From positions 1-26,866 of the forward strand of contig CAZGTS010000001.1 of NCBI GenBank assembly GCA_964528865.1: a stretch of 26,866 nucleotides of DNA. The letters are read 5' to 3'. Of the stretch, positions 1-26,866 are shown in pieces; positions within the stretch are counted from its first letter, which is position 1; the number at the start of each line of letters is the position of its first letter. The notes under the pieces were generated by a model. That model was not told the DNA's origin. It ran no database searches and saw only the letters and a program-made list of their open reading frames with translations. Position numbers and translations under genes: made by a program. The stretch is from Candidatus Woesearchaeota archaeon. Lineage in GTDB: Archaea > Nanobdellota > Nanobdellia > Pacearchaeales > GW2011-AR1.

Positions 1-201
1 AGGGCCCTCTCTTGACTCCTTAAGATAGGTTTGTAAATAGCCTTCATTTTTCAATCTTCTAAGGATAGGATAAAGTGTTCCTTCGGTAATTGAAATATCT
101 TTTGAAATTTTGTACACCAATTCGTAACCATAATGGTCTTTCTTTTTCAATATTAAAAGGACGCAAATGTCGAGTACGCCCTTCTTGAATTGTGTATCCA
201 T
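1..201 (-). CDS. PadR-family winged-helix transcriptional regulator (3' end runs off the window; missing from the ORF track)
   Basis: Manual translation from ATG at 201: [67 protein letters not shown], with the PadR hallmarks YGYEL and [10 protein letters not shown]. Confidence 0.9.
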
Positions 202-214
202 ATCTCATTTGTAA

Positions 215-238
215 GTATTACTTAGTATTCTGTAATAC
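215..238. promoter_or_regulatory. Inverted repeat, candidate PadR autoregulatory operator
   Basis: GTATTAC-N10-GTAATAC (215-221/232-238) between the padR start (201) and a minus-strand TATA-like TTTATATA (246-253). Confidence 0.45.
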
Positions 239-299
239 ATAGTAGTATATAAATGTTTCGTCCCAAAAATCATAAAAACCCTTTCTTCTTTTTCTTAAA

Positions 300-905
300 A
301 TGATTTCACGTGAAGAAGCAATTGAATTGTTAAAAAAATTTCCTCAGAAAGAATCTGATATGAACCATTATTTAGAGAGCGAAGCGATTATGCGCGGTCT
401 CGCGCAACATTTTAACGACGTCCTCGACGGACATGACTCTGGTGAGCCTAACGTAAATTATTGGGGAATGCTTGGCTTGTTGCATGATGTTGATTGGGCT
501 TTGACTCGTGATAACCCAAGTGAGCATTTAGGAAAAGCGCCTGAGATTTTAAAAGAAGCAGGATTTGATGAAGAATTTATTGAAATTGTTTTGTCTCATG
601 GTTATGGACATGATATTCTTCCTCAGTGGAAAGATAAAGAGAGAACAAAAAAAGTTGAACATTGTTTGGCTGCGGCAGAGACAATGACAGGGATTATTTA
701 TGCATATGCATTGATGAGAGGGAAAAGAATTTCAGATATGGAAGTTAAAGGTTTAAAAAAGAAATTCAAGGACAAGGCGTTTGCACAGAATTGTAACAGA
801 GAAATTATTCGGGAAATTGAAAAAACAGGTTTGGAGTTAAGTGAGTTTTTTCAAATTTCAATTGATGCACTGAAAAGTATAAAAGGGGAGATTGGTTTAG
901 AGTAA
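300..905 (+). CDS. HD/HDIG-domain metal-dependent phosphohydrolase
   Basis: N-terminal H (NHYLE), LLHDVD motif, distal SHG and conserved C-terminal KKKFKDKAFA segment of the small HDIG family. Confidence 0.85.
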   Translation: MISREEAIELLKKFPQKESDMNHYLESEAIMRGLAQHFNDVLDGHDSGEPNVNYWGMLGLLHDVDWALTRDNPSEHLGKAPEILKEAGFDEEFIEIVLSHGYGHDILPQWKDKERTKKVEHCLAAAETMTGIIYAYALMRGKRISDMEVKGLKKKFKDKAFAQNCNREIIREIEKTGLELSEFFQISIDALKSIKGEIGLE

Positions 906-906
906 A

Positions 907-1080
907 ATGATATCATTAAAATATTTACAAATGAAACCTGTAAAAGATTTCCTAAATACTCCTGAGAAAGTTAGAAAAGCAAGAAGAAGATTAGAAGAAG
1001 CAACAGAAGAAAGTTTTAGAAAATATGCAGAAGCAGGAAGAAGAGTGTATCATGAATCAAAAAATATTATTTTAAATTAA
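907..1080 (+). CDS. Small basic hypothetical protein, 57 aa (below the ORF-track cut-off)
   Basis: MISLKYLQMKPVKDFLNTPEKVRKARRRLEEATEESFRKYAEAGRRVYHESKNIILN; fills the gap exactly, 1 nt after the HD stop and 1 nt before the histone start. Confidence 0.65.
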   Translation: MISLKYLQMKPVKDFLNTPEKVRKARRRLEEATEESFRKYAEAGRRVYHESKNIILN

Positions 1081-1081
1081 A

Positions 1082-1267
1082 ATGGGATTAATTGTTAAAT
1101 CAAACATAAAAAAAGTTGTGCAGGAATTGGATAAAGAAAATGCAGTTTCTAGTGTTGCTGAGGAAGTTGGCATGGCTTTAGAAAGAAAAACAGAAGAGAT
1201 TTTGCGTGATGCGATAAAACGCGTGCAGGCAAATAAAAGGCGAACTTTGCAAGCGAGGGATATATAA
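1082..1267 (+). CDS. Archaeal histone-fold protein (short singlet, truncated helix 3)
   Basis: 61 aa; long amphipathic central helix followed by the L2 motif RRTLQARDI, equivalent to the canonical RKTxxxxD of histone folds. Confidence 0.8.
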   Translation: MGLIVKSNIKKVVQELDKENAVSSVAEEVGMALERKTEEILRDAIKRVQANKRRTLQARDI

Positions 1268-1857
1268 TGTTTTTGAAAAAAGGACAACTACCAATATTAA
1301 TTGTGAACTTAATTTTAATTCTTGTATTTGGAAGCATTGCAATTTCTAGAAAAAATTATGAATTTGTTGCATACATAGGAGTTATAATTTTTTTCTTTAT
1401 TTTGATATTAGCCACAAATAAAAAACATGATTTATCTAATGGAATATTATGGGGATTAACAACTTGGGCACTAATGCACATGGTTGGAGGATTAATTATT
1501 ATTAAAGAACAAGTTGTTTACAAACTCACATTAATTAATTTAATTGAAACTTCTAATTTTGTTATACTGAGATATGACCAATTTGTTCATCTTATTGGTT
1601 TTGGAGTTGCTACATTAATTGCATATAGTTTACTAAAACCTTACTTAAATAAAAAAGTTAATATGAAAGTCTTGTCTATTTTGATTGTGCTTCTTGGAAT
1701 GGGAGTCGGTGCGCTAAATGAAATAATCGAATTCTTTGCAGTTCTTGCACTTCCTGAAACAGGTGTCGGAGGATATTATAACACAATGTTTGATATGGTG
1801 TTTAATACTCTTGGAGCAATTCTTGCAGTTATTTGGATAAATATTAAAAAAGATTAA
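1267..1857 (+). CDS. Integral membrane protein, DUF2238/YjdF-like
   Basis: About 6 hydrophobic segments with YDQFVH, GALNEIIEF and DMVFNTLGA motifs; ATG overlaps the histone stop. Confidence 0.65.
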   Translation: MFLKKGQLPILIVNLILILVFGSIAISRKNYEFVAYIGVIIFFFILILATNKKHDLSNGILWGLTTWALMHMVGGLIIIKEQVVYKLTLINLIETSNFVILRYDQFVHLIGFGVATLIAYSLLKPYLNKKVNMKVLSILIVLLGMGVGALNEIIEFFAVLALPETGVGGYYNTMFDMVFNTLGAILAVIWINIKKD

Positions 1858-1881
1858 ATAGTTCTGATAATTAGTTTTTTA

Positions 1882-2424
1882 ATGAAGAGTGTGAAAAAAG
1901 AAAATAAAGAAAAAATTATGGAGATGATTAAGAAAGCAGGGGATGAAGAATATAAGACTGAGTGGGATGCTGAAGGGAGTATAGGAAAGCAAAAGAAAAA
2001 GTCTGAAATGAAAAAGGGAAAGAAGTCAAAGGGACAAGGAGCGAGGTTTGAGTTAAAGGTTAGGGAAGATTTAGAAGAAAAAGAATGGATTGTGGATAAG
2101 TGGACTAATAATGTTGGTTTGGAAGAAAACAAGCTTGTAAAGGCAAAAAGAAAATATAATCCTTTCAGAAAGATGCTAATTGTTGGAACAGGTTTTCCTG
2201 ATTTTATCTCAATTAAACATGTTCATGGAGAAATGTATAGTGTTATTGGAGTAGAAGTTAAAATGAACGGAACTCTTTCAAAAATAGAAAAGCAAAAATG
2301 TGCTTGGTATTTACAAAATAAAATTTTCTCTCAGATTTGGATTGCAAGGAAAGGAATCAAACGTGGGCAAATTAAATATGTGGATTTCAAAGAGAAGTAT
2401 AGAGACAAGTATAATAAAACTTAA
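1882..2424 (+). CDS. PD-(D/E)XK nuclease, Holliday-junction resolvase Hjc-like
   Basis: KGQGARFE (Hjc-like G..xE start), GFPDFI and VEVK catalytic motifs; ATTAAATA 29 nt upstream. Confidence 0.65.
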   Translation: MKSVKKENKEKIMEMIKKAGDEEYKTEWDAEGSIGKQKKKSEMKKGKKSKGQGARFELKVREDLEEKEWIVDKWTNNVGLEENKLVKAKRKYNPFRKMLIVGTGFPDFISIKHVHGEMYSVIGVEVKMNGTLSKIEKQKCAWYLQNKIFSQIWIARKGIKRGQIKYVDFKEKYRDKYNKT

Positions 2425-2448
2425 ATATCCTTTTTCTCTTTATTAATT

Positions 2449-2691
2449 ATGACAACTCCTCAAGAAATGAAAAGGAAGGTAAAAGAACATGAAGAAGCAT
2501 TAAGGAAAAATCCTCTTTTAGCAAAAGGGTTAGGAAATCTTATTGAAGAACAAATCATATTGATTTTAAAAAATTCAGGAGTAACGCAAATTAATGTTCC
2601 TACAGATGAAGAATATCTTTTAATAAAAAAAGAATTAGGCAGAAGAGAAGGGAAATATACAAGAAGACCTCTTTCTGAAACAAGATATTAA
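2449..2691 (+). CDS. Hypothetical protein, 80 aa
   Basis: Own TATA-like CTTAAATA at 2420-2427, 29 nt before the ATG; codon style matches neighbours. Confidence 0.65.
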   Translation: MTTPQEMKRKVKEHEEALRKNPLLAKGLGNLIEEQIILILKNSGVTQINVPTDEEYLLIKKELGRREGKYTRRPLSETRY

Positions 2692-2753
2692 ATAAATTAC
2701 TCTCTAAAACATATCACAATAAAACTTAAAATCATTAATTTCTTCTACATTTT

Positions 2754-3293
2754 ATGAAGTATTTACTTGGAATATTTTTTATCCTGGTGATTTCACAAGT
2801 TTGTGCTGTTTGCGAAAGTGGACAAATTGATATTAATTCTGCTTCTTTAACAAAATTGGATGAATTGGGAGGGATAGGACCTGTGAAAGCGCAGGCGATA
2901 ATTGATACACGGCCTTTTGATTCTGTGGAAGATTTGATTGATGTTTATGGAATTGGGAAAATTACTTTAGAAAAAATAAAAGACCAGGGCTTGGCATGTG
3001 TTAATAATGAAAAAGATGAGCCAGAAGAATTAGAACAAGTAGACTTTGTAAAAGAAGTTCCTTCTTATTTGGAAAAAACAGAACCTTTAATTCCTCAGAT
3101 TGTTGAAACTAAAAAAGAAGACAAACCAGAAATTATAACTTTAAATTCCCAAACAAAAGATATAAAAAGTGACGATACCAAAAAAAAATTAGACAAGAGC
3201 GATTGGGCAAAGTATGGATTTATTGGTTTTTGTGTTTTGCTTGGGTTTTTGTTTATTTTAAAAAAGCGAAAAGCTCACAGCGAATTTGATTAA
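2754..3293 (+). CDS. ComEA-like helix-hairpin-helix DNA-binding protein, signal peptide and C-terminal TM anchor
   Basis: IDINSAS..LDELGGIGPVKAQAII...RPFDSVEDLIDVYGIGKITLEKIK is the ComEA HhH_3 signature; hydrophobic N-terminus and C-terminal TM followed by KKRK. Confidence 0.85.
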   Translation: MKYLLGIFFILVISQVCAVCESGQIDINSASLTKLDELGGIGPVKAQAIIDTRPFDSVEDLIDVYGIGKITLEKIKDQGLACVNNEKDEPEELEQVDFVKEVPSYLEKTEPLIPQIVETKKEDKPEIITLNSQTKDIKSDDTKKKLDKSDWAKYGFIGFCVLLGFLFILKKRKAHSEFD

Positions 3294-3294
3294 A

Positions 3295-3729
3295 ATGGAA
3301 ACAAAAAAAATTATAGCAGTAATGATTTTAGAAATTATTGGGAAGCCTGCAGAACATTTAGTAAAAACTCTGGAACAAATAATTAAGGATATGGGCGAGG
3401 AAAAAGGCGTTAAGATAATCAGTAAAAAAATCAGTGAACCTGCAGAGTTGAAAGATAGGAAAGATTTTTTTACAGCTTTTGCAGAAATTGAGATTGAGAT
3501 TGAAGAAGCATTACAACTTGCAATTTTAATGTTCAAGTATATGCCTGCACATGTTGAGGTTGTTTCTCCTGAATCGCTTGTTTTAAAAAACAACGAATAC
3601 GGGGATATTCTCAGTGAACTCACAAGACGGCTCCACAAGTATGATGAAGTGGTAAGAGTCGTTCAAATGGAAAAAGATATTCTGGAGAAAAAGTTAAAGA
3701 GTATTTTAGAGAAAAAAGAAGATAAGTGA
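3295..3729 (+). CDS. Hypothetical protein with C-terminal coiled coil (start revised from TTG 3286 to ATG 3295)
   Basis: ATG lies 1 nt after the ComEA stop; alternating beta/alpha pattern then a charged heptad-rich tail. Confidence 0.75.
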   Translation: METKKIIAVMILEIIGKPAEHLVKTLEQIIKDMGEEKGVKIISKKISEPAELKDRKDFFTAFAEIEIEIEEALQLAILMFKYMPAHVEVVSPESLVLKNNEYGDILSELTRRLHKYDEVVRVVQMEKDILEKKLKSILEKKEDK

Positions 3730-5094
3730 TTATTTTTTACCCTTAGCAATATCTAATAAGTTTGCGGGTTTTTTTGCACCTTTATATTTTGTTTTAAAAA
3801 ACCAAATTAAAAAAACAACAACGATTCCAACTATTGCCCAGCCAATTATTTTTCCTGATGAACTTGTTTCACTTCCCTTGCATATTCCTAAACAGCACTT
3901 GTTGTCTTTTGCATAAACATAATCTGTGTCACATTCTTCATCTAAAGAACAAACCTTTCCATTTAATTCTGTACAGGTTTTGGTTTGATCACTAGAAGTA
4001 TATTCATATTCATCAATAGAAACATAATCTTTAATTATATTCAAAAAAATTGAAGAAGATTTTGAAATGTCCTTTTCTTTTGCAATTAGTTTTCCCTCAA
4101 CTTCAATATCTTTATTAAATGAATAAAATTCTAATTCAATTTTCACACTGGAATTTGGTTTTAATTCGTCAATTTTATCTGTTAAAAGAGTAATGTAATT
4201 TTTTAATTCTCCTGATATTGTTAGTACAATATTTTCTATTGTTTCATTTCCTGTATTGTAAAAATAAATTTCCCTTAAAGTGTATGAATTTGTTGGCATA
4301 ATAATTTCTAATTCTGATTGTTCAAAGTTGAAACTTTTTTGCTCATCTATCTCTCTGCAACAAGTAGAAAAAAAACCGCAGTCTAATTTTCCCAAATCTT
4401 GTGAATTTTCATCACAAGAACTTTGGCATGTTCCAACATTTTCGCAAACAGTCTCTTCTGTGATATCTTGGATTACCAAATCTTCTACTCCAAAAATATA
4501 AATAGGAATTTCATATTCTATATTAGCTGTGCTTAATTCTATTATTTCAAATGTTGAATTTATATTTGCAACAGAAAAATAAATCTTTTTTGTTTCTCCT
4601 GTTCCTAAATTTATTGGCTCTACAGTTTCCAAATTAATAGAAGATGTAACAACATCAATAATTATTTCAGAGTCTTGAAAGTTTTCTACTTCAATAAAAA
4701 AGTTTTCATTAGTAAAGACAAATCCCGGCTTTATTGAAAACTCTACGGGGTCATTTGATATTGAGAAATTTTTTGTTAAGTCTTCTTTAATGGTCAAACC
4801 ACCTTCTATATACTCAACATCTTTTATGACAATTGAATAATTATTTTGTGGTTTTCCAAATAATTGTGCATAAATATAAAAGTCATTATTTATCTTTGTT
4901 ACAAAAGGCGACATTGGTTCTCTGACATGTCCCTCATAGAAGAAAATATTTTCTTTTATAATTGACTTGAAAAAATTTCCCGAGACCTTTGCCATAAATG
5001 TTTCTCCTTGGTCAAATTCTGTTTTCATTTCCATAGAAACTGCAGAGAGAACTGGTAAGAATAATATTAATAAAATAATAACACTTCTTTTCAT
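3730..5094 (-). CDS. Type I membrane surface protein with beta-rich (Ig-like) segments and six-Cys modules
   Basis: Signal peptide MKRSVIILLILFLPVLSA, Cys modules, C-terminal TM IIGWAIVGIVVVFLIWFF plus basic tail; TATA-like TTTATTAA 29 nt upstream. Confidence 0.8.
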   Translation of the reverse strand: MKRSVIILLILFLPVLSAVSMEMKTEFDQGETFMAKVSGNFFKSIIKENIFFYEGHVREPMSPFVTKINNDFYIYAQLFGKPQNNYSIVIKDVEYIEGGLTIKEDLTKNFSISNDPVEFSIKPGFVFTNENFFIEVENFQDSEIIIDVVTSSINLETVEPINLGTGETKKIYFSVANINSTFEIIELSTANIEYEIPIYIFGVEDLVIQDITEETVCENVGTCQSSCDENSQDLGKLDCGFFSTCCREIDEQKSFNFEQSELEIIMPTNSYTLREIYFYNTGNETIENIVLTISGELKNYITLLTDKIDELKPNSSVKIELEFYSFNKDIEVEGKLIAKEKDISKSSSIFLNIIKDYVSIDEYEYTSSDQTKTCTELNGKVCSLDEECDTDYVYAKDNKCCLGICKGSETSSSGKIIGWAIVGIVVVFLIWFFKTKYKGAKKPANLLDIAKGKK

Positions 5095-5158
5095 AATTGA
5101 TTTAAGAGAAAAGGGTTAATAAATTTAATTATATAATTGGGGATCATTTTTTGTTTTG

Positions 5159-5317
5159 TTATAATGTCTTCTCTTGAATCATTATTGTTTCTTCAAAGTC
5201 AGGATCTACAATTTTTGTAATCCTATGTGCTTCTTCCATTGGAGAAATTCCTTGTTCTCTAAACTGTTCTCTTCTAAGATAAATATTTGCCTTTCTCATA
5301 CTAATATTAATTACCAT
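5159..5317 (-). CDS. Small hypothetical protein, 52 aa (below the ORF-track cut-off)
   Basis: MVINISMRKANIYLRREQFREQGISPMEEAHRITKIVDPDFEETIMIQEKTL; ATG 1 nt downstream of the 5319 stop. Confidence 0.5.
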   Translation of the reverse strand: MVINISMRKANIYLRREQFREQGISPMEEAHRITKIVDPDFEETIMIQEKTL

Positions 5318-5318
5318 T

Positions 5319-7160
5319 TTATTTCCCAATATCTTTTAACTTTTTAAGAACATCATCTAATTCTGATTTTGGTCTTTTTGTAGGGGTTGGTCTTGTTATA
5401 TGTGTTGGTCTTGATTGTAAAGGTCTTCTTCTAGAAGGAGAAATCATTCTATGAATAGGTCTTCTCAGAGAGGGCCTTGTTAAAGGATGTCCTGAAGGTG
5501 TTTTTGGTTTTCTTTTGAATTTAGATTTTATCCTTAACCAAAAAGGCCTTAATTTATCTCTGAAAATTATTCCCATAACAACCAAAACAATTAAGATTAA
5601 TAATACCCAAATCCACCAATAACTTTTAGGTTCTTCAGTAGTTCCTCCACCGCTTCCAGATGTATCGTCTTCACAGCAAACTTCTCCAGGATAATCACAT
5701 TCGTCTGAATTTTTTTCTTCACTACTTAAACAAGAATCTCTACATGTTCCTCCATCTTCTTCACATTCTGATTGAGGAACCTCTGTTGATTCACAATCTC
5801 CAATACAACAATCATAAGTATCAAATGTTTCAATATTTGAAATACTACATATTTCATCTGAGTCACAGATTTCTCCACCAATTTCCTCGCAAGTTTGTGA
5901 AGTAGGGCTTGTGTCACAGCATATTTTTGATCCAGAACAACTAAACTCATAAGCACTTAATTCACTTCCTCCAATATCTGAACAACTTGTTTCAAAAATA
6001 CAATAACCATCTACATCTTCACAGTTAAGAGAGTCTGTTCCTCCACCCCCTCCATTTCCTCCCCCAAGATCTTTTGGCCAAATAGAATACAAAATAAATG
6101 CAGTGTTTCCAATATTTCCCTGCCAGCACCCTTCAGCATCCTGAACATCTAAAAGCCAGTTCTTAGAGTTTGTTTTTTCTATTGGATTTTCATCTTGAAA
6201 AGGAAGCAATGCCAAAGCAGTGTCATAATATTTGTCTCCTGAAGCAGACCACCACATACTACCTTGTTGTTTTGATAATAATATTGTGCGGAAATTTGTA
6301 TCTGAAGGTTCTATTAAATACAAAAATGCTTCAGGGATGTATTGTGGATTGTCTTCTGCCATTGTAACTAAATAAGGTTTGTAAAAAGAAATATCTTCAT
6401 CTAAATAATTTAATACAAATGCTGCCCACAGGCTTCCTTCATAGTCACAAGTATTTCCTTGTTTGAAGCAGGAGAAATCAACTTTCTCTGTTGTTATTCC
6501 GTCAGCAGATGCAGAAGAAGTTTTATCTGAAACATATAATATTGGAGAGTCTGATTTTTTATATAATAATGTTGTAAGAAATGATTGGTCGCATGAAATA
6601 GAGAATTCTTTATTATAACAAGAGGGATTAACTTCTAAAAAATAATCTTCATAAGGGGTTTCAGACAAACTTAAACAAGTACTTCCAGATATAGAACTTA
6701 TTTTTTTATCAAGTCCGATAGTTATAGAATTTGATGAACTAATAGATGTTATTGTACAAGAATAAGGTTCAGATATTGTTTGAGTGTTTTCAATTTCCAA
6801 GTACCATTCAATACCTAAAGGGATTGTATTTTGTGACAATAACCATCTTGTTGCGTTGCTTACATTAACATTCATATTATCCAAAGCTAAAACTGCCTGA
6901 GAAGTTGTTTTTAGATTGCATGAAGATGAAGGCCAACATTCATTATTTGCTGAATTAGAAATAACTTCATCTTTACATTCTTCAATTGCTAACAAAGAAA
7001 AGATTTTTTCTTCGGAAGAAAGAGAATTACAATTTCCTACCACTTTATTTTCAAGACAAGTATATGCAACATTTATTTTATCATCAACTTCATCTGCAAT
7101 TATCAAAGGAATAAATATTAAAGAGATAATTAAAATGCTTAGTAATACACTTCTTTTCAT
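5319..7160 (-). CDS. Membrane-anchored surface protein with prenyltransferase/squalene-cyclase-like alpha/alpha repeats, Cys-rich modules and Arg/Pro-rich cytoplasmic tail
   Basis: Signal peptide; repeats such as TSQAVLAL..ATRWLLSQN and DTALALL..KNWLLDVQDAEGCW (QW-repeat like); three to four Cys modules; TM WWIWVLLILIVLVVMGIIF; TTTATAAA 29 nt upstream. Confidence 0.7.
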   Translation of the reverse strand: MKRSVLLSILIISLIFIPLIIADEVDDKINVAYTCLENKVVGNCNSLSSEEKIFSLLAIEECKDEVISNSANNECWPSSSCNLKTTSQAVLALDNMNVNVSNATRWLLSQNTIPLGIEWYLEIENTQTISEPYSCTITSISSSNSITIGLDKKISSISGSTCLSLSETPYEDYFLEVNPSCYNKEFSISCDQSFLTTLLYKKSDSPILYVSDKTSSASADGITTEKVDFSCFKQGNTCDYEGSLWAAFVLNYLDEDISFYKPYLVTMAEDNPQYIPEAFLYLIEPSDTNFRTILLSKQQGSMWWSASGDKYYDTALALLPFQDENPIEKTNSKNWLLDVQDAEGCWQGNIGNTAFILYSIWPKDLGGGNGGGGGTDSLNCEDVDGYCIFETSCSDIGGSELSAYEFSCSGSKICCDTSPTSQTCEEIGGEICDSDEICSISNIETFDTYDCCIGDCESTEVPQSECEEDGGTCRDSCLSSEEKNSDECDYPGEVCCEDDTSGSGGGTTEEPKSYWWIWVLLILIVLVVMGIIFRDKLRPFWLRIKSKFKRKPKTPSGHPLTRPSLRRPIHRMISPSRRRPLQSRPTHITRPTPTKRPKSELDDVLKKLKDIGK

Positions 7161-7285
7161 AATTGAATTAGTTAATTGTTGTTTATAAATATTTTGAGAA
7201 ACTATCTTAAAGGTTATTTTTAGAAATATTTAATGAAAAAATTTTAAGTAACGAAAGACTTAAATAATAATAGAAATTAAAGATA

Positions 7286-7362
7286 TTAAGGTAACAGGTA
7301 TTGCCTTAAGTCTTCGGACATACCGCTATGTATCCCAGCTGTGTTGAACACTGGGAATTTTT
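7286..7362 (+). ncRNA. Structured 5' leader / candidate small RNA upstream of the NYN gene
   Basis: ~48% GC island in AT-rich DNA; stem TTAAGGTAA/TTGCCTTAA (7286-7309), GTC-TTCG-GAC tetraloop (7310-7319), TCCCAG/CTGGGA stem (7333-7356) followed by AATTTTT; TATA CTTAAATA at 7259-7266 predicts a start near 7288. Confidence 0.55.
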
Positions 7363-7365
7363 AAA

Positions 7366-7992
7366 ATGGTAAAAAGTAACATCAAAGATGTTTCATGTTT
7401 TCCTCATTCTTCAGAAAAAAGAGTTTCTATTTATATTGATGGTGCTAATTTTTATGGCGGGCTAACTTCACTTAATAAAAATTTTAGTGATTTGAATTTT
7501 GATTTTGAAAATTATATAAGATATTTATGTAAGCAAAATAAAGTAGTTAAAATATATTATTATAATGCTCATGTAAAAAAGAAGATAAACGATAAAATAT
7601 GGGCTAAACAAAAAAAGCTATTTGATAGATTGCACAAAATTCCTAAATGCAAGGTTAGTTTATGCACAAGAAAATCTCGTTTGAATATTTTAGGAGAAGA
7701 ATATCACACGATTAAGGGAGATGATATTTATTTAGCTTTAGATATGATTGAAGATTGTTATAATAATAAATATGATAAGGTAATTTTATTTTCGGGAGAT
7801 GGAGATTTTACAGAATTATTAAAACGAGTTAAGAAAAAAGAAAAAGAAGTTGAGGTCTGTTATTTTAGAAATTGCTCCTCAAAAGTTTTATTGAATCAAG
7901 CAAATAAAATTCATTTGATTAATAAGAAAATTACAAATAAGTTTTTTTATAGGGTAAAGAAAGTTAAGGAAAACTTTCTAATATCTCTTTAA
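7366..7992 (+). CDS. NYN-domain (LabA/DUF88, PIN-like) ribonuclease
   Basis: IYIDGANFY, KGDDIYLALDM and LFSGDGDF acidic motifs; 3' end overlaps the convergent lipase gene by 29 nt. Confidence 0.9.
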   Translation: MVKSNIKDVSCFPHSSEKRVSIYIDGANFYGGLTSLNKNFSDLNFDFENYIRYLCKQNKVVKIYYYNAHVKKKINDKIWAKQKKLFDRLHKIPKCKVSLCTRKSRLNILGEEYHTIKGDDIYLALDMIEDCYNNKYDKVILFSGDGDFTELLKRVKKKEKEVEVCYFRNCSSKVLLNQANKIHLINKKITNKFFYRVKKVKENFLISL

Positions 7993-9267
7993 CTTTTGAA
8001 TAAACTTTTGGAACTTTTGAAGGATGAATTAAATTTTGATGAAAAGTATCTATCCAATCAACCTTATTTCCAGTAAGAATAATATTTTCTGCTCCGTCTA
8101 AAGTCGCACTATCAACAGAAACAACCTCGTCATCAGAAGTTCCATCTGTTCCTTCACAACAATTTCCAATAATAGAATAATATTCAACATTTCCATAAGT
8201 TTCGTCATTAGAATTTAAATTAATCACAAAATCAGATTCATGCCACATCTCCCCACATTCTTCTCCCGAATGCCCCTCCTTAAATAAAGGAATTCCTGTT
8301 TGGCATAAAGTGGAAAGTAATCCTCCAACTCCAACAACATAAGCACTCTCTTTTCCATCAACCCCGTGATGAGGTGTCCCAATTGTTATTAATGTGTAAA
8401 CATCATCTGCTCCGCCTGAATTTTTTATATAAGAACGAGAAACCAAACCCCCATTGAATGAGCAACAAGTATTACTTTATTTTTTCCAGTGTGATGTTTT
8501 ACAATTTCAACCACAGTACTTAATCTTTCACCATACTCTTGAATTGATTTTTCATCTTCACTATTAATAGTAAAATCATCCGCTTCAACTTCTCCTTTAT
8601 AATAAGTCATTCTAACTGAAATTGGTTTTTCTAATTTGCCCCACAGTCCTTCACTAATTTCGTTTTCATCTGAATTTGGATTAATTACTCCTTTATCTTC
8701 CACTAATCCGTCTCCATCTAATTCCTCCTGCATTTCTGTAAACGCATTTATACTATAAGCAGTTGTTTCTTTATTATCAACGCTATGTCCATGAACAAAA
8801 ATAATTGGATAATTTTCATCTGAAGTATCTGCTTCTAAATTATAAACACATTGTTCTGTTTCTTCGTCGCAATAACCTGCTTCACATTTACAATCATTTG
8901 GAGAATTAAAACAATTCTCTTCTTTTTCTATTTCACAAATTCCGTTTTCACATTCACTAAAACTACAATCCTTCCAACAAGCAGAATTGCACTCGCCAAA
9001 ATTACAAACATTATCTCCACAAAAAAAATCTGCTCCGCAACTTCCACAATCTAAAGAACATTCTAAACAATCTTCTTCAATTTGGCAATAGCCATCGCCA
9101 CACCAATCACAATCTAATTTACAAGAACCAATTTCATCTTCAATACATTTTCCATCACCACAAAATTTCACATTTCCAGGATTAACCAAAATAAGATTTA
9201 TAATAATCGTTAAAACAACAATAATTAAAATTCCTCCAACAAGTTTCTCTAAAAAAGAAAAGTTCAT
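7964..9267 (-). pseudogene. Membrane-anchored Cys-rich alpha/beta hydrolase (lipase/esterase), frameshifted at the nucleophile elbow
   Basis: ORF 8425-9267 ends AHSMGVWF and ORF 7964-8446 continues VSRSYI. One extra C in the C5 run (8448-8452) restores AHSMGGLVSRSYI and a 434-aa protein with FVHGH, TIGTPHHG, DEVV and FH motifs. Confidence 0.85.
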
Positions 9268-10254
9268 TTTTTATCTTTATCCAATTGTTTTTTAACAAGA
9301 TTAATTATTTTCTTCTGTTCTTTTTTATTAAACACAAACTTAAAAAATAAATAACCTCCAACAAAAAGAATAATTGCTCCAATGGCAAAGTAACTTACTT
9401 TTTTTTGTTTAGAAGAAAATGATTCCAAACCTTTATCAATAGCTTCTTGCGTTTGACTTGCTATCTGCTCATTTAATTCTTCATTTTCACAAACTCCACA
9501 ATCTTCATCACAAGATTGACAATTTTCATTCTTATTACATTCTCCGTCGCCACACCATTTACAATCTGCTTTACAAATTCCTCTTTCTAATTCTTCACAT
9601 TGTCCATTACCGCAATAAGTTTCACAAACACCCGAAGAACCACATCTTTCATAAGCCCCACAACTGCAATCATCTACAGAATTTTTACAATTTTCTCCTT
9701 CTCCAGAATCACAAAATCCATCCTTTTCCTTATAGGGTTTATTCCAACAAATTTCATGAATACAATATTTTCCTTCGCATTCATTTCCTTGAATACAAGA
9801 TTCTAAATTACATTTTCCAACATCTTCTGGACAACCCAAACAAGTTTCATGTTCAGATTCAATTTCATTATTTCCACAATAAGTTGTTGTAAAAGATATT
9901 TGTTTCTGTTTCTGTTTCTTGGGTTTGACAAAAAACACCTAGACCTTCACAGATTACACTTAATTCTTTATCATAATAGCCATTACTTCCTGCAAGAACT
10001 GGAAAAGAAAATTCTACGGAATTCCCATTAATTAATTCTTCTACAAAAGTTTCACTTTCTCCTGCATGATACCAAGTACATTTTATATTACAGATATTAC
10101 TTGAAGGAGAATAAATTTCTGCTTTTACAGTCGCGGTTTCTCCTTCATATAAATCATTAGGAAGATTATTTCCCCCCTCAATTGTAAAATCAAAAGCACT
10201 AACTAAAGATACAGAAAAACAAAAAATGATTAGTAATATTAACAACTTTTTCAT
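9264..10254 (-). pseudogene. Cys-rich type I membrane protein split by a frameshift near 9868-9938
   Basis: The upstream ORF has a signal peptide but no anchor; the downstream ORF has CGDGxC-type repeats and a C-terminal TM but no signal peptide. The frames overlap across an A6 run (9930-9935) and a (GAAACA)x3 repeat; removing 1 nt joins them. Confidence 0.7.
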
Positions 10255-10326
10255 AATCTCCTTAGAAAAAAGATATATTTAAAGTTATTGTCTGAGCGAC
10301 GGAAAAAAGATTATTTTTAAATAAAA

Positions 10327-11613
10327 TCATTTATCTTTAGATTTCTTTTTATCTGGTTTATTCTGTTGGTAATTTTTCCGAACAACATAGTTCACTGGAT
10401 TTTTTATCATCTTGCAAAAATTGTCTGGTTGGCAAACGCCGATTCCTTCATAGAATTCTTTACAGTTTTGGGGCATAATTGGTTTTCTTGCATAGCTCCA
10501 AGAAAGTTGGGATGTTATGTAACCTTGCGTTAAAGGAGAGGCATTTTTTTTATTCCATTCTTCAATTTTCTTTTCAAGTTCTTCCTTGTCCATTCCAATA
10601 GAACGGAACAAATTTATCAAAACAAACAATGCTCTTTTTTTCCCATCTACAAGTCCCTTTAATATATTCTGCACACAAGGAGGAAAATTTTCTTCAGACA
10701 AGTTGTCCAGTTTGATTGGTTTGAAATTTGCATATTTTCCTTTTATTTTTTCTTTGTCTTCTCCTGATTCAATTTCATTTTGCTTTGCCCAATCAAGTGC
10801 TTGCATTAAAAGTTCAGAGGCTTCTCCTTCTTTAGAGTCTGGCATAAAGTTCTTAATTTTTATTTTCATCGGGTCTGCATCTTTTGGCTGGAATTTAGAA
10901 ATTTTTTCTGGGTCTAAAACAACACTTGCTAATGCTGTTTTCTCGTGGAGAGAATAAGGCATTCTAAATAAATGCCGAGAGGAAACTAAAACCAAATCAG
11001 GCATTACTTCTTTTGGGGCTTGGAAATCTTTTACATATTTGTTTGGTCTTTCCAAGTCGCTGATTTTTTCAATTAACTGGGCTTTTGTTTTTTCCATAAT
11101 GTATTGGGTTATAATTCTTGGATATTTAGGGAACATTGTTGAAGTTTTTATCTCATTGATTTCTTTTGGGAAAGCTTTCCATGGAACAATTATGTGAAAT
11201 CCTTTTGAACCTGAAAATTTAATTCCGATGTTTTTTACTCCGTGAAATTTTAATATTTGAATTATTACTTCTGCAGAAATTTTTGAATAATCAATGTATT
11301 TGCTGTCAATGTCAATTATTAAATCCCAGCCAGTTCGCAGTTCATTTGTCTGTTGGGGGTTCATGCCTGTTACAATGTTTAAAGGTTCTTGCCAAATTTC
11401 TTCTGAACAATGAAAAGATGTTGCACCTTTTTTAACTAACTCTAAAATGTCTCCAATATACTGAAATATATCTGGGCGTTTTCCAAAACCTTCAAAATAC
11501 CTTGGGCAAATTTCTCTATTTTTTGAGAATTCAAAAATTGCTTTTTGAACTTCTGGTTTAGAATAATATATATGAATTATATTTTTTATTCTTTTTTCTT
11601 TGTGTGAAAGCAT
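10327..11613 (-). CDS. priS: DNA primase, fused catalytic (PriS) and Fe-S (PriL C-terminal) domains
   Basis: AEP motifs DLIIDID, FSGSKGFH and RMPYSLHEKT, then a PriL-CTD-like FPPC...C...C...C cluster in one 428-aa chain. Confidence 0.9.
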   Translation of the reverse strand: MLSHKEKRIKNIIHIYYSKPEVQKAIFEFSKNREICPRYFEGFGKRPDIFQYIGDILELVKKGATSFHCSEEIWQEPLNIVTGMNPQQTNELRTGWDLIIDIDSKYIDYSKISAEVIIQILKFHGVKNIGIKFSGSKGFHIIVPWKAFPKEINEIKTSTMFPKYPRIITQYIMEKTKAQLIEKISDLERPNKYVKDFQAPKEVMPDLVLVSSRHLFRMPYSLHEKTALASVVLDPEKISKFQPKDADPMKIKIKNFMPDSKEGEASELLMQALDWAKQNEIESGEDKEKIKGKYANFKPIKLDNLSEENFPPCVQNILKGLVDGKKRALFVLINLFRSIGMDKEELEKKIEEWNKKNASPLTQGYITSQLSWSYARKPIMPQNCKEFYEGIGVCQPDNFCKMIKNPVNYVVRKNYQQNKPDKKKSKDK

Positions 11614-11696
11614 GTTAATTAAAATAACTGAAGATTTATATTAATTACTATGTTCAGAACAACAATATTTAAAAGATAAATCATATTCTAATTTGT

Positions 11697-12422
11697 ATGT
11701 TAGTTAAATTGGAAAATCCTGCTTTATTGTCAAAGGCGATTGATATTATTTCGGAGCTTGTTACTGACGCGAGAATTAAGGTGAATGAGTTTGGAATGAG
11801 TATTACTGCTATTGACCCTGCGAATGTTGCGATGGTTGGATTTAGGTTGCCGAAGAGTGCTTTTTCTCAGTTTGAGACCGGTAATGAGGTTTTAGGTGTT
11901 AACTTAGATAATCTGAAAAAAATTTTGAAAAGATGCGGAGTTGGAAGTTCGTTGATTTTAGAAAAAAAAGAGAATCAATTAGAAATTAAAATTTATGACA
12001 AAATCAGGAGAAATTTTAGTTTGAATTTAATTGAAATTGAAAGCGAAGATAAGGAAATGCCAAGTTTGGATTTTAGTTCGCGGGTTGAGATGTTGTCGAA
12101 TTATTTTATCGAGGCTGTTGAAGATTGTGCGGTTGTTGATGATGCGTGTTCGTTTATTATTGAAGACGGTAAATTCATAATTAACGCGAAAAGTTTGAAT
12201 TCTGCGCGTTCTGAATTTTCAAGTGACGAGGTGAAAATTGAAGCTGAAAATTGCAAGTCAAGATATAGTTTAGAATATTTGCAAAAATTTTCTAAAGGAG
12301 CCAAACTTTGCGATAAGACAATTTTGAATTTTGCAAACGAGCATCCGTTGAAGATAGAATTTAAGGCTGAACATTTTGATTTGAGTTTTATTCTTGCTCC
12401 ACGCGTTGAGACCGAGGATTAG
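11697..12422 (+). CDS. pcn: DNA polymerase sliding clamp PCNA
   Basis: AIDPANVAMV, GVNLDNLKKILK, SRYSLEYL and HPLKIEF...FILAPR match archaeal PCNA; TTTAAAAG 29 nt upstream. Confidence 0.97.
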   Translation: MLVKLENPALLSKAIDIISELVTDARIKVNEFGMSITAIDPANVAMVGFRLPKSAFSQFETGNEVLGVNLDNLKKILKRCGVGSSLILEKKENQLEIKIYDKIRRNFSLNLIEIESEDKEMPSLDFSSRVEMLSNYFIEAVEDCAVVDDACSFIIEDGKFIINAKSLNSARSEFSSDEVKIEAENCKSRYSLEYLQKFSKGAKLCDKTILNFANEHPLKIEFKAEHFDLSFILAPRVETED

Positions 12423-12453
12423 CGATTTAAATATCTAAAGCATTAATGAAAAT

Positions 12454-12587
12454 CGCTTGTCCGAGTTGAGGATTAACGCGAAGGAGAAATTAAATATATT
12501 AATACCGAGAGTTAGTCCGAGTTGAGAACTAGCACGAGAGAAGCAGTATAATCCAGTGACGAGTGCTGGGCTGAGTTGAAGATTAGC
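12454..12587 (+). repeat. Array of three hairpins with an invariant GAGTTGA loop at 54-56 nt period
   Basis: Loops at 12463-12469, 12519-12525 and 12573-12579, each closed by a different but complementary stem; a fourth degenerate half-unit overlaps the PCNA stop. Confidence 0.7.
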
Positions 12588-12647
12588 TCCTTTGGCAAAT
12601 ATTTATATTATCAAAAAGATTATAAGCATAAATGTTTTGGTGTGTTT

Positions 12648-13484
12648 ATGAATAGAGATAAAAAATCAAAAATTTTTTATCCCGCTCGCTCGCCCAGGCG
12701 TGGTCGAACGAAAGAGGGACAAGTAACTATTTTTATAATTATTGGTATATTATTCATTACAGCAATTATGCTTTTTTTCTTTCTTAGAGAAGACCTTCTT
12801 CCTGGAACAGGAGGAAAATCAGAAGAAAATCCTGGAGGGTTTTTAGAAATTTGTATAGAAGACAAATTAATAGAAGGAACTAAATTGATTTCTTCACAGG
12901 GAGGGTACATTGAAAATCCTCTTAACAGAACTTTTAAGTTTAGTGATGAAAATGATTTTACCGATATTTCTTATTTGTGTTATAATCAAAATAATTATTT
13001 CTCTTGCATAAACCAAGAACCAATGTTAATACAACATTTGAAAGCAGAAGTAAAAACATATGTTTTTGATGATGTTCGGACTTGTTTTGATAATTTAGTT
13101 TTAAGTTTAGGTAAAAGGGGTTATGTTGTTGATGCAACGTATAATGGATTTGAAATTGAGTTTGCGACAAAAAAAATTATTATTGATATTGACGGAAAAA
13201 TTATTTTAACAAAATCTGATGAGACTACAAGACAGGAAAATCTTAAAATAATTTTTCCGAGCAGGTTCTATGATTTGGCTGGCGTTGTGCAAGAAATAGT
13301 TAGTCAAGAAGCAAGGTTTTGTAATTTTGAGAATTTGGGATTTATGGCATTTTATCCTAAGTTTAATATAGAAAGATTTAGAATAGGGGATGGAACAATA
13401 ATTTATACTGTTAAACATTTGGAGACTCAAGAAGAATTTAAATTTGCCATAAGAGGTTGCATTATACCTCCAAAAATATTTTAA
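12648..13484 (+). CDS. Class III signal-peptide (archaeal pilin-like) protein, 278 aa (start revised from TTG 12576)
   Basis: ..KEG/QVTIFIIIGILFITAIMLFFF; TATA-like ATTATAAG at 12619 is 29 nt before ATG 12648; paralog of 17322-18092. Confidence 0.8.
   Translation: MNRDKKSKIFYPARSPRRGRTKEGQVTIFIIIGILFITAIMLFFFLREDLLPGTGGKSEENPGGFLEICIEDKLIEGTKLISSQGGYIENPLNRTFKFSDENDFTDISYLCYNQNNYFSCINQEPMLIQHLKAEVKTYVFDDVRTCFDNLVLSLGKRGYVVDATYNGFEIEFATKKIIIDIDGKIILTKSDETTRQENLKIIFPSRFYDLAGVVQEIVSQEARFCNFENLGFMAFYPKFNIERFRIGDGTIIYTVKHLETQEEFKFAIRGCIIPPKIF
12683..12711. repeat. REP-like hairpin copy 1 (in the prepilin leader-coding region)
   Basis: CGCTCGCTC-GCCCAGGCGT-GGTCGAACGA; the last 20 nt match 26515-26534 at 19/20. 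Confidence 0.75.
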
Positions 13485-13496
13485 TTTAAACAAACA

Positions 13497-16400
13497 ATGA
13501 AAAAAGCAAATACTAAAAAAATAGAAATTATTTCATTAATAATAGTTATTTTACAAATATTTTTGTTAATGAATTTAGTTTCCTCAAATAGTTATCTTAT
13601 TCATCAAGCTGATAAGTCTTTAGAAAATTTAAACACTATTGATGAGGAAAAAAGTTTTAACAATTTGATTAACTCTGGGTTGAATTTATTAAGTGGTATT
13701 TTGTCTATAAAACAAATAGGAATTGTTTCTGCAGAAGTGTCAGAAGTTCCTCAATATTGTTGTTCTAAATCTAATGGAGAAGATGTCTGTTCAGATACCT
13801 CTGACCCTTTTTCTCCTTGTGATGTTCCAATACTCAGTGGAACTTGTGAACAAAATAATTGTATGAAATGTTGTCCTGAAACTAATGAAGGAGAATTTTG
13901 TAAAGATGTTTCAATGCTTTTTGAAGATTGTGCTAGACCATTAATTGATGGAAATTGTCTTGATATTGATTGTATAAGCTGTTGTCCAAAGACAATTGAA
14001 GAAGAATTTTGTAAAGATGTTTCTAAATTTCATCAAGATATTTGTTCAGATGAATATCCTTTATATTCAACGAATTGCCAAGCAATTAATTGTAGAAAAG
14101 TAGTTTTAAATGATCCTAATATACCTCCACAAGATCCTTTAGATTTAGATATTAGTTGGAATTGCTGTTCTGAGTTGGAAGATGGTTCTATTTGTCAAGA
14201 CATTGCTTCAATTACTCCTGAACTTTGTTCTGTTTCGCCTTTACCAACAAAATGTGAAGATACTGTAAATTGTAAACTTGGATGTTGTATTGATGAAGAA
14301 GAAGGTTTATGTGCAACAAAAGCTTCTAAACAAAAATGTGAAGAAGGTGGGGGAGAATGGGATAATGATTTCAATTGCTTGATTCAGGAATGTCAAAAAG
14401 GATGCTGTGTTTTAGGAAATAATGCGGAATTTGTTACAGAAACAAGATGTGACAAACTTTCAATATCTTGGGGTTTTGAAAAAGATTTCAAAGAATATTT
14501 AAAAACAGAAATTCAATGTCTTGCTCTTGTTGCTAATACTTCTACAGAATCTTGTATTGGTAATAATTGTGTAACTCCAGAAAAAAAAGATTGCATTGAT
14601 GAAAAAGGAGATGTAAAAAAAGACGGGGAAAGTTGGTGTTCTTATGAAGGCTATATTGGTGATGGAAAAGACACTGTTGGTAGCAGGCACTGGAAACAAT
14701 CTTGTGTTGATGGTGAAATTGTAAATGAAGGGTGCCAAGATTATAGAGGATATATTTGTGCTCAAACAATAATGGAAGAAGGCTCATTAAAATTTTCTAT
14801 GGCTTCCTGTGTTCCTAATGAAGCAATTTTATGTTTAGGATATAATAGTGACCAAGCAACTATGGGGGAAAATTGTAATGAAAATAAACATTGTATGATT
14901 AAAAACATTTATGTTGATTCATATTTTAAGTTTGATGTTTGTGTTGGAAGGTATCCTCCAGGAATTAAAGATTACTGTTCAATGGCTAGCCAGACATGCA
15001 CTGTGATATATGTGAAGGATTGGAAAGGAAGTTGGAAATGTGAAAAAAACTGTAATTGTGAAAGACAAGTATTCCCAGAACAAATGAATAATTTGTGTAT
15101 TTCTATGGGAGATTGTGGTAGTTATATTAATTATATTGGAAATGGGACAGATAATATAAAAGTTACAAATGCTCCAATGATTTCTTGGAAAAATTATAAA
15201 AATTATGTGAACTTAGTAGCAGGGCAATTTGTAGAACCGCAAGACATAGATAAATTTTTATCTTCTTTAACAGGAACAAGTACAACTCTTCCTGGAGAAG
15301 AACCTGATGGTTTTAATAAAGGTGTTAAATTTTTAGGACAGATTATAGGAGCAGCAGGTAGTTTAGTTAGTGCGAGTATGTTTCTAGGATCAATGGTTCC
15401 ATCGATGTCAATTGTAGTTTCACCAGGTGTTTATGCAGGTCTTAGCGCATTTTCAGGAGCAGCAGCTGGAGCAGCAATTGGTGCAATGGCAGGAGCATAT
15501 CTTGCAAAAGCTCTTGGAATATCAGGAATTGCTGCAACTGTTATGATGGTTGCAGGAGCAGTCGCAGGAGCTGTTATCGGAGCATGGGCGGTAGGAATGG
15601 CAATTCCAGTGGTAGGTTGGGTAATTGCCATAATAGCAGTACTAATTATGATTTATATTGCGCTTATTGGTTGGGGAAAAACAAAAGAAATAAAAGTTAA
15701 ATTTGAATGCATGCCTTGGGAAGCTCCTGTTGGAGGAAGTGATTGTGAAAGATGTCATGAAGATGATTCAAAACCTTGCACAAAATATAAATGTGAAAGT
15801 CTTGGGCAAACATGTAAATTATTAAATGAAAATGAAGAAAACCCGATTTGTGAAAGTATAGCTCATGAATCAAATCCTCCAGTGATTTCTGCAGGAGATA
15901 TTTTTAATTATACTCATCTATTAAATAATCCATTAAATCCCTTTAAGATTGATTTTAATTATAAATTCCAGAAGGAAAAAACAAAATATGTAGAATTAAA
16001 ACAAAGTAATGGGAAATGTATTCAAGAATTCACGCCTATCTTGTTTAATTTAAATACAGATGAGTTTGCTCAATGCAAATATAGTTTTCAAAAAACCAGC
16101 CTATTTGAAGAAATGGAAGAATATCCTCTTGAACAAACTAAATTTGGAATAAACCACACTTTTAAATTTAAAATGCCAAGTTTAAGTCACTTAGAGGTTT
16201 ACAATATTAGTGAAGACTTAAAAGAAAGTTTTGGAAACTTGAACATGTATGTAAGATGCCAAGACTATCAGGGGAATTTTAATATAAATGAATATATAGT
16301 AAACTTCTGCATTAATTCAGAACCAGACACAACTGCTGTTAATCATGAGTTTACAATTACAAATCCTAAAAACAAATATTTTTTGAAATATGGAACAACA

Positions 16401-17237
16401 CAACAGGACATGAAGATGCGGATAAACGAACCAGCAGAATGTAAGTATGATATTATCCCAGGAATAGATTATGATGCTATGATAAATTCAATGACATGCA
16501 ACTGGATGTCTGAAGAAGAAGATAATTGGTTATGCAATACAACTTTAAGTGTAAGTGGTGGAGAAAATAAATTTTATATTAAATGCAGAGATAAACCTTG
16601 GTTTGATTATCTTGAGACAGATGAAGAAAGAGAAAAATACAAAGGACGAAATACTAATGTCAATGATTTTATTTATACTTTACATGTAACAGATAAAGAA
16701 TTAATAATAGATTCAATTACTCCTAAAGGAACTTTGGAATTTGGGTTTGAACCAGTTTCTGTTGATTTGGAAGTCAAAACTTCTGGCGGAGTAGATAATG
16801 GAAATTCTAAATGCTCTTATCAGTGGGCAGGAAATTGGATTCAGTTCTTGAGTACTTTTTCAAATTCGCATACTCAGCCAGGAGTAAATTTAATGAGTGG
16901 GAATTTTAATACTCCAATAAAGTGTGAAGATGATGTAGAAAATGTTGTTTATGGAAATGCCGTGTTCAAAATAGAAGTGGATTCAGAACCTCCAATTGCG
17001 GTGAGGGTTTTTTATGAAGGAGGTGACCTTAAATTAATTACAGATGAAGAAGCAAAATGTTATTATGATTTTAATAGTTGTGATTTTAATCTTATTAATG
17101 GAAGTTCTATGTCTTCTTCACTTTCAATAGAGCATTCTGCAAAATGGAGTGTAGGACAAACGCATTATATAAAATGCGAAGATTTTTGGGGAAACACAAA
17201 TCCAACTTGTGCAATTAAAGTAGAACCAAGTAATTAA
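13497..17237 (+). CDS. Giant secreted/membrane Cys-rich protein with a central Gly/Ala-rich hydrophobic region and C-terminal FN3/Ig-like repeats
   Basis: N-terminal hydrophobic signal, many CC/CxxC motifs, a ~119-aa hydrophobic Gly-zipper stretch (aa 609-727) and repeated (T/I)(N/D)E.A.CK(Y) beta-sandwich-like motifs. Confidence 0.8.
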   Translation: MKKANTKKIEIISLIIVILQIFLLMNLVSSNSYLIHQADKSLENLNTIDEEKSFNNLINSGLNLLSGILSIKQIGIVSAEVSEVPQYCCSKSNGEDVCSDTSDPFSPCDVPILSGTCEQNNCMKCCPETNEGEFCKDVSMLFEDCARPLIDGNCLDIDCISCCPKTIEEEFCKDVSKFHQDICSDEYPLYSTNCQAINCRKVVLNDPNIPPQDPLDLDISWNCCSELEDGSICQDIASITPELCSVSPLPTKCEDTVNCKLGCCIDEEEGLCATKASKQKCEEGGGEWDNDFNCLIQECQKGCCVLGNNAEFVTETRCDKLSISWGFEKDFKEYLKTEIQCLALVANTSTESCIGNNCVTPEKKDCIDEKGDVKKDGESWCSYEGYIGDGKDTVGSRHWKQSCVDGEIVNEGCQDYRGYICAQTIMEEGSLKFSMASCVPNEAILCLGYNSDQATMGENCNENKHCMIKNIYVDSYFKFDVCVGRYPPGIKDYCSMASQTCTVIYVKDWKGSWKCEKNCNCERQVFPEQMNNLCISMGDCGSYINYIGNGTDNIKVTNAPMISWKNYKNYVNLVAGQFVEPQDIDKFLSSLTGTSTTLPGEEPDGFNKGVKFLGQIIGAAGSLVSASMFLGSMVPSMSIVVSPGVYAGLSAFSGAAAGAAIGAMAGAYLAKALGISGIAATVMMVAGAVAGAVIGAWAVGMAIPVVGWVIAIIAVLIMIYIALIGWGKTKEIKVKFECMPWEAPVGGSDCERCHEDDSKPCTKYKCESLGQTCKLLNENEENPICESIAHESNPPVISAGDIFNYTHLLNNPLNPFKIDFNYKFQKEKTKYVELKQSNGKCIQEFTPILFNLNTDEFAQCKYSFQKTSLFEEMEEYPLEQTKFGINHTFKFKMPSLSHLEVYNISEDLKESFGNLNMYVRCQDYQGNFNINEYIVNFCINSEPDTTAVNHEFTITNPKNKYFLKYGTTQQDMKMRINEPAECKYDIIPGIDYDAMINSMTCNWMSEEEDNWLCNTTLSVSGGENKFYIKCRDKPWFDYLETDEEREKYKGRNTNVNDFIYTLHVTDKELIIDSITPKGTLEFGFEPVSVDLEVKTSGGVDNGNSKCSYQWAGNWIQFLSTFSNSHTQPGVNLMSGNFNTPIKCEDDVENVVYGNAVFKIEVDSEPPIAVRVFYEGGDLKLITDEEAKCYYDFNSCDFNLINGSSMSSSLSIEHSAKWSVGQTHYIKCEDFWGNTNPTCAIKVEPSN

Positions 17238-17321
17238 AATAAATTTATAAAGCAAATATAAAATTTCCATTATAAATATTTTCAAGAAAATATTTATAAA
17301 CAAGGTTATCCTAAAATTAAT

Positions 17322-18092
17322 ATGAGGTGTATGGAAAAAAAGAATGGGCAAGTTACAATTTTTATTATAATTGGAATAATAATTATAGCGTTTGGAATTT
17401 TAATTTATGTATTTTATCCTCAGATTAAAACAACACTTGGGTTTGAGACAGATAATCCTTCTGCATTTATTCGAGAATGTTTAGAAGAAAAAATAGTAAA
17501 TGATTTAGAAGTATTGTCTTTGCAAGGGGGAAGTTTGGAACCTGAACATTATATTTTGTATGACAATGAAAAAGTGGAATATTTATGTTACATTGAAGAA
17601 TATTATAAAACTTGCGTGGTGCAACAGCCAATGTTAAAGAAACATATTGAAGCTGAGATTAAAGAAAGCATTCAGGAAAGAGTAACAGAGTGTTTTGATA
17701 ATTTAGAAAAAAATTATGTTAGAAAAAATTATGCTGTAGAATTAAAAGGGAGCGGTGGAGAAATTGAGTTGCTTCCGAAGAGAATTGTTGCTACATTTAA
17801 TCGTTCTCTTGTTTTGACGAAGGATGGGACAGAAACCTATAATTCGTTTGATGTGATTGTTAACAATAATATTTATGAACTAGTTAGTGTAGCAAATAGT
17901 ATAATAAAATGGGAAACAAGTCTTGGGGATGCAGAGACAACCACTTACATGAATTATTATCATGACCTGAAAGTTGAGAAAAAGAAACAGTCAGATGGTT
18001 CAACTGTTTATATCTTGACTGACAGGAACAATGGAAATAAATTTCAGTTTGCGTCGAGAAGCATTGCTTGGCCTCCTGGATTTGGAATTTAA
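17322..18092 (+). CDS. Class III signal-peptide (archaeal pilin-like) protein, 256 aa
   Basis: MEKKNG/QVTIFIIIGIIII; shares QGG, YLCY, Q.PML..H, CFDNL and F.FA.R motifs with 12648-13484; TTTATAAA 29 nt upstream. Confidence 0.85.
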   Translation: MRCMEKKNGQVTIFIIIGIIIIAFGILIYVFYPQIKTTLGFETDNPSAFIRECLEEKIVNDLEVLSLQGGSLEPEHYILYDNEKVEYLCYIEEYYKTCVVQQPMLKKHIEAEIKESIQERVTECFDNLEKNYVRKNYAVELKGSGGEIELLPKRIVATFNRSLVLTKDGTETYNSFDVIVNNNIYELVSVANSIIKWETSLGDAETTTYMNYYHDLKVEKKKQSDGSTVYILTDRNNGNKFQFASRSIAWPPGFGI

Positions 18093-18093
18093 A

Positions 18094-19527
18094 ATGGAAA
18101 ATAAATTAATTTTAATAATCTTGGGAATTTTCTTAATTAGTTTTGCTTCTGCTGTTGGAGAAGTTTCATATTGTTGTGAAAAAACAGTTGCAGGTGCTTG
18201 GTGTCAAAATGCTCCTGAAGAACAATGTTCAACCGCTGTTGATTCTTTTACAAATACTGCTTACAAAAAAGTTCCGGCTTCTTGCGAGGCGACCTCTTAT
18301 TGTAAATTAGGAACTTGCATTAGCGAAGGAGATTGCATGGAAAACACTCCTGAAAGAAGATGTGATAAAGAGTTAGGAGGATATTGGGAAGGAAAAGACG
18401 CAGATGAAATCCCGCAGTGTGAATTAGGATGTTGCTTGATTGGAGACCAGGCAGCTTTTGTTACGCAAACACGATGCAAAAAATTATCAGCAGTATATGG
18501 CTTGCAAACTAATTTTAGAATAGACCTTACAAATGAATTAAGTTGTATTGCTTCTGCAATGTCTGATGTAAAAGGGGCTTGTGTTTATGAAAAAGATTTT
18601 TCAAAGACCTGCCAGTTCATAACTAAAAAAGAGTGTTCAGAATCAAGTGCTGGAAACAACACAGAGTTTTATGAAGGAATTTTGTGCTCTGCTGAAACAT
18701 TAGGAACTGATTGCGGGAAATCTAAAGAAACAACTTGTGTTAATGGAAGAGATGGAGTTTATTTTGTAGACACTTGTGGAAACTTGGCAAATATTTATGA
18801 TTCTTCAAAAATAAATAATAAAGAATATTGGACAAATATTTATGGTGAAGGAGAAAGTTGCAACCCAAGTTCATCAAATGCGAATTCAGTTAGTTGCGGA
18901 AATTGTGATTATTATTTAGGAAGTACTTGTGAAGATTATAAATTAGCAGGAAAAAAAGCTACTTATGGAGACAATATTTGCAAGGATTTGAGTTGTAAGT
19001 ATGATGGGAAAAGTTATGAACATGGGGAGACATGGTGTGCAGACAGCAACGGCGTTAAAGAGAATTTGCCAGGAAGCAGATATTTTAGATTAGTGTGTTA
19101 CAATGGAGAAGTCAGTGTTGAACCGTGTGCAGATTTTCGGCAGGAAACTTGTATTCAGTCGGACATTGGGGGATTTAAAACAGCGGCGTGCAGAGTAAAT
19201 ATGTGGCAGGATTGTGTTGCACAAGAAAATAAAAAAGATTGCGAGAATATTGATAGAAGAGATTGCAAATGGCAAGAAGGGAAATGTATTCCGTTATATG
19301 CTTCTGGTTTTAATTTTTGGGAAACAGAAGGAGATGCTAAACCAATATGTTCATTGGTAAGTCAAACTTGTGTTATAAAATATGAAAAAAAATTAGGTGG
19401 AGATAAAAAGTGTGTTGAGAACTGCGAGTGTCTTGACGCGTCGTGGGAAGATAATATGAATAAAATGTGTATTTCTATGGGGGACTGTGGAGAAAAGACA
19501 AATTATCTTGGATATAAAGGTTTTTGA
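18094..19527 (+). CDS. Secreted Cys-rich protein, homologous to the N-terminal half of 13497-17237 (start revised from 18031)
   Basis: Signal peptide from ATG 18094, 1 nt after the upstream stop; shared GCC..G..A.FVT.TRC.KLS, GE.WC and CISMGDCG...NY.G motifs. Confidence 0.85.
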   Translation: MENKLILIILGIFLISFASAVGEVSYCCEKTVAGAWCQNAPEEQCSTAVDSFTNTAYKKVPASCEATSYCKLGTCISEGDCMENTPERRCDKELGGYWEGKDADEIPQCELGCCLIGDQAAFVTQTRCKKLSAVYGLQTNFRIDLTNELSCIASAMSDVKGACVYEKDFSKTCQFITKKECSESSAGNNTEFYEGILCSAETLGTDCGKSKETTCVNGRDGVYFVDTCGNLANIYDSSKINNKEYWTNIYGEGESCNPSSSNANSVSCGNCDYYLGSTCEDYKLAGKKATYGDNICKDLSCKYDGKSYEHGETWCADSNGVKENLPGSRYFRLVCYNGEVSVEPCADFRQETCIQSDIGGFKTAACRVNMWQDCVAQENKKDCENIDRRDCKWQEGKCIPLYASGFNFWETEGDAKPICSLVSQTCVIKYEKKLGGDKKCVENCECLDASWEDNMNKMCISMGDCGEKTNYLGYKGF

Positions 19528-19555
19528 GAATTTATTAATTTATAATTCTGTCCTC

Positions 19556-19586
19556 ACTTTAAAGTAATCAAAAGATTTAAATATTC
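19556..19586 (+). promoter_or_regulatory. Duplicated BRE/TATA promoter block, copy 1
   Basis: ACTTTAAAGTAATCAAAAGATTTAAATATTC, 31/31 identical to 21502-21532; TTTAAATA is 29 nt before ATG 19605. Confidence 0.75.
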
Positions 19587-19604
19587 AAAACACATTTACA
19601 AACC

Positions 19605-20033
19605 ATGACTAAAAACTCACAAGAGGTGAGAAATGGAAAACCAAGTCGTTTGACGACATTGTTATTAGCTGGTTCTATGTTAGTTGGGTTGGGTTCTATT
19701 AGTGGATGTATAACACCACAAGGAAGACAATTCATTAACACTATGGGTTATACTGCTGCAGGAACTTTTGTCAAAGGAAGTGTTAGAAAAGAAATGGGGC
19801 ATCGTGATTATCAAAATAAACAGGGAACAGCACATCGTAGAGGACAATACTTTATTGTTGTGAATTTAGCAACAGGAGAAAGTAAAACTATTGACGGACC
19901 CCATTGGAGACTTTATACAAAAATAATCAAAACTAAAAAAAGAGATATTTATCCAGAAGGATTTAAAATGTTTCGTTATGATGTAGATGGTGACCATTGT
20001 GCAACAGTTAGTTGGAATGGGAAGGGTAATTAA
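19605..20033 (+). CDS. Putative lipoprotein A (lipobox-like ISGC)
   Basis: Basic N-region, hydrophobic h-region, SISG-C; the first 38 codons from the lipobox are ~96% identical to 21557-22186. Confidence 0.7.
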   Translation: MTKNSQEVRNGKPSRLTTLLLAGSMLVGLGSISGCITPQGRQFINTMGYTAAGTFVKGSVRKEMGHRDYQNKQGTAHRRGQYFIVVNLATGESKTIDGPHWRLYTKIIKTKKRDIYPEGFKMFRYDVDGDHCATVSWNGKGN

Positions 20034-20074
20034 AATTTACAAAAATTTATAAAAATATTTTCTTTGTTTTTAAT

Positions 20075-20182
20075 ATGAATAAAAGAGGAATTGCACTTTG
20101 TCAAATAATTATTTTATTATCCTCTATAGTTGCGTTTAGTTTTATTTTGAATATTGGAGTTGTGGCAATTAGTTTTATATAA
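20075..20182 (+). pseudogene. Truncated gene remnant: signal peptide only, paralog of the 22287 N-terminus
   Basis: MNKRGIALCQIIILLSSIVAFSFILNIGVVAISFI* resembles QIYLMIVSVISFSFILNIDLVIA; the same AAAAATTTATAAA promoter lies 29 nt upstream of both. Confidence 0.65.
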
Positions 20183-20188
20183 AACTAA
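20169..20188. repeat. Perfect 20-bp palindrome at a convergent junction
   Basis: TTAGTTTTAT|ATAAAACTAA, containing the stop codons of both converging ORFs. Confidence 0.8.
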
Positions 20189-20552
20189 AATCAATATCCA
20201 ATGTAAATGATTCTCTTTTTCCAGAAAAAAATCTAGATAAGATATTTGGTCCTCTTCTTTTAAAAGAAACATTAACACTATCTAATTTTGATAATTTTCT
20301 TTCAGAAAGATTATTCAAATAAGCCTCTGCGACAGAGTATCCTCTGCAATTTCCGATTTGAGCTGTTTGGTCTCTCGCATAACTTTTTAAAATTTCTGCT
20401 GCTAAAAAAGGATTTCTTCTTCCTAAAGCAGTTTCAGGACTTTCAGGAATAGGAACAGGATTAAAAGAATTAGTCCAAGGGTCGGGCATTCCTGGATACA
20501 TTATTTCTGGATTAATACTTCTTTTAACTATTTCATTCATTTTAATATCCAA
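20175..20552 (-). CDS. Hypothetical protein, paralog 3 of a tandem triplet
   Basis: PESPETALGRRNP...RGYSVAEAYLNNLSERKL domain shared with the two upstream ORFs. Confidence 0.7.
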   Translation of the reverse strand: MDIKMNEIVKRSINPEIMYPGMPDPWTNSFNPVPIPESPETALGRRNPFLAAEILKSYARDQTAQIGNCRGYSVAEAYLNNLSERKLSKLDSVNVSFKRRGPNILSRFFSGKRESFTLDIDFSFI

Positions 20553-20994
20553 AACTAAAATTTACTTTATTTAGGTTATGACGAGCATCCCATCTAGAAT
20601 ACTTTGGTGAAAATGAAAATTCAAAAAAGTTTATTTTTGTAAGTGCTTCAGAAGATAAATCATTTAAATAATTTATCGCCCGATTAAATCCATTTTTAAT
20701 TTCAATTTTTTCTTCTAATCCTCTTCTCTCAGAATGATTTGAAGAATCACTAAGTGTAGGTCCTCTACTTAAAATTGGCAGAGGTTCTGTCCTATAATTA
20801 TTTAATCCTTCTCTATTTCTTATTATGAGTTCCACTCCTCCTGGAAAAAAGTTTTTTTCAAAATATTTCCATATTCCTTTATCCAATATTCCAAAACTCC
20901 ATTCTTTTATTTTAGAAGCAGGAGCATAATAAACAGATTCTCTTCTAAGAAAACTACTTATTCTTTTACAGAGATTTGAAATATATTCTATCAT
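20542..20994 (-). CDS. Hypothetical protein, paralog 2 of a tandem triplet
   Basis: ILSRGP...KNGFNRAINYLNDLSSEAL aligns with the shared domain; start and stop overlap the neighbours. Confidence 0.65.
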   Translation of the reverse strand: MIEYISNLCKRISSFLRRESVYYAPASKIKEWSFGILDKGIWKYFEKNFFPGGVELIIRNREGLNNYRTEPLPILSRGPTLSDSSNHSERRGLEEKIEIKNGFNRAINYLNDLSSEALTKINFFEFSFSPKYSRWDARHNLNKVNFSFGY

Positions 20995-21455
20995 CTTTTA
21001 ATTTTAATTTTTAAATTATATTCTTCTCCAGAAGAAAAAAATCCTAATCCTATACTTCTTTCCAATGTAACTCTAACACCTTTAGCATCATCTAATGCTC
21101 CTTTAGGTAAAGTGTTCAATATTTTTTCTGTAGTTAAATATCCTCTGTTCAATGATTCTTGGTAGGTTCTTTCTTTAGATAAATCTTTCATTAAATCTGA
21201 TGCAGTTTTAGAGTCTCTCCTTGCAATGGAGGTTCCAGGGCTTTCAGGATAAATAGAGTTTCTTTCTTAAATTGTTTCTCCACTTCCCCCACAATCTTTG
21301 TCTAAAACTTCTCTTCCTGCAATTCCTACAGCAACTGCTCCTGCTATACCAAGATAAAGAGGCATGAATGGTCCAGTTAAAGGGGCTACTACTAATGTTG
21401 CAATCCCAATTCCTCCAAGTTTCTTTCTAAAGCTTTTTTCATTCGAAGATGCCAT
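20991..21455 (-). pseudogene. Membrane-anchored paralog 1, interrupted by a single in-frame TAA at 21267-21269
   Basis: ORFs 21267-21476 and 20991-21191 are in the same frame; the 25 intervening codons read ERNSIYPESPGTSIARRDSKTASDL, homologous to paralog 3. ATG 21455 is 29 nt from CTTAAATA. Confidence 0.8.
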
Positions 21456-21501
21456 AAAAATCCTACCACTCCACACTATTTAAGGATTATTGTGATGTGT
21501 T

Positions 21502-21532
21502 ACTTTAAAGTAATCAAAAGATTTAAATATTC
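21502..21532 (+). promoter_or_regulatory. Duplicated BRE/TATA promoter block, copy 2
   Basis: 31/31 identical to 19556-19586. Confidence 0.75.
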
Positions 21533-21556
21533 TAAACTCCCCTATAAATTAATAAA

Positions 21557-22186
21557 ATGTCAAGAAAATTAACAAATCTTATTGGAGCTGGTTTATTTGC
21601 AGTAGGTGGTATGGGGTTGTTAAGTGGATGTATAACACCACAAGGAAGACAATTTATTAACAGCCTGGGTTATACTGCTGCAGGAACTTTTGTCAAAGAA
21701 AGTGTTAGAAAAGAAATGGGGCATCGTGATTATCAATCACAGCAAAGAAAAGAAAATAGAACTTATGTTCCAAAGGGATTACGACCTGCACAATTAGAGA
21801 GGGCTTTTTTTGCTTGTAATTATTGGAAAGACTTTAATAATGATGGAACAACTAATTATCCAGAGGAATATGTTGGAATTAAAAATAAATTTAGAGACTA
21901 TGAAACAATAGTTTTAGTTTTACATGATGGAGTTGGGGAGAGGGGAACTAAAATAGTCCAAAAAATTTTCAATCCAAAAGGAGAAGAGATTTATAATGTT
22001 GAAAAGATTTTTTCTCAAAAAGGTTGTTCAGTAATAATGGGGATTAACGGTGATGCTATGGGGTGGTTGATTGAAAAAGGGGGTTATGGAAATTTTAAAT
22101 CTGTTTGGTATATTAATAATGCTTATGCCGATTCAACTGAATTTGAAATAGTCCATTCAGAACAAACTAAAAAACTTGATAAGTAA
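21557..22186 (+). CDS. Putative lipoprotein B (lipobox-like LSGC) with a beta-rich C-terminal domain
   Basis: GLLSG-C; shares CITPQGRQFIN..GYTAAGTFVK.SVRKEMGHRDYQ with 19605-20033, then unrelated sequence. Confidence 0.7.
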   Translation: MSRKLTNLIGAGLFAVGGMGLLSGCITPQGRQFINSLGYTAAGTFVKESVRKEMGHRDYQSQQRKENRTYVPKGLRPAQLERAFFACNYWKDFNNDGTTNYPEEYVGIKNKFRDYETIVLVLHDGVGERGTKIVQKIFNPKGEEIYNVEKIFSQKGCSVIMGINGDAMGWLIEKGGYGNFKSVWYINNAYADSTEFEIVHSEQTKKLDK

Positions 22187-22286
22187 TTTATCTAATAAGA
22201 ATTTGAAGAAACTATTCTAAAACATAATAATTTTAAATGATTGTGAGTAATGAAAAATTTATAAATAACAATTAACTAATTCTTCT

Positions 22287-24284
22287 ATGAAAAAGAGATT
22301 AATAAAAAGTATTTCTTTATTTCAAATTTATCTAATGATAGTCTCTGTAATCTCTTTTAGTTTTATTTTAAATATTGATCTTGTTATTGCAGAGGTTCCT
22401 GAAATAAAAGTTCTCCCAACAGGAAGTTCAACTGCCTCAGAATATTTTGGAATAAAGCCTCTTGCAGAAGGGAAGAAAACAGCAGAATTTTTTTCAGGCA
22501 CTGTTGGAGGAGGAGCAGATGCAATAGTTTCTGGAGCACAATATGCGTTGATAGTTGTAGGTGTAATACAGATGATCGCACCAATGTTAGGAGCAGATTC
22601 AGCTTTAACAAATGCATTATCAGTTTCTCTTGGTACTGGTGTTTTTATTGGAAAAGGATTATATACTTTATTAGGAGAAGGGGGAACGTGGAGTTCGTGG
22701 ACAACTAATGCAGGATCATGGTCCATCGCAGGAGGAGTAGTAACTGCAGCAGTTATTTTTTATATGATGTACAAATCTGAAGAAACAGAAACAAAAATAT
22801 TCACGTGCGAGGCTTGGCAAGCTCCGACAGGTGGAAGCAATTGCGAGAAGTGCAATAAGCAAGGGGAACTTCCCTGTTCTGAATATCAGTGTCGGAGTTT
22901 AGGGCAGTCTTGCGAGTTGTTGAATCCTGGAACTGAAGAAGAACAATGCACATGGGTTAATAGAAACGACGTGAATCCGCCTGTGATGAAACCATTAGAG
23001 AGTGCGTTGCTGAATAATTATGTTTATTCTCCTGACAATACAATTTCTCCTCCTGATAAAGGAGTTAAAGTGCAGAACAAGGCATTGGCTTCAAAATGTG
23101 CAGAGGCTTTCACACCTTTGACATTTGGTATAATCACAAACGAACCTGCACAATGTAAAATTTCTCCTTTAAGAGAAAAAAGTTTTGAAGACATGGGGCT
23201 TTATTTTGGGGGCAGCAATTCATTCACTTACAACCACACGCAAGTTATGATTTTGCCTGGAGCAGAAGCACTTGAAGCAGAAGGACTAACATTGCAAAAC
23301 AACGGGAACTTTGAAGTTTATGCGAGATGCCAAGATGCAAATGGCAACGCAAACACCGCAAACTTTGTGTTCAAGTACTGCGTAGAAAAAGGCCCAGACA
23401 CAACACCGCCGTTAATTGTATCAACGAACTTATTAAACAATATGCCAATTGCATTTGATCAATCCTCAATAGATTTAAATATTTACACAAACGAACCTGC
23501 AGATTGTAAATGGGATTATTTAGACAAAGCTTATGATAATATGGACAATACATTCACCTGCTCAAAAAACATATTTCAAATGAATGCACAAATGCTTTAT
23601 CCTTGCTCAACAACATTAACAGGTTTGAAGAATGAATTCAAAAATAAATTTTATTTTAGATGCAAAGATTTATCTGAAAATACAAATGCAGAATCCTATT
23701 TATTTACTTTACTTGGAACAAAACCATTGGTAATTGATTATGTTTCGCCAGATGCAGAAACAATAAAAGACTCAACAGATATTGTTCAAGTAACATTAAA
23801 AGTTGAAACATCTGCAGGCTATAACGACGGGGAATCAGCATGTTATTATAGCGACACAGGAACAGAAGATAGTTATGTTCTATTCGGTAATACAAATTCC
23901 CATCAACATTCTCAAGAATTATGGTTTAATGCTGGTACCTATGAGTATTTTATAAAATGCCTTGACCTTGGAGGAAATACCGATGAGAAAACAATAAACT
24001 TTGATGTGGAATCTGATGTCACAAGTCCGTTAGTTGTCAGGGTTTATCATGAAGATAAATATTTAAAATTAATAACAAACGAAAAAGCAGAATGTGTTTA
24101 TGACACAACAAGTTGCAGTTATACTTTTGAAGACGGGATAAAAATGGCTAACATAGACGGTATAACTCATTACACAGACTGGAACACTCAAACAAATTTT
24201 TACATTAAATGCAAAGATTCTTATGGTAACAAACCTTTTCCAGATAAATGTAATTTAATTGCTAAACCTTCTCAGATATTTTAA
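22287..24284 (+). CDS. Secreted/membrane Cys-rich protein, homologous to the C-terminal half of 13497-17237
   Basis: Own signal peptide, hydrophobic Gly-rich segment, C..W.AP.GGS.CE.C....PC..Y.C.SLGQ.C.LLN and TNEPA.CK repeats; TTTATAAA 29 nt upstream. Confidence 0.85.
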   Translation: MKKRLIKSISLFQIYLMIVSVISFSFILNIDLVIAEVPEIKVLPTGSSTASEYFGIKPLAEGKKTAEFFSGTVGGGADAIVSGAQYALIVVGVIQMIAPMLGADSALTNALSVSLGTGVFIGKGLYTLLGEGGTWSSWTTNAGSWSIAGGVVTAAVIFYMMYKSEETETKIFTCEAWQAPTGGSNCEKCNKQGELPCSEYQCRSLGQSCELLNPGTEEEQCTWVNRNDVNPPVMKPLESALLNNYVYSPDNTISPPDKGVKVQNKALASKCAEAFTPLTFGIITNEPAQCKISPLREKSFEDMGLYFGGSNSFTYNHTQVMILPGAEALEAEGLTLQNNGNFEVYARCQDANGNANTANFVFKYCVEKGPDTTPPLIVSTNLLNNMPIAFDQSSIDLNIYTNEPADCKWDYLDKAYDNMDNTFTCSKNIFQMNAQMLYPCSTTLTGLKNEFKNKFYFRCKDLSENTNAESYLFTLLGTKPLVIDYVSPDAETIKDSTDIVQVTLKVETSAGYNDGESACYYSDTGTEDSYVLFGNTNSHQHSQELWFNAGTYEYFIKCLDLGGNTDEKTINFDVESDVTSPLVVRVYHEDKYLKLITNEKAECVYDTTSCSYTFEDGIKMANIDGITHYTDWNTQTNFYIKCKDSYGNKPFPDKCNLIAKPSQIF

Positions 24285-24285
24285 G

Positions 24286-24320
24286 AAAAGTAAATCAGCT
24301 GTACAGGCAAGATTTTCATT
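24286..24320. repeat. Intergenic repeat, copy of 26486-26509 carrying an 11-nt insert
   Basis: AAAAGTAAATCA-[GCTGTACAGGC]-AAGATTTTCATT versus AAAAGTAAATCA-AAGATTTTCATT; both lie right after a stop codon. Confidence 0.7.
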
Positions 24321-24381
24321 ACTTATTTTAACAAAAATGAAAAATGGCTAAACTTATAAATCTTAATTTTCTTATTTCTTT

Positions 24382-25347
24382 ATGAAAAAAGGTGAGAAAA
24401 AATTAAAAATTTTTCCTACCATTCGTCCACGCTTGGGTAGTCGAACGAGAGGTTATTTACAAATATCTTTTACTTGGCTCTTTTCAATTATTGCTGGAGC
24501 AATTATTTTGTTTCTTGTTATTTTTATGACCTCGAAATTAATTAGCACAGAGCAGATGACTTTAAACGCAAAAACTGGAACAGAAATTGGTATTTTGTTG
24601 AACCCAATTGAAATGGGTTTTGAAAGTGCAAAGTCCACGACAATGACCTTGCCTGTTGAAACAAGAATTATTGCAAAATGCGAAGAAGATAACCAATTTG
24701 GGAAACAAATTATAAATCTATCACAAAAGAACCTTGGCGAATGGACTGTGACAAATATTGAAGCTAAATTCACAAACAAATATATTTTCTCAAAAAATCT
24801 TGAAGGGGAAACATTTTACATTTTTGTAAAGCCGTTTGAGTTGGGGTTCAAGGTTGCTGATTTGATTTATATGACTTCTTCTAAAAAAGAATATTGCTTC
24901 GAAAATGCTCCAGAAAACATTAAAAAAGAAATTGAATTTTTGAACCAAAAAAATCTTGTTACAGAAAATTGTCAAGAAGACTCTATTGAAATTTGCTTTA
25001 GTGGTTCTTGCGAAATTAAAGTTAATTATAATTCAAAGTATGTAATTAAAGAAGGGAATAGAATGTATTTTAGTGACGATGTTTTAATGTATGCGGCTAT
25101 TTTTTCAGATAGTGAAGTTTATGAATGCCAAGTAAAAAGATTGATGCAAAGAACAGCGAATCTTGCTTTATTGTATAAAAACAAGGCGAATTTTGTTTCT
25201 AATAGAGGATGTAATTCTAATTTGAATTTGTTGGGATTAAAAAATGCTGCGGAAGATTTAAGAAATTCTGCAGAGCTAAAATCAGTTAATAGTATTGCAG
25301 AAGATATTAATGATTTAAATAAATTTGCAGAGTGTAGGCTATGGTAG
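24382..25347 (+). CDS. Class III-like signal-peptide (pilin-like) protein, 321 aa
   Basis: Basic leader ..RTRG-YLQISFTWLFSIIAGAIILFLVIF; CTTATAAA 29 nt upstream. Confidence 0.75.
   Translation: MKKGEKKLKIFPTIRPRLGSRTRGYLQISFTWLFSIIAGAIILFLVIFMTSKLISTEQMTLNAKTGTEIGILLNPIEMGFESAKSTTMTLPVETRIIAKCEEDNQFGKQIINLSQKNLGEWTVTNIEAKFTNKYIFSKNLEGETFYIFVKPFELGFKVADLIYMTSSKKEYCFENAPENIKKEIEFLNQKNLVTENCQEDSIEICFSGSCEIKVNYNSKYVIKEGNRMYFSDDVLMYAAIFSDSEVYECQVKRLMQRTANLALLYKNKANFVSNRGCNSNLNLLGLKNAAEDLRNSAELKSVNSIAEDINDLNKFAECRLW
24420..24448. repeat. REP-like hairpin copy 2 (core inverted)
   Basis: CATTCGTCC-ACGCTTGGGT-AGTCGAACGA; arms as in 26506-26534, core is its reverse complement at 9/10. Confidence 0.75.
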
Positions 25348-25940
25348 TCAAAATCTCACTTCGTTCAATCTGGTTCGCCCAAGCATGGTCAAACCAAAGA
25401 ACTGATTCAATCGCACAAAATAAAAAAGCGCAAATGAAAATACAGCAAATGGTATTTATGTTGCTTGCGGCTACATTATTTTTTGCACTAGTTGGAATGC
25501 TTTTGTTGGCTTTGAAATTTTCAGGATTAAAAGAATCAGCAACAGAGCTTGAGGAAAAAAATGCCCTGCTTCTTGTAACAAAGATTGCAAACTCCCCTGA
25601 GTTTTCATGTGGTAGCGCATTTGGAAACCTTAAGACTAATTGTGTTGATGCTGACAAAGTTATGATGTTGAAAAAAAATATAGATAAATATGATAATTTT
25701 TGGGGGAAAGAGACGAACATAGAAATAATTAAAATCTACCCCGAAGGGAATGTGGTCTGCACCATAGGGAACTACCCTAATTGTAATCTTATAAATTTGC
25801 AATCAAAAAAAATAAATATAGAACATTCAAATTTTATTTCATTATGCAGAAAGAATTTAATTAATGGTGAAGTTCATGATAAGTGCGAGTTGGCAAAGAT
25901 AATTGTAAGTTATAAAGATTGGCGTGAAAATGATGATTAA
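25341..25940 (+). CDS. Class III signal-peptide (pilin-like) protein, 199 aa
   Basis: ..NKKA/QMKIQQMVFMLLAATLFFALVGMLLL; overlaps the upstream stop. Confidence 0.8.
   Translation: MVVKISLRSIWFAQAWSNQRTDSIAQNKKAQMKIQQMVFMLLAATLFFALVGMLLLALKFSGLKESATELEEKNALLLVTKIANSPEFSCGSAFGNLKTNCVDADKVMMLKKNIDKYDNFWGKETNIEIIKIYPEGNVVCTIGNYPNCNLINLQSKKINIEHSNFISLCRKNLINGEVHDKCELAKIIVSYKDWRENDD
25368..25396. repeat. REP-like hairpin copy 3 (in the prepilin leader-coding region)
   Basis: Core GCCCAAGCAT-GGTC with TGGTT/AACCA arms. Confidence 0.65.
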
Positions 25941-26481
25941 AACAACGAAGAATAAATCTGGACAGAAGCAGAAATCGAAGATTTCTCCATTTGCCAAGAA
26001 TAAATCTGGACAAGAGGAACTTATTGGATTTGTCCTAATTATAGTTTTAGTTGCAATTATTGGATTAATTTTTCTTGGGTTCTCTTTAAGGAGTCCTCAG
26101 AAAGAGATAGTTGAAAGTTACGAAGTTGAGAGCTTTATTCAGGCATTTTTGCAATACACTACAGATTGCGGGAATTATAGAGAAAATTATCTGCCACTTC
26201 AAAAATTAATCTCTGCGTGTGTTGATAAAGAAACTTGTTTAGATGAAAGAGAAAGTTGTGATGTTTTAAATTTTACATTGACTGGAATGATTGAAAATAG
26301 TTGGAAAGTGGAAGGAGATAGACCAATTCAAGGTTATGAATTAAAAATTGTGTTAGAAAATGGGACAGAAGTAATCCCTTTGATTAATAATGGGAATAGC
26401 ACGAAGAATTCTAAAGGGGTTTCACAACCTTTTACACCTCTTGGAGAAAATTATGAAGTGACTTTCATAGTTTATTATTAA
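25930..26481 (+). CDS. Class III signal-peptide (pilin-like) protein, about 183 aa
   Basis: KNKSG/QEELIGFVLIIVLVAIIGLIFLGF; the leader motif KNKSGQ is duplicated. Confidence 0.8.
   Translation: MMIKTTKNKSGQKQKSKISPFAKNKSGQEELIGFVLIIVLVAIIGLIFLGFSLRSPQKEIVESYEVESFIQAFLQYTTDCGNYRENYLPLQKLISACVDKETCLDERESCDVLNFTLTGMIENSWKVEGDRPIQGYELKIVLENGTEVIPLINNGNSTKNSKGVSQPFTPLGENYEVTFIVYY
25948..26012. repeat. 17-bp direct repeat flanking a 31-nt hairpin insert
   Basis: AAGAATAAATCTGGACA at 25948-25964 and 25996-26012, with GAAATC-GAA-GATTTC between them; 48-nt period keeps the frame. Confidence 0.8.
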
Positions 26482-26485
26482 CAAA

Positions 26486-26610
26486 AAAAGTAAATCAAAG
26501 ATTTTCATTCGTCCGCCCAAGCGTGGTCGAACGAAACCTAAGCGGTTTTTTGGAATTTCCCTTCCTGTTCCGGTGAAGCGGTTTCTTTATTGCAATCCGA
26601 AGGAAACCGC
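26486..26610. repeat. Cluster of REP-like hairpins / probable bidirectional terminator between convergent genes
   Basis: AAATC-AAA-GATTT (26492-26504), REP copy 4 (26506-26534), AAACC/GGTTT and GCGGTTTC/GAAACCGC (26578-26585/26603-26610). Confidence 0.65.
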
Positions 26611-26614
26611 ACAT

Positions 26615-26866
26615 CTACACTTTCAAATGAATAGTAATTGTATCTACAACTATTTTTGGTCTGTATCTTATTCTGTTCTTTGTCTTTTCCTCTATTAATT
26701 CTATAAAGCCAAATCTCTCTAAAAGTTTGATATCATCATTCACAGATTTAAATCCTCTACCTAATTTTTTAGCTAACTCATAAATTGACTTGGGTTTTTC
26801 TGTTTTTATTGTGTGTAAAATCCTGGCTTTCTCATTACTCAAAAGCTGTCTTAAAGCTAAAACCCC
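26615..26866 (-). CDS. Winged-helix/HTH transcriptional regulator, COG4190-like (5' end outside the window)
   Basis: The frame stays open to the window edge (GVLALRQLLSNEKARIL); KSIYELAKKLGR.FKSV..DIKLLERFGFIEL is an HTH plus wing. Confidence 0.75.
   Translation of the reverse strand, partial: GVLALRQLLSNEKARILHTIKTEKPKSIYELAKKLGRGFKSVNDDIKLLERFGFIELIEEKTKNRIRYRPKIVVDTITIHLKV

Follow-up and report, generated by a model that had tools for sequence, protein, structure and literature searches.

The NYN gene, its promoter, and its leader

The 26,866-nt stretch of DNA analysed here (the window) carries a gene for an NYN ribonuclease of the LabA-like, COG1432-type group, preceded by a structured leader RNA (Table 1). 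PF01936 was the sole significant Pfam match of the encoded protein (E = 3.1e-23; 83 bits against a cut-off of 24), and the PADLOC models 'NYN' and HEC-09, both describing candidate defence genes, each matched with E of ~6e-16. Residues D25, N28, D120, D126, and D147 were invariant and D145 was nearly invariant, and the protein of the window also showed two lineage-specific additions, an N-terminal insertion of 16 aa and a C-terminal tail. Foldseek comparison of an AlphaFold model of the protein (pLDDT 83) returned 2qip (E = 1.7e-11; TM-score of 0.85 by target length) and also the NYN domain of MARF1, and neither Pfam nor Foldseek yielded a ToxN/AbiQ-type match. Judged from this predicted structure, the protein has a PIN-like fold with conserved acidic active-site residues, in agreement with the initial annotation, which had called an NYN ribonuclease. 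LabA-like NYN nucleases (COG1432) are widespread, and their function was given as unknown in the 2017 classification of the PIN superfamily (PMC5499597).

Table 1. Positions of the features of the NYN locus, numbered along the window
Feature	Position	Strand	Description
Archaeal promoter	7252–7266	+	BRE-like CGAAAGA, then TATA box CTTAAATA (7259–7266)
Predicted transcription start	7288	+	First base of P1; placed from the TATA-to-start spacing
P1 hairpin	7288–7307	+	AAGGUAA (7288–7294) with UUGCCUU (7301–7307), loop CAGGUA
Pseudoknot 5' strand	7297–7300	+	GGUA in the P1 loop; pairs with 7321–7324
P2 hairpin	7310–7319	+	GUC-UUCG-GAC in loop 3 of the pseudoknot; covariation
Pseudoknot 3' strand	7321–7324	+	UACC; pairs with 7297–7300, covariation
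Single-stranded linker	7325–7332	+	GCUAUGUA; invariant alignment columns, 71 loci
P3 hairpin, class 1	7333–7356	+	UCCCAG, bulged C7339, UGU, loop GUUGA, then ACACUGGGA
U-run	7358–7362	+	5 T, within the A/U-rich spacer from P3 to the start codon
NYN ribonuclease gene	7366–7992	+	LabA-like, COG1432-type; 208 aa; PF01936
Overlap of the NYN 3' end with a convergent hydrolase ORF fragment	7964–7992		29 nt

The TATA box CTTAAATA at 7259 lies 107 nt ahead of the NYN ATG at 7366, whereas the same type of TATA box is found exactly 29 nt from the ATG at seven other genes in the window, which are therefore taken to be leaderless. This difference in spacing predicts an NYN leader of 78 nt beginning at A7288, and the coordinates confirmed the TATA box and ~78-nt leader of the initial annotation, together with the 29-nt spacing of the leaderless genes. 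Among 149 distinct homologous loci, 126 had a TATA box exactly 29 nt ahead of the first A of P1. An internal promoter giving a leaderless NYN mRNA was considered and rejected, as no TATA-like motif occurs 29 nt ahead of the NYN ATG, a position that sits in the GC-rich P3. We also rejected a pairing between promoter and leader; the 9-nt complementarity concerned (AAGACTTAA/TTAAGTCTT) is lost in other loci, where the promoter varies. Separately, short Logan contigs containing a homolog were found to start at positions that differ from the predicted transcription start, which is uninformative as to where transcripts begin.

The leader (7288–7362) comprises, in order, P1, the H-type pseudoknot, the P2 hairpin with its C(UUCG)G tetraloop (C7312–G7317), the linker, P3, and the U-run. 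Its GC content was 45.7% (7288–7357), compared with 15% in the remaining intergenic region, 24% in the NYN coding sequence, and 31.5% in the window, which bears out the GC-rich island described earlier. The arms of the 9-bp hairpin that had been proposed (7286–7294/7301–7309) are present, with comparative support for seven of its pairs, 7288–7294/7301–7307. Within the P1 loop, C7295 and A7296 were invariant, as were G7325, G7330, and U7331 of the linker across 71 loci. The shape of P3 is terminator-like, and the end of the U-run lies 4 nt from the NYN ATG, so that the terminator-like stem and T-run ahead of the ATG also stand as annotated. No Shine-Dalgarno sequence was present between P3 and the NYN AUG, no tRNA or tmRNA was found by ARAGORN, and Tandem Repeats Finder and a repeat search (6900–8300 and 7100–7500) detected no tandem repeats of the RNA unit.

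Covariation of the leader and its linkage to NYN genes

The pseudoknot helix was 96.9% paired over 64 distinct sequences, and all four of its pairs changed on both sides (pair counts: GC 49/UA 12; AU 56/GC 5), which supports the pairing of GGTA (7297–7300) with TACC (7321–7324) put forward in the initial annotation. The variants GGGA/UCCC, GGUA/UACC, and GGUG/CACC each occurred in more than one paralog class. P1 was 90.6% paired, with changes on both sides in four of seven pairs, and its innermost pair appeared as UA (24), AU (23), UG (7), and GC (2). In P2, including the closing pair of the previously noted tetraloop, all three pairs changed on both sides (e.g., GUC/GAC to UCUGC/GCAGA), with 96.4% pairing. 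Over the entire 14-pair structure, standard pairs filled 93.6% of pair cells (71 loci). The covariation score of 0.368 was reached by none of 500 shuffled alignments (0.181 ± 0.011) and fell to ≤0.093 when the pairing partners were slid; a conserved, covarying structure upstream of NYN homologs was therefore found across these loci. RNAalifold independently recovered P1, P2, and P3. The single-sequence fold was modestly above chance (z = −3.0 for 7280–7368 and −1.9 for 7288–7362), and the case accordingly rests on the comparative evidence; at the level of sequence comparison, the pseudoknot structure of the leader is proven by covariation.

Two other explanations of the leader sequence were rejected. 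Some gene callers proposed a coding uORF or an N-terminal extension (MYPSCVEHW... in P0009, P0032, and P0092; VFPVITSV... in L173 and L155), which we discarded because CUG or UUG replaces AUG in many class 1 loci, because the frame relative to NYN varies with the spacer of 6–13 nt, and because changes compensate at the RNA level. In GGGA variants, the P1 loop could in principle form an antiterminator with the 5' side of P3, but the loop covaries solely with its pseudoknot partner.

The leader RNA was present at NYN ribonuclease genes in >180 related loci. A metagenome search that started from the RNA recovered 118 copies, and 111 of the 114 with enough downstream sequence precede an NYN gene; the three others were a copy ahead of a decayed NYN remnant (L095), a truncated RNA (L152), and a complete stand-alone copy (L167). 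All copies that a covariance model detected in ~1 Mb of related DNA were NYN-linked; each module contained one copy, and the window had a single one. Complete stand-alone copies with their own promoter and no NYN gene behind them occurred in L017 and L167, and the NYN gene of L017 has lost its leader together with one residue of the SGDGDF motif. The NYN ORF was frameshifted or decayed and the RNA intact in L066, L095, L111, L155, and L173. Small genomes often encoded at least two paralogous leader–NYN modules each.

The RNA pattern had no match in viral contigs. Rfam 15 gave no match in the full window at gathering thresholds, and at E values up to 10 the three paralog classes retrieved noise only, including weak C/D-snoRNA-like matches on the opposite strand inside the NYN coding sequence; no ribozyme family known in Rfam matched the leader. 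In the literature on NYN/LabA with pseudoknot, RNA motif, type III toxin–antitoxin, or Pacearchaeota, we found no description of the RNA. The NYN leader is a new RNA motif. The mRNAs of other NYN subfamilies in the same archaea likewise begin with a strong hairpin and a U-run, and a similar hairpin and U-run occur ahead of NYN genes in bacteria of the candidate phyla radiation (CPR).

P3 classes and genomic context

The NYN proteins formed four paralog clades, which have the pseudoknot domain in common and a P3 of their own in each clade. P3 class and protein clade agreed in 138 of 138 cases, as expected if, following a duplication, the protein and the RNA site that it uses diverge together while the pseudoknot is kept constant, although simple co-inheritance would equally produce this match. 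Inside each class P3 was nearly invariant, loop and bulge included, with rare compensatory changes in class 1 (L060, L011, and L015), and this invariance exceeds the needs of a plain terminator. The pseudoknot domain was almost identical between paralogs of one genome (e.g., L001 and L035), a poor fit to insulated toxin–antitoxin pairs. A hairpin and a U-rich spacer separated the RNA from the NYN gene at all loci; the spacer from P3 to the AUG spanned 6–13 nt with 59% T, and its T-run reached four or more in 77% of loci and five or more in 39%. Nucleotide identity of the leader was 89%, compared with 76% amino-acid identity of NYN and 55% identity at fourfold-degenerate third positions, and the excess over silent sites indicates selection on the RNA itself. 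Within a class, NYN amino-acid identity was 76–83% across many species, and in comparison with one genome (L003) NYN was 85% identical, whereas the neighboring genes were 53–60% identical.

The initial annotation had noted the 29-nt overlap with the convergent ORF, which we confirmed (the hydrolase ORF fragment lies at 7964–8446 on the minus strand), and had taken it to suggest an inserted cassette, which we do not uphold. Homology with relatives extends from the promoter (~7250) to ~7962–7965, so the overlap stems from the lineage-specific C-terminal tail of the window's NYN protein, and the flank is partly syntenic with other NYN loci. Flanks were unalignable even in the closest relatives, which share just 81–85% nucleotide identity, and unaligned flanks at this distance say nothing on mobility. 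Window genes at 1882–3729 are partly syntenic with L003 and L040, which speaks for chromosomal descent, and the primase and PCNA genes mark the window as core chromosome. Across loci, the NYN neighborhoods were highly variable, including ParE, RHH-like, and integrase genes, and in some the module lay directly upstream of housekeeping RtcB/archease genes. That NYN is more conserved than its neighbors and lies in a core-chromosome window is easier to reconcile with a cellular RNase than with a mobile toxin.

Proposed function and comparison with known systems

We regard it as almost certain that the leader RNA is dedicated to the NYN ribonuclease, as its control element or its partner. Our preferred reading, with a probability of roughly 45%, is that it is an RNA control element recognized by NYN itself, giving attenuation or feedback. 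Transcription would start at A7288, and the RNA would open directly with P1. The first 37 nt would form the H-type pseudoknot, with P1 stacked on the GGUA/UACC helix and P2 in loop 3, and would be followed by the linker, the paralog-specific P3, the A/U-rich spacer with its U-run, and the AUG. P3 and the U-tract may hold NYN output low in one or both of two ways, by terminating a fraction of the transcripts and by keeping ribosomes away from an AUG that, if unobstructed, would function like a leaderless start. NYN would recognize its own leader through the pseudoknot, which the paralogs share, and through P3, which would set the specificity of each paralog, and binding or cutting of the leader could then feed back on NYN synthesis, in the manner of RNase III, RNase E, and PNPase, which act on their own 5' leaders.

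This control reading is supported by the covariation of the RNA and the selection on it, by its start exactly where transcription is predicted to begin in 126 of 149 distinct loci, by its place ahead of NYN in 111 of 114 copies, by the near-invariance of P3 within classes and its match to the protein clades, by the conservation and core-chromosome setting of NYN, and by the hairpins with U-runs ahead of other NYN genes. Tight control of NYN is plausible given the non-specific, Mn2+-dependent single-strand RNase activity of a related NYN enzyme (10.1101/2024.04.08.588522). Several observations sit less easily with it. The stand-alone RNA copies are odd for a purely cis-acting leader; multi-copy modules, decayed NYN genes with intact RNA, and variable neighborhoods are more typical of accessory, toxin-like genes; and the occurrence of a U-run of five or more in just 39% of loci makes efficient termination uncertain.

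There are two related proposals. One, which we regard with some doubt, is that a ~70-nt single-copy RNA ending at the U-run would be a stoichiometric partner that neutralizes or licenses the NYN RNase. The other, unlikely in our estimate, treats the RNA as an antitoxin-like inhibitor and thus as a functional analogue of type III toxin–antitoxin systems: most transcripts would end at the U-run after P3, yielding an abundant RNA of ~70–75 nt that binds and inactivates the NYN made from rare read-through transcripts, and once stress or infection shut transcription down, the non-specific RNase would be released. The ToxIN-type gene order with a proven pseudoknot agrees with such an inhibitor, for which the class-specific P3 could confer cognate specificity and the single-strand RNase activity of the related enzyme would suit the toxin. 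So do the persistence of RNA copies alone, the joint loss of the leader and an SGDGDF residue at the L017 NYN gene, the disrupted NYN ORFs beside intact RNA, the several paralogous modules per small genome, the ParE, RHH-like, and integrase neighbors, and the matches to the PADLOC candidate defence models. However, the tandem RNA repeats and the ToxN/AbiQ-type toxin, two defining type III features, are missing, NYN is very strongly conserved (76–83% identity within a class) and more so than neighboring genes, and the near-identical pseudoknot domains of L001 and L035 leave no insulation. The RNA pattern had no match in viral contigs, some modules directly precede RtcB/archease genes, and in a published test HEC-09 did not protect against phage (10.1101/2024.01.29.577857). 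Attenuator or feedback control and the RNA antitoxin rank highest among the readings, and the hedged wording of the initial annotation had covered both.

A riboswitch is improbable. In this reading, a small molecule or an ion, perhaps a signal derived from a nucleotide, would bind the pseudoknot domain as its aptamer, and P3 with the U-tract would be an expression platform switching NYN transcription or translation. The compact conserved 5' domain does resemble small H-type pseudoknot riboswitches with terminator platforms, such as preQ1-I, SAM-II, and fluoride, in size and topology, in its invariant unpaired nucleotides (C7295, A7296, G7325, G7330, and U7331), and in the hairpin and U-run just ahead of the start codon; the hairpin and U-run differ in sequence between classes, and one genome reuses the domain ahead of several genes. 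It differs from them in serving a single, non-metabolic gene family (111 of 114 copies, with metabolic and transport genes absent), in a P3 that is sequence-invariant within a class where typical expression platforms drift, and in matching no Rfam riboswitch model at E up to 10; inspection of 71 to ~180 sequences revealed no covarying antiterminator or other conserved alternative pairing between aptamer and P3. Least probable of all is a different RNA function that has no tie to the NYN gene beyond being carried along with it, for instance an independent small RNA gene, a 5' cap structure against 5'-to-3' decay, or a self-cleaving ribozyme that trims the leader. Its own promoter, a possible 3' end at the U-run, the stand-alone copies, structure from the first transcribed nucleotide on, and invariant linker nucleotides would all accommodate such a function, but the strict NYN linkage and co-divergence argue against an unrelated one, no known ribozyme family matches, and a generic protective cap should occur beyond one gene family.

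To our knowledge, archaea have so far yielded few structured cis-regulatory RNAs. We found no report of one from DPANN archaea, and searches of Rfam 15 and of full texts gave nothing for the present motif, which offers >180 copies, clear covariation, a 5' end defined by prediction, and a strict link to one enzyme family. A dedicated RNA partner would provide a handle on LabA-like NYN proteins, as a candidate natural binding or cleavage substrate with swappable paralog variants. An autoregulatory leader or a riboswitch, if confirmed, would show tight control in organisms with mostly leaderless mRNAs. If the RNA were an inhibitor, the principle of the RNA antitoxin would reach PIN-like nucleases and the archaea. 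If it were a stoichiometric partner, it would represent a new RNA–protein module, an RNA antitoxin or RNA cofactor with an NYN effector, found widely and in multiple copies among DPANN archaea of the Pacearchaeota type.

In type III toxin–antitoxin systems (ToxIN, AbiQ/antiQ, CptIN, and TenpIN), the antitoxin RNA folds into a pseudoknot and consists of direct repeats in tandem that the toxin processes, the toxins belong to the ToxN/AbiQ/CptN/TenpN endoribonuclease families and are neutralized by directly binding or processing the RNA, and a terminator between the RNA and the toxin gene sets their ratio; the systems are patchily distributed, in association with mobile elements or phages. The NYN locus resembles them in its succession of promoter, pseudoknotted RNA, terminator-like hairpin with U-run, and endoribonuclease gene, and in the inheritance of RNA and protein as one module. 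In contrast, its RNA is single-copy, its protein has an NYN/PIN-like fold rather than the ToxN/AbiQ fold, and the module is archaeal, chromosomal, very strongly conserved, and without viral matches, although its variable neighborhoods include ParE and integrase genes. Of the type III-like layout proposed earlier, the order and the pseudoknot therefore stand and the membership does not: with repeats absent and a different toxin fold, the NYN locus lies outside type III systems.

HEARO, or omega-RNA, was initially described as a 5' UTR motif and subsequently recognized as a cofactor of the IscB nuclease. Like the NYN leader, it is a conserved structured RNA that immediately precedes a nuclease ORF, whereas the NYN RNA is much smaller, has no variable guide-like segment, and accompanies an RNase of another fold. 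Closer to the control element that we favor are the autoregulatory leaders of RNase genes, namely the E. coli rne 5' UTR, rnc leader, and pnp leader. There, as proposed for NYN with its predicted start, a conserved structured 5' UTR lies on the RNase's own mRNA and the gene product acts on it to set its own level; the NYN RNA differs in being an H-type pseudoknot with two hairpins, in its enzyme family, in its paralog-specific P3 variants, and in its host, an archaeon with mostly leaderless genes. An archaeal precedent is provided by L7Ae, which binds the leader of its own mRNA (PMC5539422, PMC6298567). The protein family is another one and the RNA element is a k-turn there versus a pseudoknot at NYN, but L7Ae likewise is an archaeal RNA-binding protein that regulates its own mRNA via a structured 5' leader.

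Structure and promoter of the NYN leader

The ORF at 7366–7992 encodes a LabA-like NYN nuclease (Pfam PF01936, E = 3e-23), in which D25, N28, D120, D126, and D147 were invariant and D145 nearly so. Its AlphaFold model (pLDDT 83) matched the LabA-like structure 2qip and the NYN domain of MARF1. At seven genes of the window, a [TC]TTAWAWA box precedes the ATG by exactly 29 nt, and these genes were therefore regarded as leaderless. From the position of the NYN TATA box, transcription is predicted to start at A7288 and to yield a 78-nt leader. The same spacing of exactly 29 nt separates the TATA box from the first A of hairpin P1 in 126 of the 149 distinct copies, so the RNA probably begins with P1. 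The GC content of 7288–7357 was 45.7%, as against 15% in the rest of the intergenic region. The promoter, hairpins, pseudoknot complementarity, and U-run were re-checked in the window, and all coordinates of the initial annotation were correct.

Folded as a single sequence, the leader stood out only moderately (z = -3.0 and -1.9); for the question of whether its structure exceeds chance, we consider the comparison of related sequences decisive. A scan for NYN relatives with one genome per species returned 78 loci, about 70 of which had the same element directly upstream of NYN. The first 52 nt of 71 loci were aligned with MAFFT, and P1, the pseudoknot, and P2 were counted as the structure: standard pairs occupied 93.6% of cells, and both sides had changed in 11 of 14 pairs. 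The covariation score was 0.368 versus 0.181 ± 0.011 after shuffling (reached by 0 of 500 shuffles) and at most 0.093 when partners were slid by 1–3 columns. The pseudoknot helix was 96.9% paired with covariation in all four pairs, and its variants GGGA/UCCC, GGUA/UACC, and GGUG/CACC each occurred in more than one paralog class. The topology was that of a classical H-type pseudoknot, with an invariant CA as loop 1, P2 inside loop 3, and 0 nt between the second pseudoknot strand and the P1 return strand. RNAalifold independently recovered P1, P2, and P3.

Features of the leader, its relatives, and the window (positions refer to the window unless a related locus, L, is named; class 1 is that of the window)
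Feature	Position	Strand	Remark
NYN TATA box	7259	+	CTTAAATA, CGAAAGA in front; 107 nt upstream of NYN ATG
P1	7288–7294 with 7301–7307	+	fold from 7288
Pseudoknot	7297–7300 with 7321–7324	+	loop GGUA complementary to UACC
P2	7310–7312 with 7317–7319	+	UUCG loop
P3	7333–7356	+	
U-run	7358–7362	+	then ATG at 7366
P3, class 1			UCCCAGYUGUG-UUGAA-CACUGGGA
P3, class 2			CCGGYUAUUAC-UUCG-GUAAUACCGG
P3, class 2b			CCGGUUUUGC-UUCG-GCAACGCCGG
P3, class 3			CCGGUUCUGGRC...GYCAAGRCCGG
RtcB-adjacent modules	L005, L143, L128; L203; L122		class 1; class 2; class 3
Hairpin and U-run, distant NYN subfamilies	L064:1900–1990; L066:2920–3000; L173:5140–5260; L073, L074		L073, L074: upstream of NYN match
Hydrolase fragment, 160-aa ORF	7964–8446	-	
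Hydrolase fragment, 280-aa ORF	8425–9267	-	
Fused PriS-PriL primase gene	within 10327–12422	-	divergent from PCNA (+)

Linkage to NYN genes and paralog-specific hairpins

A covariance model built from the 5' domain of the leader found one copy in the window (71 bits) and, in about 1 Mb of related DNA, NYN-linked copies only. To avoid circularity, a metagenome collection was scanned with an RNA-only pattern, which matched at least 118 stretches, at least 111 of them with an NYN ORF behind. Among the matches listed, four ran off the contig and three had no NYN ORF: L095 retains a decayed NYN remnant, the RNA of L152 is truncated, and L167 is a stand-alone RNA that is complete. The pattern had no match in a viral collection. 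Many genomes contained two or more modules of leader and NYN gene, in tandem at L015 and L091. Frameshifted NYN ORFs followed intact RNAs at L111, L155, and L173, an 86-aa membrane ORF lay between RNA and NYN at L036 and L112, and L066 combined a 60-nt insertion between P1 and P2 with a truncated NYN. A further stand-alone RNA was found at L017, complete and with its own promoter but no gene behind it, just downstream of a leaderless NYN ortholog (L017:286–940; 65% identical) that has SGGADF where the family has SGDGDF. Three loci with an archaeal promoter and the module (L001, L035, and L018) came from bins labelled Dojkabacteria (a CPR bacterium) or "bacterium", which is likely mis-binning or mislabelling.

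The NYN proteins formed four paralog clades (76–83% amino acid identity within and 49–59% between clades). The pseudoknot domain was common to all four, whereas the linker and P3 differed clade by clade, and P3 class agreed with protein clade in 138/138 nearest neighbours; the leader is a constant pseudoknot module joined to a paralog-specific hairpin. Within each class, P3 was nearly invariant, including its loop and bulged pyrimidine, with occasional compensatory changes (A-U to U-A in L060; U-A to C-G or A-U in L034, L036, L182, and L194). Mean class-1 identity to the window was 89% for the leader, 76% for the protein, and 55% for fourfold-degenerate third positions, demonstrating that selection acts on the RNA itself. 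The structured RNA starts at the predicted transcription start, is under strong purifying selection, and is inherited strictly with the NYN RNase.

The spacer between P3 and the ATG was 6–13 nt long and 96% A/U. Four or more consecutive T occurred in it at 77% of loci, and five or more at 39%; no Shine-Dalgarno motif was evident. Some public gene calls for NYN homologs reach upstream into the leader (P0009, P0032, and P0092, MYPSCVEHWVF...; L155 and L173, VFPVITSVIP...); these were rejected as spurious N-termini representing translated P3. In more distant NYN subfamilies of the same archaea, the mRNA starts with a strong GC-rich hairpin and U-run but without the pseudoknot domain, and NYN genes of CPR bacteria have the same kind of hairpin in front. 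Compensatory changes distinguish the hairpins of L064 and L066. A hairpin and U-run before NYN genes may be a general theme.

Genomic context and other window features

Neighbourhoods of the module were highly variable, the commonest non-NYN family occurring in 9 of 183 loci. They included mobile or toxin-antitoxin-like proteins (ParE, a DUF7557 RHH-like protein, and a tyrosine recombinase) and housekeeping proteins, several of them RNA- or translation-related (TrmB regulator, AP-endonuclease-2 protein, diphthine synthase, PP-loop tRNA-modification enzyme, and archease/RtcB). RtcB, an RNA ligase, was encoded immediately downstream of the module, with archease or without it, at five loci, which represent three paralog classes; some of the gaps were just 11–33 nt, and some left no room for a separate promoter. 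This adjacency could point to an RNA-processing or RNA-repair function, or to the ancestral position of the module.

Judging by the names on NYN homologs and related MAGs, the AT-rich window (GC 31.5%) comes from a DPANN archaeon of the Pacearchaeota/Nanoarchaeota type. It is chromosomal, since it encodes a fused PriS-PriL primase, PCNA, and an HD-domain protein; the primase and PCNA genes share an 83-nt intergenic region. The flanks of L003 and L040 showed synteny with window genes at 1882–3729, and identity to L003 was 85% for NYN versus 53–60% for syntenic neighbours. The overlap of NYN with the convergent ORF, which had been taken to suggest an inserted cassette, does exist; it results from a longer, lineage-specific NYN C-terminal tail, homology with relatives ending at ~7962–7965, and the cassette is unsupported. 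The convergent alpha/beta-hydrolase (lipase-like) gene (7964–9267, minus strand) is split directly after its AHSMG nucleophile motif. Both ORFs recurred in L197 and L199, and the downstream fragment in the shorter contig L198 before its end, so the split is a genuine frameshift or pseudogene (or recoding) rather than an assembly error.

The window NYN has a 16-aa N-terminal insertion (SNIKDVSCFPHSSE..., 7375–7422), of which the class-2 paralog P0116 (L202–L204; another sample; 60% identical overall) carries a near letter-for-letter copy, suggesting that gene conversion has acted between the 5' ends of paralogs. After the last ORF, a GC-rich non-coding island (26496–26625) contains an 11-bp hairpin; its plus strand folded better than shuffles (z = -2.3), it had no Rfam match, and the adjoining 26615–26860 was 78% identical to part of L019. 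A 12-nt direct repeat, GTCCGAGTTGAG, occurs at 12460 and 12515 in the GC-rich intergenic region between PCNA and the next ORF (12440–12575), which folded no better than shuffles.

Candidate function and known systems

We favour, tentatively (probability about 0.45), the reading that the RNA is a dedicated control element recognised by NYN itself. P3 and the U-tract would limit NYN output by partial termination and/or occlusion of an otherwise-leaderless start codon, and feedback would come from the NYN protein binding or cutting the leader of its own mRNA. That P3 hardly varies within a class yet switches between classes along with the protein argues for sequence-specific recognition over a generic terminator.

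The main rival, an antitoxin-like RNA inhibitor of the RNase, appears unlikely, although the layout is that of type III toxin-antitoxin loci, stand-alone RNAs, disrupted NYN ORFs, multi-copy state, and variable contexts would suit it, and a related NYN enzyme is a non-specific ssRNase (10.1101/2024.04.08.588522). The initial annotation drew this analogy of layout and hedged it as "attenuator or RNA antitoxin", which was reasonable; actual type III membership is unsupported, because both the tandem repeats and the toxin fold fail. Moreover, the NYN protein is unusually conserved, paralogs of the same genome have the pseudoknot domain in common, and the PADLOC candidate HEC-09, a distant NYN relative, gave no defence when tested (10.1101/2024.01.29.577857). 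The aptamer-like 5' domain could instead belong to a riboswitch, which the single gene association, the invariance of P3, and the absence of covarying alternative pairing make improbable. Slightly less probable still is some other function: the RNA might, for instance, be an independent sRNA, protect the 5' end structurally, or act as a new ribozyme.

A classification of PIN-like nucleases lists NYN.COG1432 as of unknown function (PMC5499597). None of the three classes tested matched an Rfam 15 family, and our full-text literature search found no description of the leader RNA. Control by NYN of its own leader would resemble the feedback of RNase III, RNase E, and PNPase through their leaders, and in archaea L7Ae is a precedent for autoregulation through a leader. 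Systems in which an RNase has a regulatory leader or a partner RNA are of a known kind, and the element would work like one of them; the fold, host lineage, and enzyme partner are new, and the RNA motif family itself is therefore new.

What the first reader, a model, noticed from the sequence alone, without database searches (positions are those of the whole stretch)
12417..12590. Three covarying hairpins with an identical GAGUUGA loop, evenly spaced downstream of PCNA
R1: GUCC[GAGUUGA]GGAU; R2: GUUAGUCC[GAGUUGA]GAACUAGC; R3: GCUGGGCU[GAGUUGA]AGAUUAGC. Loops are identical, stems differ but stay paired (C-G closing pair becomes U-A in R3), the period is 54-56 nt and the ~30-nt spacers are unrelated. 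Arms can also pair across units (12417-12428 with 12450-12461; 12471-12477 with 12511-12517; 12529-12535 with 12563-12569), giving two mutually exclusive folds. A TTTAAATA at 12426 predicts a start at ~12455, the first base of R1. Candidates are a multi-site protein-binding sRNA, a switchable PCNA 3' UTR, or a degenerate CRISPR-like array.
Basis: partly seen in the sequence, partly recalled or inferred. Interest (0 to 1): 0.7.

Follow-up and report, generated by a model that had tools for sequence, protein, structure and literature searches.

The report
Hairpin repeat array behind archaeal PCNA
Directly after the PCNA gene of a tiny DPANN archaeon sit three tandem ~55-base hairpin units that recur, in 0 to 5 copies, at exactly this spot in many related genomes and nowhere else, most likely forming a structured tail on the PCNA messenger RNA whose function is untested.

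Summary
The repeat is real: three ~55-nt units at 12414-12586, period 56/54, each junction carrying GAGTTGA. It is not chance. The same unit family follows the PCNA stop codon in about 30 related Pacearchaeota/Woesearchaeota contigs, in 0-5 copies. It was found nowhere else in 495 kb of related DNA or among AT-rich metagenome hits.

Covariation, RNAalifold and folding energies all support the cross-unit long hairpins: 13-bp stems closed by invariant G.A/A.G pairs. The first stem contains the last three pcn codons and the stop codon. The GAGUUGA-loop hairpins are the junctions between these helices. Their complementarity is conserved but shows no covariation.

The spacers are not unrelated. They define three unit types (A, C, B in the window) whose interiors are 80-97% identical between genomes with saturated synonymous sites. 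A CRISPR-like array is rejected. A generic REP element is rejected. An independent promoter is not conserved.

Best reading (confidence about 0.45): a cis-acting structured 3' UTR of pcn mRNA, born by tandem duplication of the gene's 3' end. It is dispensable, since the closest relative has none, yet it is under selection. No transcript data exist, so function remains inferred.

The parts
11697..12422 (+). pcn gene (PCNA, 241 aa). Its last 9 nt (GA GGATTAG, 12414-12422) form the 5' foot of hairpin 1.
   Evidence: Pfam PCNA_N 5e-16 and PCNA_C 7e-8. There are 52 orthologous loci. The C-terminus ...LAPRVETED* is conserved.
12414..12464 (+). Unit 1 (type A), long hairpin 1. Parts: GA; 5' arm GGATTAGCGATTT (12416-12428, includes stop codon TAG at 12420-12422); 21-nt loop (12429-12449); 3' arm AAATCGCTTGTCC (12450-12462); GA.
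   Evidence: Inverted repeat I1. It is the minimum-free-energy structure at -13.3 kcal/mol, z-score -2.36. Covariation appears as GCGATTT/AAATCGC, GTGATTT/AAATCAC, GCAATTT/AAATTGC and GTAATTT/AAATTAC. Covariance-model hit 12410-12479, 74.9 bits, E 1.5e-16.
12463..12469 (+). Junction heptamer 1, GAGTTGA.
   Evidence: The flanking GA dinucleotides are invariant in 35/35 and 34/35 units. Heptamer variants in the family: GAGTAGA 14, GAGTTGA 10, others 11.
12468..12520 (+). Unit 2 (type C), long hairpin 2. Parts: GA; GGATTAAC (12470-12477); interior 12478-12510; GTTAGTCC (12511-12518); GA.
   Evidence: It is the minimum-free-energy structure at -10.8 kcal/mol, z-score -2.22. Its interior is 80% identical to L056/L080 unit 2, although PCNA synonymous third positions are only 47% identical.
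12519..12525 (+). Junction heptamer 2, GAGTTGA.
12524..12574 (+). Unit 3 (type B), long hairpin 3. Parts: GA; GAACTAGCAC (12526-12535); an inner CGAG/CGAG tandem G.A motif; loop with TAATCC; GTGCTGGGCT (12563-12572); GA.
   Evidence: -10.7 kcal/mol, though the z-score is only -0.10. Covariance-model hit 12520-12589, 56.5 bits, E 1.3e-11. The interior matches L006 unit 2 at 32 of 33 positions.
12573..12586 (+). Junction heptamer 3 (GAGTTGA) plus a terminal orphan 5'-arm heptamer AGATTAG. The heptamer is a copy of the pcn end with no 3' partner.
   Evidence: A GRAYTAR heptamer follows the last junction in most arrays. It can pair only in the alternative short-hairpin register.
12587..12613 (+). 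A 27-nt stretch between the array and the next gene's promoter, of unknown origin. The closest relative L001 lacks it, together with the whole array.
   Evidence: In L001 the pcn stop is followed directly by AAAATATTATAAGCATAAATG, which corresponds to window 12614-12634.
12614..12650 (+). Native promoter region (ATTATAAG-type TATA box) and ATG (12648) of the next gene, which has a pilin-like class III signal-peptide N-terminus. It marks the 3' limit of the element. The loop of unit 1 is 75% similar to it.
   Evidence: Direct repeat D3: 12429-12448 against 12615-12634, 75% identical. Synteny with L001, L003, L018 and L039.

Best explanation
The region is a tandem array of three paralogous hairpin modules (types A, C, B). 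It belongs to a family found only in the 3' flank of the pcn (PCNA) gene of Pacearchaeota/Woesearchaeota-type DPANN archaea.

Anatomy (shown):
- Each module is a stem of about 13 bp whose outer 7 bp are GGAUUAR paired with CUWGUCY.
- The stem is closed at its foot by invariant G.A/A.G pairs and has a type-specific interior.
- Modules are joined by the heptamer GAGUWGA.
- The 5' arm of the first stem is the end of the pcn reading frame itself (GA-G GAU UAG). The stop codon therefore sits inside helix 1.

Origin (inferred from sequence similarity): tandem duplication of the last ~30 nt of pcn plus the adjacent intergenic DNA. The alignment is CTTGCTCCAAGAGTTGAGACCGAGGATTAG against CTTG-TCC--GAGTTGAG------GATTAG.

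How it works (inferred, not shown): the array is transcribed as the 3' untranslated tail of pcn mRNA and folds on the + strand into a chain of hairpins. Such a chain would most plausibly protect or define the mRNA 3' end. It would also present repeated G.A-flanked sites, resembling box C/D or K-loop motifs, to an RNA-binding protein such as L7Ae.

Because all 5' arms resemble each other, each 3' arm can also pair with the next 5' arm. A ribosome terminating on the stop codon would favour this register.

The array is dispensable and its copy number changes quickly.
For: 1. Locus specificity. A core profile and covariance model R1, run over 333-495 kb of related loci on both strands, hit only the first ~400 nt after the pcn stop, always on the pcn strand. 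A metagenome-wide scan with the 20-nt core found 19 hits on DPANN-like contigs, GC 0.24 in the one measured, L057 (18 with PCNA directly upstream plus L057, the distal part of the L077 array). All 19 are PCNA-linked. The other 17 metagenome hits are unrelated coding DNA with GC 0.31-0.57.
2. Helix support. The long stem is 84.8% paired against 71.2% in shuffles (0 of 500). It has 66 doubly changed cells against 28, and slid controls give 22-39%. RNAalifold predicts it independently.
3. Strand. Summed long-hairpin energies are -34.8 kcal/mol on the + strand and -22.3 on the - strand. Stems hold 61 G.U against 9 A.C pairs.
4. Selection reaches into the ORF. In unit-bearing genomes the last pcn codons are ACC GAG GAT TAG. 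A third-base C occurs in 18/20 unit-bearing against 6/38 unit-less genomes (Fisher 4e-8). TAG occurs in 15/20 against 9/38 (2e-4), and GAG in 12/20 against 7/38 (0.003). These bases make the C-G, G-Y and G-C pairs of helix 1.
5. Conservation. Unit interiors are 80-97% identical where PCNA synonymous third positions are 45-63% identical and pcn-upstream intergenic DNA is 50-60% identical.
6. Duplication origin. L038 carries an intact 45-nt second copy of the pcn 3' end. L069, L065 and L084 have near-identical tandem units; for L069, Tandem Repeats Finder gives 3.0 copies at 99%.
7. Paired change between close relatives. L056 and L067 unit 2 differ by a G>T in one arm together with a G>A in the other. 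It converts the G.A/A.G pair to a U-A pair plus an A.A mismatch, so it is only partly compensatory.
Against: - No transcript evidence exists. No RNA runs hold the window or L077. Groundwater metatranscriptome contigs hold neither L033 nor L019.
- The whole 184-nt region does not fold better than shuffles (z-score -0.86). Unit 3 alone has a z-score of -0.10.
- The G.U excess comes mostly from three conserved stem positions. In the variable positions it is 9 G.U against 7 A.C, so strand-specific selection is not proven.
- Strong conservation of loop interiors is not expected of a simple protective hairpin.
- The closest relative, L001 (90.4% nt identity in pcn), has no array at all. Any function is therefore non-essential.
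- No oligo-T terminator follows the hairpins.
Confidence: 0.45

Rival explanations
1. An independent small RNA, or a set of small RNAs, with its own promoter. It would act as a multi-site protein-binding or sponge RNA in the manner of CsrB/RsmZ, or be processed into ~55-nt hairpin RNAs.
For: The window has a consensus-like TTTAAATA at 12426-12433, preceded by AGCGA. An invariant short motif (GA-GUW-GA) is presented between variable stems in variable copy number. Unit interiors are strongly conserved and fall into three types, as expected of sequence-specific RNA modules.
Against: The TATA-like octamer is not conserved in homologous units: TTTAGCAA, TTTAACAA, TTTGGCAA, TTTAAGTT. Helix 1 needs the pcn coding end as its 5' arm, so a transcript starting at ~12455 could not form it. 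There is no Rfam match, even at E<=10. The array is absent from the closest relative.
Confidence: 0.15
2. A functionless minisatellite. A tandem duplication of the pcn 3' end expands and contracts by slippage or unequal crossing-over. Hairpin potential would be a by-product, or a driver of slippage.
For: Copy number ranges from 0 to 5 and differs between sister genomes. Within-array homogeneity is seen in L069, L065, L084 and L077. L038 has a young duplicate. Rearrangements in the L070/L077/L084 family do not respect unit borders.
Against: Neutral DNA would not stay 80-97% identical across genomes with saturated synonymous sites. It would not show compensatory changes in stems. It would not be accompanied by matching synonymous-codon choices in pcn.
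Confidence: 0.15
3. A DNA-level recombination platform. Each junction (arm, 7-bp GAGTWGA, inverted arm) would be a tyrosine-recombinase-type core site at an attB in the pcn 3' end. The units would be remnants of integrated cassettes, in an integron-like or IMEX-like manner.
For: The junction is an imperfect 7-7-7 palindrome with a near-invariant central heptamer. Unit types occur in different orders in different genomes: A-C-B in the window, A-B in L006, C-A in L028, B-C in L056. In L084 a NYN-domain gene, and in L077 a ParE toxin gene, lie between a 5' arm and a distant 3' arm plus junction. In a circular form, X'(n)-GAGTWGA-X(n) would be a perfect palindrome, which would also explain the covariation.
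Against: No integrase or recombinase is encoded in the 26.9-kb window. Flanks of related loci were examined only in part (ORFs of the L070/L077/L084 family), and no integrase-like ORF was noticed there. Double-stranded circles of 50-55 bp are sterically implausible. Indels in the L070/L077/L084 family do not end at junctions. The pcn 3' end is no more divergent than the rest of the gene between the window and L001. The arms lack the attC consensus RYYYAAC/GTTRRRY. Different orders can also arise by differential loss.
Confidence: 0.12
4. A DNA-level regulatory array for the downstream gene. It would consist of repeated palindromic operators, or duplicated BRE/TATA promoters, spaced about 5 helical turns apart.
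For: The loop of unit 1 is 75% similar to the native promoter of the next gene (repeat D3). The loops are AT-rich and TATA-like. The 54-56 bp period is about 5 helical turns.
Against: Unit length varies from 42 to 67 nt between genomes, so there is no phasing constraint. The downstream gene differs between unit-bearing genomes such as L006, L009, L061 and L069. Covariation between distant arms is not explained by operators.
Confidence: 0.07
5. A degenerate CRISPR-like array.
For: Only the superficial repeat-spacer look and the ~55-nt period.
Against: The repeats are 60-70% identical. The 'spacers' are conserved across species and their ends pair with each other. There are no phage, plasmid or viral matches beyond chance 18-mers. 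No cas genes are present. The array is fixed to the pcn stop codon.
Confidence: 0.01

Closest known systems
Bacterial REP/BIME elements (repetitive extragenic palindromes in 3' intergenic regions)
   Same: Tandem imperfect palindromic units of 35-60 nt lie just downstream of a gene and are transcribed with it. Copy number varies between strains. The proposed role is 3'-end protection of the upstream mRNA.
   Different: REPs are dispersed at hundreds of loci and are mobilised by RAYT transposases. This family is confined to one locus. It is archaeal, its first stem overlaps the stop codon, and it derives from the gene's own 3' end.
Box C/D K-turn and C'/D' K-loop motifs bound by L7Ae (definitions in PMC5539422 and PMC7994747)
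   Same: UWGAGGA ... CYGA at the hairpin foot resembles box C (RUGAUGA) plus box D (CUGA), with the two G.A pairs invariant. The junction CYGA-GUW-GARG reads like a D'-loop-C' K-loop. Unit length matches archaeal C/D sRNAs.
   Different: There is no canonical C helix or 3-nt bulge in the supported fold. The would-be guide regions pair with each other. No D'/C' pair sits inside a unit. There are no Rfam snoRNA hits. L7Ae binding is untested.
CsrB/RsmZ-type multi-hairpin protein-sponge RNAs
   Same: A variable number of stem-loops present a short invariant motif. Copy number differs between relatives.
   Different: Those are independent sRNA genes with their own promoter and terminator, and their stems and loops are poorly conserved. 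Here the first helix is part of an mRNA, the interiors are conserved, and no partner protein is known.
Integron attC arrays / CALINs, including archaeal ones (PMC9668308)
   Same: Arrays of structured, sequence-variable inverted repeats whose pairing rather than sequence is conserved. Accessory genes (toxin, NYN) lie in the same variable region in some relatives.
   Different: There are no R''/R' core sites and no IntI. In the window nothing but 7 nt lies between successive hairpins. Where genes are present they lie inside, not between, the inverted repeats.
Replication-dependent histone mRNA 3' stem-loop (eukaryotes)
   Same: A conserved stem-loop in the 3' UTR of an mRNA for a replication-linked protein.
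   Different: This is purely an analogy. There is no sequence relation, the histone element is a single hairpin, and its binding protein (SLBP) is known.

Membership tests
CRISPR array | Near-identical direct repeats of 23-50 nt | tested here: not met
   Copies are 70% and 60% identical to the first. Tandem Repeats Finder finds no array.
CRISPR array | Unique spacers that differ between strains and match mobile elements | tested here: not met
   Spacer interiors are shared between distant genomes, for example 32/33 and 90%. Their ends are complementary arms. There are no phage or plasmid matches. Viral 18-mer hits do not extend.
CRISPR array | cas genes or a leader nearby | tested here: not met
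   No Cas families among 20 window ORFs.
Box C/D sRNA | Box C RUGAUGA and box D CUGA forming tandem G.A pairs | tested here: inconclusive
   UWGAGGA matches 5 of 7 positions, and CYGA is present. The GA dinucleotides are invariant in 35/35 and 34/35 units.
Box C/D sRNA | Two free ~12-nt guides separated by D'/C' boxes | tested here: not met
   The regions next to the boxes pair with each other in a 13-bp covarying stem. No internal D'/C' pair is seen in the alignment. There are no Rfam hits.
K-turn | Canonical helix, 3-nt bulge, then G.A and A.G pairs | tested here: not met
   In the supported fold the positions outside the G.A pairs give at most one C-G pair (unit 1) or U.G/A.G. No C helix forms.
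K-loop (C'/D' type) | A stem ending in G.A/A.G pairs closed by a short terminal loop, bound by L7Ae | tested here: inconclusive
   The sequence pattern CYGA-GUW-GARG fits and the stem is 74.9% paired. There is no covariation beyond column composition (96 of 500 shuffles reach it). Protein binding is not testable here.
REP/BIME | Many dispersed copies per genome | tested here: not met
   Apart from one weak sub-threshold nhmmer hit (L022, E 4.4, 7.1 bits), all hits in 495 kb of held loci lie after the pcn stop. All AT-rich metagenome hits are PCNA-linked. Whole genomes could not be scanned.
REP/BIME | Imperfect palindromes in a 3' intergenic region, in tandem clusters | tested here: met
Integron cassette array / attC | R''/R' core sites RYYYAAC ... 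GTTRRRY and extrahelical bases | tested here: not met
   The arms are GGATTAR / CTWGTCY.
Integron cassette array / attC | Integron integrase, or genes between successive sites | tested here: not met
   No tyrosine recombinase in the window. Successive hairpins are 7 nt apart.
Type III toxin-antitoxin (ToxI-like repeats) | Near-identical tandem repeats directly upstream of an endoribonuclease toxin gene | tested here: not met
   The downstream gene is a pilin-like membrane protein with no Pfam hit and differs between genomes. The units are diverged.
Known Rfam RNA families | Covariance-model match | tested here: not met
   No hit at gathering threshold in the window. At E<=10 there is only a spurious tsr24 match at 12617-12665. 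No tRNA or tmRNA.

The most novel reading that the evidence does not exclude
The array may be a translation-sensing 'shift-register' RNA.

- Helix 1 contains the pcn stop codon, so every terminating ribosome melts it.
- That frees 3' arm 1 to pair with 5' arm 2, forming the GAGUWGA-loop, K-loop-like hairpin.
- The same shift would then pass down the chain, unit by unit, until the otherwise orphan terminal GGAUUAR heptamer becomes paired.
- The two registers would expose or hide repeated G.A motifs for an L7Ae-type protein or a nuclease. The fate of the mRNA for the replication clamp would thereby be coupled to how actively it is translated.

The conserved orphan heptamer after the last junction and the conserved, non-covarying complementarity of the second register are what this reading explains and the simple-hairpin reading does not.
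Probability: 0.12. Interest if true: 0.85.

Novelty: new variant of a known kind. Interest (0 to 1): 0.6.

Why it matters
Post-transcriptional control in DPANN archaea is almost unexplored, and archaeal 3' UTR elements are rare. This is a sequence family with clear covariation, strict linkage to one essential replication gene, rapid copy-number change and measurable imprint on the gene's synonymous codons.

If it acts on pcn mRNA, it would be a rare example of a structured, locus-specific regulatory or stabilising 3' UTR in Archaea. It would also show how a coding 3' end can seed a new RNA element by tandem duplication. If it instead proves to be a recombination platform, it would mark a new integration hotspot in organisms with very small genomes.

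In either case the covariance model built here gives a practical marker that could be added to RNA family databases and to MAG annotation.

Tried and rejected
- Rfam at gathering threshold and at E<=10 gave nothing. ARAGORN found no tRNA or tmRNA.
- Tandem Repeats Finder missed the window array because it is too diverged.
- A loose regex for the core was uninformative, with hundreds of chance hits. It was replaced by profile and covariance-model searches.
- Whole-region folding z-scores are not significant on either strand.
- RNA evidence: no RNA runs were found for the window or L077. Groundwater metatranscriptome contigs hold neither L033 nor L019.
- DNA runs confirm the array unchanged in salt-lake metagenomes and show no copy-number joints.
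- Protospacer test: there are no phage or plasmid matches. Viral 18-mer matches do not extend.
- No integrase or recombinase is encoded in the window.
- Test for a horizontally replaced pcn 3' end: differences between the window and L001 are spread evenly, about 6 per 60 nt. Rejected.
- The strand-asymmetry test (G.U against A.C) is strong overall but not in the variable positions. It is treated as weak evidence.
- Considered from sequence and dropped because core motifs or spacing do not fit: hammerhead ribozyme, H/ACA sRNA, SECIS or PYLIS-like recoding element, BHB splice site, ORB origin boxes, attC.
- Readthrough of the TAG stop gives RFKYLKH** and is not conserved.
- Literature searches found no description of a PCNA-linked element or PCNA attB in archaea.
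Full report
**Setting.** The window is AT-rich (about 30% GC) archaeal DNA. ORF 11697-12422 (+) is PCNA (Pfam PCNA_N 5e-16, PCNA_C 7e-8). It is transcribed divergently from a fused PriS/PriL primase gene at 10327-11613 (-). It is followed by a gene with a pilin-like class III signal-peptide N-terminus, whose ATG is at 12648. PCNA relatives with 59-95% amino-acid identity come from Pacearchaeota, Woesearchaeota and Nanoarchaeota MAGs. The exact sequence is present in salt-lake metagenomes.

**The observation.** There are three copies of a 40-nt repeat at 12442-12481, 12498-12537 and 12552-12591, spaced 56 and 54 nt apart and 70% and 60% identical to the first. Each carries GAGTTGA between short complementary arms. 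The alternative cross-unit pairings also exist. Inside this window alone the motif count is not significant, Tandem Repeats Finder sees nothing, and the 184-nt region does not fold better than shuffles. The case rests on comparison with relatives.

**Comparative result 1: a family tied to one locus.**
- In 11 of the ~50 species-representative PCNA loci, 1-3 units of the same kind follow the stop codon directly. The consensus junction is CTWGTCY-GAGTWGA-GGATTAR.
- A profile of the junction and covariance model R1 of the whole unit were run over 333-495 kb of held DNA on both strands. They hit only the first few hundred bases after the pcn stop, always on the pcn strand, with E-values down to 1e-17.
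- A scan of 241 million metagenome records with the 20-nt core returned 36 loci. Eighteen have PCNA directly upstream. One more (L057) is the distal part of the PCNA-linked L077 array. The remaining 17 are unrelated DNA, mostly coding, with GC 0.31-0.57 (two copies of one AT-rich stretch at GC 0.31), and are chance matches.

**Comparative result 2: which helices are real.** I extracted 35 non-identical units and aligned them. Gaps fall only in the loop.
- The cross-unit long stem is 84.8% paired against 71.2 +/- 1.3% in column shuffles (0 of 500). It pairs the 13 nt after a GA dinucleotide with the 13 nt before the next GA.
- Its covariation score is 0.482 against 0.240 (0 of 500). It has 66 doubly changed cells against 28. 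Slid controls give 22-39%.
- Typical compensations are GCGATTT/AAATCGC, GTGATTT/AAATCAC, GCAATTT/AAATTGC, GTAATTT/AAATTAC and GCACGAG/CGAGTGC.
- RNAalifold recovers this helix on its own.
It is 74.9% paired, but shuffles give 73.6% (96 of 500 reach it), and its covariation score is 0.273 against 0.248. Its complementarity comes from conserved columns, not from covariation.
- In the window the long hairpins have energies of -13.3, -10.8 and -10.7 kcal/mol, against -8.6, -5.3 and -7.9 for the short ones. The - strand gives -11.4, -5.5 and -5.4.

**Anatomy.** Each unit has the form GA | GGAUUAR-N6 | interior | N6'-CUWGUCY | GA. Units are linked by GUW, so that GA-GUW-GA forms the invariant heptamer.
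- The two GA dinucleotides are present in 35/35 and 34/35 units. They face each other at the foot of the stem as potential sheared G.A/A.G pairs.
- In unit 1 the 5' GA and GGAUUAG are the last codons of pcn (GA-G GAU UAG). The stop codon lies inside helix 1.
- After the last junction an orphan GRAYTAR heptamer remains. In the window this is AGATTAG at 12580-12586.
- The interiors define three types. Type A has GATTTAA... loops, type C has CGCGAAGGAGAAATTAA..., and type B has CACGAG...CGAGTG with an inner tandem G.A motif and often TAATCC. The window order is A-C-B.
- Other genomes have A; B; A-B; B-C; C-A; A-(C); or B-B-B.

**Origin.** The junction plus the end of the 3' arm aligns with the pcn 3' end: CTTGCTCCAAGAGTTGAGACCGAGGATTAG against CTTG-TCC--GAGTTGAG------GATTAG.
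- The pseudo-ends even translate as VRVED*, VRVEN* and G*VED*, compared with PRVETED* for pcn.
- The loop of unit 1 is 75% similar to the native promoter region of the next gene (repeat D3).
- L038 carries an intact 45-nt duplicate of the pcn end about 100 nt after the real stop.
- L069, L065 and L084 show very recent in-place duplications; for L069, Tandem Repeats Finder gives 3.0 copies at 99%.
- I infer that the family arose by tandem duplication of the gene's 3' end plus adjacent intergenic DNA.

**Evidence for selection.**
1. Unit-bearing genomes are scattered over the whole PCNA tree, next to unit-less sisters. The window has 3 units and L001 has 0, at 90.4% nt identity. Despite this, the junction and stem foot are the same everywhere.
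2. Interiors are 80-97% identical where PCNA synonymous third positions are 45-63% identical and pcn-upstream intergenic DNA is 50-60% identical. Examples are window_3/L006_2 at 32 of 33 positions, L021_1/L064_1 at 90% and window_2/L056_2 at 80%.
3. The synonymous sites of the last pcn codons follow the presence of units.
   - ACC-type third-base C: 18/20 against 6/38 (Fisher 4e-8).
   - TAG: 15/20 against 9/38 (2e-4).
   - GAG: 12/20 against 7/38 (0.003).
   - These bases form the pairs C4-G72, G7-Y69 and G13-C63 of helix 1.
   - The counts are not phylogenetically corrected, but the interleaved tree argues for repeated independent changes.
4. The close relatives L056 and L067 differ by a paired double change in unit 2.

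**RNA or DNA?** Three points favour folding of the + strand: it folds better than the - strand, stems contain 61 G.U against 9 A.C pairs, and helix 1 begins inside an mRNA. However, the G.U excess sits mostly at three conserved positions. In the variable positions it is 9 against 7, so this evidence is suggestive only. No transcript data could be found. Unit length varies from 42 to 67 nt between genomes, which argues against a helically phased DNA-binding array.

**Recombination rival.** The junction looks like a 7-7-7 recombinase core site. In the L070/L077/L084 family, accessory genes lie between a 5' arm and a distant 3' arm plus junction: a NYN-domain gene and a ParE toxin gene. Against this:
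- No integrase is encoded in the window, and none was noticed among the ORFs inspected in the L070/L077/L084 loci.
- The indels in that family do not end at junctions.
- Double-stranded circles of 55 bp are implausible.
- The pcn 3' end shows no sign of replacement.

I keep this rival at low probability.

**Known families.** CRISPR, box C/D sRNA, K-turn, REP/BIME, attC and ToxI each fail at least one defining feature that I tested (see Membership tests). The resemblance to box C/D and K-loop motifs is a lead for L7Ae binding, not a classification. It consists of UWGAGGA ... CYGA, and of CYGA-GUW-GARG at the junction (definitions from PMC5539422 and PMC7994747). Literature searches found no prior description.

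**Conclusion.** The finding is real and, as far as Rfam and the searched literature show, undescribed. It is a pcn-anchored tandem hairpin array whose true helices are the cross-unit stems. The best-supported mechanism is a cis-acting structured 3' UTR, at confidence about 0.45. The second register, the G.A motifs and the orphan terminal heptamer leave room for a switch or a ribonucleoprotein platform. Function remains inferred until transcripts are mapped.

Noticed in passing
window 12655-12715: The next gene carries a ~60-nt, partly GC-rich insertion between its start codon and the class III signal-peptide motif (…GQVTIFIIIG). The insertion reads ...TATCCCGCTCGCTCGCCCAGGCGTGGTCGAACGAAAGAGGGAC. 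L001 lacks it (MKRGKKAQVTIF). Other relatives have different GC-rich inserts at the same place (L004, L032, L050, L051, L033). Folding of 12640-12735 is not better than shuffles (z-score -0.36).
   Followed up: partly
window 10327-11613 (-): A single 428-aa ORF combines the DNA primase small-subunit and large-subunit Pfam domains (a PriS-PriL fusion). It is transcribed divergently from pcn across an 83-nt AT-rich spacer that contains a conserved ACAATA-TTTAAAAG promoter motif.
   Followed up: partly
L038 2515-2660: An intact 45-nt duplicate of the pcn 3' end, encoding MEINFILAPRVETED*, lies about 100 nt after the real stop. It looks like a young version of the duplication that seeded the array.
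   Followed up: partly
L028 3745-3800: An (ATT)n microsatellite of about 17 copies sits inside the loop of a type C unit directly after the pcn stop.
   Followed up: no
L077 (- strand) 4310-3730; L084 871-1392; L070 3335-3900: The variable region behind pcn in this family carries small accessory genes between array parts. These are a ParE/RelE-type toxin with a 44-aa antisense ORF, and a NYN-domain nuclease gene. A degenerate junction (CTTGTCCGAGTAGAG-TTAGAT) lies just before the conserved downstream gene.
   Followed up: partly
window 12421 (loose ends in runs X3, X4, X6): Co-occurring relatives in the same salt-lake metagenomes continue after the pcn stop with ACGCGAAGAGAAAC..., which is a type C unit start, instead of the window's type A unit. 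The first unit therefore differs between sympatric strains.
   Followed up: no
window 7366-7992 (+): A NYN-domain gene (Pfam 3e-23) lies 4.4 kb upstream of pcn. A NYN gene also sits inside the pcn-downstream variable region of L084. No link between the two was tested.
   Followed up: no
window 9264-9938 (-), 13497-17237 (+): Large cysteine-rich secreted or membrane proteins without Pfam matches flank the replication genes. The 1246-aa ORF has many CxxC-type motifs.
   Followed up: no

Follow-up and report, generated by a model that had tools for sequence, protein, structure and literature searches.

What do the genes at positions 12648-26481 of a 26,866-nt stretch of DNA (the window) from Candidatus Woesearchaeota archaeon (GCA_964528865.1, contig CAZGTS010000001.1) build? 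The first-pass annotation had placed this DNA in a DPANN lineage, which we confirmed as Pace-/Woesearchaeota type, and had described a surface-directed, uncharacterised gene set of pilin-like proteins and paired Cys-rich giants, a description that our results support. The region is a single operon encoding five pilin-like membrane proteins and two giant Cys-rich membrane proteins. The core genes A to D and K to N all point in one direction and either overlap or are spaced 1-100 nt apart; the sole exceptions to this co-directionality are four minus-strand orphan ORFs in an accessory slot (Table 1). The gene order is A-B-C-D-[slot]-K-L-M-N, and the pilin-like proteins are not interleaved with the giants as had been proposed. 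The number of five class III leader proteins was correct, since A, C, L, M and N all have class-III-like N-termini; the module proteins of ~260-280 aa belong to these five and are not extra. Two modules of a pilin-like protein and a giant were found as described, A/B and C/D+K, except that the second giant consists of two proteins, D and K. The claim that the pilin-like proteins are longer than typical pilins applies to A, C and L, whereas the mature forms of M (~169 aa) and N (~156 aa) have the size of ordinary pilins.

None of the ten operon proteins matched a Pfam or NCBIfam model (a Big_13 match in K was sub-threshold in Pfam). This includes the pilin and class III models for the five pilin-like proteins, as well as DUF2341, vWA and beta-propeller domains, which the Pfam scan did not detect in any operon protein. 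A search of PDB sequences with family profiles (A/C, giant, L, M and N) likewise gave no match. The proteins thus belong to no described family. In our judgement it most likely builds one multi-subunit cell-envelope complex, scaffolded by pilin-like proteins and bearing two adhesin-like giants, a reading to which we give an even chance of being right. A role of this complex in host contact is plausible from the sequences only, and the operon is a well-defined candidate for envelope building or partner attachment in these cells.

Table 1. Positions of the operon genes, of the domains of giant B and of the flanking regulator in the window. A slash marks the predicted cleavage site of a leader or signal peptide.
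Feature	Position	Strand	Description
A	12648..13484	+	278-aa class-III-leader protein, partner of giant B; leader ...RTKEG/QVTIFIIIG
B	13497..17237	+	1246-aa giant, 74 Cys; 172 homologs of ~1200-1390 aa
B N-ectodomain (aa 86-560)	13752..15176	+	53 Cys, columns nearly invariant; homologous to D
B helical Gly/Ala-rich core (aa 606-724)	15312..15668	+	from hydropathy, ortholog comparison and AF2; 30% Gly+Ala, 0 Cys
B C-half (aa 736-1246)	15702..17234	+	Cys knot (C-x2-C ... C-x4-C ...), then four to five predicted Ig-like beta-sandwich domains
C	17331..18092	+	253-aa class-III-leader protein, partner of the split giant; leader MEKKNG/QVTIFIIIG
D	18094..19527	+	477-aa secreted N-half of the second giant; Sec-type signal peptide (...FASA/VGE); 43 Cys
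Variable slot	19528..22286		2.7 kb of accessory genes between D and K; six small ORFs
E	19605-20033	+	lipobox protein, in slot
F to I	20175-20552, 20542-20994, 20991-21191, 21267-21476	-	four orphan ORFs, flanked by E and J
J	21557-22186	+	lipobox protein, in slot
K	22287..24284	+	665-aa membrane C-half of the second giant; aligns with the C-half of B only
L	24382..25347	+	321-aa class-III-like protein; leader ...RTRG/YLQISFTWLF; 8 invariant Cys
M	25341..25940	+	199-aa class-III-like protein; leader ...NKKA/QMKIQQMVFML; 7-nt overlap with L
N	25924..26481	+	185-aa class-III-like protein; leader ...KNKSG/QEELIGFVLI; 17-nt overlap with M
Winged-helix regulator, HVO_A0114 type	26615..26842	-	Pfam PF25212, E 1.5e-14; cut at window end

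Mapping of the locus across DPANN had been named as a check, and a scan of species-representative genomes gave 479 confirmed matching stretches, from which 79 distinct loci of other species were fetched. Nearly all of the 79 showed near-identical synteny, in the order AC-giant-AC-Nhalf-[slot]-Chalf-L'-L-M-N. The operon is common to hundreds of Woese-/Pacearchaeota species, which are tiny and probably host-attached cells. In relatives, the locus lies between primase/PCNA on one side and an S-layer protein gene (PF05124) downstream, with the winged-helix regulator (117 aa in fuller assemblies) between the operon and the S-layer gene. Because an S-layer gene adjoins the locus, a housekeeping role in the envelope is a serious alternative, although we consider it unlikely: the operon would encode a scaffold for anchoring or spacing the S-layer, or for organising the cell's own pseudo-periplasm, with no direct host recognition. 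In line with such a role, the locus is near-universal, single-copy and fixed in position, protein C is 61-88% identical over the top 120 of its 1520 homologs, and conservation is moderate and even (37-50% identity, with 40-50% pairwise identity in the ectodomains, against 61% for PCNA in the same genomes). This even conservation also argues against a rapidly diversifying or hypervariable host-specific adhesin. By contrast, Ig domains in tandem and a Cys-rich head that can be detached typify adhesins and not known S-layer anchors, and the Pfam scan detected no S-layer domain in the locus proteins themselves. In addition, extra modules arise as duplicated A+B pairs in some lineages and the distal N-terminal repeats of the giants differ in length, which suggests diversification. 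A structural match to S-layer or housekeeping proteins had been named beforehand as speaking against a contact machine, and our comparison gave no such match.

The five pilin-like families share a conserved leader motif of class III type, with K/R at -2 and Gln at +1. All orthologs have G/A/S at -1 (100%), and Gln at +1 reaches 100% for A/C, M and N. Inside each family the stretch from +1 to +12 is near-invariant, and certain polar residues of the N-terminal helix are fixed (A/C, T+3; L, E+3/S+5; M, K+3/Q+5/Q+6; N, E+2/E+3). For L, M and N, polar residues at +2/+3 are unusual among archaeal class III signals. Around 80 related loci, the strict motif was present in 6 of 742 non-locus ORFs, five of which were unrecognised members of the L' family. 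The motif is confined to the locus families, where its frequency is far above chance. The L' family (165 aa), to which the first ~80 residues of L are related (HH probability 95.6%), is present in relatives and missing from the window.

Proteins A and C are paralogs (30% identity, E 7e-38), and their profile matched 576 clusters (50% identity) at E<=1e-30. The 278-aa gene call of A was found again in four independent assemblies, and its 339 homologs are all unnamed. The AF2 model of C (pLDDT 88.3) consists of a membrane helix, a flexible low-confidence linker and an alpha/beta globular domain, and comparison of this model with PDB and BFVD structures gave no structural neighbour and no pilin match.

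The second giant is split at a precise boundary. D matches only residues 223-548 of B and ends exactly at the start of the B helical core, and K corresponds to B 586-1233 (30% identity, E 3e-81). K itself starts with a hydrophobic helix that contains the conserved Gln and is homologous to the N-terminal helix of the full-length giants; a Gly-rich core, a Cys knot and an Ig-like array follow. The split is kept in all 38 loci having both halves, most related loci are split, and in relatives the two frames overlap by 1-4 nt at the junction. D and K form one fused gene in three loci (L058, L069 and L070), and in a fourth (L018) it is a B-type giant that is split, at the same boundary. B-type giants are always preceded by A-type proteins, and D/K-type giants by C-type proteins.

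This pairing bears on whether the genes encode a joint machine at all. The proteins could be independent membrane-anchored or secreted surface proteins that share only a style of signal anchor and an inherited gene order. Any interaction among them is a prediction from sequence, and Cys-rich surface proteins are abundant in DPANN genomes, with several unrelated ones encoded just upstream in the window. We nevertheless regard this explanation as very improbable: pairing is type-specific and includes co-duplication (A with B, C with D/K), the reading frames of L/M/N and of D/K overlap, and the gene order is kept across lineages in which PCNA is only ~61% identical. The near-invariant, family-specific polar residues within the N-terminal helices, needless for a plain anchor, also argue against it.

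Giant B begins with a hydrophobic helix in which a Gln is conserved, and continues with a Cys-rich N-ectodomain and a Gly/Ala-rich helical core; a 7-Cys knot and then a tandem array of Ig-like domains make up its C-half. Residues 86-200 form three tandem 6-Cys modules and aa 216-560 the conserved core of the ectodomain, and most Cys of B and D fall in near-invariant columns. AF2 gave a pLDDT of 81-96 for the ectodomain core, except at model residues 303-317 (B 349-363), where it fell to about 41-54, and of <50 for the repeats. Conservation within the giant is highest in the ectodomain core and in the Cys knot. The C-half was modelled with a pLDDT of mostly 84-96. Its Ig-like domains contain invariant Cys pairs in 'A.C.Y' and 'Y.K C.D..GN' motifs, which, judged by their place in the sequence, may correspond to the cysteines of strands B and F in a canonical Ig disulfide. 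Foldseek related the C-half to tandem Ig/FN3/cadherin arrays of adhesion molecules (E down to 2e-12), including PTP-delta, desmoglein and the Aureispira grappling-hook protein GhpA. The likeness lies in the predicted beta-sandwich chain and is one of generic fold only (TM-score relative to query 0.07-0.16, ~10% identity); none of the neighbours listed represents the giant's N-half, Cys knot or helical core.

The membrane-insertion-like core proposed by the first-pass annotation is Gly/Ala-rich and hydrophobic, and is made up of three confident helices and one weakly predicted helix. The AF2 helices span model residues 560-586, 597-626, 631-652 and 659-678 (+46 in B numbering), the first with a pLDDT <40, and both Lys-rich loops fit the positive-inside rule only if the core has three helices. 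In C, D, L, M and the B N-ectodomain, N-glycosylation sequons occur at 0.23-0.50 of their expected number, compared to 0.91-0.95 in cytoplasmic controls; the giant C-half, at 1.0-1.1, shows no depletion. The Ig-like array is most likely displayed outside the cell. The ambiguous topology of the C-half, given the weak first helix, the Lys-rich loops and the lack of sequon depletion, counts against the reading as an adhesin-bearing envelope complex.

The core contains glycine-zipper-like motifs (AAxGxAIGxxxGxxLA...AGxVAGA), from which an intercellular channel or membrane-fusion device could be proposed. The core would oligomerise into a pore or would insert into the partner membrane, the pilin-like stalk would act as a piston or conduit, and cytoplasmic bridges such as those of other DPANN archaea would result. 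GxxxG-type motifs in a core with large ectodomains on both sides are compatible with such a device, as are the cytoplasmic bridges and the unidentified 21-nm barrel complex beneath the S-layer of another DPANN lineage (PMC11329633). However, that lineage belongs to a different phylum, the helical core is the least conserved part of the giant (27% identity), and no energy source, secretin-like domain or fusogen-like fold was found using Pfam and Foldseek. Among the explanations weighed here, we hold this one to be the least probable.

Some features of the operon resemble known pilin-based systems. With the bacterial FimU-PilVWX-PilY1 operon and the GspH-I-J-K pseudopilus tip of the T2SS it shares a set of about four pilin-like proteins, among which one is roughly double the length of the rest, beside a ~1100-1250-aa protein, and polar or charged residues near the start of the mature helix, but there is no sequence or fold similarity. 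The mature proteins of the operon would start with Gln and lack Glu5, whereas those systems start with Phe/Met; as a further difference, the giant is an integral membrane protein present in two paralogous copies, each with its own 260-aa partner. The Sulfolobus bindosome combines sugar-binding proteins carrying class III signal peptides with the small pilin-like BasABC; its locus encodes an ATPase and a membrane protein (BasEF), its cargo consists of recognisable solute-binding proteins, and it has no giants. Shared with the bindosome are a putative helper role of small pilin-like proteins and the use of class III leaders by large globular proteins that are not pilins and remain close to the membrane, but our operon has giants and lacks its own ATPase and recognisable solute-binding proteins.

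Archaeal type IV pilus loci, as modelled by Makarova, Koonin and Albers in 2016, combine several minor pilins with two large putative adhesins and also encode S-layer-like proteins and Cys-rich components; they include a methanococcal Epd-type system, and in Thermoproteales most components have conserved cysteines (PMC4858521). The operon likewise has several class-III-signal proteins, two large proteins that are secreted or membrane-bound, a nearby S-layer gene and conserved cysteines in most components. In contrast to those loci, it has no linked ATPase, TadC/FlaJ or peptidase, its large proteins contain a helical membrane core at their centre and no DUF2341, and no family of the operon matches the arCOG-derived Pfam or NCBIfam pilin models. 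The absence of an ATPase and a prepilin peptidase from the window, already reported in the first-pass annotation, was upheld, and no assembly ATPase, platform protein or prepilin peptidase was found within 10 kb in any of 82 loci.

These comparisons bear on a true type IV pilus accessory operon, in which L', L, M and N would be minor pilins priming a long filament, the ATPase and platform would be encoded elsewhere, and the giants, docked through A/C, would be PilY1-like tip adhesins. Five or six families with class-III-type leaders, one large (~310 aa) and three small (~165-175 aa) proteins as in GspH-K or FimU-PilVWX, and a pair of large proteins accompanying several minor pilins, as the Epd-type model has (PMC4858521), are all consistent with it. 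Type IV pilus components were stated to be missing from DPANN genomes (10.1101/2020.05.14.094862), and FlaIJK was reported in a related Nanoarchaeia order (PMC8561730). The giants, however, have their own membrane-embedded helices (the N-terminal helix and a core of 3-4 helices), which is incompatible with a position at a pilus tip. Moreover, the assembly genes are never linked to the locus, no abundant short major-pilin gene is evident, the DUF2341, vWA and beta-propeller domains are all absent, and the globular domain of C follows a low-confidence linker instead of a continuous pilin alpha-1 helix. A pilus of this kind is distinctly unlikely in our view.

For the envelope complex that we favour, A, C, L, M and N (and L' in relatives) would be inserted by the Sec pathway, and their leaders would be cut after G/A/S by a PibD/FlaK/EppA-type prepilin peptidase encoded elsewhere, leaving mature proteins that begin with Gln. 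The conserved N-terminal helices may then pack together, either as a short pseudopilus-like stalk or as a hetero-oligomer embedded in the membrane; that they form an extended pilus is less likely. Each giant would work in contact with its own 260-aa partner (A-B, C-D+K). It would be held in the membrane by its N-terminal helix and the predicted glycine-zipper helical core, would display a disulfide-bonded Cys-rich N-domain that can probably also serve as a separately secreted subunit, as D suggests, and most likely would also expose a string of Ig-like domains outside the cell. The assembled structure may extend into or through the S-layer, and could bind a partner cell or a substrate at the cell surface and/or organise the envelope. 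This reading is favoured by the operon structure and its conservation, the leader motif, the pairing, the detachable N-half, the extracellular character of the giants, the S-layer neighbourhood and the precedent of the archaeal pilus loci (PMC4858521). Against it stand the lack of assembly genes within 10 kb, the reported lack of type IV pilus components in DPANN genomes (10.1101/2020.05.14.094862), the absence of pilin or class III model matches, the linker and non-pilin domain of C, and the unusual polar residues at +2/+3 of L, M and N.

The slot between D and K, whose six small ORFs the first-pass annotation had passed over, is variable in content. Its ORFs F to I gave no homolog among 82 loci and no Pfam or PHROG match. 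E and J are paralogs (69% identity over 65 aa), with direct repeats of 155 nt and 47 nt, and in 24 of 38 related loci the slot holds lipobox proteins or toxin-antitoxin-like genes.

The core genes at 12648-26481 (A to D and K to N) all lie on the plus strand, separated by short gaps or overlapping, in an AT-rich archaeal window of ~31% GC. Directly upstream lie the genes for PCNA and for a fused PriS/PriL-type primase. A and C are paralogs that share 30% identity (E 7e-38). D could be aligned only to residues 223-548 of the giant B, and the alignment of K to B was confined to residues 586-1233 (30% identity, E 3e-81), so that the second 'giant' corresponds to two genes. The first-pass annotation had described a giant and its pilin-like partner as a module present in two copies. 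The A/C paralogy and the intact giant B agree with this description, whereas the second giant is divided between D and K. It had also placed five class III signal-peptide proteins alongside the module partners, but A and C are themselves counted among these five. Four independent salt-lake metagenome assemblies share this gene order, together with the slot of accessory genes between D and K. A winged-helix regulator lies at the window end, and L', a family of ~165 aa related to L and found in relatives, is absent from the window.

Table. Genes of the locus and position of the variable slot.
Feature	Coordinates	Strand	Size	Description
A	12648-13484	+	278 aa	pilin-like
B	13497-17237	+	1246 aa	giant
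C	17331-18092	+	253 aa	pilin-like
D	18094-19527	+	477 aa	N-half of second giant
Slot	19528-22286		2.7 kb	six small ORFs
K	22287-24284	+	665 aa	C-half of second giant
L	24382-25347	+	321 aa	pilin-like
M	25341-25940	+	199 aa	pilin-like, overlaps L
N	25924-26481	+	185 aa	pilin-like, overlaps M

Conservation of the locus was analyzed across relatives. B has 172 homologs of ~1200-1390 aa, all unnamed, in Pacearchaeota, Woesearchaeota and 'Nanoarchaeota' bins, and 479 stretches encoding a relative were detected when one genome of each GTDB species was scanned. ORFs were called in 82 related loci and grouped with family HMMs. In the 79 distinct fetched loci, the gene order was almost invariant: two Cys-rich surface proteins, primase, PCNA, A-type protein, B-type giant, C-type protein, N-half, zero to seven variable genes, C-half, L', L, M, N, an opposite-strand winged-helix regulator and an S-layer protein, with PF05124 above threshold in five of the six S-layer candidates tested. 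A-type proteins always precede B-type giants and C-type proteins always precede D/K-type giants; a third module, where present, is an A+B pair. The second giant is split in all 38 loci holding both halves, the two genes abutting or overlapping by 1-4 nt in 14 of them, while D and K are fused in three loci (L058, L069, L070) and another (L018) has its B-type giant divided at the same boundary. The 2.7-kb interruption as a disruptive insertion was therefore rejected, since the split is conserved and the halves often overlap by 1-4 nt in relatives. A viral or mobile origin of the locus was likewise rejected because of its fixed chromosomal synteny and the lack of PHROG matches. Pairwise identity ranges from 37 to 50% and is highest for the N-domain core and Cys knot of the giants; the PCNA of the same genomes is only 61% identical. 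The operon (~11 kb plus slot) is among the largest conserved lineage-specific gene sets in the small genomes of Pace- and Woesearchaeota. Every assembly with the locus stops within ~250 bp past the winged-helix regulator (26615-26866 and beyond), where relatives carry the S-layer gene, which suggests that strain-level variation in this gene breaks the assemblies.

Class III signals consist of a short basic leader with K/R and then G/A(/S) at its end, and of a hydrophobic helix of ~20 residues directly after it. To describe the leaders by family, the N-termini from the 82 related loci were aligned on their conserved hydrophobic motifs. At position -2, 82-92% of the sequences of families A/C, L', M and N had K/R, and at -1 all of them (100%) had G/A/S. 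Gln stood at +1 in every A/C, M and N sequence (100%) and in 80% of those of L'. Family L was weaker, with K/R at -2 in 87%, G or A at -1 in only ~64% (with the alignment anchor used) and Y, G, A or F at +1. A conserved hydrophobic stretch follows the cleavage-site motif in every family. In the window, position -2 is Asn in protein C and Ser in protein N. The strict motif was present in only 6 of the 742 other ORFs of the related loci, five of which are L' orthologs missed by the HMM. This pattern is the signature of archaeal prepilin-type signals. The leaders of the pilin-like proteins would be cleaved by a PibD/FlaK/EppA (A24 family) peptidase. The helix starts are nearly invariant within families: Q-V-T-I-F-I-I in A/C, x-L-E-I-S-F-x-W-L-F-A-I in L (E/Q at +3), Q-L-K-I-Q-Q-M-A-F-M-L in M and Q-E-E-M-V-G-F-x-L-I in N. 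FlaFind-type patterns have apolar residues at +2 to +4. A/C (Q-V-T-I-F) fit this pattern, whereas L, M and N are charged or polar at +2/+3. The fixed polar residues within the helices exceed the needs of a plain membrane anchor. The locus bears on whether DPANN class III signal peptides serve assemblies other than filaments. In the window, the N leader (25924-26040) holds a tandem duplicate of the cleavage-site motif (KNKSGQ...KNKSGQEEL) and is unusually long (~29 aa) if the start is at 25924; the M leader is ~30 aa compared to 6-12 aa in orthologs. Among the C-half proteins, those of nine loci (L006, L007, L013, L022, L028, L029, L034, L038 and L045) begin with a class III-like [KR]-G-x-x-A-x-S-Q-I-x-I-L, while the window K (MKKRLIKSISLFQIYL) and the full-length giants have no Gly there but still show the helix with the Gln.

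Type IV pilins fold into a long continuous N-terminal helix packed on a beta-sheet or Ig-like globular domain. The AF2 model of protein C (122-sequence alignment; pLDDT 88.3, pTM 0.76) presents a membrane helix at residues 8-31, a low-confidence break at 34-42, a helix at 46-68 and then an alpha/beta domain. Foldseek returned no significant neighbour of this model in PDB or BFVD and no TM-score above 0.19; no pilin was among the neighbours in a search whose best TM-score was 0.16. Proteins A, C, L, M and N matched no Pfam or NCBIfam family at E<=0.1 and no curated pilin or class III model, and the A/C, giant, L, M and N family profiles matched no PDB sequence. Among the 150 matches listed for the A/C profile against 1.84 billion representatives, we observed only proteins of the same architecture and no bridge to a known family. 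Profile-profile comparison linked L to L' (95.6%) and, weakly, A/C to N (86% over 53 columns); links of A/C to L, M to N and M to L' were unsupported. The locus is made of families that are themselves undescribed and offers what appear to be new folds. It has no relative in curated family libraries or PDB sequences, and the sole structural neighbours found were generic Ig-like arrays.

These arrays (tandem Ig, FN3 and cadherin domains) dominated the Foldseek neighbours of the giant and correspond to its C-half, where the Ig-like beta-sandwich fold is present in the model. Residues 47-1246 of B were modelled with a mean pLDDT of 78.6; the N-domain (model ~170-540, with a dip at 303-317) and the C-half (~690-1200) are confident, and a triple 6-Cys repeat specific to the window B is of low confidence. 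B, D and K have no Pfam match (DUF2341, vWA and beta-propeller domains are all absent); K reaches 14.7 bits for Big_13 (PF19077), below the Pfam cut-off of 27, and one of 120 B homologs has a precomputed PF19077 match. B and K carry hydrophobic helices, in contrast to PilY1/DUF2341-type pilus tip adhesins, which have no membrane-spanning segment. D has a Sec signal peptide, and the N-half carries dozens of nearly invariant Cys. Compared to the number expected from composition, N-glycosylation sequons (N-x-S/T) are depleted in C, D, L, M and the B N-ectodomain (ratios of 0.23-0.50), neutral in cytoplasmic controls (0.9) and the C-half (1.0-1.1), and enriched in N (1.7). The Sec signal of D, the invariant Cys and the sequon depletion (~0.4 of expectation) argue that the N-half lies outside, and Cys pairs in each Ig-like domain, at positions suggesting the canonical disulfide from strand B to strand F, argue for the same location of the C-half. 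Four helices are predicted in the core of B, the first in a stretch with pLDDT below 40. A topology in which the core has three helices and the C-half is cytoplasmic would agree with this weak first helix, with the positive-inside rule and with the neutral C-half sequon ratio. Sequon density gave an ambiguous result as a test of C-half topology. Overall, we consider it quite likely that both halves of the giant lie outside. The triple module of B (residues 86-200, 13752-14096) consists of three tandem 6-Cys units of ~37 aa (CCPxT..EFCKDV...) at the distal end, and B does not have a ~150-aa segment (CEKQ...CGNCN...CKDL) that is present in D and most orthologs, which together indicate that the distal part of the giant varies by module gain and loss.

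We compared the locus to known systems. The first reading had seen no ATPase or prepilin peptidase in the window, and this holds beyond it: no T2SSE-type Walker A or A24 GxGD motif was detected in any ORF of the 82 related loci, no prepilin peptidase was found in the window or these loci, and no Pfam family of PilB/FlaI-type assembly ATPases or of polytopic PilC/TadC/FlaJ-type platform proteins occurs in the annotated neighbourhoods of the locus. No locus protein matched an S-layer domain (PF05124 and relatives), the S-layer being a separate downstream gene in relatives, and no significant match to Pfam, NCBIfam or PHROGs was obtained for any locus protein. The nearest concept is found in models of archaeal type IV pilus (T4P) loci, where two large putative adhesins occur together with minor pilins and S-layer-like proteins (PMC4858521). 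By analogy, the locus is also close to the bacterial minor-pilin/PilY1 operon and to the Sulfolobus bindosome. Assignment to T4P, PilY1 or bindosome systems is contradicted by the missing ATPase and platform and by every sequence-family test. Literature searches aimed at the locus gave no description of it, and a study of lineage-specific archaeal families contained no mention of it under the terms searched. A search for RNA-seq evidence yielded no usable run. Published statements on T4P genes in DPANN conflict (10.1101/2020.05.14.094862 versus PMC8561730).

Co-directional overlapping genes, type-specific pairing and co-duplication, family-specific invariant helices and a gene order kept across genomes with 61% identical PCNA speak for a single physical complex and against a mere set of surface proteins; we infer its formation, and the localisation and function of its proteins. 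With membrane helices of their own, the giants cannot sit at a pilus tip and, as the locus never carries an assembly motor, a short pseudopilus-like or membrane-embedded bundle is favoured. In such an arrangement, the bundle of processed N-terminal helices would hold the two adhesin-like giants in the envelope beside the S-layer. Pacearchaeota appear strongly host-attached in size-fractionation data (10.1101/2020.05.14.094862), and a host-contact function would be attractive in such a lineage. The 37-50% identity and the conserved N-domain core and Cys knot fit a conserved ligand or structural role better than a fast-evolving host specificity. A bolder reading, which we regard as improbable, is a self-contained ATPase-independent contact organelle specific to Woese- and Pacearchaeota, in which a stalk of pilin helices would position the two giants, their detachable Cys-rich heads would bind the host envelope and their glycine-zipper cores would form or seed a conduit across the envelope. 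If true, this organelle would explain at the molecular level how DPANN archaea attach and exchange material, in a lineage where no components are known. Few uncultured archaea are as widespread as Pace- and Woesearchaeota, whose metabolic repertoires are very small, and we know of no attachment or exchange machinery identified for them. With its clear surface targeting and fixed stoichiometric pairing, the locus provides concrete testable targets.

The D/K junction (19528-22286) is a hotspot of variable genes, with 1-7 ORFs in 24 of 38 related loci. Most of these ORFs encode toxin-antitoxin-like pairs (MNT/HEPN, RelE-like) or lipobox proteins (..L[AS]GC), which are unusual for such archaea and include E and J of the window. 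E and J have two repeats in common at 19556-19835 and 21502-21757, one of 47 nt upstream of the gene (87% identity) and one of 155 nt in the 5' part of the coding sequence (85% identity). Between these repeats lie four orphan ORFs on the minus strand (20175-21476), for which neither a homolog in the 82 loci nor a Pfam or PHROG match was found. In a freshwater relative population (run X23), contig coverage was little or none over much of this orphan block. Further upstream, two minus-strand genes (3730-5094, 454 aa; 5319-7160, 613 aa) encode proteins with a signal peptide, repeated Cys-rich modules, a C-terminal anchor and a basic tail; they are syntenic upstream of the primase in 35-40 related loci and may therefore belong to the same surface gene neighbourhood. 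The minus-strand ORFs at 7964-8446 and 8425-9267 resemble one lipase/alpha-beta-hydrolase-like gene split by a frameshift, as the upstream ORF contains ...AHSMG and the downstream ORF GTPHHG. The gene has a Cys-rich N-terminal part (22 Cys), and this two-ORF state recurs in independent assemblies. The adjacent 224-aa protein (9264-9938, minus strand) has a Cys content of 10.7%, with repeated modules rich in C-x-C, and a membrane anchor at its C-terminus; it had no Pfam match and no homolog in the 82 loci. The primase (10327-11613, minus strand; 428 aa) presents a PriS domain at 113-234 and a PriL-like region at 269-387 just below the Pfam threshold, and its size in relatives ranges from ~410 to 1375 aa.

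Follow-up and report, generated by a model that had tools for sequence, protein, structure and literature searches.

Rickettsia palindromic elements (RPEs), roughly 100-150 bp long, are hairpin-forming repeats of reduced genomes that lie in frame at tolerant positions of proteins, differ in their presence from one ortholog to the next and are found in non-coding DNA as well. The REP/BIME sequences associated with RAYT, which are multicopy, form short, imperfect palindromes with a strand-specific structure; a REP consists of a GT[AG]G head and a single imperfect palindrome of 20-40 nt, and lies outside genes. Members of the IS200/IS605 family integrate on the 3' side of a fixed tetra- or pentanucleotide and do not duplicate their target, and the PATEs derived from them carry two different sub-terminal hairpins with a strand-specific fold. 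Small inversions of hairpin loops are described from non-coding chloroplast DNA. DPANN archaea combine tiny, gene-dense genomes with a need for surface filaments in host attachment. MITEs are small, non-autonomous and variably present, some copies having flanking direct repeats; a woesearchaeal genome is among those with the highest MITE densities in a published census, in which ~90% of MITEs are intergenic (PMC11602168).

Here we describe a family of short two-hairpin repeats, named E1 for our purposes, in a 26,866-nt stretch of contig CAZGTS010000001.1 (the window), whose source is a Pacearchaeota-like DPANN archaeon. Apart from its length, E1 shares with RPEs the traits listed above, a likeness in behaviour alone. 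Its in-frame hairpin repeats are absent from orthologs in pilin leaders, in Cbf5 and in the tail of TFE, as expected of an RPE-like element. Compared with RPEs, E1 is much shorter (46-63 nt), archaeal and concentrated in class III leaders; its two hairpins stand side by side, and its strands are clearly asymmetric. Like REPs, E1 is a short, multicopy, imperfectly palindromic repeat with a strand-specific structure; unlike them, it lacks the conserved GT[AG]G head, forms two hairpins instead of one, sits mostly inside coding sequence and is accompanied at some sites by target duplications. With MITEs it shares small size, non-autonomy, variable presence and, in some copies, flanking direct repeats; unlike them, it has no terminal inverted repeats (its ends, AAGACAAAAATC... 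and ...AACGAAAG, are not inverted repeats of each other), its flanking repeats vary from ~4 to 36 nt instead of being fixed, and leader codons dominate among its sites. E1 has strand-specific sub-terminal hairpins, as the PATEs do, and by analogy with these, single-stranded DNA transposition would fit the strand asymmetry of E1, but no fixed target was found and tRNA sites show duplications of 18-21 nt.

Results

The original prediction had placed four copies of a ~29-bp hairpin with a shared core at 12683, 24420, 25368 and 26506. All four are present: GCCCARGCRTGGTC is matched with at most two mismatches at 12692(+), 25377(+), 26515(+) and 24425-24438(-), four matches against 0.08 expected by chance, a number reached in none of 100 shuffles. 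The family is real and lies beyond chance. The core is indeed shared by the four copies, with the proviso that copy 2 (c2) matches on the opposite strand. The proposed length did not hold. The hairpin first noticed is only S2, the G+C-rich part of a larger unit in which an A/T-rich hairpin, S1, comes upstream. S1 takes the form AAAATC-AAA-GATTTT or GATAAAAAAT...ATTTTTTATC; in c1, the two hairpins are GATAAAAAAT-CAAAA-ATTTTTTATC (S1) and CTCGCTCGCCCAGGCGTGGTCGAACGA (S2).

Copies c1 to c3 (Table 1) are in-frame inserts 3' of the ATG and 5' of the cleavage motif, as had been proposed, and the odd leader segments that were quoted (PARSPRRGRT, TIRPRLGSRT, WFAQAWSNQ) are reproduced on re-translation. 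They add 51-63 nt to the leaders, each insert a multiple of three, and are read in at least two frames, that of c3 differing from that of c1 and c2. The c1 leader has an unusual Glu at -2 (KEG/Q). The minimal leader of the paralog at 17322 is likewise borne out by the sequence. Copy c4 has no start codon in its frame and lies outside any ORF with a start.

Table 1. E1 copies and related sites in the window (a slash marks the predicted cleavage site)
Feature	Coordinates	Strand	Context	Support
c1	12656..12717	+	leader of gene 12648-13484 (MNRDKKSKIFYPARSPRRGRTKEG/QVTIF)	covariance-model match, 61.3 bits
c2	24393..24454	+	leader of gene 24382-25347 (MKKGEKKLKIFPTIRPRLGSRTRG/YLQISF)	covariance-model match, 47 bits
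c3	25345..25408	+	leader of gene 25341-25940 (MVVKISLRSIWFAQAWSNQRTDSIAQNKKA/QMKIQQMVF)	covariance-model match, 25345-25402
c4	26485..26540	+	intergenic, after the stop (26481) of the last pilin-like gene	covariance-model match, 66.7 bits
S1-only partial element	25966-25997	+	leader of gene 25924/25930-26481 (..KNKSGQKQKSKISPFAKNKSG/QEELIGF)	GAAATC-GAA-GATTTC
empty site	17331..17351	+	minimal leader ATGGAAAAAAAGAATGGGCAA (MEKKNG/Q) of the c1 paralog	
second conserved hairpin	26578..26610	+	GCGGTTTC...GAAACCGC, 3' of c4	fold

A covariance model recovers 25 E1 copies in 1.28 Mb of related DNA. Their hairpins covary: 90.6% of stem cells pair, against 79.5% in shuffles, and both sides have changed at 8 of the 14 stem pairs. 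The sense-strand hairpins of the window copies are weak (z-scores -0.1 to -1.7), and the opposite strand, antisense to the mRNA, gives the better fold in every one of the 25 copies (z -2.87 vs -1.87). Non-Watson-Crick cells on the sense strand comprise 14 C.A/A.C against 3 G.T, and mismatches are biased 14 to 3 toward G.U on the antisense strand. The gene-associated copies are all oriented alike, so that the weaker fold falls on the sense strand. The suggestion that 5' mRNA hairpins tune pilin stoichiometry is weakened, because the stable fold is antisense.

The pilin-like genes fit the class III motif: a short basic N-terminus, [K/R] at -2, G, A or S at -1, often Q at +1, then some 20 hydrophobic residues. 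The assignment, made on the motif alone, remains putative. Pfam gave no relevant match for these proteins, nor for leader-proximal fragments when E values as high as 5 were admitted, and no prepilin peptidase of the FlaK/PibD/EppA type was found among the genes examined (~37 kb of this genome). Among 232-380 class III-type ORFs at related loci, the commonest leader has 5-6 residues, for example MKKRG/Q. Leaders exceed 12 residues in 70 of 232 pilin-like ORFs, and ~30% of pilin-like leaders in related genomes carry E1 or other hairpin inserts; hairpin families unrelated to E1 occupy the same niche. A total of 81 pilin loci with their surroundings, 1.18 Mb in all, contain 12 strong E1 matches, of which 10 fall in class III leader codons, which make up only ~1.5% of the bases searched.

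Filled and empty alleles were compared in relatives whose proteins are 70-85% identical, and empty alleles exist in close relatives at all four sites. At c1, the window and L029 (a diverged filled allele) contrast with the empty L030, which has the leader ATGAAAAGAGGGAGAAAAGGACAAGTA and an identical promoter and differs by an indel of 51-54 nt. The 17322 site is empty in the window and filled in L136, where a 57-nt element has S1 AAAAAACCTT-GG-AAGGTTTTTT. The c2 site is filled in the window, L136, L138 and L036, and empty in L034 and L035, relative to which the insert is 60 nt. The c3 site is filled in the window, L037, L048, L061 and L081, carries two tandem copies in L035, and is empty in L034, L136 and L036, the last giving an insert of 63 nt. 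The c4 site, filled in the window, is empty in L136, the insert measuring 46 nt; a near-identical copy with the same downstream sequence lies in another genomic context in L120, L122 and L124. Copies are found in tandem, and also nested.

The starts do not lie downstream of the elements. No alternative start exists between element and cleavage site in c1 and c2, and in c3 the ATG overlaps the upstream stop codon, as ATGGTAG in the window and L036 and ATGGTAA in many other orthologs. The idea that leaders are a haven for a coding-tolerant palindromic element would have failed had orthologs lacked empty alleles, had leaders shown no enrichment or had the true starts lain downstream; none of this is the case, and the idea is supported.

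At c2, the arms CATTCGTCC and TCGAACGA are forward and only the central 12-14 nt (~24425-24438) are exactly reverse-complemented; at the same site L136 has identical flanks and a forward centre, and L138 a different S2. This recalls the chloroplast small inversions, but the flip lies in a translated leader, where it rewrites four residues (PPKRGRT to PRLGSRT). Identical E1 DNA is read as KSKIF..RGRTK, NQRF.. or ..AQAWSNQ. The rare codons TCG, ACG and AGC are invariant, and E1 codons are atypically G+C-rich for a genome of 31% G+C. The several frames, the peptide-altering inversion and the invariant rare codons place the constraint on E1 at the nucleotide level and not in the peptide.

E1 is also tolerated outside leaders: beside tRNA genes, in spacers between genes and upstream of the L15e gene. 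At tRNA-Lys and tRNA-Pro it lies on the 3' side, and 18-21 nt of the tRNA end are duplicated; in TFE it is an in-frame part of the Lys-rich tail. In the window's own genome it lies in frame in Cbf5, as a 32-residue insertion relative to the P. furiosus Cbf5 structure that is absent or shorter in orthologs. The in-frame copies in Cbf5 and TFE make the proposed analogy with RPEs an apt one. Together, the tRNA, L15e, TFE and Cbf5 copies argue against spread only by gene conversion between leaders.

Coding copies measure 45, 51/54, 57, 60 or 63 nt, all multiples of three and free of stop codons, against 46 nt for the non-coding c4. Flanking duplications vary: those in leaders are A/G-rich and ~4-6 nt long, the S1-only copy has one of 16 nt, tRNA sites have 18-21 nt and one gene start has 36 nt. 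The leader junctions fall in A/G-rich runs and cannot be placed exactly, and no fixed short target was found. The varied lengths mean that no single known transposition chemistry fits E1. At the S1-only element, the 16-nt direct repeats GAATAAATCTGGACAR lie at 25950-25965 and 25998-26013, spanning 25950..26013 in all, and similar inserts (KKAQ-EQKSKIL..-KA/QEEM) occur in the orthologs L038, L051, L059, L075, L092 and L136.

The search for a mobilising enzyme that the original prediction called for found neither RAYT nor TnpA in the window. No RAYT flanked by E1 occurs in the window or L007 (whole genomes were not covered), Y1_Tnp genes appear only in L031-33 and L046, where the end hairpins are unrelated to E1, and no transposase could be linked to the family at the loci examined. 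In one relative, a Y1 transposase gene adjoins an orthologous pilin-like gene, again with hairpins unrelated to E1.

Discussion

We consider it the likelier course, though far from settled, that E1 is a non-autonomous mobile stem-loop repeat of Pacearchaeota-like DPANN archaea, tolerated in leaders because the leader is removed. Copies would land in A-rich tracts and be retained nowhere but at sites that the host can accommodate. In very compact genomes, these may include the few codons that separate the start from the [K/R]-[G/A/S]/Q motif in pilin-like proteins. There, an element would have to be a multiple of three and free of stops; its transcription and translation would add 15-21 residues, most of them basic, which prepilin peptidase presumably removes together with the leader. 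Discarded in this way, E1 would be an archaeal analogue of the in-frame RPEs. That E1 is selfish or neutral, and that the extended leaders are still cleaved, we infer and have not shown. Its mover might be a hairpin-binding HUH/Y1 enzyme; the long target duplications point to a different one. Mobility is further weighed down by the want of a linked transposase at the loci examined, of terminal inverted repeats and of consistent flanking duplications, and cleavage by the Glu at -2 in c1 and a class III assignment made from the motif alone.

A regulatory role is not excluded, and we regard it as unlikely rather than implausible that E1 is a cis-regulatory module of the pilin regulon, repeatedly recruited to co-ordinate expression or stoichiometry through a structured 5' mRNA site or, given the strand bias, through a structured antisense RNA or a template-strand DNA structure. 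The two-hairpin structure is conserved and covaries across species; position (the first 10-70 nt of the cistron) and orientation are constant in every pilin copy, internal cistrons included; one copy in L037 lies just upstream of the ATG and not in the leader; the same position is used convergently by a number of unrelated hairpin families; and the antisense fold is the better one throughout. Yet most pilin-like orthologs, close relatives included, do without E1 and have minimal leaders such as MKKRG/Q, its presence is patchy even inside one operon, and it also occurs at tRNA flanks, L15e, TFE and Cbf5. Moreover, the sense-strand folds are weak, the centre is inverted or S2 swapped at one orthologous site, and no Rfam family matches the element. 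The alternative that the extension itself is a functional basic pro-sequence, KSKIF..R..TKG, serving targeting or peptidase choice and spread by gene conversion among pilin paralogs, not by transposition, seems to us quite improbable. Pilins that are not orthologs resemble each other in their frame-a translations (MNRDKKSKIFYPARSPRRGRTKEG, MKKRDKKLGIFYPTRPPKRGRTKG, MNKRDKKSKIFSNRSPLKSQTRG), and the different S2 of L136 and L138 at one site shows that copies exchange sequence. But c3 and the second L035 copy use other frames, the inversion rewrites the peptide, non-coding and non-pilin copies exist, and what is conserved is the nucleotide sequence, with its atypical G+C-rich codons.

Two further readings have very little to commend them. 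The arms-core-arms layout, with a core exactly reverse-complemented in one copy, might suggest recombinase sites that shuffle promoters or leaders among pilin cassettes like a shufflon, the c2 core being the site in opposite orientation; we give this scant credence. The contigs retrieved for the window's population from different samples (L001-L006) are all collinear, and no recombinase gene appears among the Pfam families recorded for called genes in the window. Of the four sites, three are in direct orientation, and recombination between these would delete essential genes; c1 x c2 recombination would give no productive fusion. With the c2 core forward in relatives in an otherwise identical context, a local hairpin-loop inversion fits, and a site-specific one does not. 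Least credible of all is that the inserts are bulge-helix-bulge introns cut from mRNA by the tRNA splicing endonuclease, as in crenarchaeal cbf5. The only protein-coding gene of archaea in which such an intron is known is that of Cbf5 (PMC2738675), and Cbf5 does have inserts here, but coding copies have lengths in multiples of three and no stops, against 46 nt in the non-coding copy, as expected of translated, not spliced, inserts, the flanking exons are purine-rich on both sides and cannot form an outer helix, and the consensus fold lacks bulge-helix-bulge geometry.

Returning to the mobile repeat that we prefer, a bolder version is possible, though we rate it as unlikely: E1 and the other leader hairpin families may constitute an undescribed archaeal micro-transposon with uncharacterised integrase chemistry, and/or domesticated antisense or template-strand regulators of DPANN surface-filament genes. 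Such a micro-transposon would measure ~50 nt and carry two hairpins whose structure forms on just one of the strands. It would integrate at the ends of genes (the leader codons and starts of genes, the 3' ends of tRNAs and that of PCNA) and leave long target duplications of variable length, 16-36 nt, perhaps by casposase/Cas1-like or target-primed chemistry. The strand-specific fold and long target duplications do hint at an undescribed mobilisation mechanism.

If up to ~30% of pilin-like leaders, as well as Cbf5 and TFE, carry in-frame repeats, selfish DNA escapes streamlining in cleaved or disordered segments, and the parallel to RPEs would point to convergent evolution in reduced genomes. 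For annotation, such inserts account for odd long leaders, mis-called starts and inflated protein lengths in metagenome-assembled genomes. The natural pairs of filled and empty alleles also give a handle on the leader length that archaeal prepilin peptidases tolerate.

Further observations sit uneasily with simple parasitism: a single orientation and a covarying structure kept across distant species could reflect function, and for mere junk, a share of 30% of pilin-like leaders is a high one where genomes are streamlined. Finally, the hairpin 3' of c4 may form one composite unit with it. L124 keeps the same order of element, spacer and hairpin, the latter as GCGATTTC..GCCTCC..GAAATCGC, a compensatory change, and the same hairpin also lies upstream of the c3 ATG in L038, L050, L061 and L086.

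A two-hairpin repeat in pilin-like leaders

The window contains the degenerate core GCCCARGCRTGGTC at four places, against 0.08 in shuffled sequence, which bears out the four copies of the original prediction. Three of them (c1-c3) lie in the leaders of pilin-like genes, where they translate into the peptides that had been quoted; the fourth (c4) is intergenic. Copy c2 departs from the description: its centre is a minus-strand match. The two arms around it, CATTCGTCC and TCGAACGA, have exactly the sequence and orientation of the c4 arms, and only the central 12-14 nt are reverse-complemented. The proposed size of ~29 bp does not hold. Similarity reaches ~25 nt farther upstream and takes in an A/T-rich palindrome (AAATCAAAGATTTT; c1 has GATAAAAAATCAAAAATTTTTTATC), so that the unit is a double hairpin of 46-63 nt, an A/T-rich S1 followed by a G+C-rich S2. 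We call the proposed family E1. At the copies, neither Rfam (E up to 1) nor tRNA scanning of the window gave a hit, and sense-strand folds of the window copies are no better than those of shuffled sequence (z -0.1 to -1.7).

Among the archaeal housekeeping genes of the window (31% G+C) are those for PCNA and a primase subunit, and homologs of its proteins carry the names Candidatus Pacearchaeota, Nanoarchaeota or Woesearchaeota, which makes the source a DPANN archaeon. In the copy-bearing genes a short basic stretch leads to [K/R]-G/A/S↓Q (arrow, cleavage) and then to ~20 hydrophobic residues, the class III (prepilin-type) signal pattern. No Pfam or other curated model for class III signals matched these genes, and the pilin assignment is thus based on the motif, which hundreds of orthologs conserve. 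At c1 and c2 a TATA-like box, kept in orthologs, stands ~27 nt upstream of the start codon, a spacing that points to leaderless or nearly leaderless mRNAs. At c3 the start codon overlaps with the preceding gene's stop codon (ATGGTAG in the window and in relative L036, ATGGTAA in many other orthologs). On this evidence the three coding copies lie downstream of the true starts; none has an alternative start between element and cleavage site, and starts downstream of the elements, which would have refuted the prediction, are not found.

The c1 gene's own cleavage motif (window 12711-12719) reads K-E-G↓Q, with Glu at -2 where orthologs have K or R, and processing of the protein may be affected. 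Three promoter/start regions of secreted or surface protein genes (window 7133-7194, 22253-22314 and 24350-24389) have in common a block AAAYTTATAAAT..N..ATGAAAAA, with ~27 nt from TATA-like box to ATG, consistent with leaderless transcripts. A promoter and 5' coding region is also duplicated (window 19556-19835 and 21502-21757, 85-87% identical); it belongs to ORFs 19605-20033 and 21557-22186, whose N-terminal regions end in ..GC and have a lipoprotein-like look.

Filled and empty sites

Empty alleles of all four window copies exist in relatives, as the original prediction required (L-numbers denote retrieved contig loci). Most c1-gene orthologs begin MKKRG↓QVTIF. In P0002, an ortholog 82% identical with the same PCNA neighbour and an identical promoter, the sequence is ATGAAAAGAGGGAGAAAAGGACAAGTA, 51-54 nt shorter than the window's; another, P0004, is a diverged filled allele. 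The window's paralog at 17322 is itself empty, and where L136 fills this site, its S1 is a different one but perfectly palindromic. In the c3 leader, the copies of L037, L048, L061 and L081 differ from the window copy in position and frame, so this leader was hit at least twice. Coding copies always have a length that is a multiple of three; the non-coding c4 does not.

Sites of E1 copies in the window and their alleles in relatives
Site	Core in window	Filled	Empty	Insert (nt)
c1	12692	window, L029	L030	51-54
17322 gene		L136	window	57
c2	24425-24438, minus-strand match	window, L136, L138, L036	L034, L035	60
c3	25377	window, L035 (two tandem copies), L037, L048, L061, L081	L034, L036, L136	63
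c4	26515	window	L136	46

Distribution

Enrichment was measured around 81 pilin loci (1.18 Mb) chosen by protein similarity and not by the element. Ten of 12 strong matches fall in class III leader codons, which make up ~1.5% of the bases, and the expected enrichment in leaders is thus present; the other two are c4 and a copy immediately 5' of a pilin cistron (L037). These counts come from family-specific models, adopted because a generic test did not discriminate: the density of strong hairpins is 0.7-1.1 per kb whatever the category, and for G+C spikes leaders exceed other N-terminal regions 3.3-fold.

Metagenome contigs were also scanned with a context-neutral pattern, open to copies in any setting, which added two pilin leaders (L116, L118) and a c4-like composite in another genomic context (L120, L122, L124). 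Other copies lie just 3' of tRNA-Lys and tRNA-Pro (L119, L114), each followed by an 18-21 nt duplicate of the tRNA's own 3' end; as a tandem pair directly before the ribosomal protein L15e gene (L115); and, in three species, in frame in the TFE C-terminal tail, which is Lys-rich (L127-129). In L123, 36-nt imperfect duplicates of a gene start flank a fragment that consists of S1 only. At the L119 tRNA-Lys (reverse complement, ~1280-1400) the first ~16 nt of the gene are duplicated as well, ~100 nt away, with a hairpin-bearing insert in between; with both ends hit, this is, as far as sequence can tell, insertion with target duplication at both ends.

Cbf5 offers a further setting. Compared with the P. 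furiosus Cbf5 structure, the protein of the window's own genome (L007 288-1415, 10 kb upstream) has 32 residues inserted, which come from an E1 variant whose S2 loop contains a second, nested element of 45 nt. Most Pacearchaeota have a Cbf5 of 286-297 aa; this one has 375 aa. Among orthologs, in-frame inserts vary at four hot spots (N-terminus, after ELIE, after EEY, near the C-terminus), and several of these inserts resemble leader insert families (e.g. HPRVY..FFSKIFTKGK).

Two apparent occurrences were discarded. An 18-mer scan of viral contigs, with a pattern that proved too short, met only unrelated phage coding sequences (..FFGAQAWSN..), and a longer gapped pattern found nothing in viral contigs. 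The 'LWLWSNK' read before some c2 orthologs belongs to the gene that precedes them, as its C-terminus (..YGEALVTI, then stop).

Structure and strand

A covariance model built from 19 copies, with six pairs in S1 and eight in S2, recovers 25 copies at E < 1e-3 in 1.28 Mb. In the model alignment 90.6% of pairing cells are paired (79.5% in shuffles, only 27-59% in slid controls), and 8 of 14 pairs have changed on both sides. The alignment was fitted to the model, which biases these figures towards structure. By eye, too, the S2 inner stems vary yet stay complementary (CGCCC/GGTCG, CTCGA/TCGAG, TGTG/CACA, CGTTT/AAACG, CTC/GAG), and so does S1 (AAAATC/GATTTT, GGTTCA/TGAACC, AAAAAACCTT/AAGGTTTTTT, GAGGC/GCCTC).

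The reverse complement folds more stably in every one of the 25 copies (mean -17.0 vs -12.4 kcal/mol; z -2.87 vs -1.87 under dinucleotide shuffling), and of the sense strand's non-Watson-Crick cells, 14 are C.A or A.C and three are G.T. Both results place the selected structure on the strand antisense to the pilin mRNA, and the same bias appears in other leader hairpin families. The uniform orientation may reflect selection against having the more stable strand in the mRNA just past the start codon or, alternatively, an orientation-specific insertion mechanism. Stop codons are only weakly supported as its cause, with open frames in 46/75 cases in sense and 33/75 in antisense.

Origin and persistence

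E1 is most simply read as one family of mobile hairpin repeats that are non-autonomous. Insertions that survive would have passed the filter of selection: in a gene-dense genome they would persist in spacers, basic or disordered tails and surface loops, with leader peptides, removed after translation, as the main refuge. The proposal that leaders are a safe haven is thus supported, as the main niche and not as the only one, and the in-frame copies in genes favour the comparison with Rickettsia palindromic elements (RPE). In the literature searched, neither hairpin repeats in archaeal class III leaders nor archaeal RPE-like elements are described. A MITE census places a Woesearchaeal genome among the densest (PMC11602168). 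REP/MITE/RPE-like repeats are already known; what is new is the class III leader niche, and E1 is also unusual in its strand bias and its duplications.

What moves the repeat is harder to say. HUH/Y1 systems likewise use strand-specific hairpins, and in a Pacearchaeota MAG the c1-ortholog start is preceded, at ~220 nt, by an IS200/IS605-type Y1 transposase gene (143-148 aa; L031, L032 1272-1900, L033, L046 ~15150-15800). However, this gene has its own end hairpins, GAGCCGAGTATCTCGGCTC and CTACTAGCTAAAGCTAGTAG, which are unrelated to E1, its homologs are rare in the sampled loci, and HUH/Y1 systems do not duplicate their targets; we rejected the link. No standard transposase fits the duplications, long and of varying length, that are seen at tRNA ends, at gene starts and at the 3' end of PCNA.

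Other accounts must be set against the mobile-repeat reading. A regulatory role of the element is unlikely, without being dismissed. A functional peptide module spread by conversion is improbable: one DNA element is read in three ways depending on the site (KSKIF..RGRTK, NQRF.., ..AQAWSNQ), and the codons TCG, ACG and AGC, rare in this A/T-rich genome, are invariant among copies. At c2, in leaders otherwise identical, L136 has TTCGTCC-TCCCAAGCGTGG-TCGAACGA and the window TTCGTCC-ACGCTTGGGTAG-TCGAACGA, an exact inversion of loop and inner stem that turns PPKRGRT into PRLGSRT. On sequence evidence alone, E1 is an element constrained as nucleotides and not as peptide. Exchange of sequence among copies is suggested by L138, which at c2 has a different S2 (TTCGTTCGTCTCTAACGAGCCAAACGAG) between unchanged S1 and flanks. 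Recombination sites of a shufflon are a very poor explanation, since contigs are collinear across samples, recombination in this geometry would be unproductive and no recombinase showed up in the window, and spliced bulge-helix-bulge introns are barely tenable given the frame constraint on the copies and the lack of the motif.

Other leader hairpins and nearby repeats

Leaders exceed 12 residues in 70 of 232 conservatively called class III ORFs in the sampled loci, and several recurrent types are not E1. In 'TRALTS..CPKSKRS' both arms of a long G+C-rich hairpin are translated, often as two tandem units; others are 'PQAY..KIFTRGKRG', 'FSLCNFF..KNRRG' and the S1-only 'KKAQ-EQKSKIL..KA↓QEEM'. Many such inserts are flanked by duplicated cleavage-site codons (a 16-nt repeat at window 25950/25998, 18 nt in L100).

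Downstream of PCNA (window 12400-12590) the last ~20 nt of the gene, stop codon included (GTTGAGACCGAGGATTAG), are repeated three more times, spaced by short hairpin-containing inserts; L030 is 110 nt shorter here and has a single extra copy. This looks like serial insertion, each event duplicating the gene's 3' end.

A second conserved hairpin, GCGATTTC-(..ATTGCCTCC..)-GAAATCGC-ATAAA, follows E1 in the window (26578-26610) and in L124 (4550-4592) and precedes the c3-ortholog ATG in L038, L050, L061 and L086. The window version, GCGGTTTC/GAAACCGC, has a compensatory change, and the loop often has CCUCC, resembling an anti-Shine-Dalgarno sequence. A recurrent intergenic hairpin with a conserved ..ACCCTAT.. 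loop (e.g. TCTCAGCAAGGTGGTTAACCCTATACCATCAGGTTGAGA) lies ~2.5 kb downstream of the c2 ortholog (L084 ~12577, L097 ~12655, L112 ~12819, L082 ~12553, L046 ~12559 and many other loci). Its relative position is constant in many Pacearchaeota loci, and it may be a conserved small RNA or a terminator.
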